Positions 1 to 64,000 of a DNA stretch of 64,000 nucleotides are shown here, piece by piece. Origin of the DNA: a virus (taxonomy: Duplodnaviria; Heunggongvirae; Uroviricota; Caudoviricetes); the IMG/VR virus record IMGVR_UViG_3300031993_000014, positions 114,987-178,986 of that record. One strand, 5' to 3'. Position 1 is the first letter of the stretch. Each line of letters opens with the position of its first letter. The position numbers and the translations under genes are program-made. Under the pieces are notes generated by a model. The model was not told the DNA's origin. It did not search any database and saw only the letters and a list, made by a program, of their open reading frames with translations.

Positions 1-2884
1 AGACTTCCATGCGTTGACCGCACTGAGCAGAGAATACGCTATACCATGCCGTTTTAGTATAGTCTACTATGTCATATTTGAAATCTCCAGTGACGTTACG
101 AACGAACAAGAGTGTACCGCTATTATTGATACCACTGCTCATTTCGCTAGTATCGGGATACAGTTTCAGACTTCTGAAGTCATAGAATGAATAGACATTC
201 TGATTTGAGCCCTTCGGAAGATTTGCGACTGTAACATCTAAGTTAAGGTTGCCCTGAATAGCAAGAATACCAGAAGTATTCTGTTGACCAGTAGCCTCCC
301 AAATTTTCTTGGCATCAAGTGTAATATTAGAACCACCGTTTCCCAAGATATGAATAAGAATCGGATAGTTGCTATGTTCCACCTTGCTGATAGCTCTGTA
401 CAAACCTTTCGGAGTGCAAACAGGAGTCTTTTCTGAGAGACCGTCATTAAGATCGATAGATGTTACAGAGCTATACGGATGAATGTAGAATTCTCTAATC
501 AGCTTATGGTCAAACGTTGCTGTAATCTTGCCAGTAGGCTTAATGTTGCCATTAGTATCCAGCGGAGGCTGATAATCAACAGAGGAGCCGATAGAAGAAT
601 TACAGAATCCTAAGATAATAAAGTTATCCCACGGATAGAGACGGAGTTCGCCATTGAGGAAGATACCGCCAATACGACCTGCAATATTACCAGTAAAGTT
701 AACACTGCCGCCATTCGTATAGAAAGCGATAGGCTTATAATAGACACCGTAATAGTTGCTTCCATAGTTAAATACGCCGACGTCGATTAGCGCATACTGA
801 CCAGCTTTTTGATTACCATAAGGGCAAAGATGAAGCATGGTAGTATAGTTGTTCATCACATAGACTGAATCAGCGTTGATAATAGCACTATACTTTGTAT
901 CAGTGTTTATATCTTTAGTTTCCCATCCAAGACCTGCGATTTTGTCATTGACGGAGGAGTTGCCACCAACAATGATATAACCACCACCGCTACCTGTATA
1001 CAAGGATACGCAGTCAATCTTAAGGAACATAGCCGAGATATATGCACCAGTTGAAATACAGACATCACCATCAGAAGAAGAGTCATCTACACCAGTAGTC
1101 TTGATATAAATGGCATATGCCAGAACTTCATTGCCGCCATTTGCAACTTCAAACTTTCTGGCTCTAACATCCAAGAAGTCAAAATAGCTAATGCTGCTTC
1201 CATATGTCTTGGTACCAATCTTCTTGACGGATGAATTAAACTTAAGGTTTTCGCAAGTAATATGAACTGATCTGTTTGAAGCAGCATTTGCTGGGAGGAT
1301 GTTATTAATTTCAACATTTCCTTCAGACTTGATGATAACTTTCTTTCCGATAATATCAGGAAGATTTGTCGTGCCAGATCCGCTGTATGTATTAATTAGG
1401 ACTATTTTACCATTGATAGGCGGAACTGTTTCCCTAGAATTGGAGAATGTAATACGTTCCGCAGAAATTTTGATTCTTTCAGCACCAAGGATATATTCAT
1501 TTGATGCGTCATTATTATAGAAATAGATTTCGCCAGCTTCAGAAGTGATGTTGATATTGGCATAATTACCATCACCATAGTTTGTAATGGCAATTTGGTT
1601 CTGTATTTCAATATTACGGGTACTATGAATATTAACATCGCTATAAGAATCTATTTTAGGAAGATACCCAGATTCGCAAGTAAGATTAAATCTTCCGCAA
1701 GTAATAGCACTAGCCCTATGGGTCTGAAGCTTCCAGCAACTAACAAGACATTCACCAGTAACATTAATGGTATGATTGCCATTGTTATAAGAGAAGTAAA
1801 CTTCGGTACCAGCAGTATAGCCGCCAGTTCCAGTGAGATCAGTATAACCAATAGTGTCAGAAGTTACAGCTAAACGATAGCATGTAATATCTGCATCACG
1901 GAGGTCTATGACTACACCTCTTACAGTATGGAACTTAACTTCAGAATTTTCTCTGTTACATTGAATATTAGCGTTCTTAGCGTAAATATTAGCAAACGCT
2001 TTAATATTCACGAACTTAGAAGAAATATTCGTAGTATAGCCTTCATTGATAGTAATATAATTACCACTTTCAACGCTAAAGCTATTACCAGATACATCAA
2101 GATTCTTGATTAGAATATGGCTATAAGACTGAATCTTAATATTGCCATTGAGCTTGACTAGGTTAATGCTTGCAGTAGCATCGCTAAAGTTAAGGTCAAG
2201 ATAGCCTTCACAGAAAAGCGTAAAGTCCATAGCAAGAACTTTGTTGCTAGATCCATCAAGGCTTAAAATTCCTAAAGCATTTGCGCCATTAAGAGTATAA
2301 TCACCGCCAGCAAGTGCATAAATAGTAGCACCCTTGTTGTCTTTAAGAATACTCAAAGCCTTAGCAAACGTGGCAACTGGCTTCGCAGATGATAAACCAT
2401 TATTAGAATCATTACCGTAATTTCTGTCAAGATAGATAATCGGTGTCTGACCTTGAGGAGCAGGTGACATCCATGCGGGTACACCATTAACTACTGTTAA
2501 GACATCACCCGGGTTTCTTCCTGTTGTGCTCGGAACCGGAACTATAGCTCGTATCTTTTGCAACAAGACTGAGCTCAGAGACGGGTCGGCAAGCCACTTG
2601 CTTGCATCCCAAGCTCCGGCAGGAATATCCTCTTTAGCGCAATAGAACCTTCCCTCACGATAGACGAAGTCGTCTTTGATATAAGAAACGTCGTCTCTAA
2701 AGCCAAAGGCGATATCAAGAGAGGCGGCTACATCAGAGGCAGGAACGCTTTTGGATTCCTGCCCGAGACTAAGCACACCCAGATATCTGTCATCGCCACT
2801 AGACGACTTAGTAGTTCTGGCTTCTCTAAGACTAATCGTCTGTAATTCATTGGCGAAACATGAGTCAAATTCAGTATTCGGCAT
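1..2884 (-). CDS. tail fibre/tailspike-like protein with two right-handed beta-helix (pectin-lyase-like) segments; N-terminal 961 codons, C-terminus lies beyond the window start
   Basis: It is absent from the ORF track because the frame runs off the window without a stop. ATG at 2884 is preceded by GGAG at 2889-2892 on the minus strand. My translation reads MPNTEFDSCFANELQTISL... It contains two beta-helix entry signatures, ...IYLDRNYGNDSNNGLSSAKPVATFAKALSIL... and ...IDLNDGLSEKTPVCTPKGLYRAISKV..., followed by N/G/S/T-rich repetitive rungs. Its start lies 8 nt after the upstream gene's stop. Confidence 0.6.
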   Translation of the reverse strand, partial: MPNTEFDSCFANELQTISLREARTTKSSSGDDRYLGVLSLGQESKSVPASDVAASLDIAFGFRDDVSYIKDDFVYREGRFYCAKEDIPAGAWDASKWLADPSLSSVLLQKIRAIVPVPSTTGRNPGDVLTVVNGVPAWMSPAPQGQTPIIYLDRNYGNDSNNGLSSAKPVATFAKALSILKDNKGATIYALAGGDYTLNGANALGILSLDGSSNKVLAMDFTLFCEGYLDLNFSDATASINLVKLNGNIKIQSYSHILIKNLDVSGNSFSVESGNYITINEGYTTNISSKFVNIKAFANIYAKNANIQCNRENSEVKFHTVRGVVIDLRDADITCYRLAVTSDTIGYTDLTGTGGYTAGTEVYFSYNNGNHTINVTGECLVSCWKLQTHRASAITCGRFNLTCESGYLPKIDSYSDVNIHSTRNIEIQNQIAITNYGDGNYANINITSEAGEIYFYNNDASNEYILGAERIKISAERITFSNSRETVPPINGKIVLINTYSGSGTTNLPDIIGKKVIIKSEGNVEINNILPANAASNRSVHITCENLKFNSSVKKIGTKTYGSSISYFDFLDVRARKFEVANGGNEVLAYAIYIKTTGVDDSSSDGDVCISTGAYISAMFLKIDCVSLYTGSGGGYIIVGGNSSVNDKIAGLGWETKDINTDTKYSAIINADSVYVMNNYTTMLHLCPYGNQKAGQYALIDVGVFNYGSNYYGVYYKPIAFYTNGGSVNFTGNIAGRIGGIFLNGELRLYPWDNFIILGFCNSSIGSSVDYQPPLDTNGNIKPTGKITATFDHKLIREFYIHPYSSVTSIDLNDGLSEKTPVCTPKGLYRAISKVEHSNYPILIHILGNGGSNITLDAKKIWEATGQQNTSGILAIQGNLNLDVTVANLPKGSNQNVYSFYDFRSLKLYPDTSEMSSGINNSGTLLFVRNVTGDFKYDIVDYTKTAWYSVFSAQCGQRMEV

Positions 2885-2892
2885 AGAATCTC

Positions 2893-5838
2893 CTATTCAA
2901 TAATTCTATTTTCGGTTTTTAGGGCAAGAAGCACTGGGCCATTACCCGTTCGTAACACAGTTCCAGAAGGATTAACCTTGAGAAAATAGATTACGCTTAC
3001 TGGCGGTTTTATAAATCCTTCCCCACTTCTCAATGGGAATCTTTCATTAATCGCCCTGCGGCTAATAAAGCTAGCTTCCTTATAGAGAATGTAATCGAAG
3101 TCATATTCGCCAGGTTGTATATCACTAGCCGTGACGATATGAGCAAATACTTCTTCACGGAAATGAAGAATAGACTCTAAACCAGCTTCTCCAGTATCGT
3201 CATCGTCCCCATCAGGAATATCAAGATTCCTCAGAACTTCCGGTTTGTCCAATGGTGAGTTAGTGAAAGATTCAAGGATGGCATCTGTGCTACCAGTTAC
3301 TCCATCCTTGAACAAACTCGTGCTAGCCATCTCATTCATTGAGAAATGTGGAGAGTCCTTCAGAGTAAGACTGCCAAAGACAGCCATTCCGCTATCATCC
3401 AAAACAGAGCCGTCTAAGAGGATTCCCTGCTGTTCGGTCTCGTAGAAGAGACCGTCCATCAGGGTCATCTTATCTTCGCTGCCTTCATTGATCTCCACTT
3501 CGAGAGTGTTGTCAGCAGAGGATCTAATCTGAAGAGTGATACTCTTAATGAAAGCAATCAGGGACGAAGCGAATGCTGCAATAGCAAGGCTATCGAGAGA
3601 AGTGAAGCTGATATCATTCAGTTCATATCTACGGAAGATGGCATCGATCTCAGAAGCGAGACTGGAAGAAATCATTTCGATTTCCGGCAGAGGATCATCG
3701 CTTTCATTAATGATACGCATGATTCTGGCAGTAAACTCGGGCTGATTTTCCTTCAAGTACTTCTCATAGGTGTCTTCGCCAGCATAGTTCTCATTGGAGA
3801 TATTGTCTTCGGACGCAATGAGGGCTTCCTTAATATGAAGAGCGTTCTTCATTTCAAAGTAGTTATTAAGACCGTATGTCTTCAGTCTATTATAGAATAC
3901 TTCGGAGGCTCCGTCTCCTACACCATACTTGAGCAGGGTGTGCTCAGTATCACCAGAAGAGATTACACGAATGATATCTTTCTCTAATCTATCAATCGTG
4001 TTCGCACTGAACGTTGGAACATTACCGAACTTCTGCGAGAGGATACTGTAATCGATGGCATAATTACCATGCGGAGTCTTCTTCACAAAGTCCGGGCTAT
4101 AGTATTCAAGACCTTGTTCGATGTTCTCAACGGCATACTTCATGTCATCAAGGAATTCAGAGATAGATTTAAATTCTCTGATGAGATCCGGGATAGAGCT
4201 AATACGAGCGAAAAGTTCATCGCGATTCGGGAATTCTTCAGCACCGTATCCAGAAGAGTCTTCTACGGCACAGACCACAGAAGCAGCCTTGCTAATGGGA
4301 TCTTCGCTTGTAGGATCCGGTTGAATGATGTTCGTAACCTTCCTGGAAGCAAAGTCATAGAGCTTTAACGGATCGAGAGACGGGTTGTTAGGGTCATCAT
4401 TCGTCAAGATGCTGTTAAGCATGATGATGAAATGCTTAAACTCGCGGTTATTGGAGTATGGGTCTGTAGAGTAACAGTTACCAACAGCGATGTTCTCCGG
4501 ATTGAGCTTAGTGATAAGCAGTGCTCTGGTATAGACAAATGCTATCATGAGATCAAACAGAGAGACATTTCCTCTCATTGCAGAAGATTCCACATTGAGA
4601 CGAGCTGTATTAACATGATGAAGCATTGCGAAGAAGAGAGCAAGCTTCTCTGCCGAGCTCACAAGGTTATCATTCTTGTATGTGACAGAGATATACTTGG
4701 TCTCAAGAACACTAACATCCCTATTAGCCTTGAGCTGTGCTTCCCCTCGGTCATCTTCGTTAGGGAACCAGAATCTATCTTCAGATACGAAGTCACTGTA
4801 AGCAACTGGAGAAAGTTCGTCTTTGTGAGCTTTAATATACGCAATGCTGTCCTTAACACTGTAAGGAATCTTGTAGAACTTCAGGCTGACAGAATCCGGA
4901 TTCGGTTCATCGATAGTATCTTCAGAGAAGAACTTGCTCTTGTATTCGCTATCGGCGATTTCCTTAACAAGCACGTACTTGTATATCTTGATACTTTCAG
5001 ACTTGAAGATATCGTCAACTACAATGTCAAAAGCTGCATCAGTAGCTTTTGCGTTGATAAGTTTGTAGAGAGCCTTAGCCACATCTTCCTTGAAAGAAGA
5101 CGGGATGATACTATCATTAAAGAAACCGAAACTGTAGAAGAGGTTTCTAAGATCCTTGGCAGTGTAGTTCTTGTAGATGGTAAGATCCGCAAGTTTCTCA
5201 TCGAGGTATCTGGTAATAGTCATCACGATGAGAAGGAAGTTAACGAGCTCACGATAAGTGTTCGTATACTCGAAAGCCTTATTGAACAATCTCTCCATGA
5301 AGAGATTGCGGCATTCATCGTAGATCTTATTGAACCTGAAGAGGTCAATATTGGAAGTAACTGCGCCAGTGTTGTAAGCGATGATGGACATATCCTGAGC
5401 TCTACGAGCATCATACGGATCGCATCCATAGGTATAGAACAACATTCTGTAATACGAGTTAGCTTCGTACACATTGCCCCTATACGGAGCAGTGAGATTG
5501 CCATAGTTGGTGTTGAAGGCAGCTTCAGAAACTTCTTTCAATCTCCTATCATTGTTACCAATGTACAGGGAGTTTCTGCGATAGCAATCAATGAAGTAAG
5601 CAGTGTTATCCGGAATTGCGTTATATTCGCGCAATTCGCTTGTGGTAAAACACGGAACACCGTTTTCAATAGGAAGAGTACCTTCGATAGCGGAAATGTA
5701 GTTGTTCGCATAGGTAACAGACTTGACACTTTCATGCTGGTCTGCTGAAGTCTGGTCTTTGAGAATCAGCGTAGAGGCGAAAGTAATCAGTTCCTTTAGG
5801 ATCTTCGCATCTTGTTTCTGCTTTTCTGCCAAATACAT
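2893..5838 (-). CDS. large baseplate/tail structural protein, about 981 aa
   Basis: Long minus-strand ORF. The track start at 5970 overlaps the upstream gene. ATG at 5838 is preceded by AAGGAG (complement of 5848-5853), giving MYLAEKQKQ... It sits between the spike and the tail fibre. No catalytic motif was recognised. Confidence 0.7.
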   Translation of the reverse strand: MYLAEKQKQDAKILKELITFASTLILKDQTSADQHESVKSVTYANNYISAIEGTLPIENGVPCFTTSELREYNAIPDNTAYFIDCYRRNSLYIGNNDRRLKEVSEAAFNTNYGNLTAPYRGNVYEANSYYRMLFYTYGCDPYDARRAQDMSIIAYNTGAVTSNIDLFRFNKIYDECRNLFMERLFNKAFEYTNTYRELVNFLLIVMTITRYLDEKLADLTIYKNYTAKDLRNLFYSFGFFNDSIIPSSFKEDVAKALYKLINAKATDAAFDIVVDDIFKSESIKIYKYVLVKEIADSEYKSKFFSEDTIDEPNPDSVSLKFYKIPYSVKDSIAYIKAHKDELSPVAYSDFVSEDRFWFPNEDDRGEAQLKANRDVSVLETKYISVTYKNDNLVSSAEKLALFFAMLHHVNTARLNVESSAMRGNVSLFDLMIAFVYTRALLITKLNPENIAVGNCYSTDPYSNNREFKHFIIMLNSILTNDDPNNPSLDPLKLYDFASRKVTNIIQPDPTSEDPISKAASVVCAVEDSSGYGAEEFPNRDELFARISSIPDLIREFKSISEFLDDMKYAVENIEQGLEYYSPDFVKKTPHGNYAIDYSILSQKFGNVPTFSANTIDRLEKDIIRVISSGDTEHTLLKYGVGDGASEVFYNRLKTYGLNNYFEMKNALHIKEALIASEDNISNENYAGEDTYEKYLKENQPEFTARIMRIINESDDPLPEIEMISSSLASEIDAIFRRYELNDISFTSLDSLAIAAFASSLIAFIKSITLQIRSSADNTLEVEINEGSEDKMTLMDGLFYETEQQGILLDGSVLDDSGMAVFGSLTLKDSPHFSMNEMASTSLFKDGVTGSTDAILESFTNSPLDKPEVLRNLDIPDGDDDDTGEAGLESILHFREEVFAHIVTASDIQPGEYDFDYILYKEASFISRRAINERFPLRSGEGFIKPPVSVIYFLKVNPSGTVLRTGNGPVLLALKTENRIIE

Positions 5839-5914
5839 TAGATGACTCCTTATAAATTCATTATGAAGTTCCGCCATAAAAAGGTGCATAGGCTTTTGAC
5901 CTATGCACAATTTC

Positions 5915-6748
5915 TTAGAAACCCTTGAGATCTTTGATTCCGGCAGGAATACCACCGTGTACGAATCCACCTAGCGGACAGTTGGTAATGATATTGGGAG
6001 CCCACTTCTGAGAATCATTAGACTTTAGGCTGATGACCTTAGAATCTAGGTACGTCTCGTCGGCTGTCACATTTACCTTTGAAGCCTGAACATTGACTTC
6101 ATTGGCAATGATTTGGATCTTGTCATTATCGAGAGAGATAACAGCAGCATCTTCGGCTGTATTGATGACAATCTTCTTCTCCTTAGCGTCAACAAGCACA
6201 CCACTCTTGTCGCTCATCTGGAGGAAGAACTGCTGGTCGTCATTCTCGAATCCGATGGTATCGCCATTGATAGTCTCATGGATAAGATCTACGCCAGTGT
6301 CACCTTCAATGGTAGAATTCTTCAGAGTACTGCTTCCTTCAACAGCGGGGCCGAAAGGAAGATAGTACGGGTATCTGATGTCCTCATTGAGGAATATGAC
6401 AAACACCACAGCACCGATAGGCGGAACGATAAAGCTACCAGTCTCTGCTCTCTTGTTGGCCTCTTCATCGTGATACTCGAATCGATTGGAAGCACGGTTA
6501 CACCAAATGAAGTTCGTAGCTTTAAGACCTTGGCTAGTACCGCTGATATTGTCATTAGAGTCCTTGTTGTCATTTTTCACAACAGTCTCACGGTTTTCCA
6601 CTATCTTAGTATAGCTACCCGCAAATGGCATCAATCTCTTAATAGCAACACCTACACGACCCTGCTTCTTAGGGTCATCATTCGTGACTACGGTGCCTTC
6701 AAAGAATCCAGAAAAATCAAGAGGACTTCTCATTTTGTTATTGAACAT
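5915..6748 (-). CDS. baseplate central spike/hub protein, gp5/gpV/VgrG-like OB-fold N-terminus
   Basis: N-terminal GTVVTNDDPKKQGRVGVAIKRLMP matches the G-x-V-...-DP-x3-GRV-x-V-...-P signature of phage spike OB-fold domains. RBS AAAGGAGAG precedes ATG at 6748. Confidence 0.6.
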   Translation of the reverse strand: MFNNKMRSPLDFSGFFEGTVVTNDDPKKQGRVGVAIKRLMPFAGSYTKIVENRETVVKNDNKDSNDNISGTSQGLKATNFIWCNRASNRFEYHDEEANKRAETGSFIVPPIGAVVFVIFLNEDIRYPYYLPFGPAVEGSSTLKNSTIEGDTGVDLIHETINGDTIGFENDDQQFFLQMSDKSGVLVDAKEKKIVINTAEDAAVISLDNDKIQIIANEVNVQASKVNVTADETYLDSKVISLKSNDSQKWAPNIITNCPLGGFVHGGIPAGIKDLKGF

Positions 6749-6779
6749 AAGCTCTCCTTTCTATTGTGAAGTTTCGAGA

Positions 6780-6812
6780 ATATAAAAACCCGTATCTTGC
6801 GATACGGGTCTT
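6780..6812. terminator. rho-independent terminator, cUUGCg tetraloop hairpin
   Basis: acccgtatc-ttgc-gatacgggt is a perfect 9-bp stem at 6788-6809. A/T runs on both sides: TTTTTATATT follows on the minus strand, downstream of the sheath-like gene. Confidence 0.7.
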
Positions 6813-6819
6813 TATTACT

Positions 6820-9800
6820 TTAGCGTTCAACAATGAAGGAGAACACGAAGCGTTCCATGATGTCAACGAACGCCACAGCCACATCAATACGGCAGATTTT
6901 CTGCTGGACATCGTAGTCCGTAGAGGAGATCGTCGGAGTGATGTACTTGAATGCACCCTGAAGGATGTATTCAGCAGCACAAGAATTCAGTTCGCTCATG
7001 AGCTGAGCCTGAACAGTGCCGATAGCGTCCTCGCTGCGGTAGTTACGGCTAATCTTGAGGAAGTCTCTCTTGACAGCCAAGATAGCACGAACAGCATGGA
7101 TAAGCGTCAACGGAGTATTCTTCGTCTGAGAAGTCAGTTCGGTTGCGAAGAAGACACCTTGAGCGTCACGTTCAATGTAGTTGACCTGATGCTTGTAGAG
7201 TTCGCTCATTTCATAGGTCGTCGGCATGTAGGAAATGCTACGGAAGCCAGCGATCGTTCCACGGCGAGCGCCCACAAAGTTCTTGGTCTTACCATTTGCC
7301 ACATCGTTAGACGGGATCTTGGAAGACAAGAAGAACGTCGGAGTAACCTTGATGACCTTACCAGACCAGATATCATTCACAACCAGATGCTGGGTGAAGA
7401 TAGAGGCATAGAAGGTATCGTAGTTCTGTTCATTCTGTCTCTTATCGATAGCCTGAGTAGCGTTGGCAATAGACAAGCCTTGGTCGAGCAACACAATGCA
7501 GTCCTGACGGGTGACAGATGCAAGATCCACCATTGCCTTACGGACAGTTTCATCGTAGTTAGCGTCGAACATCAAATCGAACTCACAGAGGTTCACGTTG
7601 GTGATGAACGGATCAGTCGTACCATTGTAGGCACGGACAAGAGCCTGAGCCAAAGTGCTCGTGTAAGCAGGTTGACCTTCATCGTCTTCATATTCGAAGC
7701 CCCAACCATTACCATACGAACCACCACCGAGATACAGCGAGGTAGCCGGGGTGAGGGTATTGTAGAACCAGAAGGAGACAAACGGTTCAGTATACATCAA
7801 CAGATCAGAGTTATCTCTGGAGTAACGAGTCTGGTCGAGCGTGCAACCATCCACGTCAGCACCGATAGCACTCATGAGGGAAGTGAACGCATACTGTGCA
7901 AGTTCAGTCGTTTCGTACTTTTCACCGAACGTTCTGGTGTTGAATTCATCGAGATCGATACGGTTGAAGATGTACTTAATCACAGTGTCAACATCGACGT
8001 AGATTTCGTTATCATCTTCGTCAGTAACAACCTTGTTGTTAGCATCCTTCACTGCAAGCTTCGTTTCAATGAAGTTCTGGAGGTTGTCGTAGTTGACCAC
8101 GCAAGTCAAGTAAGAAGAGTAGGTGTTCACCACGTCTTCAATAAAGAGGCTTTCCTTAGTAGCAGCCACAGCATCCGGATCGAAGGATACAGAGAACTGT
8201 TCACGAACAATTTCTTCACCCTTGGATTTTTCAATCACGGAGAGCTTGAACATACTCCAATCAGGATAAGTACCATCAAAGTTGTCATCGTAGGTCAGAG
8301 ACACTGCGAGGTTGTTGTACCACTTACCAGAACCCTTCGGCAAGAAGCGGCAGAATTCAACAAAGTTAGCAGAGTTCAAAGTAGCCTGGTCTGCTTCCGT
8401 GATTTCGTCGCGGATTGCACCAACTACATAACCTTCCTTGGCATCTTCAATCTTATCCCAGATGTCGCTGTTCTTGACCTTGATACCGTCTTCGATACGG
8501 TATGCTTCATAGTCAGCAGCAGCTTCCGGAGAGAAGTCAGAGAATGTCGTAGCCACGAGACCGATCGTGTCATAAAGACGTTCGAGATAGTCGAAGTTGC
8601 CTTCGAAAGCACTACCATCGAATTCAACGATCTTGCGAACATAAGCAATCTTTTCACCCGGAATCTGAGATGCCGTGATGGAGGTCTTGCCTTCGTCAAC
8701 ATCGTCGTATGCACGAAGAGTCAGGTTTTCAAGAGAGTCAGAAACAAACGTGAGAGCAGCAGTACCATTGAAGCCAGCCACGGACATGTTACCAGAGAGA
8801 ACTGGAACAAGACCTGCGAACGTGAATTCAAAAGCAGTTCCATAGACGGTGTCGAGCGTAGCCGTACCAGTCGTAGCACCGTTGGCGAGCTTTTCCATCA
8901 CCTTGGATACCGGGATGTCAGAAACGACAATGTTCTGCAATCTGCCATTTTCTTCGGCAGTGAGGTAAGCCGCGATGACGTTCGGGACTTCAGTTGCGTC
9001 GATATCCGTTCTGAGCTTAATGGACGTAGTCGTCACATTGTCATTAGTCGTGGTCACCGTTGTAAACAGTTTACCATAGGACGTACCACGGATGGTGTTG
9101 AATTCATCGGCGGTGATAGCCTTAGTAGTATCAACGGTTACAGAAAGCTTACCTTCAGAAGCGGAAAGCGTATAGAGCGACGGAGTGGCGTTGAAGTAGT
9201 TGACATATTCAAGGTCATTGACAGCCAGCTTTCTTGCAGTACCGCCATCTACAGCAACTTTCCAGTTAGTTTCAGTGGAAACATCAGCACTGAAAGCAAC
9301 CCTCGTTCTCACGATGCTTGCATACTTGGTTTCCATTGCCTTGACCGGATAGGACTTATCGGTCGTCGGAACCATAGCTTCGCTGCTATCGCTCGGCTTG
9401 ATACGGTTGAAACGATATGCTTCCGGAATAGTCACGGCTTCAGAGAACACCGGAGAACCATCCACGATTCTCTTCACGTAGAAGAGGGAAACATTCTTCG
9501 TTGCGCCAGTTGTTTCTGCTGCATTAACGAGAGCTGTAGCGGTTACTTCATTACCAAGCTTGTAGTTGAGGGCATGGAGAGAGTTCCATTCGTCCACTTC
9601 AACCTTAGTGAATGCAGTGTTGTCGTTGATGAGATCCGAGGATACCGGAATATACTGACCGACAGTTGCTTCCTTGTAAACTTCGTAAGAGAAATCCCAA
9701 GATGCTTCATCAGCAGTACCAATCACGAGAGACAGACGGGTCGTAAGCTTTGCAGTGCCGTTCGTAGCGGAAGCGACAATTTCATCGCCACCGAAGAAAG

Positions 9801-10992
9801 TCGTAATATCGACATTTCTGAATACTGCGCGAGCATTGCCAGCAGCGGTTCTGTTATCCTGCAACCAGAGAGACGTGTGCTTTTCGTCCTTCTTGATTTT
9901 AGAACCGAACCCCGGCTTCTTTCCGGTTTCTTCGATTTCGCTTCCTTCAAGTTCAGCCTTGAACTGGTCTGCGGTAGTAGAACCAACGCGACCAAAGAGA
10001 GCTACAAGAGCGCCGTCAAGTGTCGTTGCGATGTCGGTGGTAGCAGCTGCTGCATAAATGCGAACCGTACCAGAGAAGATAAGAACATGAGAAGCCTTGT
10101 CGGCATCTGCGACATCCGGGTCAACAGCTGCAAGAGCCTGTTCATAGGTTTCATATACCTTGATGGAGGTAGCAGAACCAGCAGTTTCAGTTTCAATAGC
10201 CGTACCAACTTCGTCAGTAATGCAGAAATGGTCAGCAAGAATCGTTGCCACAAAGCTCGTAGCAGACGTCGGATCAGCAAAAGTTACACCGCCAACTTCA
10301 CCAACGAAGTAACCATTAGCATTGGAGACAAGCTTAATATCTTGGCTGAAGATACCAGAAAATTCGACATACGGATTGGAGTATGTAACGACATTCTTCT
10401 TAGCCACGGCAGTGATGGTCTTAGTCGTATCAGTGTTCTTGGCCTTGTAGAGTTCGATTTCATCGAGCGTCTGAAGACGGAGAGCAGTGTTGATAGTACC
10501 ATTTTCTTCCACGTAGAACAACGGGAGGATAGCGAAATTGCCGGAACGACCGTCAACAGCAACCTTCTGCTTGTCGTCAGTCTGAGCAAGATTCCAGAGC
10601 TTAATCTGGTCAGTCGTCATTTCGAGACGACGATACTTTTCCTGATCGTTGGTGAAAGCCTGTTCCTTACGGAAACCAATGCCAAGAGAAAGGGCAGCAA
10701 ATCTTTCATCATCCGGGACTACACGGATCACCCAAGCGCCGCCACCAGCATTGATATAATTGAGAGCGTTCAGAGCCGATTGACCGTACTTAGCGTAGGA
10801 CGGTTCACCGAAGTTGAAGATCCATTCACTCTGAGTAGTGATGTAAGTAGCTTCATTCGGCATACCCTTTTCGGCTTCCAAGGCAATGAACATGTTTGTC
10901 AAGCCGCTAGACGATACAGTCAGGACGGCATTATCGATAATACGAGCACTCGAGTGCGGGTGCATGTATTTCGGCAGAGAATCAGCAGCCAT
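6820..10992 (-). CDS. giant tail-sheath-like structural protein, 1390 aa
   Basis: Protein-like composition, whereas the 1416-aa plus-strand ORF over the same DNA is R/S/V-rich antisense noise. The C-terminal ~150 aa (...NFVGARRGTIAGFRSISYMPTTYE...GVFFATELT...AILAVKRDFLKISRNY...) resembles conserved sheath C-terminal domains. T4-like position after terminase. RBS AAGGAGT. The functional call is tentative. Confidence 0.6.
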   Translation of the reverse strand: MAADSLPKYMHPHSSARIIDNAVLTVSSSGLTNMFIALEAEKGMPNEATYITTQSEWIFNFGEPSYAKYGQSALNALNYINAGGGAWVIRVVPDDERFAALSLGIGFRKEQAFTNDQEKYRRLEMTTDQIKLWNLAQTDDKQKVAVDGRSGNFAILPLFYVEENGTINTALRLQTLDEIELYKAKNTDTTKTITAVAKKNVVTYSNPYVEFSGIFSQDIKLVSNANGYFVGEVGGVTFADPTSATSFVATILADHFCITDEVGTAIETETAGSATSIKVYETYEQALAAVDPDVADADKASHVLIFSGTVRIYAAAATTDIATTLDGALVALFGRVGSTTADQFKAELEGSEIEETGKKPGFGSKIKKDEKHTSLWLQDNRTAAGNARAVFRNVDITTFFGGDEIVASATNGTAKLTTRLSLVIGTADEASWDFSYEVYKEATVGQYIPVSSDLINDNTAFTKVEVDEWNSLHALNYKLGNEVTATALVNAAETTGATKNVSLFYVKRIVDGSPVFSEAVTIPEAYRFNRIKPSDSSEAMVPTTDKSYPVKAMETKYASIVRTRVAFSADVSTETNWKVAVDGGTARKLAVNDLEYVNYFNATPSLYTLSASEGKLSVTVDTTKAITADEFNTIRGTSYGKLFTTVTTTNDNVTTTSIKLRTDIDATEVPNVIAAYLTAEENGRLQNIVVSDIPVSKVMEKLANGATTGTATLDTVYGTAFEFTFAGLVPVLSGNMSVAGFNGTAALTFVSDSLENLTLRAYDDVDEGKTSITASQIPGEKIAYVRKIVEFDGSAFEGNFDYLERLYDTIGLVATTFSDFSPEAAADYEAYRIEDGIKVKNSDIWDKIEDAKEGYVVGAIRDEITEADQATLNSANFVEFCRFLPKGSGKWYNNLAVSLTYDDNFDGTYPDWSMFKLSVIEKSKGEEIVREQFSVSFDPDAVAATKESLFIEDVVNTYSSYLTCVVNYDNLQNFIETKLAVKDANNKVVTDEDDNEIYVDVDTVIKYIFNRIDLDEFNTRTFGEKYETTELAQYAFTSLMSAIGADVDGCTLDQTRYSRDNSDLLMYTEPFVSFWFYNTLTPATSLYLGGGSYGNGWGFEYEDDEGQPAYTSTLAQALVRAYNGTTDPFITNVNLCEFDLMFDANYDETVRKAMVDLASVTRQDCIVLLDQGLSIANATQAIDKRQNEQNYDTFYASIFTQHLVVNDIWSGKVIKVTPTFFLSSKIPSNDVANGKTKNFVGARRGTIAGFRSISYMPTTYEMSELYKHQVNYIERDAQGVFFATELTSQTKNTPLTLIHAVRAILAVKRDFLKISRNYRSEDAIGTVQAQLMSELNSCAAEYILQGAFKYITPTISSTDYDVQQKICRIDVAVAFVDIMERFVFSFIVER

Positions 10993-11149
10993 AATTGGAC
11001 TCCTTGTATTTGCTAAAGTTAATATTCATAAGACATTTATGAAATATCGATGCTCATTTTAGAGTTTCTGGAAGGATGATAAAATTGATAGTTTCTTCCT
11101 GAGTAAAATTCAGACTGCTGAGAGTATATTAAACTATGAGGTAAGATTA

Positions 11150-11269
11150 TGTTTATACTACCAGTCTTATTCATCATGCTTCTTTACGGCATCTTTACGA
11201 TGCGTAAGAAGATGCTTGTAGCATTTATCGTGGGGGTGCTATATGGCATTATATCCAGTTCCCACTAGC
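11150..11269 (+). CDS. 39-aa hydrophobic peptide (MFILPVLFIMLLYGIFTMRKKMLVAFIVGVLYGIISSSH)
   Basis: Not in the ORF track because it is under 60 aa. GAGGT 6 nt upstream of the ATG. Predicted single or double TM helix. Opposite strand to the flanking structural genes. Confidence 0.35.
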
Positions 11270-11287
11270 AGCTACAGGAGGCTGAAT

Positions 11288-11434
11288 ATGGCACAGGTAA
11301 TCATTGGGGGAATGATCCTCCTTATCTTATTGTTTGTTATGTTGATAGCAACATTCCTCATCCCCATTATCCTTATGGGCGGTGGAATCATGTTCTTGTT
11401 ATACCAGATAGCCTTGCACATGGGCTGCTTCTAG
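11288..11434 (+). CDS. 48-aa hydrophobic peptide (MAQVIIGGMILLILLFVMLIATFLIPIILMGGGIMFLLYQIALHMGCF)
   Basis: Strong RBS acAGGAGGctgaatATG. Followed immediately by a strong terminator. Two TM helices. Confidence 0.5.
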   Translation: MAQVIIGGMILLILLFVMLIATFLIPIILMGGGIMFLLYQIALHMGCF

Positions 11435-11440
11435 TATGAC

Positions 11441-11483
11441 AAAAAAAAAATAAGTGGTCTATACAACCACTTATTTTTTTTTT
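11441..11483. terminator. bidirectional rho-independent terminator
   Basis: A10, then ataagtggt-ctataca-accacttat (9-bp stem), then T10. Serves the plus-strand small peptide gene and the minus-strand gene ending at 11482. Confidence 0.8.
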
Positions 11484-12213
11484 AACAGTGAATGACTTTC
11501 TCGAACGGAGAGTCAATACCCTTGATGCCCTTCTTTCCGGCTACACAACCCACAGACACAGCTGAGGTAACATCTTCGAATGCAATACCGGAGAATGTTG
11601 AGGTAACTCTCGGTAATTCCTGAATTCGGATGTTCGTATAGTCAGAATCAGAGCCAGTTCTACCAGCGATCTTACGATACGGAGTATAGATGTCTTTAGA
11701 GCTTCGACACATTTCCCCGATCATAGCTTCAGTAACCGACATAGGCACACCCAAGGCAGTGCCATTGAGAGATGACACTTCTTTCAGGAAGTTTGCGATA
11801 TCGGAGTACTTCAGGTTATCAGGGAGCTTACCGCCAAGCAGGAAGTTCAGGAAGAGTTCAGAGTTCTTTCCGTTCTGCACATTGAGAGCTTCTTGGAACA
11901 TGACAGAATTACCTTTGATGGTAAATGCCATGTACTCATCCTCTTCGTGAGTACCCTTGAATTTTTTCTTCTCTTTTCTAGATTCAGCAAAGGGAATAGT
12001 AAGCTTCAAAGGGCAATCAAGCTGCCAGAGTTCCGGCTTGGATGTAGGTGTCTTGTAAATCTCAATGAAAATGAATCCTATGGTCTTAACCAGTTCGCCT
12101 TCGACAACAGAGATTCTCTCATTATCGAAGAAGTACAGAGGGACGTACACCACAGCTTGCGGAGCTGTAAGATAGTAGTCATTCTCAACACGTTTCAGAA
12201 ATGGTAATGCCAT
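11482..12213 (-). CDS. hypothetical virion-module protein, 243 aa
   Basis: ORF with RBS GAGGA before the ATG. Immediately upstream of the sheath-like gene; a tube-like role is possible but unsupported. Confidence 0.65.
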   Translation of the reverse strand: MALPFLKRVENDYYLTAPQAVVYVPLYFFDNERISVVEGELVKTIGFIFIEIYKTPTSKPELWQLDCPLKLTIPFAESRKEKKKFKGTHEEDEYMAFTIKGNSVMFQEALNVQNGKNSELFLNFLLGGKLPDNLKYSDIANFLKEVSSLNGTALGVPMSVTEAMIGEMCRSSKDIYTPYRKIAGRTGSDSDYTNIRIQELPRVTSTFSGIAFEDVTSAVSVGCVAGKKGIKGIDSPFEKVIHC

Positions 12214-12240
12214 AGGATATCCTCACTTTCATATTGGAGT

Positions 12241-13116
12241 TTACTTAGATTCGCTGACATACTGGCCGAGGAGCTTATCAAAGTCTTCGACAGCATGGGC
12301 GAATTCTTCAACGATGCTCATATCAAGACGTTCGAAGACATCTTTCGGCAGGGATCTAGAAGCCATAGCAGCCACGGAAATGGTACTGAGAGTCTTTGCC
12401 AAACCCTTGACGAACTGTCTGGAGTCATAACCGCCGAGTTTGTGGCAGTAATTGGCTACAGCGATGGCGAAGCAACGATAGAGAGATTCCATCGGAGTCT
12501 TCACACAGAAGCGAAGAGCAAGGAGAAGATTCTTGAATGCTGGCTTACCAAGAATTTCGTCAACGTACTTGACAGAGGCTTCGAATTTGTCCTTATCATT
12601 CCATACGTTGACGATAGCAGACGGACGGACATTTTCTTCTTCGAAGAAGCCCATCGTCACTTTCTTCAGCGTAATGCTTTCTTGGAACTGGATATGGTTA
12701 CGGTGAAGCTTCTGGAATTCGATCTTAAGCTTGTTCTTAAGGGAACTCTTACGCTTCGAGCCCTTGTATTCCTTCATCTTTTCGTTGATGAACTTATCGA
12801 GACCAACGGCATACGGTTGTGCAAGGAAGGCACGGGAGACCTTATGGGCAAGATTGAAACCCTTGAGAGTTTCGCCAACGAGAGCCACAGCAGCAGCTTC
12901 ACGCATGGCAGCAGCTTCTTCCTTTTCATCCTTTCCGCTAGCAGATTCCATGATCTCCTGAGCTTTGTCAAGAGCGATGGTTTCATCTTCGCTCATCTGA
13001 GAACGGAGTTCAGCGTTGTCCTTAGCAATTTCTTCGGTTTTCTGTTCAAACGAGTTGATAGCTTCAAGAGCCTGTTCAGCTTGTTCTTCAATTTTCGGTT
13101 CCTGAGTTTCGCTCAT
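12241..13116 (-). CDS. hypothetical acidic helical protein, 291 aa
   Basis: ORF with RBS TAGGAGT. Coiled-coil-like N-terminus. The overlapping plus-strand 278-aa ORF is judged antisense. Confidence 0.65.
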   Translation of the reverse strand: MSETQEPKIEEQAEQALEAINSFEQKTEEIAKDNAELRSQMSEDETIALDKAQEIMESASGKDEKEEAAAMREAAAVALVGETLKGFNLAHKVSRAFLAQPYAVGLDKFINEKMKEYKGSKRKSSLKNKLKIEFQKLHRNHIQFQESITLKKVTMGFFEEENVRPSAIVNVWNDKDKFEASVKYVDEILGKPAFKNLLLALRFCVKTPMESLYRCFAIAVANYCHKLGGYDSRQFVKGLAKTLSTISVAAMASRSLPKDVFERLDMSIVEEFAHAVEDFDKLLGQYVSESK

Positions 13117-13124
13117 GGTTACTC

Positions 13125-13943
13125 CTATTGATTTTTGATAGCGATCTCGCTCAACTGTTGGTATACAGAGAGCGTAATTAAATGCTTTGCTTCAATGTTA
13201 GATTGATCATTCACAGATTTGATAAGGGAATCAAATGCTGTCGGAAGCACAACCAGTTCCAACTTATCAAGAAGAATAGCGTTCTGCCATTCGTCTTCAT
13301 TGTCGGCACAGTAGACTTCGAGTTCCTTGTAGAAGTCCGTAGAAGCGGTGGTTCCTTCAATCACGTCATTGACGACATCTTCAAGACAGTCAAGCAACAC
13401 GAGAAGACCTGTATCTGTAGCCCCAGTATACTTCTTCTGTGCGCCGATATTCTTTCTCGAAGACTTCGATTTATATGTATTTATGAATTCCTTCTTGTGT
13501 TTGAGAATGGATTTCACGATGTAGTTAGCCAGACCTTCCTTGCGGTTAATAACAAGGAACGAGTAGAAAGCTTGAACTAGATCGGCGAAGTCAGCTCCAC
13601 TTCCTTCAGTGCTACCGAAGGCATTGCTAGCTGCATCGATCCCAAAGAATTCCTTAAACTTGGTGAGAAGCCTGATGCGGATGTCATAAAGGTATTCCGT
13701 AAGGAAGTTAGCCTTATCGGTGCATCCTTGTTCTCTGGCTCTTTCCCTGAGAGCCATCACAGTGTTAGTAACGGCTGTAAGGGCATCCTCCTGAGTTTCG
13801 GTAGGAATCTTCTTCAGATCGTCCATCTGCTGAAATAGTCTCTCTTCAAGAGCCAACACATTGTCGTCCATTCGGAACTCTGAATTCCCTGTTCCGAACT
13901 CAAGATCTTCTGTATCGGTCATTAAATCGTTGTACTTGCCCAT
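13125..13943 (-). CDS. hypothetical protein, 272 aa
   Basis: RBS GAAGGA plus 8 nt before ATG at 13943. Overlaps the terminase 3' end by 44 nt. Confidence 0.65.
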   Translation of the reverse strand: MGKYNDLMTDTEDLEFGTGNSEFRMDDNVLALEERLFQQMDDLKKIPTETQEDALTAVTNTVMALRERAREQGCTDKANFLTEYLYDIRIRLLTKFKEFFGIDAASNAFGSTEGSGADFADLVQAFYSFLVINRKEGLANYIVKSILKHKKEFINTYKSKSSRKNIGAQKKYTGATDTGLLVLLDCLEDVVNDVIEGTTASTDFYKELEVYCADNEDEWQNAILLDKLELVVLPTAFDSLIKSVNDQSNIEAKHLITLSVYQQLSEIAIKNQ

Positions 13944-15888
13944 AGAACGTATCCTTCATGGTTTTCATTGAAAAGTTCGGCTCATTCCCGAAATTGAGAG
14001 AAAAGATCTTCCTCATTTTCAGGTCGTCGTGAACCACGTTTTCTTCAGAGCTAATGATATGTTCAGTGATTGTCGTCATCTTCTCTTCCGGTACTGCAAC
14101 ACTCTTGCGTTCCCTGAGAGACGATGCACAGACTCTTCGCTTAAACATCTTAAAGCTATCGAACGATGCGGCATATCTGCCGATGAGCATGGACATAAGG
14201 AAGTCGTCATGAGCGCCGTTAGAATGTTCAACCTTTCCGTTGCTCTTGCGTTCCAGTGTCTTAAGCTCTTCATAGGTGAATCTAGACCGGATTGTATGCG
14301 GTTCTTCTTCAACATACATGAACAGATTAGCAATCATGATATCACGAGATCCGGAAGTAGTGTCAATACCGTAGACCTTCTGTACCTTGTTACCCTGTCC
14401 TGGGATCGGGTTATTGATAGTACGATAGAAGACTTTATTGGCAGTGACAGAACTCTCGAGCAATGTCGTAATCACGTCTAGACCATAGCTGTTTCTTTCA
14501 ACCACTAAGAGCGAGTTATAGAACAGGTTACGGACTACTTCAATCAGAATTCTAGCAAACGGGATTGGGTTAATCCTATTCGAAGAGAAGTAACCCTTCT
14601 CGTGGAAATCATCAATATCAAGCATATGAATGACAGAGAAGTCAGTGCCGACACCACCGCCAACGTCAACAGAGAGGATGACAGGATCATGGAAGTCCAC
14701 TGGTTCAAGCATAGTGAACTTGTGGTTTCCTTGGTCTCCGATTCTAAGATAGGTCTCTTGTTCCTTACGGACAACAAAGTTGCTAACCCTTTCAAGACAG
14801 TCTTCGGTGAACGGAGACTTATCGGAAGAGAGCGTCCATTCAAGGTCAACTTCACGCTTAATCTTCTGTCTATCGTACTGAAGATCACGGCACTGCTGTT
14901 CGTACCACTTTTCATCACGACCGAGTTCTCTCCATGTGAATTCAATGTGGACGAAGTTATTGGTAGATCTTTCGTAGACATAATCCCTAAGCTTGTCAGC
15001 CGGAACGTCATACATTTCTTCAGTAAAGTCACAAGCAGCTTCAATAAGGTTATGCTTAGCCCATCCGCCTTCATCAGTATCGATAGAGTTCGGCGTAGTG
15101 GTAAACATCTTGAAATGAGGCACACCATTCTTCTCAGCTTCGATAGCAGCCTGAGATACAGCCGGAGCAGCAGCTGCATAGATGATGTTATTATATTTGG
15201 CGAACGCAATTTCATCGAAGAACCAGCACGGCATCGTAAGACCACGACCAAGCTTGTCTGCTTCTTCAGGGGATGTAGCAGCTGGCATAGCCGTGATTAT
15301 ATTCTTCAATAGCTTGTTACGAGAGAAAGTCGTAGAAGATTCTTGGTCTTCTCTGGACTGCTTCGGTTCAATCATCCATGCCGGAATCAATTCAACGATG
15401 TTCTTGAATCTCTTAAGGTTCACTTGTGCATCGCCATATTTCTTGTTCATGAACGTTGACTGCGTGTTTTTTGTTCCGAAGAAAAATAGCCAAGAAAATA
15501 AAGACACAGCACCGATGGTCTTACCGTGTTGACGAGGCATCAATGTGATCGTGTCTATGTTATGAAGGCTCATGTAAGTCAGAGCAAGGTTTCCGCGATG
15601 GAGATTATAGGGGATAGAGCCACCCGGAACAGGAATTCGTACTACCTCTCTAAAATAGTACCAAGGATTTATCTTGCACTCCGTAATTATTCGAGCCTTT
15701 ATCTCTGTAGAAAGTCCTTCAGCTCTAGGATCAACAAATCTTAATCCTTCATCATACAATGCTAAGAAAAACTTGTTGTTCTTGATTCCTTTTTCCTTCA
15801 GGTATTGGTGCATCTGAAGGAAGCTGGTATTTTTAGTTAGCTGGTAGGATACTTTCCGTTGAGTGAGATCGGAAAGTTGTGCTGCCAT
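13900..15888 (-). CDS. terL: terminase large subunit, T4 gp17-like
   Basis: Walker A variant ...ITLMPRQHGKTIGAV... matches T4 SRQLGKT. C-terminal RNase-H-like nuclease acidic residues (DVGGGVGTDFSVIHMLD...). 662 aa. RBS TAGGAGT. Confidence 0.85.
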   Translation of the reverse strand: MAAQLSDLTQRKVSYQLTKNTSFLQMHQYLKEKGIKNNKFFLALYDEGLRFVDPRAEGLSTEIKARIITECKINPWYYFREVVRIPVPGGSIPYNLHRGNLALTYMSLHNIDTITLMPRQHGKTIGAVSLFSWLFFFGTKNTQSTFMNKKYGDAQVNLKRFKNIVELIPAWMIEPKQSREDQESSTTFSRNKLLKNIITAMPAATSPEEADKLGRGLTMPCWFFDEIAFAKYNNIIYAAAAPAVSQAAIEAEKNGVPHFKMFTTTPNSIDTDEGGWAKHNLIEAACDFTEEMYDVPADKLRDYVYERSTNNFVHIEFTWRELGRDEKWYEQQCRDLQYDRQKIKREVDLEWTLSSDKSPFTEDCLERVSNFVVRKEQETYLRIGDQGNHKFTMLEPVDFHDPVILSVDVGGGVGTDFSVIHMLDIDDFHEKGYFSSNRINPIPFARILIEVVRNLFYNSLLVVERNSYGLDVITTLLESSVTANKVFYRTINNPIPGQGNKVQKVYGIDTTSGSRDIMIANLFMYVEEEPHTIRSRFTYEELKTLERKSNGKVEHSNGAHDDFLMSMLIGRYAASFDSFKMFKRRVCASSLRERKSVAVPEEKMTTITEHIISSEENVVHDDLKMRKIFSLNFGNEPNFSMKTMKDTFYGQVQRFNDRYRRS

Positions 15889-15948
15889 AGATACTCCTAT
15901 AGTTCAATAGGTAGTTAGGGCAGAACTCAATAATGAAAAGGAGTATTT

Positions 15949-16680
15949 ATGAGTACAGGCAAAAGAAAGAAGGTCGAAGACCTCGTGTACAGCGTGATGG
16001 ATGCCCTAGACAAGACTGGTGAAAACACTGACAAGTATCGCAAGATGTTCAACAAGATGAGCGATACTCAGTTCAATACTTGGATGAGCAAGTTCTTGTC
16101 GGATCCTACAGCCAACTTTAGACTTGAAGTTCTCCCTCATAAGAACGAACCGGAATTCGACCAGATAGAGAAAGCCCTGAAGATTCTCAATATTCCGCTA
16201 GAAGAATATGTCTATTTTCGTGACCAGAAGGATACTAACGGTAATCCGGTCAGAACAGCTACCCGTGTTCCGGTGTTCTATCTTTCCATCAAGCGATTGG
16301 AGCAGGTCGTTACCCATAAGTCTGGTGTTACTCTCGACATTGATAAGAGAAACCAGCTTACTGGTACTGTGACTTCTGACTCCAAGGTCGCTAGAAACTC
16401 TGACGTGGAATCCTACGCTCTGTTGCTTCAGCAGAATGAAGACTCTATGAAGGAATTGAATGGTGCTCGAAGCGACAACATGGGTGCTAAGAGAGTTCTC
16501 TATTCTAAGATTCAGGCTGACGGATTCGTTAATCTGAAAGATGTCGAAGAAGGTTCTTCTGCATTTGAAAAGGTTGCCCTCAATACCTTCGATGCTTATA
16601 TGCTTGGAGCTGGTGTCAAGACCGATACCATTACGGATTCCAATCTGCTCCCAGTGTCTCTTATCCCAGACATTGACTAA
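15949..16680 (+). CDS. hypothetical protein, 243 aa
   Basis: Plus-strand ORF between terminase and the portal candidate. It ends at a bidirectional terminator. Confidence 0.6.
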   Translation: MSTGKRKKVEDLVYSVMDALDKTGENTDKYRKMFNKMSDTQFNTWMSKFLSDPTANFRLEVLPHKNEPEFDQIEKALKILNIPLEEYVYFRDQKDTNGNPVRTATRVPVFYLSIKRLEQVVTHKSGVTLDIDKRNQLTGTVTSDSKVARNSDVESYALLLQQNEDSMKELNGARSDNMGAKRVLYSKIQADGFVNLKDVEEGSSAFEKVALNTFDAYMLGAGVKTDTITDSNLLPVSLIPDID

Positions 16681-16681
16681 C

Positions 16682-16720
16682 AAAAAATTCAGTATACTTG
16701 CGTATACTGAATTTAATTTT
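16682..16720. terminator. bidirectional terminator, cUUGCg tetraloop
   Basis: aattcagtatac-ttgc-gtatactgaatt is a perfect 12-bp stem at 16686-16713. A6 upstream and T-rich downstream. Lies between convergent genes. Confidence 0.8.
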
Positions 16721-19514
16721 ACGATACGAACTGGATGAAGATATCGTTCTCTTTCTTGAGGGAACGGCTTTCATTCAATACACCAAGGTTCACAGTCGGG
16801 AAAGACGGAACGAAGCCAGTGTTGCTCTGTTCACTATCCAACAGTGTCTTGTAATCAGGATCCGGCACGATGTACTTGACATGGTCGATCCCATTGATAG
16901 ACTTGATGTTGATTGAATCACAGTCCGTAATCTGATTCTCCAATTCCTTGAGAAGATTGCTAAGAGAGATTCTCTCGGTGATGAGGACATTATTGTACAC
17001 GAGATTGAACAACTGCTCAGTCCAATCTCTGACAATAGTGGAGATCTTCTTTTCCACTTCCTCATCGTAACCGTTCTGACGGTCAACAACGATCTCGTAA
17101 TACAGGTTCGGTTTGTAGAACTTCTGTACTTCCGTGGCTGAATCTTCTGAAGTCTTGAGCAGTTGTGCTCCCCAGAAGTTCGTACGCCCGTAGGTATTGA
17201 AGAATTTAATGTTGAGTCTGGTGTTGTTATGCAATCTCTTAGCAGCATTACGGATTGCTTCGATAACACTCTTAAAGAGAGTCATAAAGCTATCGTAGAC
17301 AGAGTTAGAGAAGAGCATACGACCACCGACAACCGGAAGCATATAGAGACATCTTGCACTGTCTTGTACGGTTGTTCCGATGGTAACAACATCGTTAAGG
17401 TTTTCGAAGAACTTGAAACCGCCATTGATAGTGCTAATAGACTTCAGACGGTACTCATTGAGACCACGAGGGGCTTCAGAGCTGCTATTGATAGCACTAA
17501 GTTCCTTGTATTCGTTCTTATTGTCGTCGATGAGGTTGTTCTCATCTATCGGCTCCATGCAGTAGATGAAAGCTTCGGCATTGCTAAGGAAAGAAACATT
17601 CTCCAATGCAGACCACTTGCCATTGGAATCGTAAGTAGCATAGAACTGGTTTAGACCCTTGCTCTTTACGCTCATAGTGTACTTTTCGTCGCTTTGAATA
17701 CTGCCAATCTCAACAGTCGGGATAGCACATTCGAAACATCCTTCATCTTCGTTTCTCTGCATTTCAATGGCTACAAGCTTGTCGTTGGAGTCCTTGACCA
17801 TAAGGAAATATCTGTTACGGGCAAGTTCACCTTCGGTCACATAAGCGTAGACATTAATAAGCTCACCGAGCGCAGGATTCCTCTTAGCCTTAACATAGTT
17901 CACGATCGGTGTATCGACAGATTCTGAAGTGAGTGTCTTGATATAGACAGAGTAAGTCTCATCAACATTTTCGTCAAACACATAAGTATGAACCGTATCT
18001 CCGCCGTTGTCTACATAATAAGAAAATGGTGAGAAATAGATGAACTCATTGCGATCAAGCAAACATTCCTTAATGTCTTGTATTGGGTTCGTTTCATCAA
18101 TGACTTTTCCCACAGTAAGGAAGTGTTCTTCATCCACCGGAGTAGAGCTGTGCCTGTCTTCATAGCGAATAGGCATGTATGGAAGAATCTTTACTAAGGT
18201 TGTTCCATCTTGAGAAGGCGGGATCTTTACATACGGGATAGTATTAGTTTCATACGTACAAGTATCATCGGACATCATACAGAAGGCATTGAATTCACGG
18301 GTGATGATATCATCACGTTCTTTGAATACGATAACCTTCGTCTTTTCATTTCCGACGGAGGTACTAGCAAAATACTCGTTAAGGTCATTCTCAGATCCGA
18401 GAAGCTTTGCTCTAGTTCTATTGGTATAAATGTCCTTCTTGTGGGTCATCAGAGAATCTTCGTCAGATCCACCTGCCGGAGAAGAGAACACCCAAGAAGA
18501 AAACTCAGAAGCATAGTCAACCTTGTCTATACTGATAGCAGGAGTACCCTTAAAAGTGAAGTTACCTGCTTCGCCGTCGGTAGTAGCAACAATGAATCTA
18601 AGGTTCGTTCCATTATTCGGAATGTAAGATCTGTCGCCACGACCAAAGTAAAACAATACGGTATCGCTGTCAAGTCTCTTCAGGAAGACACTCGGATCTT
18701 CACCTGCGCTCTTCAGAGCCGATGTAATGATCTTCAGTTCACTCCATTCGAAGCTATCATTGACACGCTGAAAGGCTGTAGCACCGACATACTTCCTTCC
18801 AAAATCAATCATGTATTTACTGATACTGGAGTTCGAGGTATCGGTATACACGTCCTCATGGTATTCATAGATGACGTTAAAGACTACAATGGAAAAAGAA
18901 ATCATCGTAGCTTTTCTGGTGTCATCATAGTATTCCTTAATCGGAACATAGAAGTTGCTCTTGAAGTCGTAGACCGTATCGAACAGCGGTGTTTCGCTTG
19001 TGATAGTCATACTTCCATTAGTGATAGGAACGCTCTTATAGAGACCACGAACACCATTGGCATTACGGCTGAAGATAAGAGAATACGGAAGTCTGAATTC
19101 CGTTTCGTCTAACTTAACAAGGAAGTCTTCTCTGTCAATGGTAAGCCAACCGTTCTCATTAGCATCAATGAGGCTGAGAAGCTTAGCCTTTTCAATTTCC
19201 ATGATGATGGTACAAGAAGCCGGACGAGAAGCCTTGAGTTCAACGCCTTCAGATTCAGCCGTGTTATAAATGGTAGACGGCATCATGGCGGTATTAAGGA
19301 AGAATTCGTTGAAGAGCATGTTTCTGTGGAACTGTGCGCTCTTAGACGAATGGGCGGCTATCTCAGTGAGATAGCCGAACATACCAAGCTTATTGGTTTC
19401 GTTAGTACCCGGAACCTGTGTGAAACACTTCTCGGCAAGCTTCATGAAAGCTTCCATAAATCCATACTGGTCATTACTTATTGTATTGAGGGCAGCATCA
19501 ACTTCATTTGCCAT
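16719..19514 (-). CDS. large virion protein, 931 aa (portal candidate)
   Basis: Long ORF with RBS AAGAGG, adjacent to terminase. Size fits jumbo-phage portals, but no diagnostic motif was recognised, so the function is low confidence. Confidence 0.75.
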   Translation of the reverse strand: MANEVDAALNTISNDQYGFMEAFMKLAEKCFTQVPGTNETNKLGMFGYLTEIAAHSSKSAQFHRNMLFNEFFLNTAMMPSTIYNTAESEGVELKASRPASCTIIMEIEKAKLLSLIDANENGWLTIDREDFLVKLDETEFRLPYSLIFSRNANGVRGLYKSVPITNGSMTITSETPLFDTVYDFKSNFYVPIKEYYDDTRKATMISFSIVVFNVIYEYHEDVYTDTSNSSISKYMIDFGRKYVGATAFQRVNDSFEWSELKIITSALKSAGEDPSVFLKRLDSDTVLFYFGRGDRSYIPNNGTNLRFIVATTDGEAGNFTFKGTPAISIDKVDYASEFSSWVFSSPAGGSDEDSLMTHKKDIYTNRTRAKLLGSENDLNEYFASTSVGNEKTKVIVFKERDDIITREFNAFCMMSDDTCTYETNTIPYVKIPPSQDGTTLVKILPYMPIRYEDRHSSTPVDEEHFLTVGKVIDETNPIQDIKECLLDRNEFIYFSPFSYYVDNGGDTVHTYVFDENVDETYSVYIKTLTSESVDTPIVNYVKAKRNPALGELINVYAYVTEGELARNRYFLMVKDSNDKLVAIEMQRNEDEGCFECAIPTVEIGSIQSDEKYTMSVKSKGLNQFYATYDSNGKWSALENVSFLSNAEAFIYCMEPIDENNLIDDNKNEYKELSAINSSSEAPRGLNEYRLKSISTINGGFKFFENLNDVVTIGTTVQDSARCLYMLPVVGGRMLFSNSVYDSFMTLFKSVIEAIRNAAKRLHNNTRLNIKFFNTYGRTNFWGAQLLKTSEDSATEVQKFYKPNLYYEIVVDRQNGYDEEVEKKISTIVRDWTEQLFNLVYNNVLITERISLSNLLKELENQITDCDSINIKSINGIDHVKYIVPDPDYKTLLDSEQSNTGFVPSFPTVNLGVLNESRSLKKENDIFIQFVS

Positions 19515-19555
19515 ATCAGCCTCTTGAATGATTTTTTCATTAGAAAGTTCCCATA

Positions 19556-19587
19556 GGCAAAAAATAAAAGCTCCCTTTCGGGAGCTG
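19556..19587 (-). terminator. rho-independent terminator
   Basis: agctccc-tttc-gggagct, followed on the minus strand by TTTTATTTTTTG. Confidence 0.7.
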
Positions 19588-19601
19588 GAAAATGGTCTAG
19601 C

Positions 19602-20777
19602 TTATGCCGACAACAGGATGCAGTAGTCTTTAAGCTCTTCATCCATGTCTTTATAAGCCTGGCTGTAGTCATGACACATAGTATCAATTTCCATTCTGGG
19701 AATAAGTCTTCCTTTAGAGTCATGCTTGAGCACAACCGCAGGAAGGTTGCGATACTTGTAAGCCGGAAGTTCCGGAGCCATTTCACAAGGCCAGACGATA
19801 TACGGCGTTTCTGTGGAGTCGATAGTGCGTACATACTTCACGAACTTTTCCGGTTCTCTGATGAGATCACGGAATTTCACGATCGTACCAGAACCTACAC
19901 TGAGCTGAACATGGGTGTATCCATCCTTGTCAACCCAAACCATCTTGGACTTGTTATAGCCTGCCATACGCCAGATAACCGGAATATCGCGAGTATAGAA
20001 CAAGCTAAGATAAGTGTTAGAGTTACTCTTACGGAACGCATCAGCACTAGTAAACAACGGTTCATAGTCTTTCGCATTTTCAAGATTCCTGAACAAGTCT
20101 TCTGCATTGACATCAACAATAGAAACTCGATCTCTCCAGTATCCCGCAATGTCAGTGCTTTCACCTGCAACTAGCAAGAGCAGAGTATAATCTTCATACC
20201 CCGGCTTACTAACATCAAGCGGTTCAGGCTCAAGAGTATCTTTATTGAGAGCGAAGTACCATGCTGGAACATCCATTGTATTATTGTCCGTATCCGTGAT
20301 CATGATAGAATTATTTTCTGTACCTTTGATGATAGCATCAAGACATGTTCCAACGTAGTCATAGCCTTGAGCCATCTTCTGTCTCATCTTGCTCACATAA
20401 CGGAACAGAGACTTATGCTTAACAAATTTAGCAAACGGGTCTTCCTTGGCAGGTTCAACTTCTACCTTCGGGGCTTCTGGAGCAGGTGCTTCTTCCGTAG
20501 CCGGAGGAACTGCAACTAGAGCTTCTTCAGTCGGTGTTTCAGAAGCCGGAGCTTCTTCTGCAGCGGGAGTTTCTGGTGCAGGTGCTTCTTCAGCCGGAGC
20601 TTCGTCAAATTCAGGAGCTTCATCGGTAGCTTCGGGAACTGTCGTAGGGCGGATTCCAGCTTCTTCCTCATCAAGAACATCCACTGGGCCTGTCGGAGCC
20701 GGGTCAAAGTCTGCACGGATTCCGGTATCAGCCGGAGCTTCTTCGATTTCGGCTTCTTCTACTTCATTATTCTCCAT
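19602..20777 (-). CDS. protein with acidic Pro/Glu/Ala-rich repetitive N-terminus (EAPAPE-type repeats) and ~250-aa globular C-terminus
   Basis: 391-aa ORF. The N-terminal 110 aa are low complexity. The C-terminal part contains K-x3-SLFRY ... ITDTDN, spaced like PolB motifs B and C but degenerate. Confidence 0.6.
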   Translation of the reverse strand: MENNEVEEAEIEEAPADTGIRADFDPAPTGPVDVLDEEEAGIRPTTVPEATDEAPEFDEAPAEEAPAPETPAAEEAPASETPTEEALVAVPPATEEAPAPEAPKVEVEPAKEDPFAKFVKHKSLFRYVSKMRQKMAQGYDYVGTCLDAIIKGTENNSIMITDTDNNTMDVPAWYFALNKDTLEPEPLDVSKPGYEDYTLLLLVAGESTDIAGYWRDRVSIVDVNAEDLFRNLENAKDYEPLFTSADAFRKSNSNTYLSLFYTRDIPVIWRMAGYNKSKMVWVDKDGYTHVQLSVGSGTIVKFRDLIREPEKFVKYVRTIDSTETPYIVWPCEMAPELPAYKYRNLPAVVLKHDSKGRLIPRMEIDTMCHDYSQAYKDMDEELKDYCILLSA

Positions 20778-20924
20778 AAACTACCTCTCTGAAGAGCATA
20801 TTGACTTCTTCATTCAATTCTTCCTTGGATTCCGCTTCCACTTCTTCAAATGTCTTCGGCTTTTCCTCGGTTTCTTCTGTCTGTTGTGTACTCATTTGTT
20901 TGCTTCCTTATGGTTAAGGTCATT

Positions 20925-20970
20925 TCTTTATATAAAATTATCTGCCAAGCCTTTAAGCTTGGCAGATAAT
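20925..20970 (-). terminator. rho-independent terminator
   Basis: ttatctgccaagc-ctttaa-gcttggcagataa is a 13-bp perfect stem. TTTTATATAAAG follows on the minus strand, directly after the stop of the PolB motif-A fragment. Confidence 0.75.
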
Positions 20971-20974
20971 GTGT

Positions 20975-21286
20975 TTATGCGAGAGAGAGAATTCGTTTTG
21001 TCCACTCGGTATGTGACGGAAGTCCGAAGTACTGCTCGCCGATCTTAATATCATTTCTCGTCATGATATAATTGGCAAGCGTAGCGGAGTACTCGATATC
21101 GTTCGTGTTATTCTTCGGAAGAATCTTCCCAAGCATCGTAGTGATAAAGAGATTCCATGCAATCTTGATGGACGGATACAGTGACGACAAGTCAGAGTCA
21201 CAGACAAAGTCATAGATAAGAGTACTGACTTCACCAAGAATCTCAACACCGTTAGCGATAAGAAGATTAGGATCAGCTACAACATT
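20975..21286 (-). pseudogene. family-B DNA polymerase fragment carrying motif A (…YDFVCDSDLSSLYPSIKIAWNLF…); no ATG start; candidate downstream exon or remnant
   Basis: Open frame from a TAA at ~21289 down to the stop at 20975. It contains the exact PolB motif A core SLYPSI. The track ORFs 20975..21190 and 21061..21249 are TTG-started pieces of this region. Confidence 0.5.
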
Positions 21287-22072
21287 ATGTTACGAATGTT
21301 CGCTACACATTCTCTCTATATCTCTATAGAGTTCAGACTATATTATACGCTAAAAGCGCTCATGTCTTTCGGTCTCGCTTGAGACCTACTCCCTTACGGG
21401 ATAGTCGTTGAACGTTCTCACTTTTCGCTAAGAATATTAAGCTCTCTTTCCTTCATGGCACGATACTCAGATGCTTGTTTAAAAGCCTCTTCGTAGCCTA
21501 AATCTCTTATAGAGAAACACTTGCAGAAATGTCTATCGTTCTCATTCCACTGTGCTATAAAGAGATCAGACCTATTTCCCTGTGCCTTTTTGAAGTATAC
21601 TCCTGTCCTTCCGCTAGAGTTATTTCGTGATTTTCGGCAGTTCAGATTATTCTCTGTCGAAGATACAATACGAAGATTCTCTCTTCGGTTATCAAGAGTA
21701 TTGCGATTAATATGGTCAACAATATCTGTTCGTGACATGGCATTAAGGACGTATCTATGCAACTTGCAAGTCTTTCCGTTCATTTTGCAAGCCACATAAT
21801 GATTCTCATTTGTTGAATCCTTTATGTACCATTGTCTAGAAGACACTCGTTCAAGATCTTCTCTTGAGATGAGCACTTCGCCATCGATTTTGTTGCCTGT
21901 AATCACAAGCTTAACAGTCTTGCTATCTAAGATTTCAAATTTATTCATATTGAAAAGTTAGATGTAAGCTTCGCTGCTGATTGTCCAATCCCAAAGATTG
22001 TCACCATTTGGTACTTTGGGCTCTAAGGAGTTTCCAGCAATTAACATGATTTAACGTGCGCATGTAGATTGT
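21287..22072 (-). mobile_element. putative group-I-intron-like insertion carrying a homing endonuclease gene within the DNA polymerase gene
   Basis: ~785 nt between the PolB exo-domain ORF stop and the motif-A frame. It holds the HNH ORF plus ~120 and ~170 nt of non-coding flanks. This resembles intron-encoded HNH endonucleases in phage DNA polymerase genes (SPO1/SP82 type). No ribozyme secondary structure was verified. Confidence 0.3.
21418..21948 (-). CDS. HNH homing endonuclease with C-terminal AP2 DNA-binding domain
   Basis: ...HRYVLN...VDHINRNTLDNRRENLRIV... is an HNH_3 motif. ...SGRTGVYFKK...WNENDRHFCKCFSIRDLGYEEAFKQASEYRAMKE is an AP2 domain. Confidence 0.85.
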   Translation of the reverse strand: MNKFEILDSKTVKLVITGNKIDGEVLISREDLERVSSRQWYIKDSTNENHYVACKMNGKTCKLHRYVLNAMSRTDIVDHINRNTLDNRRENLRIVSSTENNLNCRKSRNNSSGRTGVYFKKAQGNRSDLFIAQWNENDRHFCKCFSIRDLGYEEAFKQASEYRAMKERELNILSEK

Positions 22073-23683
22073 TTACGCACCCTTGAATTTGACCTTCTTT
22101 TCAGCCTGAATGTTAGCAACTTGAGATTCGACTTCCTCAAGATTGTCATTAACCAATTCTTCGTCTTCTTCGTTCTCAGCTTCACCCACTTCAGTATAGT
22201 CTACAGCCGTCTTGTCAGAGCGATACGGCTCTAGTTCAGGATACTTGATTGGGTTATCACCATTTGCTCGTTTCTTGTCATAAATCTTATTGAACAATCT
22301 GGTACGGTTGTTAGACAATACTAGACCGCATTTCGTAATGAAGAACCACTCGATGAAGTTGCGAAGCATGGTTGTCTTTGTAAGCACTTTATTTTCACGA
22401 GTATGGGTCAACCCACGGAACAACATGATAGTATCAACGTCACTGACCTTCTCTTCAATCCAGTACATGACAAGAGTATCTTGCCCAGAGTATTTACAGA
22501 ACAACGGATAATTTTCATACGGAAAGTCAGCCATTTCGATATCATCATGTTCAACCTTACGAACCTTGATGACATTCTCAGCCAACCAGTCAAGAGAGTA
22601 GTCTTCAGGGCTAGAGTTACGGATGGCGTAATAGTTCTGCTGCATGTCTATGATAGAATAGAAAGCAGGAATATAGTAACCATCGTGCTTCTTCTTGATA
22701 TCCTTAGCGAAGCGGTCAGCCTTATAGTATGCTCTGCGATAGTCCTTCGGGAATTCCTTCGGAGCAATGATATCACCAGGATCGTACCCGAGATTCTCCA
22801 ATCTTCTGATGGTGAAACCCCAGTCGAAGCCGTGGTTGAAAGCGATGACAACATCTGCTGCAAACCTGTAGTTGAGATCATTGAAGTGATCCGTAATCAA
22901 GTCAATTTCTTTTCCATAGAACTTGATTTCAACATTGATGTGCGGTTTCGGAATTTCCTTAAAGATAGATTTCTGAATAGCGTTCCACTCGTCTTCGTAT
23001 TTCTTACGAATGTTCTCAATGTCTGCCTTGAATTCGTTAATCTGCGGATTCTTTTCCACATACTGGCCGTCAACAGAGTCATCGAGGAATCTCAACACAA
23101 GCGTAGATGTTCTTGTATCGAAGCAAGAGATAGCGTTAATCGGAGTGATGGCTTCATCTGCTTCCACGAAACGACGAATCTTTCTGTTATCGCATTCGAT
23201 ATCCCAAAAGACTTTGTTAAGGCGAATGGATTTATCTTCGCCACCATTCGGTTCGAGCTTAGTATCGAAGAATCTACGAATATAGTGGTCAGCCAAGTCA
23301 ACATCTGCACCGTGAACGAACGGACAGAGGAAGAAGTTCTCAGGACTGACTTTGTTCTTTCTAAATCTGTCTAAGAGAGCATAGTTGGCATCTGCCTTTT
23401 CCTTATCGAAGGTGGCTTGATAGTCAATGATGGCTTCATAAATGTTCTTATACTCGCACTCAATCTCTTCCGTTTCGTTAACCGGAACGACATACGGGTT
23501 ACTACCATGCTTCTCAACAAACTCAGGCTTCGATACATGGAACCTGACTGTCGGATTGTCATCGAAGTCGAACTTGCGTACACCATTCTCATAATAGACA
23601 GTGAGAACGCCAGTATTGTATGGCTTCACGTCCGTCTTAGTAACGAGCTTCTTTACTGAAATAAGCTTGTACTTCTTTTCCAT
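22073..23683 (-). CDS. family-B DNA polymerase N-terminal/3'-5' exonuclease domain protein, 536 aa
   Basis: Exo I KVFWDIECD, Exo II IAFNHGFDWGFTIRRL, Exo III KYSGQDTLV. No polymerase motifs A-C. Acidic C-terminal tail. Confidence 0.8.
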   Translation of the reverse strand: MEKKYKLISVKKLVTKTDVKPYNTGVLTVYYENGVRKFDFDDNPTVRFHVSKPEFVEKHGSNPYVVPVNETEEIECEYKNIYEAIIDYQATFDKEKADANYALLDRFRKNKVSPENFFLCPFVHGADVDLADHYIRRFFDTKLEPNGGEDKSIRLNKVFWDIECDNRKIRRFVEADEAITPINAISCFDTRTSTLVLRFLDDSVDGQYVEKNPQINEFKADIENIRKKYEDEWNAIQKSIFKEIPKPHINVEIKFYGKEIDLITDHFNDLNYRFAADVVIAFNHGFDWGFTIRRLENLGYDPGDIIAPKEFPKDYRRAYYKADRFAKDIKKKHDGYYIPAFYSIIDMQQNYYAIRNSSPEDYSLDWLAENVIKVRKVEHDDIEMADFPYENYPLFCKYSGQDTLVMYWIEEKVSDVDTIMLFRGLTHTRENKVLTKTTMLRNFIEWFFITKCGLVLSNNRTRLFNKIYDKKRANGDNPIKYPELEPYRSDKTAVDYTEVGEAENEEDEELVNDNLEEVESQVANIQAEKKVKFKGA

Positions 23684-23742
23684 AATGTTCCTCTCTAGTT
23701 TTCTCGCATTTATTAGTTCGGAATATAAAAAGATAGAGAGTC

Positions 23743-24489
23743 TTAGCTCTCTATCTCTACGACTTCAATATCCTTGCCACGGAATTTAGCCTTGGGAATG
23801 ATACCGGACGAGTCAATCACGGCTTTCTCGTCGGCTTCAATACCGAGCAGATCCTTATCCATAAGAACTGTTCCGGCGTCGCTGCTGGCTGTAAGGTCAA
23901 TGACAAAGATCTCGCCATCTTTATTGGCAACAATCTCGTACTCATCGGTAGTAACTGGGATGTCTACAAGTTCTTCAATACCTTCGCTCTCGGGGTCTGC
24001 TTCAGGTTCAGGCGGAACATAGGCTTCCTGTTTAAAGTCAGGGGCTTCATTTTCTGCCTGGGATACCTTGGCAACTTCCTTAGACTTCTCTAGCTGTTCC
24101 TTTGCTTGGGCCTCAAAGTCTTCCTCATCAAGCACTTCGGCTTCTATGGTTTGCTTAGGACGATACCCAACGCCATTCTGCGATAGGATATCGACAAGCT
24201 CGCCGACATTGAAACTTCCGCCACCGCCATCGAGAAGCTGCTTTTGAAGTTCTTGCTTGTACTTCTTTTCCTTCAGGGTCATGATACCCTTAATAGCAGA
24301 TATCTTGGCATTCTTGATAGCGATAAGATTACCAGTCTGAAGATGGGTGAATGCTAGACTTCCTCTAGACCTAGAGTTTATCACATTCTGAAGCATAGCC
24401 TTGGAGTTGTTATACAGAGCGTCCAACTCGGCTGCTTCATTCTTCAATGCGTTAATCTCTTCATCAAAATTGGATCCTTGAACTTCCAT
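23743..24489 (-). CDS. hypothetical acidic protein, 248 aa
   Basis: ORF with a coiled-coil N-terminus and an acidic middle region. Function unknown. Confidence 0.6.
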   Translation of the reverse strand: MEVQGSNFDEEINALKNEAAELDALYNNSKAMLQNVINSRSRGSLAFTHLQTGNLIAIKNAKISAIKGIMTLKEKKYKQELQKQLLDGGGGSFNVGELVDILSQNGVGYRPKQTIEAEVLDEEDFEAQAKEQLEKSKEVAKVSQAENEAPDFKQEAYVPPEPEADPESEGIEELVDIPVTTDEYEIVANKDGEIFVIDLTASSDAGTVLMDKDLLGIEADEKAVIDSSGIIPKAKFRGKDIEVVEIES

Positions 24490-24539
24490 ACATTAATCCT
24501 TCGGTTAGAAAATAGTGTCTCCGTTAAGAGACACTGTAT

Positions 24540-24935
24540 TTATTTCAGGTGGAGAGCCTTGTTGACAGCTTCTCCTAGGTTCTCGGCATTGACACCACCA
24601 TTGGATAACACGATGGCCCTAGCACGACCGCCGTACTTCTGTCTGAGTTTCTCTCTGAAGAATCTCCACTTATCGCGGAATATCTTGAATTTTCCGTAGA
24701 GAGGATCGCCGTTAGCCTTGGCAAGTAGGACGCACACCTTTGAGACCTTCTTATCGATGACACCTTGGGTAGTCCAGTTCATACGCTTAACCATCAAGCC
24801 TTCGTTAGCGGTGTCTTCTTCGTTTCCATAGTCTTCACGGAATACATCCATAGTGTCATTCATAATCTCCGTGAAGATCTCTCTATCTTCTACAGAGAGC
24901 TTGTCCATAAATTCTTTGATTTCAGATGCTTCCAT
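24540..24935 (-). CDS. hypothetical protein, ~131 aa
   Basis: Start moved to the ATG with GAGGA RBS (MEASEIKEF...). Confidence 0.55.
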   Translation of the reverse strand: MEASEIKEFMDKLSVEDREIFTEIMNDTMDVFREDYGNEEDTANEGLMVKRMNWTTQGVIDKKVSKVCVLLAKANGDPLYGKFKIFRDKWRFFREKLRQKYGGRARAIVLSNGGVNAENLGEAVNKALHLK

Positions 24936-25031
24936 AGTATCCTCATTATTTTTCAATCATGAGTTAAGGGAAAAATAAACCTATAAGGTTTTACCCTTAT
25001 AGGTTTACGAAACACTAGAAACGAAGCCGAA

Positions 25032-26102
25032 TTAGTCTTCCTTATAGTCGTCCTTTTCCATCGAGCCAGCCATAGAATAGAGGCGCATAACGAGGGCAGT
25101 AGCCTTCTTGTAAGCACCGAGCTGACGACGGCAGAAGAGTGTAGCAGTCGTACCGACCTTAGACACAGCCTTCTGAATCTTCTTGATGCGCTTGAGTTCA
25201 CGAGCACCAGACTTGCCAGCATCAGCAGCGAGCTTCTTAGCGAGGTTCACTTCGGTGTCGAGGAGCTTGATAGCATCGTAGCACTTGAGGATCGGATCAG
25301 CTTGCATCTTGCCAACGAGGAGCTTTGCAGCAGCCAAGGCAGAGCGGATGATCTGTTCGTTGTTCTGGTCACTATTGAGAGTCAAAGCGCCGATAAAGTT
25401 GCCGTCAAGACGTTCGAGCCACTTGCTGTTTGCACCCTTGGTTTCAACATCAGCGTGCAACTTGTTTGCGTAACCCGGCGTACTGCCATTTTCATCCTTA
25501 ATCTTCGGAATTTCGTCAAGGATGGATTCGAGTTCGCCAACATTGTCATTCTGGCTGTCGCTGTAGCTGCCACCGAATGCTTCGGACTTGCCCATCTGGG
25601 TATTAAGCTTCTTGAAAGCCTTGTCAGTCTGGGTAAGGAACTTGTCCACAGCAGTCTTGGTGATAAACCAAATGCCGTTGGCGGCCTTCTTGACTTCAAC
25701 GTTCCACTTGGTCACACGTTCCGGCTTCGGAGCATTTTCCTTCCAGTCATCATTCTTAGCCTTGGCAGTAGCCTTAGCGATGATACGCTTGAGAGCGCTT
25801 GCGATAGCACCAGAACGGAGGGACACGATAGCCTGAGACACGAAGGCACGAACCTTACGAGCAAATTCAACGAGCCATTTCCAGATCTTAGTACCAACTT
25901 CTTTTGCCTTGTCAGCCACAGCTGCCATAGCGTCACCGATAGCTTCGGCACCAACGGTCATGCAAAGACGACCATCTTCTTCGATGAGAGCGACTTCTGC
26001 TTCACCGCAGAATTCAGCACCTTCGCAGGCCATCGTAAGAATGTCGACGTGAGAGACGGGTTCAACAGAAGCACCGCCGTTTGCGAATTGTTCAAAGTAC
26101 AT
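25032..26102 (-). CDS. Ala/Lys-rich helical protein with strong high-expression codon bias (scaffold-like or internal virion protein)
   Basis: Start at ATG 26102 with AAGGAA RBS (MYFEQFANGG...). GC3-rich codons (ggc/ctt/aag/ttc/cgt) differ from neighbouring genes. Confidence 0.6.
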   Translation of the reverse strand: MYFEQFANGGASVEPVSHVDILTMACEGAEFCGEAEVALIEEDGRLCMTVGAEAIGDAMAAVADKAKEVGTKIWKWLVEFARKVRAFVSQAIVSLRSGAIASALKRIIAKATAKAKNDDWKENAPKPERVTKWNVEVKKAANGIWFITKTAVDKFLTQTDKAFKKLNTQMGKSEAFGGSYSDSQNDNVGELESILDEIPKIKDENGSTPGYANKLHADVETKGANSKWLERLDGNFIGALTLNSDQNNEQIIRSALAAAKLLVGKMQADPILKCYDAIKLLDTEVNLAKKLAADAGKSGARELKRIKKIQKAVSKVGTTATLFCRRQLGAYKKATALVMRLYSMAGSMEKDDYKED

Positions 26103-26197
26103 AATTATGTTCCTTGTTTGAAAAGTTTTACATAGAATTACGGATTTTCTTCGGTCATGACCCGTATTCAATGCTTAGTTAAAAATATCACTCAATT

Positions 26198-26611
26198 TTA
26201 AAGCGAATTTTCTATATCTTTTACAGTGAGACCATTGAAGTCTCCTTCGGCTATAGTTACGAGATTAATCTTCCTTGAGAGTATTTCTTCCCGTATCTTA
26301 TCTGGGAATGCGCCAAATGCACCGCCGGAGAGTCTAGCCCAAATATTATTCCCCATTATAGCAATCCTTTCAGAGACAAACCATATGAGAATCTTTAACT
26401 CCTGTTGAAACCCAATCTCTCTACCGAGTCTCTTTCCTATGATGGAGACTAGTTTCGTATCCTTATTCTCCAATATCTTCAGAACAAGAGTGGAAAGCAT
26501 TTCCTTATTGCCTACTGGTGTCTTGGAAACAAACTGCTTGGCAACGTCATTATATTTATTTAGAAAGTCTTTCAGTGTGATTTCAGTAACATCGACAGAT
26601 ATTTCTTCCAT
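26198..26611 (-). CDS. hypothetical protein, 137 aa
   Basis: ORF in an operon-like arrangement with its neighbours. Confidence 0.55.
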   Translation of the reverse strand: MEEISVDVTEITLKDFLNKYNDVAKQFVSKTPVGNKEMLSTLVLKILENKDTKLVSIIGKRLGREIGFQQELKILIWFVSERIAIMGNNIWARLSGGAFGAFPDKIREEILSRKINLVTIAEGDFNGLTVKDIENSL

Positions 26612-26664
26612 CAGAACCCCACTATATAAATATAGCTGAAGATTTCTCTTCAGCTATGAGTTCA

Positions 26665-27384
26665 TTACTTGATGCAGTGATCAGGCTGTGTAAGACCGAA
26701 TCTGCCGAGCTTACGGTTTTCTTCGAGGAACGGAGAGAGGGTCTGCATAAAGTCCACGAGGAGCTTTTCGACTTCGTCAGGAACAATATAACGACCACGC
26801 TTGATCTGTGTATAGAACCACTTAATCGGGTCTACACCGAGTTCTTCAGCGACAGAACACCAGTCAGCTGCCATTTCCATGAGAGAATAGTAGTTGTATC
26901 TGTACGGCTTATGGTCTTCGCCAAACATGGTGCAACGAGCCAAATGATACATACCGCATTCAACATGGTGATCATTGTTGCGACGGTGAAGCATCATGTA
27001 GTATTCACCCATTTCACGTTCTTTTTCAGTGATTTGGAATTCGCCGTTAGTAGCGTGATTGAAGTGACGAAGAGCAAGATAACGAAGTGCTTCAGGATCC
27101 TTGAACTTGTCTTCATCGTGATGCTTGACAACATTTTCAAAGTGTGACAATGCTGCTGCTTCAAATCCCGGAATAGGATGCTTGCCAGACAAGTCTGTAC
27201 GCTTCTTGAGTTCGTAGTAAAGCGTCTTGTAATAGGAACGAGTGACCTTGGCATGTTGGATGGTTTCAGCCTTGTAGATTTCAATGATCTTATCTACATC
27301 AATCGTTTCCTTTTCGGGAGTTGCAACCTGTGCTTCTGCCTGTTCAGTTTCTTTGAGTTCTTGAGACTGTGTTTCTTCAGCCAT
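26665..27384 (-). CDS. hypothetical His-rich protein, 239 aa
   Basis: Contains HFENVVKHHDEDKF...HRRNNDHHVE. Possibly a metal-dependent hydrolase, but not a clear HD motif. Confidence 0.6.
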   Translation of the reverse strand: MAEETQSQELKETEQAEAQVATPEKETIDVDKIIEIYKAETIQHAKVTRSYYKTLYYELKKRTDLSGKHPIPGFEAAALSHFENVVKHHDEDKFKDPEALRYLALRHFNHATNGEFQITEKEREMGEYYMMLHRRNNDHHVECGMYHLARCTMFGEDHKPYRYNYYSLMEMAADWCSVAEELGVDPIKWFYTQIKRGRYIVPDEVEKLLVDFMQTLSPFLEENRKLGRFGLTQPDHCIK

Positions 27385-27699
27385 AGTGTTTCTCCATTGT
27401 TAGGTGGTTTCCATTCCTTAGTTCGGTATATCGTAGAATTACCACTGGCGATCGTATATAATTATAGGCTATTAACCACTAAAAAATAACAGGAGTAAAA
27501 ATGAAACTAGATTACAAATCACTTTGCCCGGTATACACATTTGGCCCAATTTTTAAGATTCCGATAGGGAGCTCACAGTTCCCGAAGATTCCGAAAAAGT
27601 AAAATACCGTGCAACGAGCGGTGACCACAAGGGCGGTATGACATTTGTCATATCGCTCTTATTTTTTTGTTGAACTATAAAATGAAAGGAGTAAAATAA
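27385..27699. promoter_or_regulatory. divergent intergenic control region with repeats
   Basis: 315-bp gap between divergently transcribed genes. Direct repeat AAGATTCCGA at 27559-27568 and 27590-27599. Perfect palindrome ATGACATTTGTCAT at about 27640-27653. TATAAAAT with an AT-rich tract just upstream of the RBS of the 27700 gene. Confidence 0.4.
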
Positions 27700-28413
27700 A
27701 TGGAAAATATTGAAGAGATTATAAATGCTCACATTGAGAAGGAAAACCAGATTAATGTGAAGCATCATGACGGAACCGTCACTGCGGATTATTTTCGCGA
27801 GACTTTTAAAAGAGAAAAAATTTTAGACTCTAGAGACTACAACACATTCATTAAAGCATGTGAGCGTATGGTGCGTCAGTCTGACGAGTATAAGACCTTT
27901 ATTTATAAAGTGCATAATGAACTCGGTGGCGAAGGCATTAAGTCATGCAATATTCTTGGAATGGTTACTGGGGAAGAAGCTACGCTTGAGGTAGACCACT
28001 ATCCGTTTACTCTCTATGAGATCTGCTCTGCCGTTACCAATAAATTTATCCGCCAGAAGATACCTTTTAATACTTTCATGGTTGCCGATGAAGTCATGCG
28101 TCTGCACTTCGACCTGAAGGTAGGCTTTACTGTTCTCGCTAAGACTGTGCATCAGCTCCGCCATAGTGGAAAGGTATTTATCCCATTGAACAATGTTGCA
28201 GGTCACTTCATGGAATTCTTTAAGGAATACAAAGAAGACCTTGAACCGGAGACTCTTACCAGCTTTACTAAGCTCATCGATATGACACAGAAGGGATACA
28301 GAATGAATAAGGATGAGAACTTCCTAACGGTTAAACAACAGGAGATCTATTCTCCAGACGAAATCCCGCAGATAGGTTTCAATGGAACGTCCGATCTCTC
28401 TAATGATGATTGA
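27700..28413 (+). CDS. hypothetical protein, paralog A of a two-gene family
   Basis: Shares LEVDHYPFTLYEICSAV and VHQLRHSGKVFIPLNNVAGHFMEFFKEY with the next gene. Confidence 0.7.
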   Translation: MENIEEIINAHIEKENQINVKHHDGTVTADYFRETFKREKILDSRDYNTFIKACERMVRQSDEYKTFIYKVHNELGGEGIKSCNILGMVTGEEATLEVDHYPFTLYEICSAVTNKFIRQKIPFNTFMVADEVMRLHFDLKVGFTVLAKTVHQLRHSGKVFIPLNNVAGHFMEFFKEYKEDLEPETLTSFTKLIDMTQKGYRMNKDENFLTVKQQEIYSPDEIPQIGFNGTSDLSNDD

Positions 28414-28421
28414 GGTAAACA

Positions 28422-29189
28422 ATGAAATTGCCGACAGACTTGATAGAAGAAGAAAAACAAAAATCACAAGAGAATTCCTTACAGAAAGTAACGATTAAAG
28501 ATACGGACAAATTTGAGGGTTACGCTTCATTCGCGAATCTTGAATACCTGAAAGATGACTACAAAGCCAAGGCTAAGTATATAAAATATTTAGAGAGGCT
28601 TGTAAGAGGATCTCAGGAGCTGAAGGATTATCTCTCATTCCTGAAGGAAAATGCAGAGATGAATGATTGTGCCATCCTTGCGGGCGTCAACCGTGAAGAT
28701 TGCCGTATCGAGATCCATCACTTCCCGTTTTCTCTATTCGATATTACCCGTATTGTATTGGATGATGCTCTCGCTAATAACGAAGATGTATCGAGCTTTA
28801 CTATTGTAGGGAGAGTGGTGCTGGAGCACTACTTGGGCCATGTTGGTCTCATTCCTCTATCCTTAACGGCTCACGAGCTTGCTCACAGTGGTTCCATTAC
28901 TCTATCACTGAAGAATGTGACCGGAGACTGGCAAGCGTTTGTGAAGAAGTTCGCCTATGTGATGACCAAAGATGACAGTGAGAGACTTCAGTTTCTCATT
29001 AGAGCATCGGCATCACCTGCACTTCAGACTACAAACATCCGTAAGCTTAGGATTATCCCTAGGAAGATAGAAACTATCACAGCAATAACCAACCAAACCG
29101 GAGAATCAAATGTTTCAGTGGATACGAAACTACCTGAAGAAGAGAAGAGAGAAGAAGCAGCAGTTGATGGCTGCGAACTTCCGTTCTAG
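28422..29189 (+). CDS. hypothetical protein, paralog B
   Basis: IEIHHFPFSLFDITRIV and AHELAHSGSITLSLKNVTGDWQAFVKKF align with paralog A. Confidence 0.7.
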   Translation: MKLPTDLIEEEKQKSQENSLQKVTIKDTDKFEGYASFANLEYLKDDYKAKAKYIKYLERLVRGSQELKDYLSFLKENAEMNDCAILAGVNREDCRIEIHHFPFSLFDITRIVLDDALANNEDVSSFTIVGRVVLEHYLGHVGLIPLSLTAHELAHSGSITLSLKNVTGDWQAFVKKFAYVMTKDDSERLQFLIRASASPALQTTNIRKLRIIPRKIETITAITNQTGESNVSVDTKLPEEEKREEAAVDGCELPF

Positions 29190-29532
29190 CTACCTAATGA
29201 AATACGGTCTCAACCAGGAGCGTGACTTCTCACTCCTGAAAGACCTTATTAATAAGCACACGAAGCACTATGTATCAGTGCTTACAGCCGTAGCCAAGAA
29301 CCGTGAACAGACCGAGCTAGTGAACTCCACCAAGAGTATGGAAGACATTACTAATCTCGTCTCGCAGACGGTAGGCGAGATTTCCGAATCATATAGGAAT
29401 ATCTTGTTCATCTACTTCGGAACTATGGACAACCTTGTCAACTACATTACACTTGAATACAATGTAATTCAACACGCTGTAATTGAGTGCAATAAAGCTA
29501 AGATAAGCCAGATAAAAGGCTTTCCCATCTAA
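29167..29532 (+). CDS. hypothetical protein; start uncertain
   Basis: The track ORF begins at 29110, overlapping the upstream gene by 80 nt. An internal ATG (MAANFRSSY...) is more plausible. Confidence 0.45.
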   Translation: MAANFRSSYLMKYGLNQERDFSLLKDLINKHTKHYVSVLTAVAKNREQTELVNSTKSMEDITNLVSQTVGEISESYRNILFIYFGTMDNLVNYITLEYNVIQHAVIECNKAKISQIKGFPI

Positions 29533-29544
29533 AAATCGAAAGAA

Positions 29545-29577
29545 CTCCTTGTTGAGAACAACAAGGAGATTTTTATG
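29545..29577 (+). terminator. terminator hairpin whose 3' arm contains the SD of the next gene
   Basis: ctccttgttg-agaa-caacaaggag is a 10-bp stem followed by ATTTTTATG. AAGGAG at 29563-29568 lies inside the stem. Confidence 0.55.
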
Positions 29578-30123
29578 TACGATAAAGTAGAAGAGACCGT
29601 CTTAATCTTGCCGAAGTCTGGCATTAGAATGTCTTTATTGGTGAGAACCGATGAAGAGACATTCCGTGAGACGACTACAAACAACGGAGACAAGTGTCTG
29701 AGAGTCATGACGAGCGATTACATCATGATTTCATTGAGGGATCGTGATGTCTACGCTTCAGTCTCTATTTCCTATTTCTGTCTGGAGACTTTCAAAGAAG
29801 GTCTGAAGGAATGTTTGCAGTTCATTCAAGATTCTATCATTGATGACGGCAGCTCTTACAGCGTGGATCCTAAGAAAGCAGCTGGGTTTAAGATCGAGAA
29901 TCTGTGTAACAACCGTTCGCTTCTGTTCACTCCATACATTGATGCGGACGAAGACGGCAACCAGACTCCGGGTGTAACAATCTGGTTCTCAGATGAAATC
30001 TCGGCGTTCGTGGCTTACAATGACTTTGAAGCATTGGTGAATACCTGTTTGCACTTCGATCTCTATATGGCTTCGAAACTGTTGCTAAATAATGCCATGC
30101 TGTACGAAATGCAAAAGAAATAA
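29575..30123 (+). CDS. hypothetical protein, 182 aa
   Basis: RBS AAGGAG plus 7 nt before the ATG. Confidence 0.65.
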   Translation: MYDKVEETVLILPKSGIRMSLLVRTDEETFRETTTNNGDKCLRVMTSDYIMISLRDRDVYASVSISYFCLETFKEGLKECLQFIQDSIIDDGSSYSVDPKKAAGFKIENLCNNRSLLFTPYIDADEDGNQTPGVTIWFSDEISAFVAYNDFEALVNTCLHFDLYMASKLLLNNAMLYEMQKK

Positions 30124-30165
30124 AAAAAAAAACATAGGCGAAAGCCTATGTTTCTATTTTTATTT
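30122..30165. terminator. bidirectional terminator, GAAA-loop hairpin
   Basis: A10, then acataggc-gaaa-gcctatgt, then a T-rich tract. Lies between convergent genes. Confidence 0.75.
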
Positions 30166-31332
30166 TAGTCTGTCAACATCGATGTTACGGACGTGGTCAA
30201 TAGCGTCCAATATCACATCGGTCAATGAGATATTGCAGAACCAGTCTACCTTTTCGATATACATGTCGTCCCTAGCTTCAGGCTCAAGGATTCTACGGAT
30301 ACTGTCGGGAAGTCTTCTAATAAGGAACCCGAGTACAGCTTTAGCATTATCCGTGAACTTGCAATCTTCAAAGACTAACGGGCCAAGATCGTATGAAACG
30401 ATTTGGTCGTATGCACAATCGAAATTGGTAACATAAGGTTTAAAGTTCGTGTAGAAGGTCTCGGATTTCCCATCCTTGACTTTCTCACGTATTTCCTTCA
30501 TGCGTTCGAGAGGCGTAGGGTCAAGCTTGTCACCGCCTTCTGCGTTTTCTCTCAGGTAGCTGAGGATCTCAATCATACCGTCAAGAGTCATCAGAGAGAC
30601 ATAATAAGGCTTTTCCATTATCTCGCGATTGGTAAGACTGATGGCAAGAGTTATGCCACTGGTGTTATTATCCAGAGAGATAGTAGTGCCACGCTCAGGA
30701 TTCTTCTTAGCCATACGGTCTGCATAAGCTTGCGCCACCTTGTAATCGGAGAATCTCAGAATGTCAGACAGGCATCCATTGATGTCCATTTCATCGGCTG
30801 TTTCAACACCGTTTCTTAGCATGATGTTAAGCAGCTTGGTAGTCATGGTGCAATCCGGATCATCCTTGAGATTGAACATCTCCGGGTTTTCTTTAGCCAT
30901 CCGCTGTATGCGTTCAACACCCTTAGAATTCCAGTATGTGATCTGCCCAAGAGTAGCCATCATTCTGGCAAAGCCATCAGTCTCGTTCTTAACCATGAAG
31001 CAGATTGCGGAATCGATGTATGCTGTAAGAACGAGGGCTTTTCCTGTTAGTGTCTGGCTTATTTCCATCTTTCGCTTTGCAAATACGTTGAGAGTTCTTA
31101 CAATACTCTCTGACATGTTTCTTGCGTTTATAACCCAGACATCGTCGTATGCCTTGTATGTCGTTCTCGTCGATACAACGATGGCGGCATTCAGCATAGC
31201 TTCAAAATTCTTTTCAGTTTCTTCTTTGGTATCGGAAGAGATAGCCTTGATCATGTTCTCATTGAACGAGGTCATGGCTACCGCTACCGAGAGTCTTCCT
31301 GATGTAGTATTAGGCAGACTGTCTATTTTCAC
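30160..31332 (-). CDS. hypothetical protein, 390 aa
   Basis: ORF translationally coupled with the rusA-like gene upstream. Confidence 0.65.
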   Translation of the reverse strand: MKIDSLPNTTSGRLSVAVAMTSFNENMIKAISSDTKEETEKNFEAMLNAAIVVSTRTTYKAYDDVWVINARNMSESIVRTLNVFAKRKMEISQTLTGKALVLTAYIDSAICFMVKNETDGFARMMATLGQITYWNSKGVERIQRMAKENPEMFNLKDDPDCTMTTKLLNIMLRNGVETADEMDINGCLSDILRFSDYKVAQAYADRMAKKNPERGTTISLDNNTSGITLAISLTNREIMEKPYYVSLMTLDGMIEILSYLRENAEGGDKLDPTPLERMKEIREKVKDGKSETFYTNFKPYVTNFDCAYDQIVSYDLGPLVFEDCKFTDNAKAVLGFLIRRLPDSIRRILEPEARDDMYIEKVDWFCNISLTDVILDAIDHVRNIDVDRLK

Positions 31333-31859
31333 TTTTTCGGCTCCCTGAATTTGATATGGAATAATACCCTAGGAGTAGCAGAGTAATACTTATCGCAACC
31401 TTCGTTTACAACAAGCTTATCATCATCCCAGAGTACGTTGTTAGCCGCATCCATGAACAACTTTGCGTAGTTATCCACGTCCGGCTTCGTAAGCGGACGG
31501 AGTAATCCTTCTTCATACAAAGGCATCTCGTAATCCTTAACGGTCTTAGGAGCTTTCTTGTATGAATCCATCTTGAAATAGATGGCTGTATCGCGAATCA
31601 TGGAGACCCCAGCATCTTTCATCGCATCCAGAATGTAATCCCTAAAGATCTTCTTGGTAGAAGTATTGGGGTCATACATGGACAGGAACTTACCGTTCTT
31701 ATCCATTCTGGCACGTTCGCGTTGCCAAGCCTTCGGTTCTCCCATAATCTCTATCGTGATTTCCTTCCACTGGAAGTCATTGATGAGATGGATGCGGAGT
31801 TCCTTAGTCTTCTGAGCTATCTTCTCTTCTTTAGTAAGGGTGCTAGCCATAATTTCCTC
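31329..31859 (-). CDS. rusA: RusA-family Holliday junction resolvase
   Basis: ...GEPKAWQRERARMDKNGKF... and KPDVDNYAKLFMDAANNVLWDDDKLVV match RusA motifs. Start moved to the ATG with AAGAGGAAA RBS (MASTLTKEE...). Confidence 0.75.
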   Translation of the reverse strand, partial: EEIMASTLTKEEKIAQKTKELRIHLINDFQWKEITIEIMGEPKAWQRERARMDKNGKFLSMYDPNTSTKKIFRDYILDAMKDAGVSMIRDTAIYFKMDSYKKAPKTVKDYEMPLYEEGLLRPLTKPDVDNYAKLFMDAANNVLWDDDKLVVNEGCDKYYSATPRVLFHIKFREPKK

Positions 31860-32093
31860 TTTGTTAGATTGTGAATTATAATCTATAAAAAGTTCATTTG
31901 ATACATGAATTATTCGTCCTTGATATAATATGGCGTCCAAATTTGCACTGAAATTATAGTCTTTTCCGGAGGCCCATCTAACTATACATTGAAAATGTCT
32001 AGGATCCTAGTACAGTAGACATTTCTCTTGGAGCTAGGATAACATTAAGTCCTGGTTCCGTTTTCTCACAATCAAAAATAAAAGGATACAATT

Positions 32094-33986
32094 ATGTCCG
32101 TTTCTTACATGCAACCTTCTCAGAAGATGGCTGCTTGCAATGACTCGTTCACCTCCACTCTTCGCGAAGTGGCTGAAGAATTCAGCGCAAGCAATGTTAA
32201 CATCTTCAACGCCGATGACTTCAAAGACGTCTTGGGCGATGATGGCCTCTTTGGTCGTTATTCTGAAATGCTCGCTGCTGGCCTTGATGAAGCCGAAGCA
32301 GAACAGTTCAAGACTATTGCACAGTCTTCTCGTATTGAAGCTCTCGAAGCTGCCTCCCTTGGTACAGTTGCTCCGATGTCCTTCCTCCAGACCCCGATGC
32401 TCCGTAAGTCTTGGGCTCGTACGGCTATGAACAAGGCTATCCCGACGGAAGCTGTTGAAAAGCCGAAGTTCACCATTAACTACCTCCATCCGTGGCTCAA
32501 GGATCTTCAGGGCAACAAGCACTATGTGCCGGAAAACCTCATGGACATCGATACCGCTGTCTCTAAGGTTCGCCTTGCTGAAGATGTGAAGTTCTATTTC
32601 GGCGCAGGTAACTGCTTCTCCATGAATCTCCTCACTGGTCTTGATGTTGACGAATTCGGCAACGACATTGCTAATTCTAAGAACTACAAGACTCCGACTG
32701 GCGGTACTGCGGATTCTACTCCGAAGTATGATGCAGCTATCGGCATGGTCAACCATGAAAATGACGAAGTTGACGTGAACGTTTCTGTCATTACGGCTGG
32801 CTTCGATTCTTCGAAATATGTTGCCAATGCTGGTGTTCTCGTTAACGGTGTTTCGAGAAAGCTCTTGGCTCCGGCTTCCGGAACAGTCGCTCTTACTCTT
32901 AACGGCACCGCTCTCACCGATGCTGATCTCGTCAAGAACTGCAAGATCGAATGCGGCACCCGTCGTGGTGGCATCAAGGGTGTTGTGACCCTCGACGTTG
33001 AAGTTGATGCAGCTTGCATTGATTCTGGTGCAACTGGTACCGTCATCGTGACGCTCGTTGACGCTATCTACGGTGACGTTGATGTGAAGACTGGTCGTCT
33101 CACTCTCATGCAGCAGCATGGCAACCTCAAGTTTGTCATGATCAAGGCATTCGTGTCCTCTGTCATGAACAACAGCACTCTTCAGGTTGGCTTCGATATC
33201 CGCGACAAGGAAATCCACATCGGTACTGGTGAACACCTTGAAGCTCCGGTTCCGAACGAATACATCACGGACTTGCTCCGTATGTTTACGCTCAACGGTG
33301 TTTCCAAGCTCGTGGAAATCCTCTCCAGCTTCCTCGCTCAGAAGATGGACTTGGATGGCGTTAACTTCATGGATGAAGTTATTGATGACGCTATCGAACA
33401 GGCTCCGAATGGCGACTTCGTTCGTGCATTCTCTGCAAAGCCGGTGGGTAACTACCAGCTGAACCCGGCAGAATGGCCCAAGATGCTTACCAAGGTGCTC
33501 GACCACCTCTCCATGAGCATCATCAACATGTACCATTACGAACAGGGTTACTTCGTTGCGGCTTGCAACCCGCTCGATGCAGCTCTCATTCCGGACATCA
33601 ACTGGGTGTTCCACGGTAATGGTCAGTCCGAATATGCTGGCGTGAATGCTAACATTGCCTTCGGTCAGTATCAGGGTATCAACTCTTGGAAGGTTGTCTC
33701 CTCTCCGAACATCCCGCAGGGCGCTATCCGCGTTCTCTTCATCCCGACTGTTCAGGATCAGATGACTTACAAGCTCTATACCTACAGCTTCATGCTCGAA
33801 CAGGCTGGCTCTGGCTACAACAGCCCGAAGAACACTTACGTTCCGACCATCCTCACCTCTCGTCGTTACGCCTATGTTGACGTGATGCCGGGCGCAGGTC
33901 GTGTGACGATCACGAACAACAGTGCAAACTTCTACAGTTTTGCAGGCGTGTCGCCTTATTTGCCGACTGAAACGTTCATCCACTAA
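32094..33986 (+). CDS. abundant virion structural protein, candidate major capsid protein, 630 aa
   Basis: Strongly optimised codon usage (ggt/ggc/cgt/ctc/ttc/aac). Lone plus-strand gene among minus-strand genes. Followed by a perfect UUCG terminator. The 649-aa minus-strand ORF over the same region is judged antisense. No HK97 motif can be verified by eye. Confidence 0.8.
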   Translation: MSVSYMQPSQKMAACNDSFTSTLREVAEEFSASNVNIFNADDFKDVLGDDGLFGRYSEMLAAGLDEAEAEQFKTIAQSSRIEALEAASLGTVAPMSFLQTPMLRKSWARTAMNKAIPTEAVEKPKFTINYLHPWLKDLQGNKHYVPENLMDIDTAVSKVRLAEDVKFYFGAGNCFSMNLLTGLDVDEFGNDIANSKNYKTPTGGTADSTPKYDAAIGMVNHENDEVDVNVSVITAGFDSSKYVANAGVLVNGVSRKLLAPASGTVALTLNGTALTDADLVKNCKIECGTRRGGIKGVVTLDVEVDAACIDSGATGTVIVTLVDAIYGDVDVKTGRLTLMQQHGNLKFVMIKAFVSSVMNNSTLQVGFDIRDKEIHIGTGEHLEAPVPNEYITDLLRMFTLNGVSKLVEILSSFLAQKMDLDGVNFMDEVIDDAIEQAPNGDFVRAFSAKPVGNYQLNPAEWPKMLTKVLDHLSMSIINMYHYEQGYFVAACNPLDAALIPDINWVFHGNGQSEYAGVNANIAFGQYQGINSWKVVSSPNIPQGAIRVLFIPTVQDQMTYKLYTYSFMLEQAGSGYNSPKNTYVPTILTSRRYAYVDVMPGAGRVTITNNSANFYSFAGVSPYLPTETFIH

Positions 33987-34004
33987 TCTGGAAATGGGTT
34001 TTAA

Positions 34005-34036
34005 ATGGTCTAGACTTCGGTCTAGACCATTTTTAT
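34005..34036 (+). terminator. rho-independent terminator, UUCG tetraloop
   Basis: ggtctagac-ttcg-gtctagacc followed by ATTTTTATA. Confidence 0.85.
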
Positions 34037-34063
34037 AACTCGCTAATGAAAGGAGATTCTTCT

Positions 34064-34522
34064 ATGAACACAACAGCTAATGAAAGTGTTATTTCCGAAA
34101 TTTCTGACCTCTGGGAGCGTTACGAGGACTACATGGCTCCTAAGCTTAAGGAAGGTACAGATTCTATCATTGAAGAGCTTAAGAAAGCAAAGACAGCACC
34201 TGAAATTAATGCTATTGATGACCGTATCGATAAAGCCATCAATCAATGCACGAAGCTCTCTAATGCTCATGCCTATACTCTCGAACACCTAATCGTTGAT
34301 ATTAAGCAATGCCTCATTTTCCTTATCCCAGTCTTATGGCTTCCAAGTATCGTTGCCGCTATAATCAGTGACTTCTACAAGCATGGCCCGTTACTTAAAG
34401 AGAATCTGGACAAGTCGCTCTATTTCCGTATCGCTAAAACGGCTAAAGAGTGTCTTCCCAGACTCAAAAAAGCTAAGGCTGAAGCTACGGCTAAACTCGC
34501 CAAGGCTAGGGCACAAAAATAA
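34064..34522 (+). CDS. small membrane protein, ~152 aa
   Basis: Start at ATG 34064 with AAAGGAG RBS (MNTTANES...). Central hydrophobic segment CLIFLIPVLWLPSIVAAIISDF. Lys/Ala-rich C-terminus. Confidence 0.6.
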   Translation: MNTTANESVISEISDLWERYEDYMAPKLKEGTDSIIEELKKAKTAPEINAIDDRIDKAINQCTKLSNAHAYTLEHLIVDIKQCLIFLIPVLWLPSIVAAIISDFYKHGPLLKENLDKSLYFRIAKTAKECLPRLKKAKAEATAKLAKARAQK

Positions 34523-34532
34523 AATAACCTTT

Positions 34533-34566
34533 ACGGTCTAGACTTCGGTCTAGACCATTTCTTATA
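34533..34566 (+). terminator. second copy of the identical UUCG terminator
   Basis: ggtctagac-ttcg-gtctagacc again, followed by ATTTCTTATA. Confidence 0.75.
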
Positions 34567-34612
34567 CAAAAAAGAACAGGTATCTTGCGATGCCTGTTCT
34601 CTTCTTGTTTCT
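34566..34612. terminator. bidirectional cUUGCg hairpin
   Basis: gaacaggtatc-ttgc-gatgcctgttc with A6 upstream and a T-rich tract downstream. Confidence 0.6.
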
Positions 34613-34620
34613 TGTTCTCG

Positions 34621-34914
34621 TTACTTCAGGGTCACACGCAACCACTTGAAAGAGAATCCTTCGGGAAGGGTAGTAGAACCTTCCGGAAGTCTTCCTCCAG
34701 TGAGTTGTGCTACGATGACAGTATCGTCCTTGTTGAGCTTGACATTTTTGCGAACGCAAGCAACGCCAAGGACATTGGCTGTATCATTATGACCGACGGC
34801 GCTATCAAAAGAACTAAGTTCTTCCTTGCTTGGTTCAGGGATCTCAGTGATCTCGACCATTGCAGGGAATTCCCCAATCATTTGAAGGCTGAAAGCATTG
34901 CAGAGAAAAGTCAT
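34621..34914 (-). CDS. hypothetical small protein, 97 aa
   Basis: ORF only, with no RBS check made. Weak call. Confidence 0.4.
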   Translation of the reverse strand: MTFLCNAFSLQMIGEFPAMVEITEIPEPSKEELSSFDSAVGHNDTANVLGVACVRKNVKLNKDDTVIVAQLTGGRLPEGSTTLPEGFSFKWLRVTLK

Positions 34915-34969
34915 GTTTTTATCTCCTATAAGAGTGGTTAAGCTGGTCTACGGGCCAGAACGTTTATGA

Positions 34970-35419
34970 CTAAAAATCAAAGATAAGCTTGCCAAATCTC
35001 AGTTGAGCTTCCTCAACTGTGATTAATTCGTATCCTCTGCCATTACCCAAGCACAGTTCCTTTATTAGATCATCGGAACTGTTAATCTTAGCCGCTTCTT
35101 CCTCCTTTAGAAAGATATCAGTATGATTAATTTCGAGCTTATGCTCAGCTTGGTTTGTGCGTCTTTCGACGAATGTTCTGCAGAAGTTTACTCGAATATA
35201 CGACACATCCTTGTCGAGGAAGTCGTATGCGGCGAGCTCTCTTTCGTTGGGCTTGCGAGGATTATAGAACACGCAACTAAGAGCGAGCGATACCGCCCAC
35301 TTGTAACTGTACATGTCATCATACTCCTCTCCCTCCTTGAAGAGGGCAAGACCGACGCCTCTTTTCTTTTCGTATTCATGATAGATTTTTTCAAGCTTTT
35401 CTACAATTTCTACTGTCAT
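34970..35419 (-). CDS. hypothetical protein, paralog of 35528..35998
   Basis: Shares KRGxGLALF, LAAYxFLxKDxSY, CRTFVERxTNQ and EAQLRxGKLIF blocks with the upstream gene. Confidence 0.65.
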   Translation of the reverse strand: MTVEIVEKLEKIYHEYEKKRGVGLALFKEGEEYDDMYSYKWAVSLALSCVFYNPRKPNERELAAYDFLDKDVSYIRVNFCRTFVERRTNQAEHKLEINHTDIFLKEEEAAKINSSDDLIKELCLGNGRGYELITVEEAQLRFGKLIFDF

Positions 35420-35477
35420 TTTTATCTCCTGTTTAATTATGGCACTTTTTAATATACCATCGGATCACAGAAATTTA

Positions 35478-35516
35478 CAAAAAAGAAAGGGCATCTTGCG
35501 ATACCCATTCTTTTGA
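35478..35516. terminator. cUUGCg hairpin terminator between paralogs
   Basis: gggcatc-ttgc-gataccc (one G-U or mismatch) with T-rich tracts on both strands. Confidence 0.55.
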
Positions 35517-35527
35517 ACATATCTAGA

Positions 35528-35998
35528 TTAGCAAGCGAAGATGAGCTTTCCAATTCGCAATTGCGCTTCATCTGCGGTTAGTATTTCATACTCTCTGCCA
35601 TTGCAAGAGCATAAAGCCTTTACAAGCTTTTCAATACTGTCAATCTCTTTGGCTTCTTTATCTGTCAAGAAAAGACAAACAGTGTTTATTTCAACCTTAT
35701 GAATTGGTTGATTTGTCTGTCTTTCAACAAACGTTCTGCAAAGTGTTATCTTGACATAAGAAGTATCTTTGCATAAAAATGGATATGCCGCGAGTTCTCC
35801 TTCCGTTGGTTTAGAGACATTTTGCAGTATACTGCTAGATAGAGACATCGCCACTGCCCATCTGTAGTTGCGTATACCGTCATGTTCCTCATTCTCGGCG
35901 AAGAGCGCAAGACCAGTGCCACGTTTATTAATGAATTCGCGGATAAGGTCTGCTAGTTTAGACACAGTTTCACTTGCTGTTTTCTTGTTCATTGTCAT
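35528..35998 (-). CDS. hypothetical protein, paralog of 34970..35419
   Basis: See the paralog entry at 34970..35419. Confidence 0.65.
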   Translation of the reverse strand: MTMNKKTASETVSKLADLIREFINKRGTGLALFAENEEHDGIRNYRWAVAMSLSSSILQNVSKPTEGELAAYPFLCKDTSYVKITLCRTFVERQTNQPIHKVEINTVCLFLTDKEAKEIDSIEKLVKALCSCNGREYEILTADEAQLRIGKLIFAC

Positions 35999-36050
35999 TT
36001 TTCTCCTTTAAAAAGAGAGTATGCTTTCGCATACCCTCCTATGAAATAGG

Positions 36051-36578
36051 CTAGAGAACGACACATTCACTAACATTGGTGACATGGCGTTTCCTGCCGT
36101 TGGGTAGATGACAGTATCCGCTAACGTGATACTGGTCATCGATTTTACCCACAAATTTATAACCGTCTTTCTCGGCTACATATTCATCGCATCCCTTCTG
36201 AAAGAAGAAATTTTCTCTACAGCCATAATCAGCCGTGGAGATTAATTCAATCAGATTATCTGCCGAGAAGCTGTTCTCACGAATTTTTGCAAACCCGTAA
36301 GTTAATTCTACCTTCCCGTTAGATAGGACTTCAACCTTGTCTACATGACGGCATACAATACCGTCATAAGACTTGGTCTTTCGCATCGGTACGCCATTGA
36401 TGCGAATATTGAGGGTCTTATATACCACGCCCTCTTCCTGACGACAGCTCATGCTATCAGCGGTAATATTGGGTACCACCTCCAAGACTTCATGATCGCA
36501 GGATCTAAAGTCGTAGCATCCTTCTCCTGCCTGAAGTAATGCCGCCATAGCGAGAATGAATAAAAGAATTTTCTTCAT
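36051..36578 (-). CDS. secreted Cys-containing protein with N-terminal signal peptide
   Basis: MKKILLFILAMAALLQAGEG signal peptide, then a mature protein with six or more Cys. Confidence 0.65.
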   Translation of the reverse strand: MKKILLFILAMAALLQAGEGCYDFRSCDHEVLEVVPNITADSMSCRQEEGVVYKTLNIRINGVPMRKTKSYDGIVCRHVDKVEVLSNGKVELTYGFAKIRENSFSADNLIELISTADYGCRENFFFQKGCDEYVAEKDGYKFVGKIDDQYHVSGYCHLPNGRKRHVTNVSECVVL

Positions 36579-36758
36579 CCTGTTGTTTTTGATGCTAGTA
36601 ACGGAATTGTCACTAGGATGTGTCTCCTAATTATCACACCATCGTTTAATATAATGTTAGACCCATTCTAAAATACGCTGCAATTTTTTTCTGTAAGTTT
36701 AAATAAAATAAAAAAAAAATAAAATATAAAAACTAAGCCTTAACTATAGGAGAATCAA

Positions 36759-37073
36759 ATGTTACTAGAACTCAAAGCATCCCAAGCCAGACTAATCTCA
36801 GATACCAGCTTCTACAGATATGGAAAGACTCCGCATAGAGCTACTGTTCTTACAATGGCTATCGCTTTCATTAGCGCAAAGATTTTCGAGCATGCTTCTA
36901 AGAAAGAGAAAGTATACTCTATTGAGCTGCCTAGGCTTTACATCTTAGAAGAAAATCTCGAAAAGGAAGAACGTGAAGAAATGGTAAAAGAGCTTAAAGC
37001 ATACTTTACAACCCTCGGTTACATGGTTACCGAAGATACAAATGGTTTTACATATTTCCACTGGGAATTGTAG
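36759..37073 (+). CDS. hypothetical protein, 104 aa
   Basis: RBS TAGGAG. Preceded by an extremely A-rich tract at 36690-36740. Confidence 0.55.
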   Translation: MLLELKASQARLISDTSFYRYGKTPHRATVLTMAIAFISAKIFEHASKKEKVYSIELPRLYILEENLEKEEREEMVKELKAYFTTLGYMVTEDTNGFTYFHWEL

Positions 37074-37124
37074 GATCATAGAAAAATATAAGAGGAGCGA
37101 CTGTGTGTCGCTCTTCTTTTTTTT

Positions 37125-37550
37125 TTATTCTGCAATGAGATCGTGGTCTGTGTTCTCCGATAGAACATTGGGCAGATCTCTCGTAACTTTGTACAAGAAG
37201 TTGAATCTCTTGCTGTACTCGAACAAGTCATCATCCGATGGGATATCATCCGGATTATCCCCACGGTCTTTTAATCTTGCTTTGCTCTTAGGCGTAGTAC
37301 AAAAGAGAATCACAAACATCGTATCACTAGCAGCTTTTACCTTTTCTCTGAACGCTTCGGCAAATGCCTGAAGCCTGTCAGGATTGTTAGCATCTTCTAA
37401 CGAGATATAATTTTCGTCACTTACCTGGTCTGTGTACAATCCTTCGTCAATGATCGTACAATCAGGAAACATTTTCTTTAACATTTCAGCTCGGAAGGTC
37501 TTTCCAGTACCGGGAATACCGTCCAACTCTATCTTCTTAATTTGTTCCAT
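37125..37550 (-). CDS. P-loop nucleoside/nucleotide kinase-like protein
   Basis: Walker A GIPGTGKT near the N-terminus. 141 aa, typical of dNMP or nucleoside kinases. Confidence 0.65.
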   Translation of the reverse strand: MEQIKKIELDGIPGTGKTFRAEMLKKMFPDCTIIDEGLYTDQVSDENYISLEDANNPDRLQAFAEAFREKVKAASDTMFVILFCTTPKSKARLKDRGDNPDDIPSDDDLFEYSKRFNFLYKVTRDLPNVLSENTDHDLIAE

Positions 37551-37637
37551 GTGTCTCCTTGGATAGAAGCTTATCTTAATATATGACTGTATATTAATCT
37601 ATGCTTTAACCATAAATTTTTAAATCAAGGAGGTTTA

Positions 37638-38252
37638 ATGGCTGAAGAAAAAGTAGAAATCACTCTAGACAACATTGACAAAATCGTTGATGACCGTATT
37701 AACGAATGCTATGCAAAAGCTGAAGCTGGATCAGCCTTTGTTGCCAAACAGAGAGAAGAAATAGCAAAACGTTCTTTTGCAGTGGAGATCCCGAAGGAAG
37801 AACCCAAAGAAGAACCTAAGCCCAAACCGAAGGTTGTAGAACAGCCGAAGGTGGTTAATAGACGCAGCTATGAAGAGATATTTAAGAAGATCGCTACTAG
37901 CTTTGGCTTTAAAGTCCGTAAAGAAGAAGACGGCTTAGTCTCTGCTTACGACGATACATTCTACTTTATAGCAGGCGATGGTTCTAAACGAAAGCTTGAA
38001 CGAATTGCCGCACAACTTGGACATAACGGTCTAACCACTTGCTGTACCAGATTCGTCTCCGATCCAGAAGGTAAGATGATTATAGACAGATGTCCGAGAC
38101 CAGTCGGCAATACATTGTTCGATCTTGACAAAGAGGAAGAAGCCTTAAAGGAAACTTTCGCAAAGCTCACTCTATCTCGTAAGAACGCTCTCTTAGGGTT
38201 TAAAGCTCCTAGAGAACGGAGTTCGCATGGTAGAATGGGCTGGTCTGGCTAA
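37638..38252 (+). CDS. hypothetical protein, 204 aa
   Basis: RBS AAGGAGG. Lys/Glu-rich middle region. Confidence 0.6.
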   Translation: MAEEKVEITLDNIDKIVDDRINECYAKAEAGSAFVAKQREEIAKRSFAVEIPKEEPKEEPKPKPKVVEQPKVVNRRSYEEIFKKIATSFGFKVRKEEDGLVSAYDDTFYFIAGDGSKRKLERIAAQLGHNGLTTCCTRFVSDPEGKMIIDRCPRPVGNTLFDLDKEEEALKETFAKLTLSRKNALLGFKAPRERSSHGRMGWSG

Positions 38253-38346
38253 TAACTTTATGGAATGATATTATTCTATGAATCCGGGGATAGTGTCATT
38301 CTTTTAACCACAAACGGATTCAACAATCACAACAAAAGGAAACCTA

Positions 38347-40077
38347 ATGGAACTTACTCCAATGCTTATTGTAGGACTGGCAGTTGCTGCGCTCGTCTTG
38401 CTTCTTTTAATTATCTTCCTGGCTGGATATGTTAAGGCTCCGCCTAACACGGCTTTTGTCATCTCTGGTATCCGCAAGGAACCGCGATTCCTCGTTGGTC
38501 GTGCTGGCTTGTGCATCCCGTTCCTTGAACAGAAAAACTCTCTTACTTTGTCTGTTGTTACGATCGACGTTAATACAACGGAAGCTATTCCCACAGCCGA
38601 CTGTATTAAGGTTCAGGTTGACGCTAATGTGAACGTCCAAGTTGACACAGAAGAAGATGTTGAAGAAGACAAACGCAAGGGATACATGAAACTTGCTGCT
38701 AAGAACTTCCTAGATCTTAGTAACGATGACATTATCAAGATCGTTCAACCTGTCCTCGAAGGTAACATCCGCGAAATTGTTGGTAAGATGAAGCTTAAGG
38801 ATATGATTGGAGATCGCCAACAGTTCGCTAAGCTCGTATCCGACAATGTTGCTCCAGATCTTCATAACATGGGTCTGAAGCTCGTATCTTTCAATGTTCA
38901 GAATTTCCGCGACGACGTGAAGGGAAACGGTACAAGTATCATTGATGATCTCGGTGCTGATAATACTGAAGCTATCCGTAAGACTGCTCAGATTGCACGC
39001 GCAAATGCTACTCGCGATATCGCTATTGCAAAAGCTGCTGCAACGAATGAAGCCAACGAAGCTGAAGTTAAAGCAAATACCATTATCGCCGAACGCAACA
39101 ACGCTCTCGAAATCAAGCAATCTGACCTTAAGAAAGCTGCTGATACCCAGAAGGCAGTTGCTGCTAAAGCATACGAAATCGAAATTGCCAAACAGCAGAA
39201 GACGATTAACATTATCAACGCTGAAGCAGAAACTGCAAAGCAGGAAAAACTCATCGACGTCCGTAAGAAAGAAGTAGATGTTACGGAACAGGAACTCGAA
39301 GCTAAGGTTACGAAACCTGCCGATGCAGCTAAGAAGGCCAATATCATCAAGGCTGAAGGTATTGCACAGGCTCGGATCATCGAAGCCGAAGCCAATAAGA
39401 AGACTGCAACTATCAACGCCGAAGCTGACTTGATTGCTAAACAGAAATATGCCGATGCCGAAAAGTACAAGGCTGAAACCGCTGCTGCTGCTGAACTTAC
39501 ACAGAAGCAGAAGACCGCAGATGCTGAACGCTATAACAAGGAACAAGAAGCAGAAGCTCTTAAGGCTACTGCTGCTGCCGAACTTGTCAAACAACAGAAG
39601 GAATCTGAAGCTAAACAATACGATCAGACTTGCCAAGCCGAAGGTATCAAAGCTCTTGCAGCTGCTAATTTGGAATCTGCCCAAGCTGAAGCTAAGGGTA
39701 TCGAAGCCAAGGGTACGGCTGAAGGTGCTGCTATTGCTGCTAAGGGTCTTGCAGAAGCAGAAGCCAAGGACAAGTTGGCAGATGCCCTCAAGAAATATGG
39801 CGAGGCAGCATTGCAAGATATGAACCTTGCAGCTGTCAAGGAACTCATTCACGTATTGCCGGATATCGCTGGCAATGTAGCAAAGCCGCTCGCTGGCGTG
39901 AAGGAAATGAAGCTCTACGGCGAGGGCAACATTTCTCAGATGACTGGCGATATCACGAAGTCTATGATGAAAGTCATCGACGGTGTTCAGGACGCAACTG
40001 GTCTCAATGTAGGAAACTTCCTCAACAGCTTCCTCGGAGCCAAGGCTGCCCAGATCACTGCCGATAAGAAAGAATAA
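38347..40077 (+). CDS. flotillin/SPFH (band-7) family membrane protein
   Basis: N-terminal TM helix LIVGLAVAALVLLLLIIFLAGYV, SPFH core (NTAFVISGIRKEPRFLVGRAGLCIPFLE...), then a ~300-aa Ala/Glu/Lys-repeat coiled-coil flotillin tail. The 459-aa minus-strand ORF over the same region is judged antisense. Confidence 0.85.
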   Translation: MELTPMLIVGLAVAALVLLLLIIFLAGYVKAPPNTAFVISGIRKEPRFLVGRAGLCIPFLEQKNSLTLSVVTIDVNTTEAIPTADCIKVQVDANVNVQVDTEEDVEEDKRKGYMKLAAKNFLDLSNDDIIKIVQPVLEGNIREIVGKMKLKDMIGDRQQFAKLVSDNVAPDLHNMGLKLVSFNVQNFRDDVKGNGTSIIDDLGADNTEAIRKTAQIARANATRDIAIAKAAATNEANEAEVKANTIIAERNNALEIKQSDLKKAADTQKAVAAKAYEIEIAKQQKTINIINAEAETAKQEKLIDVRKKEVDVTEQELEAKVTKPADAAKKANIIKAEGIAQARIIEAEANKKTATINAEADLIAKQKYADAEKYKAETAAAAELTQKQKTADAERYNKEQEAEALKATAAAELVKQQKESEAKQYDQTCQAEGIKALAAANLESAQAEAKGIEAKGTAEGAAIAAKGLAEAEAKDKLADALKKYGEAALQDMNLAAVKELIHVLPDIAGNVAKPLAGVKEMKLYGEGNISQMTGDITKSMMKVIDGVQDATGLNVGNFLNSFLGAKAAQITADKKE

Positions 40078-40170
40078 TTCATTCACCACCTAAACATCAA
40101 GTGTCAGAGCAATCTGGCACTTTCTTTTTTGTATATTAAAGAAGGCCATCTTTAACAATAGGAGACAACA

Positions 40171-40653
40171 ATGGCTAAGAAATACGAAGACTTTACGTAT
40201 ACTAATAAGCAAGAAGCTGTCAGAAGGGAAATTGAGAAGTGCGACTCAAAGTCCACCGGGTTGCAGGTTATTAAAGTATCCGAATCTAGCAAGGAAGTCA
40301 AGAAGCTCCTCGACGAATACACGTGTGAACTCGCCAAGACCGAAGCATGGAAGGAAGTTACAGATAGCTACCAGTATAAGCGTGCTGTAGAAACAAGCTT
40401 CCGTTGCATCCGTAGCAAGATTAGCATGGATCCGCTGAAGACATCCGAAGAATATATGGTATGGAACTTCTTGTACAGGTACGCAATGGTTGTCCGCGAC
40501 AGACTGTACAATATGAAGCTCCTGTGTCCTGAACTCGTAATCACACAGCTTGACAAGATTGGCGGTGGTTTCTATGATCCGGATATCCGTACGCTCACCA
40601 GTATTATCAATGAAACTGATCGCGAAAGAAGATCGATGGAAAGCTATGTCTGA
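40171..40653 (+). CDS. hypothetical protein, 160 aa
   Basis: RBS AGGAG before the ATG. Confidence 0.6.
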   Translation: MAKKYEDFTYTNKQEAVRREIEKCDSKSTGLQVIKVSESSKEVKKLLDEYTCELAKTEAWKEVTDSYQYKRAVETSFRCIRSKISMDPLKTSEEYMVWNFLYRYAMVVRDRLYNMKLLCPELVITQLDKIGGGFYDPDIRTLTSIINETDRERRSMESYV

Positions 40654-41158
40654 CGAAATTAATAGACCTCCTTTTACACAACACCCGCTTCATGGCTTCA
40701 TCATGGGTCTTGAACAGAGACGCTGTTATGATGCTAAGGAAGTGGACGACTACATTACAAAACTCCAAGATACAATTGCTGGACAGAAGACCGTTCATGA
40801 TTGTTATCGTATGACGATGGATATGGCGATGACAAACTATCTTTTCCAGATTGACAAGCAAAGACAGGCTCTCTTCAGGAAGAGATTAGAAGCGGCAGAA
40901 TGGCAAGTGAGATACTGGTCTCTATTGTCTACTAAAGAGACGGATATCTATTACGATGTGAGAAACCGTAGAGTTTCAACTTCACGGAATAAACTCAGGC
41001 CAAGTGCATGGGTTCATATCTGGCTTACGGTAAAACATAAGCTCGAAGCCTATATAGAAACATTCAATGCTCCGATAGAACTACGGCTGAATAAGATTAT
41101 TTCGCCGGAAATGTTTAAGACTCTTTGGAAGCTTAGGGAACAATGTTTGAAAGGTTAA
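40647..41158 (+). CDS. hypothetical protein, ~170 aa
   Basis: ATGTCTGA overlap with the previous stop (MSDEINRPP...). The track start at 40550 is rejected. Confidence 0.55.
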
Positions 41159-41349
41159 GACAGCTTTTTACTAAGAAGAATTCTCCATGCCGTCATAAGT
41201 GGGTTGCCTGTCATGATCCGTACAAACCAGAGCTAGGTATACATTACCGATGTTCTAAATGCGGCGAAAGACGGGAATCCATGTTTGAAGGACAGGAGAA
41301 TGGAAGCTTTTACTCATTAGATCATTACATGATTCACAGAGGAAGATAA
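41143..41349 (+). CDS. small Cys/His zinc-ribbon-like protein, 68 aa
   Basis: CRHKW...CHD...CSKCG pattern. Confidence 0.5.
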   Translation: MFERLRQLFTKKNSPCRHKWVACHDPYKPELGIHYRCSKCGERRESMFEGQENGSFYSLDHYMIHRGR

Positions 41350-41351
41350 CT

Positions 41352-41921
41352 ATGGGGCTATTCTCTTTTATATTCGGTAAACCAAAGACTAAAGAAGAAC
41401 CAAAGAAAACAGCCTTTGAGCCAAGAGTAAAGACCGACTACTTTACCACAAGGACTGTTAGAGCAGATTGCCAGAACTGTTGTCATAGACGTTCCGTTAC
41501 TGGAAGCTTCTTCGAGTGCGATAAGGGATTCCCTGAAGAATGTCTTGCACCCGAGCCTAAGAGCCCAAGGTCATGCCGAGAGATTGGAAGGGTTACGACA
41601 ACCCTTACCTTTGACGAGCGTAACTTTGATGAGGAAATCACTATCCCGTGCCTCTTAGCTTGTAGACTCGAAGAAGAATTGAAGCCGTATGAATGGTGTC
41701 AACATATTAAAGAAGACATTGACGTCATACTTTATGATAGAGAAGTCATCTTTAAGGTGATGATTTATTTGGCTTCGGAAACAGTTTATGACGGCGGTGA
41801 TTACGGTATATTCATGGCTGATGTTGCAGAGAAGATAAAGAGAGACAAAGATCTCATGCGATACATCGGCAAGAAGTACGGTACAGCTAAAAAACCATTT
41901 TACCTTGAAGAAGAGGAGTAA
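41352..41921 (+). CDS. hypothetical Cys-rich protein, 189 aa
   Basis: RBS GAGGAAG. Contains CQNCCH...C...C. Confidence 0.6.
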   Translation: MGLFSFIFGKPKTKEEPKKTAFEPRVKTDYFTTRTVRADCQNCCHRRSVTGSFFECDKGFPEECLAPEPKSPRSCREIGRVTTTLTFDERNFDEEITIPCLLACRLEEELKPYEWCQHIKEDIDVILYDREVIFKVMIYLASETVYDGGDYGIFMADVAEKIKRDKDLMRYIGKKYGTAKKPFYLEEEE

Positions 41922-41924
41922 ATC

Positions 41925-42500
41925 ATGGCAGAAGAACTTGACATGGAAGAAGTTCTTACAGTAGAACGTCTTTCAAGATTCATTGATATGAAAGGCTTAT
42001 CAGAGGAGTGCAACGAATTCTGCATTAATCTGTATAAGAAAGACTTGAAGAAAGCCGCTGCCGTTCCAGTGGGTGACAGATTCTTCGCTTGGGAAGGATG
42101 CTACTCTAAGAGAGCATATGAACTCGCAGGAGAAGACTTCGACCGTGGCGGTGACTTTGGCTACATTTGTGCTAATCAAGAATTCTTCCCGTTTGGGTTT
42201 ATCGACCCGAGTTCCAAGGATACTAAGCCCGAGGAACTTGAAGGCGAATTCATGACTATCGACGATATGACTAAGATCAATCCGGCTATTACCGTTGATT
42301 CTGTCTTCGAACAGTATAGAGCAATTCGCGATGGAGAATATACTCCCGGTGATGGGAGATATAACTTCAGCGATTTTGGATTCTCCGAAAGGGATGAGCC
42401 TACTGATGACCAGATGAAGGCATGGCTTGCTCAGCTTAAGTTCGAGAAGCTTACGGATGAAAGAATCCTGAAACTTGGCCCAGAAGACTTCTTTGGTTAG
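41925..42500 (+). CDS. hypothetical protein, 191 aa
   Basis: RBS GAGGAG. Confidence 0.6.
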   Translation: MAEELDMEEVLTVERLSRFIDMKGLSEECNEFCINLYKKDLKKAAAVPVGDRFFAWEGCYSKRAYELAGEDFDRGGDFGYICANQEFFPFGFIDPSSKDTKPEELEGEFMTIDDMTKINPAITVDSVFEQYRAIRDGEYTPGDGRYNFSDFGFSERDEPTDDQMKAWLAQLKFEKLTDERILKLGPEDFFG

Positions 42501-42507
42501 GTTGCTC

Positions 42508-42858
42508 ATGAATCTAATTATCAGCGTAAGTGCTGCTAATGTCTTCGGTTTGGTTACGGAGATCATGCAGAAGATATCGCATGACCATATGATCAATCTC
42601 AAGTACTTTTCTAACAAGCCAAATCCGAACGGAGGTTATATTCTCGAATTCGAGGATATCGACCGTGGAGAAGGCCCTGTCACTGTAGAGTACTCTAATG
42701 TAGAAGACTTTGCTCGGAACTTTGCCGAAGCGTATAATGACATGACGAAATACTCTGATGGTTTTGAGCTTGTAACAGAAGTAATAGGACTGTTGGCTAC
42801 AACAGTAAAAGAAGCGGAAAAGAGCGAGGTTACTCATGGAGATAAGAATAAAGCTTAA
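42508..42858 (+). CDS. hypothetical protein; start uncertain
   Basis: Internal ATG chosen to avoid overlap with the previous gene. Confidence 0.45.
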   Translation: MNLIISVSAANVFGLVTEIMQKISHDHMINLKYFSNKPNPNGGYILEFEDIDRGEGPVTVEYSNVEDFARNFAEAYNDMTKYSDGFELVTEVIGLLATTVKEAEKSEVTHGDKNKA

Positions 42859-43177
42859 CCTTGATAGTCTTCAGGATCTCGTTAATGAAGCCTTAAAAAT
42901 CATGGCTGGTTATGGGCGTATCAGCGGTTTTTCAAATATAAGGAACGATGATGGTCATTATACCGCGAGACTATTATCTCCTTATGGCCCTGCCGATACT
43001 ATTTGCTATAGCAATATCTTTGAATTCATCGATGGATGCAATTTTAATGGGCTCGGGATGGACGCCAAGGATGCTGTTGTAAGAGCCATTTTAGAACATG
43101 CTCACAGAGACGATATTCTAGATGAAGAAGATGCCTTCTATAAAGGCGCAAAAATAGAAAAGACTTTGTGTCTCTAA
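42836..43177 (+). CDS. hypothetical protein, 113 aa
   Basis: RBS GAGGT. Confidence 0.55.
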   Translation: MEIRIKLNLDSLQDLVNEALKIMAGYGRISGFSNIRNDDGHYTARLLSPYGPADTICYSNIFEFIDGCNFNGLGMDAKDAVVRAILEHAHRDDILDEEDAFYKGAKIEKTLCL

Positions 43178-43278
43178 GTAATAATGGTATCTGAAAGGAT
43201 ACCATTTCTTTTTTTGCGAATTTTGTATGACGAATTGTATATTAAAGTATGTTCATATTAACCATAAGGAGGTACAAA

Positions 43279-43566
43279 ATGAACAAAAATATCTTGCAGT
43301 TATGGATGCAGGACAACTTTACTCCACCTGTCGGAGTGCTCGATGAGTACTACGATAAACAGAAGGAAAAGACGGATATTATGCTTCGTTTTAAAGGCTG
43401 GCTCCCATTCTTTCTCTTCGATGAAATCCGTATAGATTCCGGACGTATTCCAAAAGACATTCCGCATGTCGAAGACAGGATTTCGATATGGAAAAATATC
43501 GAGATTTTAAGAAAGTATTACGGACTAGAACCTCTTCCAAGGATAGAGGTACCATCATGTCTTTGA
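43279..43566 (+). CDS. hypothetical protein, ~95 aa
   Basis: ATG with AAGGAGG RBS (MNKNILQLW...). Confidence 0.55.
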   Translation: MNKNILQLWMQDNFTPPVGVLDEYYDKQKEKTDIMLRFKGWLPFFLFDEIRIDSGRIPKDIPHVEDRISIWKNIEILRKYYGLEPLPRIEVPSCL

Positions 43567-43880
43567 AAATAGATCTCTACAATCGTGACGGCTGGTGTGG
43601 AAGAGCTGACAACATTTCATGCGCAGATGACTGGGCAGAAAACGCCAGTGGTAAAGTCTACACTACAACTCTGACGGAAAATGGATCTGCTGTAGGTCTT
43701 CCCAAGCTATGGGGATCATCGTTTTATAATCTGGGTGCCATCGAGTCCTATTGGGTTCATTCCAAGACTCGCGGTGACATCCTTAGAAGCGAATTGAAGA
43801 AAGACGAAGAGTTCGAGCCTGTGACCATTCCGGAAGGTTACAGGAAGGACTACGAACGTCGTCTCGAAGACGATGATTAA
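43557..43880 (+). CDS. hypothetical protein, ~107 aa
   Basis: ATG overlapping the previous stop (MSLKIDLYN...). Confidence 0.5.
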   Translation: MSLKIDLYNRDGWCGRADNISCADDWAENASGKVYTTTLTENGSAVGLPKLWGSSFYNLGAIESYWVHSKTRGDILRSELKKDEEFEPVTIPEGYRKDYERRLEDDD

Positions 43881-43883
43881 AGA

Positions 43884-43918
43884 ATAAGCCCAGTGACAGT
43901 GGGCTTTCTTTTTTCTAG
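43884..43918 (+). terminator. rho-independent terminator
   Basis: aagccca-gtgacag-tgggctt followed by TCTTTTTTCT. Confidence 0.75.
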
Positions 43919-43969
43919 TATATTATAAAAAAGAAAAATAAACCTTAAAAACCAAGGAGAACAAGACTG

Positions 43970-45202
43970 TTGGAAACGCTGTTGAAATTATTGACCGAAA
44001 GATCCGTGAAAAGACTAGCTCTAAGTGATCTCGATAAGACCATAGTCGATTTCATTGAAAGTAGTACGAATATCAGGGGAGACCTGAGCTTTGAACTTCA
44101 AGAAATCGACTTTAGGGTTCCACATTTTAATGTGGAGAATCTCTCTGTGTTTGGCAATCAAGATCATACTCGTTTTGATAGTATGATACGCCAGCATGGG
44201 ACTATCTATACCTCAATGTTCGGACAGTTCGTTAGAGAATCCGGTGCCTCTGGTTGTCTATGGCAATTTGACAGAATCGATATGACTAGCGAAGCTGTCA
44301 GAGAGGCTACCAAAGAATTCGGACACAAGGAATTTGATGGAACCATTGAAATTGACAGAAGTGGCAGAGAAGAAGCCTTCGACAGAGTACTCAAGGCATG
44401 TCACTATAGAGAGATGGATTTCGGCATCAAAGTATACTTCAAGAGCAGTATAGGCTTAAGAAGCACTATCAATGGGAGCTTCGATGCAGAATCTTATTAC
44501 GAAGCTGTTTTGTCGAACATCAAGTTCGTTAACAGAATGAAAAAAGTGGGTTACGATAGAGCTATAGTAACCCTCAGACATATAAGATACTGTCTGGAAA
44601 AGCCGCCTTCATGTTTAGAGAAGATGGCTATGTTTCCTGCTGGATTCCAGACCGAAAACGCATATCGCGATGACATTAAGTTTACGGCTTGGCAACTTCA
44701 AGTACTGTATTGGATATTGCAGGATCCCAATAACTTCTATATAACCGGAGACGGCTCTCACTACTTTACAGTACATAACAGGCGTCTGGAGGCCAAGATG
44801 ACAAAGGACGAAGTCATGATACAAACCGTTGGTAACTCCTTCAAGAGTCTGACCAATGTCTTGCATGAAGTGAACTTTCCGGGTATCTCTGAAGAAGAGA
44901 TGGGTGTATTTAATGCTATCTATAATCCAGAATACAATCAGACAGAGTTAAATGTCGACAGGGATGCTGCGATCATCGATGGTATTGATACAACAATAGA
45001 AGCTCTTGAGAAGACTATGGTCACATTGAAGATGGCCCAGAGTATGAATCGAGAGACGCTCGAAAAGTATCGTTATGATGTATCGGCAGTTATCTACGAA
45101 AAGATAAAGAACGATCCGATGACTTACAGTGTACAATCAAATAACGAAACCATCAAGAAATTAGCTAACAGTCTACTTTCCAAAATCGAAGAGGAAGAAT
45201 AA
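43970..45202 (+). CDS. hypothetical protein, 410 aa (TTG start 10 nt after AAGGAG)
   Basis: Long ORF. The track start is TTG; the true start could be a downstream ATG. Confidence 0.6.
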   Translation: METLLKLLTERSVKRLALSDLDKTIVDFIESSTNIRGDLSFELQEIDFRVPHFNVENLSVFGNQDHTRFDSMIRQHGTIYTSMFGQFVRESGASGCLWQFDRIDMTSEAVREATKEFGHKEFDGTIEIDRSGREEAFDRVLKACHYREMDFGIKVYFKSSIGLRSTINGSFDAESYYEAVLSNIKFVNRMKKVGYDRAIVTLRHIRYCLEKPPSCLEKMAMFPAGFQTENAYRDDIKFTAWQLQVLYWILQDPNNFYITGDGSHYFTVHNRRLEAKMTKDEVMIQTVGNSFKSLTNVLHEVNFPGISEEEMGVFNAIYNPEYNQTELNVDRDAAIIDGIDTTIEALEKTMVTLKMAQSMNRETLEKYRYDVSAVIYEKIKNDPMTYSVQSNNETIKKLANSLLSKIEEEE

Positions 45203-46029
45203 TGTCTATACCCGAATTGCTTGAAACAAAGACCCATCAAATCATTGACGAAGTCACTAAAGAATTCAAAGACCTGCCATTTGCTGTTTGTACGAAATTT
45301 GTGAATCGCGTCTATTGCAACGAAACATTTGATGGAAAGAAAAAGCCAGTCGAATACGAAGAACTGCCCTTCTCTGTATACGTTGATGGGATATTCACTG
45401 CTGATGGACACCTTATCTACAAAGGTAAGGGTTACAGTGTGCAAGTGGGTGATACTGTCGAAACTGAGACAAGGCGTTTGTTCGGAATCAAAGTCTTGAA
45501 AGAAGGCGAAGACCTTATTCTCCTCTATAACCGCAGGGGAGAAAAGCTTAAGGTTCAACTCGGTAAGGTTGGCAAATTCAACAACACTGAACAATGGGAA
45601 AGCATTATTAATAGCGATCTCTTTAGACGTGTTATGTCCGGAACCATTGCCGACATGATTTACGAGTGCGACAATCTTTACTACTCTTTCAAATCCGAAG
45701 CGTTCATCAATAATGTTGAACGATGGGTTAATCCACCTCAAAATGAGGTTCGTGGCCCTAAAGAATGGAAAGGTCTCTACGGAATTCTGTCATTTTCTGG
45801 CAACAAAATCGGTGTTGTCGGCGAAGGCAATTTCAAGTATGACGAAGCTGTAAACAGCGTCAAGAGGGCTTGTAATTGCGTGACTAAAGCCATTGGAGCC
45901 GAACCAGTCTATGATACAAACAGTTATAAATGCCTTAAGGCAGTAATCGAGTTCGGAAATGAAAGACATACATGGGAAGTTATTCCTATGGAAGTCTTGC
46001 TTAACATTGCCGACGAAAGAAAAGCTTAA
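45202..46029 (+). CDS. hypothetical protein, 275 aa
   Basis: RBS AGAGGAAG. Confidence 0.65.
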   Translation: MSIPELLETKTHQIIDEVTKEFKDLPFAVCTKFVNRVYCNETFDGKKKPVEYEELPFSVYVDGIFTADGHLIYKGKGYSVQVGDTVETETRRLFGIKVLKEGEDLILLYNRRGEKLKVQLGKVGKFNNTEQWESIINSDLFRRVMSGTIADMIYECDNLYYSFKSEAFINNVERWVNPPQNEVRGPKEWKGLYGILSFSGNKIGVVGEGNFKYDEAVNSVKRACNCVTKAIGAEPVYDTNSYKCLKAVIEFGNERHTWEVIPMEVLLNIADERKA

Positions 46030-46052
46030 CTTAACCAACCAAAGGAGAAATA

Positions 46053-47057
46053 ATGTTCATTATTTTCAGAAGAGCTAAGATCGAATTCACCGTCTCGGAA
46101 TTCGAAGATATGCTTAACAATCATATGAGCATCTTTGCTCGTATTGAAAGCGAAAGTCTGGGAGAAACAAAGGGAGACCTTGATCTTTCCTTCCCAGACA
46201 AGAAAGAATCGGGCGGTGATATGAGTTTGGGAGACATGTCGGAAGACATGAGCCTTCCCTTTCTCGACAAGGGAGAAACAAAAGAAGACACTCCCAAAGA
46301 CCCTTTCGGTGTATGTGACCAATGCAGAAATGAACCTGCTAAAGAGCCGCACCACATCGGCCTCGATGATATCATTGCAAAGAAGGCAAAGCGCACCTCT
46401 AGGAAGAAATCTGCTCCTAAAGATACGCCTGTTGAAGTAAAGGAAGAACCCGTAGAAGCCGTCAGCACTCCAAGGGAAATTCCTAATTGCAATATGTTCC
46501 TTATCGCTTTCGCTATTAAGGCAGCAAGCCACCATGTCTTCTATAGCATCTATATGACGGAAGATGAGTATAGCCAGCTTGACTATCTCTTCTCTAAGTT
46601 CGGCGAACATCCGTTGTATTCTGACGCTCCGGCATTCGCTATCCGTGATGTTCAGTCTGTTCGCGGTCACAAGGATGAAGTCAAGACAGAAATTACTTGG
46701 AGCGAACTGAAGCAAATTTTCAATGCTCCGTTCGTTGAAGGTAATGGTTCCACGTTTGACAGCCATTTCGACAGAAATGCTGTCTGCATTGAACGCTGTG
46801 AAAGTGTCCTCAAGGCTCTCTGCTACAACCTCGGCAGGTCTCCCTCTGGCTTAAGCCTCGAAGAAGAAACAGCGAATGATAGACTTCTTCGCCGTGATAG
46901 GGAAGGACTTCTCAGTTATGTCTGTATACGTTCTGCATTCAGGGATCTTCTCAAGGTCTCTAGCGATACGGACAATCTCGAAGTTGCACCTGACCCGCGT
47001 GCTATCTTTACCACCACGCTCGGACTGGACGAAGATCTCGTCAAGGTTAATTCCTAA
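46053..47057 (+). CDS. hypothetical protein, 334 aa
   Basis: RBS AAAGGAG. Cys/His cluster near residue 90 (CDQCRNEPAKEPHH). Confidence 0.65.
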   Translation: MFIIFRRAKIEFTVSEFEDMLNNHMSIFARIESESLGETKGDLDLSFPDKKESGGDMSLGDMSEDMSLPFLDKGETKEDTPKDPFGVCDQCRNEPAKEPHHIGLDDIIAKKAKRTSRKKSAPKDTPVEVKEEPVEAVSTPREIPNCNMFLIAFAIKAASHHVFYSIYMTEDEYSQLDYLFSKFGEHPLYSDAPAFAIRDVQSVRGHKDEVKTEITWSELKQIFNAPFVEGNGSTFDSHFDRNAVCIERCESVLKALCYNLGRSPSGLSLEEETANDRLLRRDREGLLSYVCIRSAFRDLLKVSSDTDNLEVAPDPRAIFTTTLGLDEDLVKVNS

Positions 47058-47077
47058 CAGTGTTTTATAAAAAAAAG

Positions 47078-47112
47078 GAAGGCTACCGCAAGGTAGTCTT
47101 CTTTTTTTTTTC
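47078..47112. terminator. bidirectional terminator, GCAA loop
   Basis: A8, then ggctacc-gcaa-ggtagtc, then T12. Confidence 0.8.
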
Positions 47113-47117
47113 GGATC

Positions 47118-47426
47118 TTAGAAATTCCATTCTAAAAGCCAAGTATCTGTCACTTCGTCTACCCACTCCTTTCCCTCCAAGCGAGGACTGACGAATGACG
47201 TGATCTTAGTAAGCTTATAACCAGCTTCTTCCATCTCTGCCTTGAACTTTAGGCTAGAAGAAGATCTCACTTCTATGGAAGTATGGGTCAGACCCATCTT
47301 TATAGCCATAATGATGAACTTCTCAAGCTTATCTTTCAGTCTAGAGTAGTATTCGCTGTAGAACGGATAATCGTCTTTAACAGCTCTCATTTTCTCAATG
47401 GAGCGCAGATCTTTTGGGCTTAGCAT
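47118..47426 (-). CDS. hypothetical small protein, 102 aa
   Basis: ORF downstream of the NAD operon terminator. Confidence 0.5.
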   Translation of the reverse strand: MLSPKDLRSIEKMRAVKDDYPFYSEYYSRLKDKLEKFIIMAIKMGLTHTSIEVRSSSSLKFKAEMEEAGYKLTKITSFVSPRLEGKEWVDEVTDTWLLEWNF

Positions 47427-47446
47427 TTTCTCTCCTTCTTATGGGA

Positions 47447-47484
47447 ATCACAAAATAAAAGGGCTACCATTTGGTAGCCCTCTT
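47447..47484 (-). terminator. rho-independent terminator after nadE
   Basis: gggctacc-attt-ggtagccc is a perfect 8-bp stem, with TTTTATTTTGTG on the minus strand. Confidence 0.75.
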
Positions 47485-47502
47485 TACTCGTGCTTTGATG
47501 TT

Positions 47503-48270
47503 TCAACCAGAGAAGGCAGGAAGATATGCCGGAATATTAAGCATCTTGCGCTTGTATTCCATACGCTTCATGCGATCTGCCAGAGCAGTACGAACACCTT
47601 CGGACAATTCGTTAATGCCACCACGGATGAACGTATCAATCTGTTTGTAGGTGAACCCCATTTTCTCTTCATCAGACTGGCCAGTCAAGCCATCAGACGG
47701 AGTCTTGAGAACAAGGTCTTCAGGCAACCCAAGAGCGATACCGAGTTCACGGACTTCGGTCTTGGTCAAATTAGCCATCGGAGCGATGCTTCCCATGTCA
47801 GCCCACATGGTGAAATATCCTATCATGAGCTCAGAGAGATTTGCAGTACAGATGATCAGAGAATCGCCAATAGTCTGTGCGATAGCAGTTTCAACAGCCG
47901 TTCTTACATGCGGAGTGATATTGGTATTAGCTTGGACGCTGAGATCTTGCTTAGCCGGAAGAGCAAGCCTTACAGTCGCCTTAGCCGCAAGCACAGCCAT
48001 AGCAAGGTTAGCTTCGATAGTGTTGACAACGCCAGCAGCCTTGGCAGCACGCTTTGCGTCATCGAGGTCAACTTGAACACCGTTAGGCATGAAGATACCG
48101 TAAACATGTTCCGGGCCGACAGCCAAGGTAGCAACCTTAGCAAGAACGGTGGAGTCGGCACCGCCACTGATACCGAGAACGAGGTTCTTCATTCCGGCAT
48201 CTGCAACGACCTGTGCCGTCCAGTCTACGATTTCTTTTTTGACGATGTTAATGTCGTGAATCTTTTTCAT
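47503..48270 (-). CDS. nadE: NH3-dependent NAD+ synthetase
   Basis: PP-loop LGISGGADSTV. 255 aa, the short ammonia-dependent form. TGQSDEEKMGFTY motif. Confidence 0.85.
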   Translation of the reverse strand: MKKIHDINIVKKEIVDWTAQVVADAGMKNLVLGISGGADSTVLAKVATLAVGPEHVYGIFMPNGVQVDLDDAKRAAKAAGVVNTIEANLAMAVLAAKATVRLALPAKQDLSVQANTNITPHVRTAVETAIAQTIGDSLIICTANLSELMIGYFTMWADMGSIAPMANLTKTEVRELGIALGLPEDLVLKTPSDGLTGQSDEEKMGFTYKQIDTFIRGGINELSEGVRTALADRMKRMEYKRKMLNIPAYLPAFSG

Positions 48271-48286
48271 TTTTGTATACCTTTGG

Positions 48287-48856
48287 TTATTCGATCACTT
48301 CAATTTGTTGTGCACGGGCAACAGCCTTAGCTGCTTCATGACCCGGTTGTTCACCATGTTCGTTAGGTAATCCTGCCGAGCAGGTGCTGTCCCAAATGAT
48401 TCGCTTGTCTGGGAACATAGCTCTGAGGATAATAAGGTTGGCAATAACACAGATTTCAGAAACGAACCCGATGACGGTAATAGTTTCCGCTTGCTCAAGA
48501 ACTCTACGCATTTCTGGGAGATAGTTTTGGTCATCTTTTTCAAGTCCCCAATTAAGGCAGCCGAAAGTGTGCTTTTCTACAATCTGAATGAGCTTCGGCT
48601 TTGCAGCTCTATAGATGCTCGGTTCGATTTCGTAGCCCTGATCCTTAGCATAGACATCACAATGTTCCGGGATATGCTGGCCTTCGAGCGAGAACTTGTA
48701 GTAACGACCATCGTGCAAGTCTTCGGTCAGGATGACAGGCCCCTGATGGTTTTCGATTTTCTTAACGGCCTTTTCCAATACCGCTTGTGCCAACGGATTA
48801 GCGAGTCTTCCGTTGATGAAGTCTTTGTCAAAGTCAATACCAATAAGTGTATTCAT
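48287..48856 (-). CDS. pncA: nicotinamidase (isochorismatase-fold cysteine hydrolase)
   Basis: MNTLIGIDFDKDF (catalytic Asp), ...VIGFVSEICVIANLI (catalytic Cys). Start moved to the ATG at 48856 with AGGT RBS. Confidence 0.75.
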   Translation of the reverse strand: MNTLIGIDFDKDFINGRLANPLAQAVLEKAVKKIENHQGPVILTEDLHDGRYYKFSLEGQHIPEHCDVYAKDQGYEIEPSIYRAAKPKLIQIVEKHTFGCLNWGLEKDDQNYLPEMRRVLEQAETITVIGFVSEICVIANLIILRAMFPDKRIIWDSTCSAGLPNEHGEQPGHEAAKAVARAQQIEVIE

Positions 48857-48863
48857 TGTATAC

Positions 48864-50162
48864 CTACTTCTTGTGGGGGTTGAGATCAGATTTGATGAAA
48901 TCATCAATAATCTTTGTATGGTGGAAAGCGAGGACTGGCAGATCGTAGATGGGGAACCATCTAGCTTCAGCCGCATCATCGCCAGCTGTAATCATATCTT
49001 CTTCGTCAGGATCAATCTTTACAAAGAAGGCAGTATCGACAATCCGCATACGAGGATCGAACTTGCAGCTGTATGTCTTGATCTGATGGAAGTTGTTAGA
49101 GCAGAAATGCAATCCAACTTCTTCAGAGAATTCTCTAGCTGCGGTAGATTCAAGGCTTGGATCGTTTTCGACATCAAAGAATCCACCCGGAAGAGCCCAG
49201 TAGTCTTTATAAGGGTAATCCTTACGGCGGACAAGGAGGACTTCTTCGGACTGGTTCACAGCCACGATGTCAACAGTCGCAGAAGGCTCGCCATATGCCT
49301 TCATGATAGAATCTTTGAGCATAGCCATACCAGCCGTAGCAAAGACAGCTGAGCCAGTCTGTTCATTGGCAGGTTCATTGACCTTTATACAATTATCCTT
49401 GTATAAAGCCAGTGCTTGATTACCAGCATCGTTGTAGATTTCGTCAAAGTGTTCGCGGATATACTTGACAGTATTCTTCTTATACTTTTCAAGGAAGATT
49501 TCTTCGCCTCGTCTGTATTCCTGAAGACGGTGCTGATGATACAGAGATCTGGAAAGAATGTAGTTAGCTGCTGCATCAGGCAATCCGAGTGCCTTGAACT
49601 TCTCCGGATGATTTTCAAGGATGAATGGATGCAGTTCAAGCAATTCACGGATTTTAGTAGAGGAAACCTTCTTTGTAAGCAGGGAGTCGTCACCGAGCTC
49701 AAGCCTGATAAACGGCTTGGATTGCGGAACTTTCTTCCAGAGTGCTTCAAGAGTATCGTATTTTCTAAATCCACGTTCTGCTACGATAAAGTTAGCGTAG
49801 TGCATGAGAGCATTGCTGTTACGCCATTTTCCATTGGCGATGTTCATTGCCTGATCCATCCCGACAACGATATAAGCATCTTCGATGTTGAGCTTAAGCG
49901 TTTCCGTAATATAGTCATACATACGGGCATCTTGTTCCGCAATTCTGAAGGACTTATGAAGCGGAGCAAAAGCTCTTCTTACCATTTCCATGCGGTCTTC
50001 GTAAGAGGAATTATATACCTTTTCGTCATTGCAGGAAATGAGAACGATGGCTTCAAAGCCATCAGTAAAGTTCTTGAAGGCATAGTCCAATGCTTTTTCA
50101 AATACGGCTCTGTGACCGATAGTGACAGGGTCAAATGCCCCGCCATAGATCAATGTCCTCAT
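48864..50162 (-). CDS. bifunctional NMN/NaMN adenylyltransferase with C-terminal Nudix hydrolase (NadM/NatV-like)
   Basis: IYGGAFDPVTIGHRAV is the (H/T)xGH motif. KVSSTKIRELL is the ISSTxIR motif. Nudix box GGFFDVE...AAREFSEEVGL. Start ATG overlaps the pncB stop (TAATG). Confidence 0.85.
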   Translation of the reverse strand: MRTLIYGGAFDPVTIGHRAVFEKALDYAFKNFTDGFEAIVLISCNDEKVYNSSYEDRMEMVRRAFAPLHKSFRIAEQDARMYDYITETLKLNIEDAYIVVGMDQAMNIANGKWRNSNALMHYANFIVAERGFRKYDTLEALWKKVPQSKPFIRLELGDDSLLTKKVSSTKIRELLELHPFILENHPEKFKALGLPDAAANYILSRSLYHQHRLQEYRRGEEIFLEKYKKNTVKYIREHFDEIYNDAGNQALALYKDNCIKVNEPANEQTGSAVFATAGMAMLKDSIMKAYGEPSATVDIVAVNQSEEVLLVRRKDYPYKDYWALPGGFFDVENDPSLESTAAREFSEEVGLHFCSNNFHQIKTYSCKFDPRMRIVDTAFFVKIDPDEEDMITAGDDAAEARWFPIYDLPVLAFHHTKIIDDFIKSDLNPHKK

Positions 50163-51442
50163 TAATAAGCCCTCCACAAGCGTTGCGAGTTATGTTTCTC
50201 AATGATAGTCTTAACGAATTCCGTGATTGCTTCCGGATTATCCTTAAGATAAGCAAGCTCGCTCAGAGGCTGATAGTTAAAGTCATTCTTGACTCTGATG
50301 ATCTGTTCTTCGTCGTCATGGTTGCACTTGCCAGCAACATCGCTCAGCTTGATAGCCGAGATACCGTTACCGCTATAGAGCTTCATGACCATATTGAGAG
50401 GATCACCACCAACGGTATTGGTGAGGAATGTGCCTTGTCCGATGGCAACATTGATAACATGAGCAAACATCTTAACGAGCATTACCACATCATCATCCTT
50501 CAAACTGTCGCTAAAGCAAGCGGTCTTAGTAAGAGGATTGATCTTGAGCTGCTTGTAGAATTCGATAAGGATCTGGCACCAGAGTACTGGATCGCCACTG
50601 TCATGGCGAACACCGTCGGCGAGCTTGGCATAGAGCAAGTCGAAGTCTTCGAGGAAGGCCTTGAAACCATAGGTGTCGCTGAGGAAGATACCGAGATTGC
50701 CACGATATTCACGAAGCCATGCATCGAAGGTTGCACGCTGCGATTCCGAGAGACGGAACTTAGAAATCGTCTGGAGAAGCATGAACATCTGATGGGCCAT
50801 TGTACCCATGTCCTTCACGCCGTTGATCATTGCCATATAGACATTACTTGTACCAACGAAAGCCTTGCAGTTTTCGATAAGGTACTTGACAACGAACATC
50901 TGCCAATCAAAGCTTGCACGGCGACGAGTACCGAAGTCGCTGAGAGTAAACTTGTAGCCCTCGTCGTAGATCTTGTTATACTTGTCTACGGCTTCCTTCA
51001 AACGCTTCTTGCCGAATTCATAATCGGTAGGCTGGTCAATCATCCACAGTTCCTGAATGATCTCAAGGACGTAGATTTCAAACCAATGGTCACGTTCTTC
51101 AAGACCATTAGTCCATACTCCAAGGACATCACCATCACGGGCGACATGGATGTCTTCACGAGGGAGACGGAAGTCACGGAGCCAACGAATGTAGTCTTCG
51201 CTGTACCAATTGTGACTTGCGATAAAGGAGAGTTCATCTTCTCCGTGCTTAAGTTCACAGAGATGATTGAGCTGATACTCAAGTTCATCTTTCAGGTAAG
51301 CAGTCTTCTTACCTTGCGAACGGATTGTCAACTTCCACTGCGAACGTTCGTTCGGGAACTGGTGATGAAGTACCTGACCCATCGAATACTTGTAAGCATC
51401 CGTGTCGGTAAGGTGATTGACGATGCACTTATAGTGACCCAT
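50162..51442 (-). CDS. pncB: nicotinate phosphoribosyltransferase
   Basis: Blocks align to E. coli PncB: HLTDTDAYKYSM (LLDTDAYKLHM), LSDFGTRRRAS (MDFGTRRRFS), AFVGTSN, GVRHDSGDP, KLSDVAGK. Confidence 0.85.
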   Translation of the reverse strand: MGHYKCIVNHLTDTDAYKYSMGQVLHHQFPNERSQWKLTIRSQGKKTAYLKDELEYQLNHLCELKHGEDELSFIASHNWYSEDYIRWLRDFRLPREDIHVARDGDVLGVWTNGLEERDHWFEIYVLEIIQELWMIDQPTDYEFGKKRLKEAVDKYNKIYDEGYKFTLSDFGTRRRASFDWQMFVVKYLIENCKAFVGTSNVYMAMINGVKDMGTMAHQMFMLLQTISKFRLSESQRATFDAWLREYRGNLGIFLSDTYGFKAFLEDFDLLYAKLADGVRHDSGDPVLWCQILIEFYKQLKINPLTKTACFSDSLKDDDVVMLVKMFAHVINVAIGQGTFLTNTVGGDPLNMVMKLYSGNGISAIKLSDVAGKCNHDDEEQIIRVKNDFNYQPLSELAYLKDNPEAITEFVKTIIEKHNSQRLWRAY

Positions 51443-51445
51443 GTT

Positions 51446-51631
51446 TTACCTCGTTGAGAGTTTTAGGAGTGTATAGAGAACCATTAGGAACAGTATCACA
51501 GGTGTTCCCAGATAGATTATTACTGCAATGAGTATAATCTTCCACATTGGTAAATGTCTCTTAGGATTTACCAATAGCATAAACAATACTATAAAGAATG
51601 TAGCTAGAATAGTCCATGTTATCAGAATCAT
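51446..51631 (-). CDS. small 2-TM hydrophobic protein, 61 aa
   Basis: MILITWTILATFFIVLFMLLV...IILIAVIIYLGTPVILFLMVLYTLL. Confidence 0.5.
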   Translation of the reverse strand: MILITWTILATFFIVLFMLLVNPKRHLPMWKIILIAVIIYLGTPVILFLMVLYTLLKLSTR

Positions 51632-51736
51632 CCACCGCCTCCGGTGATGACCATATACACCACCACGGCAATGATTCCAATGAAAGCTAGACAGCCAATA
51701 CAGCTCTTGCCTTCAGAGGTTGTTTGTTTTTCCATG
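51632..51736 (-). CDS. 34-aa hydrophobic peptide (MEKQTTSEGKSCIGCLAFIGIIAVVVYMVITGGGG)
   Basis: Not in the track because it is short. Its TGA overlaps the ATG of the next peptide gene (ATGA). Confidence 0.35.
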
Positions 51737-51796
51737 TTGTTTCCTTTTGCAAAAGAAATAAGTATATGACCATTTAGCCATATACTGTAAAAAATA

Positions 51797-51876
51797 ATAT
51801 ACGGCTTTACTTAGAGTAAAGCCGTATGATTTATGAATAAAACTATTCACGCCCAGCTTTACCCAGAGAGTAAAGC
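51797..51876 (-). terminator. two tandem hairpins GCTTTAC-N7-GTAAAGC; the first has a U-tract
   Basis: acggcttta-cttagag-taaagccgt (51801-51825), followed on the minus strand by ATATTATTTTTTAC. A second similar hairpin lies at 51856-51876. Confidence 0.55.
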
Positions 51877-51950
51877 GGAAGAAGAAGCGAGAAGAATGAT
51901 TTGATTCATATAGCAACCACCAAAGAGAAGAAGTATGTTTCATTTTAAAG

Positions 51951-52967
51951 TTAGTACGGGATTGCTTGGATTGAGCCGTCTTCGTTAACTTGAGGCGGTT
52001 GCGGATCGGACGATGCCGGAGTAGACACACGCTGAGTGGTTTCGCCATCGCTATGAGCATGCTCCAATGCTCCAAGAGAATCCAAGGCAAATGTCATGTT
52101 AGACGGATCCTCTTCAGATCTTGGCGCTACTGTGGCTATCACACGAATCGCATCAGAAACAGATTGTGGCATGTGTCTGCTAAACATTGTATCAAGCCGA
52201 TCGTGGATTTCTCTCACAAGACGTTCAGTATGGACTCGGTTAAGAGCATTGTCTCTAATAACGCTCTCAGCTTCTCTGAAAACAAGATCAGAACTAAGGG
52301 TTTGATTGGCTGTCCTGAAGGTATGCTCGTTGTTTGCAGTATCCAGCGTAGTATTCCGCAAGATGTTATTGCTTAAACTCACCCAGTTGTTCATAAGAGA
52401 ATATGCCGTTGCGTAATCGTAAGACACTTCCGGGCTGAGAGTACGTCCGTTTCTAGATTCAGTTAAGTCAGTTACAGGAACGGTGATTTGTTGCAGACTT
52501 TCTTCTGTTGCTCGAATGTCCGGATCTTCATCACGCAAGTCTTGCCATTCAGCAGTAACGTTATGGCGGTCTTCTTCTTCGGTTATATCCGCCACCTGAT
52601 TTGCACATGGAGCTAAAATCACCTTCTTCAGAGTCTCTTCCAGAATTCCGAAAGCGTATTTACTTATATCACCATCCGCGAAATGCTTTGCATAAGCATT
52701 CTCGCTCTTAGTTTTAATGGGGCCATTATCAGATTCTGGATAGAAGACAACAGAACCCATGTCAGTTAATAACACACGGTTGTAGATATAGCAATCATTC
52801 GTGAATCTTTGAAACTCGATGGGATAATGGTGTTCACCGGAAACGTTTAATATGTTTCCGCTAATCTGATCAAACTCGGGTATAAGACATGCAAAGGACT
52901 TATTACTGGGTCTATCTATGAAACAAGAGACAAACCCGATAGTATTAAGAATTGTTAGACCAGTCAT
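51951..52967 (-). CDS. paralog-array member, long form: family domain plus ~200-aa acidic C-terminal extension
   Basis: N-terminal TILNTIGFV and KYAFGILEETLKKV match the family motifs. Most promoter-distal gene of the array. Confidence 0.6.
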   Translation of the reverse strand: MTGLTILNTIGFVSCFIDRPSNKSFACLIPEFDQISGNILNVSGEHHYPIEFQRFTNDCYIYNRVLLTDMGSVVFYPESDNGPIKTKSENAYAKHFADGDISKYAFGILEETLKKVILAPCANQVADITEEEDRHNVTAEWQDLRDEDPDIRATEESLQQITVPVTDLTESRNGRTLSPEVSYDYATAYSLMNNWVSLSNNILRNTTLDTANNEHTFRTANQTLSSDLVFREAESVIRDNALNRVHTERLVREIHDRLDTMFSRHMPQSVSDAIRVIATVAPRSEEDPSNMTFALDSLGALEHAHSDGETTQRVSTPASSDPQPPQVNEDGSIQAIPY

Positions 52968-53377
52968 TCCATTACTCCTACCTTGTATTTTCTAGCTATT
53001 TCGATTGCGCCAAAGGCTTGTTTCTTTAGTGCCTCAACACGATTACGAGTTAAAAGTCTATGGCGATCTTCTTTCGTATTGCTCCATCTTCGTGTTGCCG
53101 GATCATAGATAGACATAGAAGTTACAGACCAGATAGTAGGCTCGTACATGCTCTTATCTTTTCTGGACACCTCTGAGAAGACAAATGTGGCGTTGTTGGT
53201 ATGGACATCAACCGTATAGCAATCAAGACCGGGTATTCCCCACATCTCTAGAGCAAGCAAATCTAGCATACGCAAGATTTCGAAATGCTCTTCTTTTGTT
53301 GCCATACGGTCTTCTTGTCTTCTACAACGCTCCATGTCCTCTTTGAGGTTAACTACGCTGTCATCAAGCTCGCTCAT
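52964..53377 (-). CDS. small-protein paralog family member
   Basis: C-terminal KQAFGAIEIARKYK. Stop and start overlap with neighbours. Confidence 0.6.
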   Translation of the reverse strand: MSELDDSVVNLKEDMERCRRQEDRMATKEEHFEILRMLDLLALEMWGIPGLDCYTVDVHTNNATFVFSEVSRKDKSMYEPTIWSVTSMSIYDPATRRWSNTKEDRHRLLTRNRVEALKKQAFGAIEIARKYKVGVME

Positions 53378-53777
53378 GGCCTATACCAACTTCTTTCGCA
53401 AGCTTCTCTAGAAATCCGATGTTCCACTTCATTATACTATTGGGTGTTTCGTCATTTAGACTCTTGCGAACAAAATCATATTTCCAGTCTGTGTTTAAAT
53501 GAATAAAGTCCGGTTCTTTTACTATCTCCGAATACGAATACAGACGGAGCATACCCTCGCTACTTTCCCGAACTAAGAGCATAGCAGTATTGGTGCCAGG
53601 CCCGAAACCAGAGAAGGCGAAAGCCGCATCTTCCTTTCTCTCGAAGCAAACTCTATCGTTCATTATAAATCTAGTATGCCGCCCTATATCTTCAGCGCTT
53701 ATAGCATTATTGAATCTTCTATGCAACAACTCAGCGCCCATAGTTGCTACTAGTGTTCCAAATCCTGATGGACTCAT
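53364..53777 (-). CDS. small-protein paralog family member
   Basis: C-terminal WNIGFLEKLAKEVG. Confidence 0.55.
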   Translation of the reverse strand: MSPSGFGTLVATMGAELLHRRFNNAISAEDIGRHTRFIMNDRVCFERKEDAAFAFSGFGPGTNTAMLLVRESSEGMLRLYSYSEIVKEPDFIHLNTDWKYDFVRKSLNDETPNSIMKWNIGFLEKLAKEVGIGHERA

Positions 53778-53794
53778 TAAACCTCCCTGTTAGT

Positions 53795-54190
53795 TTATAA
53801 AAGTTCATATCCTTCATTCGTTAATCTACTGCCCCCATTTGTACGATTCTCCATTAAGCCTTGCACAAGGACAATCAATTTACTTCCGCAGACCAAATGT
53901 AACGGCTCAAGTTTTAGATCACGGCTTCGATTACACCATAGACAGCAGCCCTCGTCTTCGCCACCGTTCCAAGTAAAATTGGTGTAAGTGCTTATCTTAA
54001 TGCCGTCCTTGCTCTTCCAGAGATTTACAGCTGCGGATCCTAACCCTCCAACAAAAGTGAAATCAAAGTCAATGAAATTCAATCTGTTAAGTGAAGATTC
54101 CACGTCACGAACACCTTCTCCGACGGTATCATAGCTATCTAAGAATAATCCTAAAGTCAAAAGAACGTGAGATACAAACTCAGTCGTCAT
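53795..54190 (-). CDS. small-protein paralog family member
   Basis: Start at the ATG with AAGGAG RBS (MTTEFVSHVLLTLGLF...). C-terminal LIVLVQGLMENRTNGG. Confidence 0.6.
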   Translation of the reverse strand: MTTEFVSHVLLTLGLFLDSYDTVGEGVRDVESSLNRLNFIDFDFTFVGGLGSAAVNLWKSKDGIKISTYTNFTWNGGEDEGCCLWCNRSRDLKLEPLHLVCGSKLIVLVQGLMENRTNGGSRLTNEGYELL

Positions 54191-54614
54191 CGTCTTCTCC
54201 TTCGTTCTTTGAGAAGTACATAAGCATCTCAGCATTGCCTAGTACAAGATTCATGAGCTTTTCGTCGGACAATTCAGCGATGTTGTGGTCACAGATATCG
54301 TGATCTCCAGACATAAGATTACCGAGTCTGCTCATGCGTGAATAAGAAGAAAGAGTGATTACGGTATGGTGTGTCCCGTCGGCAATAACTTTATTCGACG
54401 TATCAAACAAGAAAGCAGAGTCTATGAAACCATACAACATTCCTCTCATAAAAGAAGCGGTATGTGTCTTCACATGATTCTCTATCTGTCCCGCTATGAT
54501 CTCCACAGCATCCTCGTCTTCGGTTATACCGATTCTCGTTCTTACGTAACCCATAGATTCAAAGTCATACCCGAGAGATAGGAGTATCATGCTAATGTAC
54601 TTGGTGTGTCTCAT
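54180..54614 (-). CDS. small-protein paralog family member
   Basis: N-terminal MILLSLGYDF. C-terminal LVLGNAEMLMYFSKNEG. Confidence 0.6.
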   Translation of the reverse strand: MRHTKYISMILLSLGYDFESMGYVRTRIGITEDEDAVEIIAGQIENHVKTHTASFMRGMLYGFIDSAFLFDTSNKVIADGTHHTVITLSSYSRMSRLGNLMSGDHDICDHNIAELSDEKLMNLVLGNAEMLMYFSKNEGEDDDD

Positions 54615-54975
54615 GGTACTTCCTCCCGTAATACAGTAATGTTTCAGCTTGCCCGAACAATACCCTCATCAATTTCTCAATGCGTATTTCCATAACGGTT
54701 TCATTATTGAAGTCATAATTGTTCTTTACAAAATTGTTGGTGCTGAATTCACGCGAATATGTGTTCAGCTTATGGGTACCGCTTGGAACATAGGCTATGA
54801 CGACTGTATCCGTAACCCCGAAGATCCTACCGTTGAAGTGGCAACGCTTACAGTCCAACATGCTTCTTGCGACTCGCCTCAAGCTTTCTTCCATACTTGC
54901 TTCTGTGACGGTGCCTTCATATGTATTGTGAAGGCCCATCAGCAGCATCATTCTGTAACATCTAAGAGGCATCAT
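54592..54975 (-). CDS. small-protein paralog family member
   Basis: C-terminal RVLFGQAETLLYYGRKY. Confidence 0.6.
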   Translation of the reverse strand: MMPLRCYRMMLLMGLHNTYEGTVTEASMEESLRRVARSMLDCKRCHFNGRIFGVTDTVVIAYVPSGTHKLNTYSREFSTNNFVKNNYDFNNETVMEIRIEKLMRVLFGQAETLLYYGRKYHETHQVH

Positions 54976-55348
54976 TGTCTAATCCTCTCCTTATTATCAT
55001 AAGAGATTCTAGATTTCCGAATAAGCACCGTACGAGATCAACTTCTTGCATGTCCTTTATCGGTTCTTCTCTAGCATCCCCATCACGGGAGAGCAAAGTC
55101 GTAGAACCAGATGTAGAACGTCTAGAAAATGTCTCTATCCGGTATCCGTATTCTTTGTGCTTAGTGATGAAAACTGCCGTGTCGTCATGATAGGCGATAA
55201 ACTTGAATCCAAAGATCGTACGCTTCATTGCCAATAATGACACGACTCTGGCAGTATCCATAACACTACTGATACTGTTCGCTGGCAGACCTAAGCGATG
55301 CTCCTGTCCTAGAGTGAGGAGAATAATTACGCTATCGAGAAGCTGCAT
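54962..55348 (-). CDS. small-protein paralog family member
   Basis: N-terminal IILLTLGQEH. C-terminal RCLFGNLESLMIIRRGLDN. Confidence 0.6.
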   Translation of the reverse strand: MQLLDSVIILLTLGQEHRLGLPANSISSVMDTARVVSLLAMKRTIFGFKFIAYHDDTAVFITKHKEYGYRIETFSRRSTSGSTTLLSRDGDAREEPIKDMQEVDLVRCLFGNLESLMIIRRGLDNDAS

Positions 55349-55739
55349 GGGCTATTCTTCTCCCTACGGACAAGGTGCATTCTATATTTCCAAACATGTA
55401 TCTAGTGAAATCCTCTTTCGTCATGTAGTATATATTAACGCCTTTGGCATCATCTTTACAAGAGAGCATGAAATAAGCTCCACTAGTAGTGAATCTCGAA
55501 AAGGTCTTTAAAAGGAAGCCCTCATGTCGGTAGTCTTTAATCCTTTCTCTGATGATGTAAGCGGTTATATCGCTCACCCCGTATATGTTAGGCGAAAACC
55601 CAAGGCATGTGAAGTCATTGAACCATGTGATTAAGCCACTAGCGATAGAATTAACACCGCTAGTATTGATCAATATGTGTCCTGCACCATTGTCTAGCCC
55701 CAGAGAGAGCATCGTGCTTATGCTATCGAGCAGCCGCAT
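55332..55739 (-). CDS. small-protein paralog family member; start uncertain
   Basis: The track ORF extends to 55820 and overlaps the upstream gene by ~100 nt; internal ATGs at 55739 or 55712 (MLSLGLDNG) are more plausible. C-terminal RYMFGNIECTLSVGRRIA. Confidence 0.5.
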   Translation of the reverse strand: MRLLDSISTMLSLGLDNGAGHILINTSGVNSIASGLITWFNDFTCLGFSPNIYGVSDITAYIIRERIKDYRHEGFLLKTFSRFTTSGAYFMLSCKDDAKGVNIYYMTKEDFTRYMFGNIECTLSVGRRIAHAASR

Positions 55740-56112
55740 TAAAGTTTCCCCGATGGTTTTGCCAAAGCCGTTCAATATAGCCGAAGACAAACTTGCAGTA
55801 TTCATAGCTTTCAATGCCATTCAGCAACTTGTGCCTAAAGAAATCTCTAGGAATCTTCCTGTTGCCGATCAAGTCTCTGTCGGCAGATACATAGAAAGAA
55901 TCACCGTCCCTTTCGAACATGAAGACTTCATCATAGTGTCTGCCGTCTAAAAGCAGCTCAGATGAGAAATATCCAGTGTGGTTATCGTCAAACCATTGCT
56001 GAACCCTCTCATCAGCAGCGGAGACCGTAGGCCCAATCTCTTCACCGCCAAGAGGGAATCCTGCTCCATTAGTCAATAATACTTTCCAACAAAATGTTTT
56101 AAATAAAGCCAT
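55723..56112 (-). CDS. small-protein paralog family member
   Basis: LLTNGAGFP...WFDDNHTGYFSS...FVFGYIERLWQNHRGN. Closest to the next gene. Confidence 0.65.
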   Translation of the reverse strand: MALFKTFCWKVLLTNGAGFPLGGEEIGPTVSAADERVQQWFDDNHTGYFSSELLLDGRHYDEVFMFERDGDSFYVSADRDLIGNRKIPRDFFRHKLLNGIESYEYCKFVFGYIERLWQNHRGNFNAAAR

Positions 56113-56476
56113 AAGTCGTTCTCCTGTGTTTATCTAAAAGGTATTCATCAAACGCGAATATGAGCCTTACAAAATCCGTTTCATCAATTCTGGAAAAGCT
56201 GGTGACACGATGAGCATCGTCCACTTCTCTGCCTAGACTGCCGTCGTCGATCTCCATGAAGAAATCGCACTTTTTGCTGTCATAGTACAATGACAAAACT
56301 GATCTTATACAAAGGTCAAACATCACAGCGGAAAAGTATCCTTGAGAGTCACTGTTAAACCAGTTCATCACAAAATCGAAGGCTCCGGTGGCTGTTTCAC
56401 CGACTTCTCCAGCGGTATACGGGAAACCGAATCCGCTTGTTAACAAAATCTTAAATGCTGTTTCAGGCTGCAACAT
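56099..56476 (-). CDS. small-protein paralog family member
   Basis: LLTSGFGFP...WFNSDSQGYFSA...IFAFDEYLLDKHRRTTYG. Clearly homologous to 55723..56112. Confidence 0.65.
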   Translation of the reverse strand: MLQPETAFKILLTSGFGFPYTAGEVGETATGAFDFVMNWFNSDSQGYFSAVMFDLCIRSVLSLYYDSKKCDFFMEIDDGSLGREVDDAHRVTSFSRIDETDFVRLIFAFDEYLLDKHRRTTYGFI

Positions 56477-56966
56477 TTGGTAACATCCCCAGCTTACGGC
56501 TGTATTTCAAAAGCTCCTCAACTTGTCCAAAGAGGATCTTAGAAAACTTATCCCGTTCTCTTACGTTGAAGTTCTCGCCATGATCTCCGAAAACAAAGTC
56601 ATCATCGAAACCAAAGTCCTCGTTACCACTGCTGTTAACAAGAACGCCATTTAGAATTTCGAATCGCGAATATGTAGAAACAGCATCGCCTACTTCGTAC
56701 TCTTCCGGTTCGTAGTAGTTTACGAGCGTCGAACTTGGGAAGCCATACAGACTTCCGCAAAGATCAACATTAGACTCATCCTCCATGATCCTATTCACGA
56801 CCGCTGAAGCACGATCCACAAATTTGTTAAGATCAACTTCATCACCACTGTCAACATACTCTAAGATGGTTTCATCATCAACATCGATACCGAGAACAGC
56901 GGAAGAGTAGTAAATATGGTCAAATATACCGTCGTTTGTCATTTTAACCTCCTGACAAGTAAACAT
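56463..56966 (-). CDS. small-protein paralog family member
   Basis: C-terminal KILFGQVEELLKYSRKLG. Confidence 0.6.
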   Translation of the reverse strand: MFTCQEVKMTNDGIFDHIYYSSAVLGIDVDDETILEYVDSGDEVDLNKFVDRASAVVNRIMEDESNVDLCGSLYGFPSSTLVNYYEPEEYEVGDAVSTYSRFEILNGVLVNSSGNEDFGFDDDFVFGDHGENFNVRERDKFSKILFGQVEELLKYSRKLGMLPNVAA

Positions 56967-57399
56967 CTTCTGGAAGAACTAATGGAACGATTTCCGGATC
57001 TCTCGCTGCATGAGCCCAGTGTATCTTCATATCTCCCATCTCTTGCTCCAATGCTCCAATCATGGTTGTGATAACCATGTTTAGGGTTTCATTGATACTT
57101 TTTTGGTCATTGATATTGTTGGCTACTATGCGCGGTTTGTAGTGTCTCACTCCGTCTACATAGATAAGCCTTCGTATAGAGATTACACAATCGTCTTCGC
57201 TCCTATACAAGTCCAAAGGATTTCCAAAGAGAAGCGTAACGTCATAGCTACAATGTCTGTTAACAGCTATATTATTACGGAAATTATTGGCGCATTGCCG
57301 AATGGGATGAGAGTCAGTTTCACATGCAAATGCTGCCATCGTCTTGGCTATAATATAGGCATGATGCATGACTGTTACAGCTATTTTAAAGCTCATCAT
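56944..57399 (-). CDS. small-protein paralog family member
   Basis: C-terminal TMIGALEQEMGDMK. Confidence 0.5.
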   Translation of the reverse strand: MMSFKIAVTVMHHAYIIAKTMAAFACETDSHPIRQCANNFRNNIAVNRHCSYDVTLLFGNPLDLYRSEDDCVISIRRLIYVDGVRHYKPRIVANNINDQKSINETLNMVITTMIGALEQEMGDMKIHWAHAARDPEIVPLVLPEDVYLSGG

Positions 57400-57796
57400 A
57401 AACCTCGATAATTTGGGGTGTGAGACCTCGTTTTCTGTACTCTAGGGCTACATCTTCTAATAGCCCTATGCACAGCTTGGCTAGATCTGTCTTTTTCATG
57501 ACAGTGATTCTACGTTCAACGTAGTCATCGTGTTCCGTACTGTGATTGAGCTTCATAAACTGGCCACATGCAACAAGGGCAGTATAAGTGCTGATCTTAT
57601 GATCATCAATCATGAAAGCATAGTAATCCATGAAGAATGGCTCTTCCGGAAGAACTACGAAGTTAATGCAGCGTGTACTTGCCAAGACTTCGAGTCTGAT
57701 GCTCTCTTCAGGGGCAGTAGTCATACCCATAGCAAAGAGAGCTTTACATGCCTCCAGCTTTCCTTTAAGATATTCAGTCATAATCCTCCTTTGCAT
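57386..57796 (-). CDS. small-protein paralog family member
   Basis: N-terminal ALFAMGMTT. C-terminal KLCIGLLEDVALEYRKRG. Confidence 0.55.
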   Translation of the reverse strand: MQRRIMTEYLKGKLEACKALFAMGMTTAPEESIRLEVLASTRCINFVVLPEEPFFMDYYAFMIDDHKISTYTALVACGQFMKLNHSTEHDDYVERRITVMKKTDLAKLCIGLLEDVALEYRKRGLTPQIIEVYDEL

Positions 57797-58189
57797 CTAA
57801 GATATAATATCCCAAAGAAAACCGTTCTTTCTGTCCAACTTTGCTATGCCTTCCATTAGCCCAATGATAAGCATCACTATCCTTCTCTTATCGAGATGCT
57901 CAAGCTGCTGATAGCGTATGTCCTGTGTTCCTTGTATAAAATTGTACATCTGATAAAGAACAGTGCCGTGGTCAAGCTGTGGCATACACGCTTTTGCCTC
58001 AATTTGCGTTGCTGTGCAAAAGGCAAGATTGGATACAGTTATTACTGTATTGTTAAAGATGTAGTCACGGTCTACGAAAAAGGTAAGATGACCGCTGCTT
58101 TTTAATCCCATAGACTGAGCAGCGCTCTCTATGTATTGATAATTCGCTACACAAAGAGCACCATTTCTCATAGCATCTTCGGTATTCAA
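57797..58189 (-). CDS. small-protein paralog family member
   Basis: C-terminal MLIIGLMEGIAKLDRKNG. Confidence 0.55.
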   Translation of the reverse strand: MNTEDAMRNGALCVANYQYIESAAQSMGLKSSGHLTFFVDRDYIFNNTVITVSNLAFCTATQIEAKACMPQLDHGTVLYQMYNFIQGTQDIRYQQLEHLDKRRIVMLIIGLMEGIAKLDRKNGFLWDIIS

Positions 58190-58629
58190 AACGGTATATC
58201 CCCCTCTGGAATATTCCCATTCCAGTTAATGTCTTTTAGGCGGTCTATCTCAGCTAATCTTTCCATGAAGCCAAACAGTCGCTTGCTTATTTTCTCTATC
58301 GTAAGTTCAGAGTAATGAGCATTGAGAAAGTCGCCTTGGCCCTTTTCCAGATGAAAAAGCAGACTCGGGTATCTTTCATCAATGTTATCTGCAAAGTCAG
58401 TATACGAATTGAGGTATGGGCCACTTATAAGAAACGCAGGATTCCTCAGTTCCAGATATCCCCTAGTAGGCAAAAAGGGAATGATTTGTCCCATTACGTT
58501 AGTAAGACCCATAGACTCGCATAGACGAATACAGACTCTAGACATATCTTCGGCGTCACAGAAATCAGTCTCCTCTGCGAGTGGCTCATGCACATATTCG
58601 TACTGCGTTAAGTATGTGGTGAAATCCAT
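58186..58629 (-). CDS. small-protein paralog family member
   Basis: C-terminal KRLFGFMERLAEIDRLK. Confidence 0.6.
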   Translation of the reverse strand: MDFTTYLTQYEYVHEPLAEETDFCDAEDMSRVCIRLCESMGLTNVMGQIIPFLPTRGYLELRNPAFLISGPYLNSYTDFADNIDERYPSLLFHLEKGQGDFLNAHYSELTIEKISKRLFGFMERLAEIDRLKDINWNGNIPEGDIPF

Positions 58630-59024
58630 AGGTTCCTGTCTATCTTGTTGAATTCGTGTTTAAAGACTTCTTCTAACGCGCCAAAGGCTGTAGCTAGAAG
58701 TTCGCTCGGTTCTACGGATTCCATTTCGAAGCAGTCATAGTCGTCGATTTGAGATGCTGTTTCATACCTAGGTCTATACAAGCCGAGACGTACCTCTGGC
58801 TGTGTCGTTTCTACTTTCTTGAAGTTTAGTTCTGTAAAAGACCAGAGATAGTCCTGATCCTCTATGAAGACAATATCACCGGGAAAGGTAGTATTGAGCT
58901 GTATGCCGTATGATATCGCCACCTCAGAATATTCGTCTTCGTCTCTGTTAAAGGTTCTCTCGTCAAAGAGAAGTGATTTAACGGTTGAATCAAAATTGTA
59001 AAATTCCATCAGAGAATTCTCCAT
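58608..59024 (-). CDS. small-protein paralog family member
   Basis: C-terminal LLATAFGALEEVFKHEF. Confidence 0.55.
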   Translation of the reverse strand: MENSLMEFYNFDSTVKSLLFDERTFNRDEDEYSEVAISYGIQLNTTFPGDIVFIEDQDYLWSFTELNFKKVETTQPEVRLGLYRPRYETASQIDDYDCFEMESVEPSELLATAFGALEEVFKHEFNKIDRNLWISPHT

Positions 59025-59371
59025 TGTGAGCGTATGTTTCTCACGGTTTCCATCATGCCATATACATACCAGAGCATATCGTCAATGTTATCTGGAACGC
59101 AATAGTCCGGTATCTTCAATCCAAACACAGATCTCCATATGGAATTGGTTTGAAGAATGAACGAGTCATCAGACCAATCGGTAAATGTAAAGTCAAAGAA
59201 GCTTCCATCATTGAGAGTATTGGGGTCTTCGCCACTAGCGCGAAGACCGCTTTCATCGTCTCCGAAGAATGTAAGATCGCTCCAACTATCGTCGTCATAT
59301 CCAATACTTCTTAGGAAGGCATAGCAAACGCCCCTTTCATTTCTAGTCATTACTCCTCCAGTTAGTTGCAA
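59009..59371 (-). CDS. small-protein paralog family member
   Basis: N-terminal FLRSIGYDDD. C-terminal WYVYGMMETVRNIR. Confidence 0.55.
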   Translation of the reverse strand: MQLTGGVMTRNERGVCYAFLRSIGYDDDSWSDLTFFGDDESGLRASGEDPNTLNDGSFFDFTFTDWSDDSFILQTNSIWRSVFGLKIPDYCVPDNIDDMLWYVYGMMETVRNIRSQWRIL

Positions 59372-59669
59372 CAGCTTTCACAACTTCTGCAATACCAAAC
59401 AGGTATGCTATTAAAACATCATTACTAATGGCGCAGCAGAAAGCTTGAGCTGTCCTTTTATCTCTTATAACATGCGAACTTGTAACAATGCGCAAACCAC
59501 CCAAGCCGTCAGACAGGCCGAAGTCTTCATTTATCACGTCACGACGCTCGTCCATAAAGAACATATAGTCGTCTGTGATGCCATTATCTTCAAATCCCAT
59601 TATCTTTAGTATTTCATACGGTCTGAAGTCAGTTGACTTCTCTTGTACGGACTCTCTGCTAAAACTCAT
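59343..59669 (-). CDS. small-protein paralog family member; start uncertain
   Basis: The track ORF to 59768 overlaps the upstream gene by 100 nt; an internal ATG (MSFSRESV...) is chosen. KIMGFEDNG...AYLFGIAEVVKAV. Confidence 0.5.
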   Translation of the reverse strand: MSFSRESVQEKSTDFRPYEILKIMGFEDNGITDDYMFFMDERRDVINEDFGLSDGLGGLRIVTSSHVIRDKRTAQAFCCAISNDVLIAYLFGIAEVVKAVATNWRSND

Positions 59670-60025
59670 TCTACCCTCACGGGAAGATAAACTCCACCAA
59701 AAGTCCTTAACAACTCGAAGTATCTTTTCAGTCTCTTTTCGAGAATTCCGAACATAGCCGGTGTACATTCTTCTATACGCTTCTTTCGTATAATGCTTCT
59801 CGGAGAGTCATCTACACAAGTATACTTCTCCGGAAGAACATTGACGTTGTAATAGAAGTGCATTGTCTTGCAGTATATATCCATGCCAACATTAAGTCGT
59901 AATTCTGCATTAAACTCGTCACGAAGACTTCCAAATGCAGCGAACGAGTTATCAAATCTGACTAGTTCAAAGCCAAGTGACAACAAGGCTCTGAACCCAA
60001 ATTTTTCTGCGTCGCTTCCTGTCAA
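59666..60025 (-). CDS. small-protein paralog family member
   Basis: N-terminal LLSLGFELV. C-terminal AMFGILEKRLKRYFELLRTFGG. Confidence 0.6.
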   Translation of the reverse strand: MTGSDAEKFGFRALLSLGFELVRFDNSFAAFGSLRDEFNAELRLNVGMDIYCKTMHFYYNVNVLPEKYTCVDDSPRSIIRKKRIEECTPAMFGILEKRLKRYFELLRTFGGVYLPVRVE

Positions 60026-60357
60026 GGATTCCTCCTTATTCGTTCTTCCTGTCTCTTTTCTATCACTCCATAGATAGCAATAGCCAGAGATCGGAGTTCT
60101 TCCGTTCCTTTTATCTTGTAATACGGCTTATACTTTTCTTGTTTTCCAAATTCTTCATTGAGCCATACAGTATGCTTAAATAAATCTTTGCTAATGCCAG
60201 TAAAGTAATAATTAAATTCATACATGCCGTCTACTGGCGGACGAAACTGTAACGCATCACCCGCAAAGAGAAGGCCACTACCTGCTACTGGCACAAAACC
60301 CATAGCCGCAAAGATCTTTATTATGTCTGCTGGCCCATGAGCGCTCATTATAATCAT
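60022..60357 (-). CDS. small-protein paralog family member
   Basis: N-terminal IFAAMGFVPV. C-terminal IAIYGVIEKRQEERI. Confidence 0.55.
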   Translation of the reverse strand: MIIMSAHGPADIIKIFAAMGFVPVAGSGLLFAGDALQFRPPVDGMYEFNYYFTGISKDLFKHTVWLNEEFGKQEKYKPYYKIKGTEELRSLAIAIYGVIEKRQEERIRRNP

Positions 60358-60665
60358 AGGTCTCTCCTGAACGGCTTGTTCATTCGCACTTCGAGCAAGC
60401 TGAAGAAGATAAAGACTATCTCTTCTTCATTAGTTCCTACGAACTGTGTTACGTTGCCATGAAGCTTAAAGGCTTCCTTAGCGCCTTCGCCAAAATCCGG
60501 TCTATACTTTCCGGACTGATTGCTGAATATAAACTCCACTAGACGGTCACTGGAGTATTCTTCAAGCACTTTCAAGCGAAGATCATCGTTTCCTGGTGTC
60601 ATAGCTGTCATGTATCCCATCGAGTGGAACATAGAAACAAAGTCAGCTCCATTTATTCGTCCCAT
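60354..60665 (-). CDS. small-protein paralog family member
   Basis: N-terminal MFHSMGYMTA. C-terminal FIFFSLLEVRMNKPF. Confidence 0.5.
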   Translation of the reverse strand: MGRINGADFVSMFHSMGYMTAMTPGNDDLRLKVLEEYSSDRLVEFIFSNQSGKYRPDFGEGAKEAFKLHGNVTQFVGTNEEEIVFIFFSLLEVRMNKPFRRDL

Positions 60666-60970
60666 TTCTTACTCCAGTCATAGCCCATATAGTATTGTGT
60701 AGCACTTATCTTTTCCAGATGACCAAAAACAATCTTCAGAAAATCCTCTTTTAATATAAAAGAATCTGTGTCGATGTCATGATCACCTCTTCTAAAAGTA
60801 AATGTGCCGGGTGAACATAAGGCAACTTGTGTACATGATGTTATACGTATACTATTTGTATATGCGAAGTGAAAGTTTATTCTTGGTATAATAAGCGGCG
60901 TGTTTATGAAGGCAGCGTCGGCTCCAACTTCATAGCCGAGAGATTTAAGCGTCCATCGATAAAAGAGCAT
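60653..60970 (-). CDS. small-protein paralog family member
   Basis: N-terminal TLKSLGYEVG. C-terminal KIVFGHLEKISATQYYMG. Confidence 0.55.
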   Translation of the reverse strand: MLFYRWTLKSLGYEVGADAAFINTPLIIPRINFHFAYTNSIRITSCTQVALCSPGTFTFRRGDHDIDTDSFILKEDFLKIVFGHLEKISATQYYMGYDWSKKWDE

Positions 60971-61286
60971 AAGAGTCCTTCTCTATTAGAATTTGTACGG
61001 CACGTTCCATAGTGCCAAATAAATTCGCAACAAAATTCTCTCTAGGATCATATGAATACAGCTCTCGTTTGAGTTCGCCATTGTACCTATAGAGCATTCC
61101 TACATCATTATCAGAAAAGTCGAACCTCATTTCCACACTTCCAAATTCAAACTTAAATAGGAAGAAGTATCTTTTGAAAGCCGAGGTCAGACCAAAAGAA
61201 GCTGCGCAAAGAGCTATGCCCTCGGCGGACATTAGCTCTACTCCACGCCTCTCTCTGTCTGGTCTTAAGTTAGGCATAAACGTCAT
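60945..61286 (-). CDS. small-protein paralog family member
   Basis: N-terminal CAASFGLTS. C-terminal ANLFGTMERAVQILIEKD. Confidence 0.55.
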   Translation of the reverse strand: MTFMPNLRPDRERRGVELMSAEGIALCAASFGLTSAFKRYFFLFKFEFGSVEMRFDFSDNDVGMLYRYNGELKRELYSYDPRENFVANLFGTMERAVQILIEKDSYALLSMDA

Positions 61287-61633
61287 ATAATATAATCCTT
61301 TTTGTACTTATAAGCTGTTTCTAAACATCCGATAGCCAAAGTCGAGAAGTCGCACTGTACAAACCCTCCGATCGGATAGGACGAGTGCGCATAGTCACCG
61401 CACTTTGGTTTACAACCATATCTTCCATAAACATGAATCCTATACAACGGATACGGATTTCTTCCCGTTGTGTTAAGCCTGATTAGAGTATCACCAAGAC
61501 TCCTTCTAAAGTCTAAACTGTATGTTCTACAGCTGTAATCGCCTTGTCTTGTGTTGACGAAACACAAAGAATCCAAAACCTTGGCTGCTTCGGTTATAGT
61601 TATCAAAGGTGAGTATCTTGATTCTTCTGCCAT
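61283..61633 (-). CDS. small-protein paralog family member (promoter-proximal end of array)
   Basis: C-terminal LAIGCLETAYKYKKDYII. Confidence 0.5.
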   Translation of the reverse strand: MAEESRYSPLITITEAAKVLDSLCFVNTRQGDYSCRTYSLDFRRSLGDTLIRLNTTGRNPYPLYRIHVYGRYGCKPKCGDYAHSSYPIGGFVQCDFSTLAIGCLETAYKYKKDYII

Positions 61634-61707
61634 ACATTTCTCCTTGTATACTCTTTATTATATACTATGAAAAAATAAAGCTCATGGACGAATCCATGAG
61701 CAATTCT

Positions 61708-62136
61708 TTAGTCGTAGCGTCCTGCGCTAATGAGACGACTTCCTAGCTGTGCTATCTTTGAAACATATTCCTGATATTCTTTTGCACCGCCGCTGAAGTT
61801 ATACCTGTCTATTCTTACTTCAATGGAGTCATAGAAAGAGATAAGGAGATATAGATCATGCGCATACTGGGTGATAGTTATACGACCAATGTCATCATCT
61901 TCCTTCTGGTAATTGATGCATAAGGTTGTAGGCATTTCCTTACTGAAATTGGCATGAAGGAAATACGTATTATTGAAGATATTAGGTTTTCCGAAGAAAT
62001 CCATCAGGTCTTCTATCTTGAGACTTTTTAAGTAGTCTTCATTCTTCATTGTCATCTTCAATGCTTCTTCGTATCTAGCATGACTACAGTCTTTGTTAAA
62101 TTCGTCAAGTCCAGTTAGGGTTTCCTCTAAGAGCAT
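61708..62136 (-). CDS. hypothetical protein, 142 aa
   Basis: ORF. The family motif is not evident. Confidence 0.5.
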   Translation of the reverse strand: MLLEETLTGLDEFNKDCSHARYEEALKMTMKNEDYLKSLKIEDLMDFFGKPNIFNNTYFLHANFSKEMPTTLCINYQKEDDDIGRITITQYAHDLYLLISFYDSIEVRIDRYNFSGGAKEYQEYVSKIAQLGSRLISAGRYD

Positions 62137-62185
62137 TTTTCTCCTTTTTATTTTTTATTTTTAATAATACTTCAGAAAAAAGTCG

Positions 62186-62545
62186 TTAGAGCCATATAAG
62201 AATGGTTCGATCTCGTAGTTCTACATTATTGAATGGAAATTTCATTTCTTTTGTAAAAATGCGCATTATAGAATTTAAGAAATTACTTGTGTCTGTATAA
62301 TCCTTAAAGGACGTTCCTAGCAAGATATGAATCTCCGTTCTTAAGGGAGATTTGGAAAACTCGTATAAGAACTTGTGGAACATTAATTGAACACAGCCGT
62401 TAGCTTGTATGACTTCGCAAGCTTTATTCAAGTATCTTTTCTTAAATTCTTCTATAGTCGTAACAGCGTCTTTGTTATGAATAAGCGTCAACTGTTCGAA
62501 TGTCATCATTTGTCTTTTCTCCGTTTGGATTTGAATTGAAGCCAC
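62186..62545 (-). CDS. hypothetical protein, 119 aa
   Basis: ORF. Confidence 0.5.
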   Translation of the reverse strand: MASIQIQTEKRQMMTFEQLTLIHNKDAVTTIEEFKKRYLNKACEVIQANGCVQLMFHKFLYEFSKSPLRTEIHILLGTSFKDYTDTSNFLNSIMRIFTKEMKFPFNNVELRDRTILIWL

Positions 62546-62769
62546 ATTATCAGATCATGGAACTCGTCTGTAACATAGACAAGAGACCATGCGTCTTTCT
62601 TCTTCTTAGGTTCATATACCATCCAACCGTGATAAATATTAAAAGTCACAGACCATCCATGCCACCATCCAACGATCATGGCAGTAATGATGGAGAAAAG
62701 TGCGGAAAACGAGAAGACCGCTACAAGAGTTAGGGCTACCGCTACTATAAACAAGAATACGTCTAGCAT
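62506..62769 (-). CDS. small membrane protein, 87 aa
   Basis: Two hydrophobic helices (FLFIVAVALTLVAVFSF, IITAMIVGWWHGW) and a basic C-terminus. Confidence 0.5.
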   Translation of the reverse strand: MLDVFLFIVAVALTLVAVFSFSALFSIITAMIVGWWHGWSVTFNIYHGWMVYEPKKKKDAWSLVYVTDEFHDLIMWLQFKSKRRKDK

Positions 62770-62779
62770 AAAACCTCTA

Positions 62780-62818
62780 CAATAAAAAGAGGCGGGAATT
62801 GCTTCCCACCCCCTCTCT
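62780..62818 (-). terminator. terminator with cUUGCg-loop bipartite hairpin
   Basis: agagg-c-gggaa-ttgc-ttccc-acc-cctct, followed by TTTTTATTG on the minus strand. Downstream of the PspA-like gene. Confidence 0.55.
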
Positions 62819-62834
62819 TCTTATGGCAACAATA

Positions 62835-63479
62835 TTATGCCTCGTCGCGGAACTTAGCGAATTCGTCATCGATGGAAGCATCCTTTGTTTCAACTTCATC
62901 GATATCGTCTTCGCGAAGAATTTCCTGAACGTGTTGTTTAGCCTTAACGCTATGTTCATATCCGGCGATTTCTTCTTCAATAGCCTTGAGCGTAGCATTG
63001 TCAGACGGGCTGATGAGCTGTTCAAGAGTCTTATTAGCCTTGAGGTTATCAATGATGAACTTGAGCTGTTCTGTACGGCTTTCGAGGCTGTTCTTCTTTT
63101 CATTCATGATACGAAGATTGCGCTCGGCTTCGGTCTTGAATCCAAGAGCTGTATTATACTGTTCTTCGTATGTCTTGACCTGGCTTTCCCAGTCTTTGTA
63201 CTTCTTGAAGAACTTCTTGGACTTGTCTTCATCTTCCTTCAAGAGAGCCTTAGCCTTTTCCTTGTACATGTCGCGATTCTTCTTTGCGTCTTTGAGCTTT
63301 TCATCAACTTCATCGAAATTAGCGAAGATTCTTTCAGAATCCTTCTTATACTTGTCGAACTGGTTCTGATATTCTTGCTTGGAATACTTGAGACGCTTTT
63401 CCAAGTCGATCGTTTCTTCAAGTTTGGAAGAGAAGTGGAACACGTTAATCTTTATCCATTTGATGATTGCTTTAAGCAT
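62835..63479 (-). CDS. PspA/IM30/Vipp1-like coiled-coil protein, 214 aa
   Basis: Length and all-helical K/E-rich composition fit the family. The N-terminus IIKWIKINVFHFSSKLEE resembles PspA's IFSRFADIVNANINALLEK, and the C-terminal SIDDEFAKFRDEA resembles SLDDQFAELKADDA. The plus-strand 240-aa ORF over the same region is judged antisense. Confidence 0.6.
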   Translation of the reverse strand: MLKAIIKWIKINVFHFSSKLEETIDLEKRLKYSKQEYQNQFDKYKKDSERIFANFDEVDEKLKDAKKNRDMYKEKAKALLKEDEDKSKKFFKKYKDWESQVKTYEEQYNTALGFKTEAERNLRIMNEKKNSLESRTEQLKFIIDNLKANKTLEQLISPSDNATLKAIEEEIAGYEHSVKAKQHVQEILREDDIDEVETKDASIDDEFAKFRDEA

Positions 63480-63483
63480 TTTA

Positions 63484-63981
63484 TTATTTCTCCTGTGAGT
63501 GTTTGGTTAAGATACTGCTAATTTCGTTAACAGTGTTTGGTTGAACAATTGCGTAGAAAGCGACGCTTTCACGCGGTTTATTGAGGAAAGTGTTGAGCTC
63601 ATCCTTGCAGATGACTTGTCCATTTTCCTTAATAAGAGTGAAGTCTGAAGTGTTAAGGAAGAATCCATCGATATGGCATTCTCTAATGTTGAGTCTTGCA
63701 AAGACGATTTCGTTTATGCCTTTTGAGACATCGTCAAAGAGAATGGTATGGATTTTCGTTCCTGCCTTCAGATGAACAATATAGGGCCTGTAGCTTATAG
63801 GATTATGACCTTCGTAAACTTCTTCAAAGAGATAAATGGCAATCATCTTATCCATTATCGCTTTGTGAAGTCTTGTGATCTTGTCATCACAATCGTAGGT
63901 TTCCTTTGCAGCTTGAACCCTATATCTGAATTTCAGCTTGGCTAATGCGCATGACAAGGCTAATGCCATTATTAACATCAC
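63484..63981 (-). CDS. hypothetical protein with N-terminal signal/TM segment, 165 aa
   Basis: MMLIMALALSCALAKL N-terminus. 4 nt upstream of the PspA-like gene, so likely co-transcribed. Confidence 0.55.
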   Translation of the reverse strand: MMLIMALALSCALAKLKFRYRVQAAKETYDCDDKITRLHKAIMDKMIAIYLFEEVYEGHNPISYRPYIVHLKAGTKIHTILFDDVSKGINEIVFARLNIRECHIDGFFLNTSDFTLIKENGQVICKDELNTFLNKPRESVAFYAIVQPNTVNEISSILTKHSQEK

Positions 63982-64000
63982 GCCAGCTAGAACAAGTAAC

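What the first reader, a model, noticed from the sequence alone, without database searches (positions are those of the whole stretch)
51951..61633. About 9.7 kb tandem array of 24 divergent small paralogs with a conserved C-terminal h-h-G-x-h-E-x-h...[RK][RK]xG motif
Twenty-four consecutive minus-strand genes of 103-167 aa, plus one 338-aa long form, have stops and starts overlapping by 4-25 nt. They share an N-terminal [ILM]-L-x-[ST]-[LM]-G-[YF] segment and a C-terminal helix such as KILFGQVEELLKYSRKLG, RVLFGQAETLLYYGRKY, RCLFGNLESLMIIRRG, KRLFGFMERLAEIDR, FVFGYIERLWQNHRGN or AMFGILEKRLKRY, while the middle is highly diverged. Adjacent pairs 55723/56099 are still clearly alignable, indicating serial duplication. 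About 15% of the window is devoted to this one family, and I do not recognise it as a known domain. It sits directly upstream of the NAD+ salvage operon, separated only by terminator hairpins and two tiny membrane peptides. This is the pattern expected for an arms-race cassette: anti-defence decoys or inhibitors, immunity-protein-like binders, or host-takeover factors with diversified specificity.
Basis: seen in the sequence. Interest (0 to 1): 0.9.

Follow-up and report, generated by a model that had tools for sequence, protein, structure and literature searches.

The report
Orphan 24-gene paralog array, jumbo phage
An uncultivated jumbo phage devotes one 9.7-kb operon to 24 back-to-back, highly diverged copies of a small protein family found nowhere else in public data; it is probably a battery of early-made host-interaction proteins, but that function is inferred, not shown.

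Summary
Window 51951-61633 (minus strand) holds 24 contiguous genes: 23 of 103-159 aa and one of 338 aa. Twenty of the 23 junctions overlap. All 24 share an invariant Glu in a C-terminal h-[FYI]-G-x-h-E helix. The strict motif occurs in 21/24 members against 0.7 expected. An N-terminal h-h-x-s-h-G-h motif occurs in 18/24 against 2.1 expected. Profile statistics prove homology for 14 members; the other 10 are linked only by the two motifs, size and position.

No member matches Pfam, PHROGs, NCBIfam, PADLOC or PDB. An exhaustive HMM search of 1.84 billion proteins found the family only in three closely related phage contigs, carrying 24, 26 and 27 copies. Orthologues are under purifying selection (dN/dS 0.03-0.46), but evolve 3-10 times faster than the adjacent NAD-salvage enzymes. 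The most similar pairs are neighbours, which indicates serial tandem duplication.

The array is one terminator-bounded unit. It lies behind an AT-rich promoter-like motif that resembles the early promoters of AR9-type jumbo phages. Structure models are modest and have no confident fold match.

Best reading: an ancient, lineage-specific, early-expressed family of diversified binders for host takeover or counter-defence. This mechanism is inferred. The "[RK][RK]xG" tail is partly a shadow of the next gene's ribosome-binding site.

The parts
61680..61701 (-). Terminator-like hairpin that closes the upstream unit and marks the 5' boundary of the array unit.
   Evidence: It is 100% identical in the three related phages.
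61657..61665 (-). Promoter-like motif GTATATAAT, 23 nt upstream of the first start codon. It belongs to the AT-rich GTATATWAW class.
   Evidence: The motif has 12 matches in the window against 1.9 expected, mostly intergenic and upstream of an RBS and ATG. It is invariant in the relatives. It resembles AR9 and other jumbo-phage early promoters (PMC5312081, PMC7598289). The early assignment is inferred.
61283..61633 (-). Member 1 (116 aa), motif IGCLE. Not joined by profile statistics.
60945..61286 (-). Member 2 (113 aa), motif FGTME. Weak profile link: hhalign probability 58%, E 1e-4.
60653..60970 (-). Member 3 (105 aa), motifs LKSLG and FGHLE. Core member.
60354..60665 (-). Member 4 (103 aa), motif variant FFSLLE. 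The most conserved orthologue (94-97% identity). Non-core.
60022..60357 (-). Member 5 (111 aa), motif YGVIE. Non-core and fast-evolving (dN/dS up to 0.46). In the relatives an extra copy follows this gene.
59666..60025 (-). Member 6 (119 aa), motifs LLSLG and FGILE. Non-core. Target of AF2 model 2 (pLDDT 55).
59343..59669 (-). Member 7 (108 aa), motifs LKIMG and FGIAE. Pairs with member 8.
59009..59350 (-). Member 8 (113 aa), motif YGMME. Pairs with member 7.
58608..59009 (-). Member 9 (133 aa), motif FGALE. Core member.
58186..58629 (-). Member 10 (147 aa), motif FGFME. Core member.
57797..58189 (-). Member 11 (130 aa, TTG start), motif IGLME. Core member. Orthologue only 62% identical in L001.
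57386..57781 (-). Member 12 (131 aa), motif IGLLE. Core member.
56944..57396 (-). Member 13 (150 aa), motif IGALE. The least well supported member; non-core.
56463..56942 (-). Member 14 (159 aa), motif FGQVE. Core member. The most acidic of the short members (net charge -22; only the 338-aa member 24, at -25, is lower).
56099..56476 (-). Member 15 (125 aa), motif variant FAFDE. Core member. Pairs with member 16.
55723..56112 (-). Member 16 (129 aa), motif FGYIE. Pairs with member 15 (BLASTP 4e-11).
55332..55739 (-). Member 17 (135 aa from the ATG at 55739; the longest ORF would start at 55820), motifs MLSLG and FGNIE. Core member. Pairs with member 18.
54962..55348 (-). Member 18 (128 aa), motifs LLTLG and FGNLE. 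Core member.
54592..54975 (-). Member 19 (127 aa), motifs MLLMG and FGQAE. Core member. Target of AF2 model 1 (pLDDT 72).
54180..54614 (-). Member 20 (144 aa), motifs LLSLG and LGNAE. Core member.
53795..54190 (-). Member 21 (131 aa), motifs LLTLG and QGLME. Core member.
53364..53777 (-). Member 22 (137 aa), motifs VATMG and IGFLE. Core member. It has one extra paralogue in L001 and two in L004.
52964..53377 (-). Member 23 (137 aa), motif FGAIE. Non-core.
51951..52967 (-). Member 24, the long form (338 aa). Residues 1-~130 are the family domain (LNTIGF ... FGILE). Residues 131-338 are an unrelated polar extension whose last 35 aa are almost invariant in the relatives.
51761..51827 (-). Two terminator-like hairpins (51827-51799 and 51786-51761) that close the array unit. 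A second GTATATTAT motif at 51802-51794 precedes the NAD operon.

Best explanation
What it is (well supported). The array is an old, lineage-specific tandem expansion of one orphan family of small soluble alpha/beta proteins. The 24 copies form a single terminator-bounded operon in a ~242-kb jumbo myophage distantly related to the phiR1-37/AR9/PBS1 group. Most junctions overlap, consistent with translational coupling.

How it most likely works (inferred). The operon is transcribed early from an AT-rich promoter of the class that precedes the non-structural units of this genome. Each paralogue keeps a common scaffold and varies elsewhere. The scaffold is an N-terminal helix ending in h-G-h and a long C-terminal helix carrying F-G-x-h-E, which probably pack together on one face of a beta-meander. 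The sheet, the loops and the surface charge vary.

The products would act as stoichiometric binders or inhibitors of different host proteins, either defence or immunity components or other takeover targets. Each retained copy would cover a different target or target variant. New copies arise by unequal recombination between neighbouring copies and are occasionally lost.
For: Shown:
- The family is real and all members are intact.
- The motifs are conserved at protein level.
- Orthologues in two other phages are all full length and collinear, with dN/dS 0.03-0.46 at dS 0.15-0.6. These are therefore functional coding genes. The adjacent NAPRTase, PncA-like and NadE genes have dN/dS 0.03-0.08 at the same dS.
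- The C-terminal helix is the most constrained region: dN/dS 0.14 against 0.22 in the middle.
- Copy number is 24, 26 and 27, with gains or losses at two spots.
- Neighbours are enriched among the most similar pairs: 8 of the top 20 against 1.7 expected, p=4e-5.
- pI ranges from 4.05 to 8.8, and there are no TM segments.
- There is one promoter-like GTATATAAT and flanking terminators, with no internal terminator or promoter motif above background. The regulatory DNA is 100% identical in the three phages.

Inferred:
- Early timing. GTATATWAW (12 matches against 1.9 expected) precedes the array, the NAD operon, an SPFH operon and other non-structural units. GAACT-N4-AATG (7 against 0.87 expected), which reads as AACT-(6N)-TG like the AR9 late motif AACA-(6N)-TA/G, precedes seven genes in the 1-28 kb structural/replication block, among them the baseplate-like gene, the gene beside the terminase and the DNA polymerase (PMC5312081, PMC7598289).
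- Counter-defence neighbourhood. The adjacent four-enzyme nicotinamide-to-NAD+ operon is of the kind phages use against NAD-depleting immunity (10.1101/2024.02.11.579819; PMC13464706).
Against: - There is no direct functional evidence, and the host is unknown.
- No gene or region shows dN/dS above 1. Positive selection is therefore not demonstrated, only relaxed constraint.
- All 24 window genes keep their order in both relatives (24 of their 26 and 27 positions), and paralogues are below 30% identical. The expansion is ancient and stable. That fits fixed, distinct roles, including roles inside the phage's own biology, as well as it fits an arms race.
- There is no similarity to any known anti-defence or defence protein.
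- The early-promoter assignment rests on analogy. No RNA polymerase gene was identified in the window.
- The structure models have modest or low confidence (pLDDT 72 and 55), and fold matches are insignificant.
- Homology of 10 of the 24 members rests on two short motifs.
Confidence: 0.45

Rival explanations
1. The paralogues serve the phage's own biology. They would be either subunits of one hetero-oligomeric assembly or a set of dedicated chaperones or adaptors, each escorting a different phage protein, for example proteins to be packaged or ejected.
For: - Overlapping junctions suggest coupled, near-equimolar translation.
- Order and content are stable across the three phages.
- All members are under purifying selection.
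- The conserved terminal helices could be a shared interface.
Against: - Copy number differs (24/26/27) between phages whose enzymes are 96-99% identical. That is awkward for a fixed-stoichiometry complex.
- Evolutionary rates among members vary more than ten-fold.
- The promoter class is the one shared with non-structural units, not the class seen before the structural genes.
Confidence: 0.2
2. The members are virion-internal or ejected proteins, like T4 internal proteins or phiKZ inner-body paralogues. The conserved terminal motif would be a packaging or protease-processing signal.
For: - Internal-protein loci in T-even phages are variable sets of small proteins that share a short terminal signal.
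- phiKZ-like head proteins form paralogue families.
- The invariant Glu could be a P1 residue for a prohead protease.
(All three points are background knowledge, not tested here.)
Against: - The motif is G-x-h-E with Gly at P4. It is neither (S/A/G)-x-E nor (L/I)-x-E.
- The motif lies in the middle of the best-predicted helix.
- Cleavage there would remove only 15-28 residues in the short members.
- The extreme N-termini are not conserved; 5-40 variable residues precede the N-terminal motif.
- The promoter motif is the non-structural class, with no late-type GAACT-N4-AATG upstream.
Confidence: 0.1
3. The array is a poly-immunity cassette. Each member would neutralise a different protein toxin, such as an abortive-infection or polymorphic toxin or a toxin of a competing phage, as SUKH/Imm arrays do in bacteria.
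For: - Tandem arrays of divergent small alpha+beta paralogues are the hallmark of poly-immunity loci (PMC3113570, PMC3482391).
- The predicted order of helix, short strands, helix, four-strand meander, helix is reminiscent of the SUKH description.
Against: - No SUKH or Imm Pfam model matches any member.
- No toxin gene is adjacent.
- The family is absent from all bacterial genomes searched.
Confidence: 0.1
4. The array is not one family. It would be a run of unrelated small ORFs that share short motifs by chance, by composition, or through overlapping-signal constraints.
For: - Ten members are not joined by profile statistics.
- Part of the tail motif is explained by embedded Shine-Dalgarno sequences.
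Against: - The motif occurs in 21/24 members against 0.7 expected, and in 9/10 of the unjoined members (P about 1e-13).
- The Glu is invariant and encoded with mixed codons.
- The G-x-h-E motif ends 15-28 residues (37 in member 13) before the stop of the short genes, whereas the junction overlaps are at most 26 nt, about 8 codons.
- Members have similar lengths and similar motif spacing.
- All are intact and constrained in three genomes.
Confidence: 0.03

Closest known systems
Multigene families / 'genomic accordions' of large eukaryotic DNA viruses (ASFV MGF110/360/505; poxvirus host-range families)
   Same: - Contiguous arrays of diverged paralogues of a virus-specific family.
- Copy-number differences between close relatives.
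- Faster protein evolution than in core genes.
- Proposed host-interaction role.
   Different: - This array is in a bacteriophage.
- There is no sequence or confident fold relationship.
- The array is a single, apparently translationally coupled operon.
- The expansion is old and mostly stable rather than recently amplified.
- The function is untested.
Lineage-specific expansions in jumbo phages, e.g. the ~35-copy zinc-ribbon family of Bacillus phage G (PMC7824862)
   Same: A large phage genome with tens of copies of one small domain, of unknown or regulatory function.
   Different: - Those expansions use recognisable domains (zinc ribbon, Myb-type HTH). This family has no detectable relative outside three sister contigs.
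- All copies here are contiguous in one operon.
Poly-immunity arrays of SUKH / Imm proteins (PMC3113570, PMC3482391)
   Same: - Tandem, strongly diverged small alpha+beta paralogues.
- The logic of one scaffold with many specificities.
   Different: - No profile match and no SUKH structural hit.
- No linked toxin.
- Phage-borne, and absent from bacterial genomes.
SPO1 host-takeover module and other early small-gene clusters (10.1101/569657)
   Same: About two dozen small genes, expressed early, densely packed, and acting on host processes.
   Different: - The SPO1 genes are not paralogues of one family (from my own knowledge, not tested here).
- Early timing is only inferred for this array.
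Type III secretion chaperone / YbjN-like alpha-beta-alpha sandwich (AvrPphF ORF1, SycN, SpcS, AmyR, PsiB)
   Same: - Small size.
- N- and C-terminal helices flanking an antiparallel sheet.
- Protein-binding function.
   Different: - The scores are at noise level.
- The position of the middle helix differs.
- There is no sequence similarity.
- The model has only pLDDT 72.

Membership tests
Any curated protein family (Pfam, PHROGs, NCBIfam, PADLOC) | Profile-HMM match of a member | tested here: not met
   All 24 members were scanned. There were 0 families at E<=0.01 in each of the four libraries. Earlier scans of 10 members at E<=1 gave only noise.
Any family with members outside this phage lineage, including known anti-defence proteins | Detectable homologue elsewhere | tested here: not met
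   An exhaustive hmmsearch of 1.84e9 representatives with the 14-member profile gave 18 hits. Sixteen are this lineage. The other two are bacterial repeat proteins that match only the 31-position C-terminal motif. The word-indexed search of 5.8e9 proteins returned the same three contigs only. There was no phage GenBank match and no PDB sequence match. No dedicated anti-defence library was available.
SUKH / SMI1-KNR4 immunity superfamily | Match to SUKH profiles | tested here: not met
   No Pfam SUKH/SMI1_KNR4 hit for any member.
SUKH / SMI1-KNR4 immunity superfamily | Fold with a beta-hairpin plus a four-strand meander and four helices (PMC3113570) | tested here: inconclusive
SUKH / SMI1-KNR4 immunity superfamily | Linkage to a toxin gene | tested here: not met
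   The neighbours are NAD salvage enzymes, small membrane peptides, a weak PspA-like protein and unknowns.
Type III secretion chaperone / YbjN-like fold | Significant structural superposition | tested here: inconclusive
T4-type internal proteins / phiKZ-type processed head paralogues | Conserved extreme N-terminal targeting sequence, or a protease site (L/I)-x-E or (S/A/G)-x-E | tested here: not met
   The N-termini are variable in length and sequence before the helix motif. The conserved motif is G-x-h-E inside a predicted helix.
T4-type internal proteins / phiKZ-type processed head paralogues | Presence in virions and late expression | not testable with these tools
   There are no proteome or transcriptome data. 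The promoter motif upstream is the non-structural class.
Viral multigene family under host-driven diversification (functional kind) | Tandem paralogues arising by local duplication | tested here: met
   Adjacent genes are enriched among the most similar pairs (p=4e-5). There are extra local copies in the relatives.
Viral multigene family under host-driven diversification (functional kind) | Copy-number variation between close relatives and an elevated protein evolutionary rate | tested here: met
   24, 26 and 27 copies. dN/dS 0.03-0.46 against 0.03-0.08 for the flanking enzymes.
Viral multigene family under host-driven diversification (functional kind) | Positive selection at sites | tested here: inconclusive
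   No gene or region has dN/dS above 1. Three genomes are too few for site models.
Viral multigene family under host-driven diversification (functional kind) | Demonstrated host-range or immune-evasion phenotype | not testable with these tools
   This needs an isolate or heterologous assays.

The most novel reading that the evidence does not exclude
The family may be a previously unseen fold and class of phage counter-defence or host-takeover proteins built as a combinatorial set. Under this reading the invariant C-terminal F-G-x-h-E helix is a common docking element for one shared partner, a phage or host machine. The variable body of each of the 24-27 paralogues would recruit or block a different host target. 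This would be an adaptor or decoy library comparable in logic to F-box/PRANC or MGF families of eukaryotic viruses, but evolved independently in a jumbo phage.
Probability: 0.15. Interest if true: 0.85.

Novelty: new variant of a known kind. Interest (0 to 1): 0.6.

Why it matters
Long contiguous arrays of one diversified family are a signature of host-virus conflict in large eukaryotic viruses. They are rarely documented in phages.

This array takes up about 4% of a 242-kb genome, and its family has no relative in about 1.8 billion representative proteins. It is nevertheless kept intact and constrained in three diverged genomes. If the members are target-specific binders, they would be a ready-made panel of up to 27 natural inhibitors or adaptors of unknown bacterial targets. 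They would also be a tractable case of how phages grow new gene families.

The analysis also yields two candidate promoter classes for an uncultivated jumbo phage. In addition, it flags a four-enzyme NAD+ rebuilding operon different from NARP1-3.

Tried and rejected
- **Close phage relatives.** Megablast of the array against 50,697 phage records gave no match.
- **IMG/VR and JGI metagenome scans.** I used member 4, member 10 and the NAPRTase as queries. No related locus was found. The family alignment was too diverged to be used as a query.
- **Second AF2 model.** The model of non-core member 6 reached only pLDDT 55. It shows an N-terminal helix, strands and a long C-terminal helix, but cannot prove a shared fold.
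- **hhalign of non-core orthogroups against the core.** Only weak local matches at the C-terminal helix.
- **Upstream ORF 61708-62136 as a 25th member.** Rejected: it has no motif and an hhalign probability of 0.3%.
- **The 208-aa extension of the long form as a second, degenerate domain.** Rejected.
- **The two bacterial repeat proteins P0006 and P0018 as distant homologues.** Rejected. They match only the 31-position motif, many times over, and lie in a bacterial chromosome.
- **RNA polymerase genes, to back the early-promoter inference.** tblastn of two large unknown ORFs found nothing.
- **Sample accessions.** None were found in the literature.

Full report
**Context**

The window belongs to a large uncultivated myophage. 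A 1,390-aa protein (6820-10992, minus strand) is 32-38% identical, over about a third of its length, to the tail sheaths of phiR1-37, AR9, PBS1 and the staphylococcal jumbo phages. PHROG matches identify a terminase, a virion structural protein, a baseplate-wedge-like protein and a DNA polymerase. One array protein is recorded on a public contig of 242,489 bp. No GenBank phage matches the array at nucleotide level. The window has no tRNA gene and no Rfam match.

**The observation**

Between 51951 and 61633 the minus strand is filled by 24 ORFs. I chose start codons that have a Shine-Dalgarno sequence in front and that mostly agree with gene calls on an identical public contig. On that basis there are 23 genes of 103-159 aa and one of 338 aa.
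- Twenty of the 23 junctions overlap by 1-26 nt. The commonest overlaps are 4 and 14 nt.
- The other three junctions have gaps of 1, 15 and 17 nt.

The 162-aa and 167-aa lengths are longest-ORF overestimates.

**Is the shared motif more than chance?**

Yes.
- The strict pattern [LIVMFAYC]-G-x-[LIVMFA]-E lies in the last 45 residues of the domain in 21 of 24 members. Shuffled sequences give a mean of 0.69 (maximum 4 in 2000 trials), and 2 of 145 other ORFs of the window have it.
- In a 24-way alignment the Glu is invariant and the Gly is present in 22 of 24.
- All four Gly codons and both Glu codons are used, so selection acts on the protein.
- A loosely defined N-terminal h-h-x-s-h-G-h motif is present in 18 of 24 members against 2.1 expected.

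**How much is proven homology?**

- Iterated HMMs, scored against shuffled copies and against the other ORFs of the window, join 13 members. A fourteenth joins through its partner.
- The other ten members reach only weak profile-profile scores, and those matches fall on the C-terminal helix.
- Nine of those ten carry the strict motif (P about 1e-13). All ten have the same size and the same position of both motifs.

I treat them as very diverged members and flag that this is not proven.

In the 338-aa protein only the first ~130 residues form a family domain. The remaining 208 residues are unrelated to the family. The ORF upstream at 61708-62136 is not a member.

**A correction to the motif**

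The basic "[RK][RK]xG" tail is partly not a protein feature. In at least nine junctions the ribosome-binding site of the next gene (AGGAG or GGAGG) lies inside the upstream coding tail. There it is read as Arg-Arg, Gly-Arg, Ile-Arg-Arg or Trp-Arg.

**Distribution**

- None of the 24 proteins matches Pfam, PHROGs, PADLOC or NCBIfam. None matches PDB sequences.
- An exhaustive profile search of 1.84 billion representative proteins returned 18 hits.
  - Sixteen are this phage or two sister contigs.
  - The other two are adjacent secreted repeat proteins in a bacterial chromosome. They match only the 31-position motif, once per repeat. I regard that as convergence or score inflation.
- The word-indexed search of 5.8 billion proteins found the same three contigs.
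- Scans of IMG/VR and of JGI metagenome contigs found nothing.

**Comparison of the three phages**

L001 (21.8 kb) and L004 (49.9 kb) carry the same locus between the same flanking genes.
- All 24 window genes have full-length, collinear orthologues at 61-98% identity.
- L001 has 26 copies and L004 has 27.
  - Both have an extra gene after member 5. The two versions are only 60% identical to each other.
  - L001 has one additional paralogue of member 22 and L004 has two, at about 46% identity to member 22.
- Nei-Gojobori estimates give dN/dS of 0.03-0.46 for the members at dS 0.15-0.6. NAPRTase, the PncA-like gene and NadE next door give 0.03-0.08 at the same dS.
- By region, the C-terminal helix is the most constrained (0.14), followed by the middle (0.22). 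The overlapping ends are least informative. Nothing exceeds 1.
- Among the 276 pairs of window members, adjacent genes make up 8 of the 20 most similar pairs against 1.7 expected (p=4e-5).

The family therefore grew by serial local duplication. Most duplications long predate the split of these phages. Nearly all copies have since been retained under purifying selection, with a few recent gains or losses.

**Transcription unit**

A terminator-like hairpin (61701-61680) is followed by GTATATAAT, a Shine-Dalgarno sequence and the first ATG. Two terminator-like hairpins follow the last stop codon. Inside the array, neither scan found more promoter-like or terminator-like sites than shuffled sequence gives, and neither GTATATWAW nor the strict GAACT-N4-AATG occurs there.

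Two promoter-like motif classes can be told apart in the window.
- GTATATWAW occurs 12 times against 1.9 expected. Most matches are intergenic and lie 25-45 nt before an RBS. They precede the array, the NAD operon, an SPFH/flotillin operon and several unknown genes.
- GAACT-N4-AATG occurs 7 times against 0.87 expected. All seven matches precede genes in the 1-28 kb structural/replication block, among them the baseplate-like gene, the gene beside the terminase and the DNA polymerase. Read as AACT-(6N)-TG, it mirrors the AR9 late promoter AACA-(6N)-TA/G.

AR9 and other jumbo phages that carry their own RNA polymerases have ~10-nt AT-rich early promoters (PMC5312081, PMC7598289). I therefore infer that the array is an early unit. 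This is an analogy only; I found no RNA polymerase gene in the window. The 74 nt upstream of the array are identical in all three phages despite substantial synonymous divergence in the genes.

**Structure**

- AlphaFold2 on member 19, using the 14 core paralogues as its alignment, gave pLDDT 71.8 and pTM 0.61. The order is helix (3-12), short strand, helix (28-40), a four-strand meander (45-93) and a long helix (99-124). That last helix carries F-G-x-h-E and is the best-predicted part.
- A model of non-core member 6 reached only pLDDT 55. It shows an N-terminal helix, strands and a long C-terminal helix.
- Foldseek against PDB and BFVD gives nothing significant.

The fold is either new or not modelled well enough to place.

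**Properties**

The proteins are soluble, and their pI ranges from 4.05 to 8.8.

**Interpretation**

What is established: this is a real, ancient, lineage-restricted multigene family in one operon. All copies are functional. The terminal helices are conserved, and the body and surface charge vary.

What I infer: early expression, and a role as diversified binders of host proteins for takeover or counter-defence. I put this at about 45%. The support is the promoter class, the faster protein evolution, the copy-number variation and the adjacency to an NAD+ rebuilding operon. That operon is of a kind known to counter NAD-depleting immunity (10.1101/2024.02.11.579819, PMC13464706).

The main rivals are:
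- a phage-internal role as complex subunits or dedicated chaperones (about 20%);
- packaged internal proteins (about 10%);
- a poly-immunity cassette (about 10%).

Long-term stability of the array and the absence of dN/dS above 1 keep the first rival alive. The position and form of the motif, together with the promoter class, argue against the second. The lack of any SUKH/Imm match and of a linked toxin argues against the third.

**Novelty**

The protein family is new to all libraries searched. The organisational principle is known from large eukaryotic viruses, and in looser form from phage G: a tandem, lineage-specific expansion in a large virus (PMC7824862). A contiguous operon of 24-27 genes, with mostly overlapping junctions, built from an orphan family in a phage is an unusual variant of that kind.

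Noticed in passing
window 11124, 27454, 35457(-), 37589, 40131, 43237, 43918, 51802(-), 61665(-): The AT-rich motif GTATATWAW is over-represented (12 matches against 1.9 expected). Most matches are intergenic, 25-45 nt upstream of an RBS and ATG, and often directly after a terminator T-run. It is a candidate early-promoter consensus for this phage.
   Followed up: partly
window 5871(-), 13978(-), 15923(+), 19550(-), 23719(-), 27424(-), 27672(+): GAACT-N4-AATG occurs 7 times against 0.87 expected. All matches are upstream of genes in the structural/replication block. Read as AACT-(6N)-TG it matches the AR9 late promoter AACA-(6N)-TA/G. This suggests an AR9-like non-virion RNA polymerase, although none was identified in the window.
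   Followed up: partly
window 47503-51442 (-): This operon encodes NAPRTase, an NMNAT-NUDIX fusion, a PncA-like isochorismatase and NadE. Together they form a complete Preiss-Handler route from nicotinamide to NAD+. The operon is distinct from the described phage pathways NARP1, NARP2 and NARP3, and could be a further NAD+ reconstitution variant. It is preceded by its own GTATATTAT motif and by two small hydrophobic peptides (35 and 61 aa).
   Followed up: partly
window 51795-51952 (-): The ~215-nt spacer after the array is almost invariant in the three phages, while coding dS is 0.2-0.6. Its first 151 nt fold far better than shuffles (z = -5.6) into nested hairpins plus a terminator. The spacer begins with a late-like AACTTTAAAATG. 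It may be a small RNA or a 33-aa ORF (MKHTSSLWWLLYESNHSSRFFFRFTLWVKLGVNS).
   Followed up: partly
window 51951-52577 (-), residues 131-338 of the long form: This polar 208-aa extension is unrelated to the family and to any Pfam model. Its last ~35 residues (…HAHSDGETTQRVSTPASSDPQPPQVNEDGSIQAIPY) are nearly identical in the three phages, although the protein as a whole is only 75-89% identical.
   Followed up: partly
array junctions, e.g. window 54975, 55348, 56112, 60025, 60357: The Shine-Dalgarno sequences of downstream genes lie inside the upstream coding tails. They are read as Arg-Arg, Gly-Arg or Trp-Arg. This dual-coding constraint mimics a conserved basic protein motif.
   Followed up: yes
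L005 6001-11190 (bacterial contig ERZ25071132): Two adjacent secreted proteins (1124 and 562 aa) are built of ~80-aa repeats ending in EEFVKQVFGNMEHL. They lie between dapA and dapB in a bacterial chromosome. They hit the phage family profile only at its C-terminal motif. The relationship, if any, is unknown.
   Followed up: partly
window 38347-40077 (+) and 62835-63479 (-): The phage encodes an SPFH/Band-7 plus flotillin-domain protein (576 aa). It also encodes a weak PspA/IM30-like protein (214 aa, below the Pfam cut-off). Both are membrane-associated stress or scaffold families that are unusual in phages.
   Followed up: no
L001 4631-4957 and 11619-12032; L004 2999-3328, 10001-10435 and 10435-10848: These are the extra array copies in the relatives. 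One gene lies after member 5; its L001 and L004 versions are 60% identical to each other and have no counterpart in the window. One (L001) or two (L004) extra paralogues of member 22 are also present. These are the only gain or loss events seen.
   Followed up: yes
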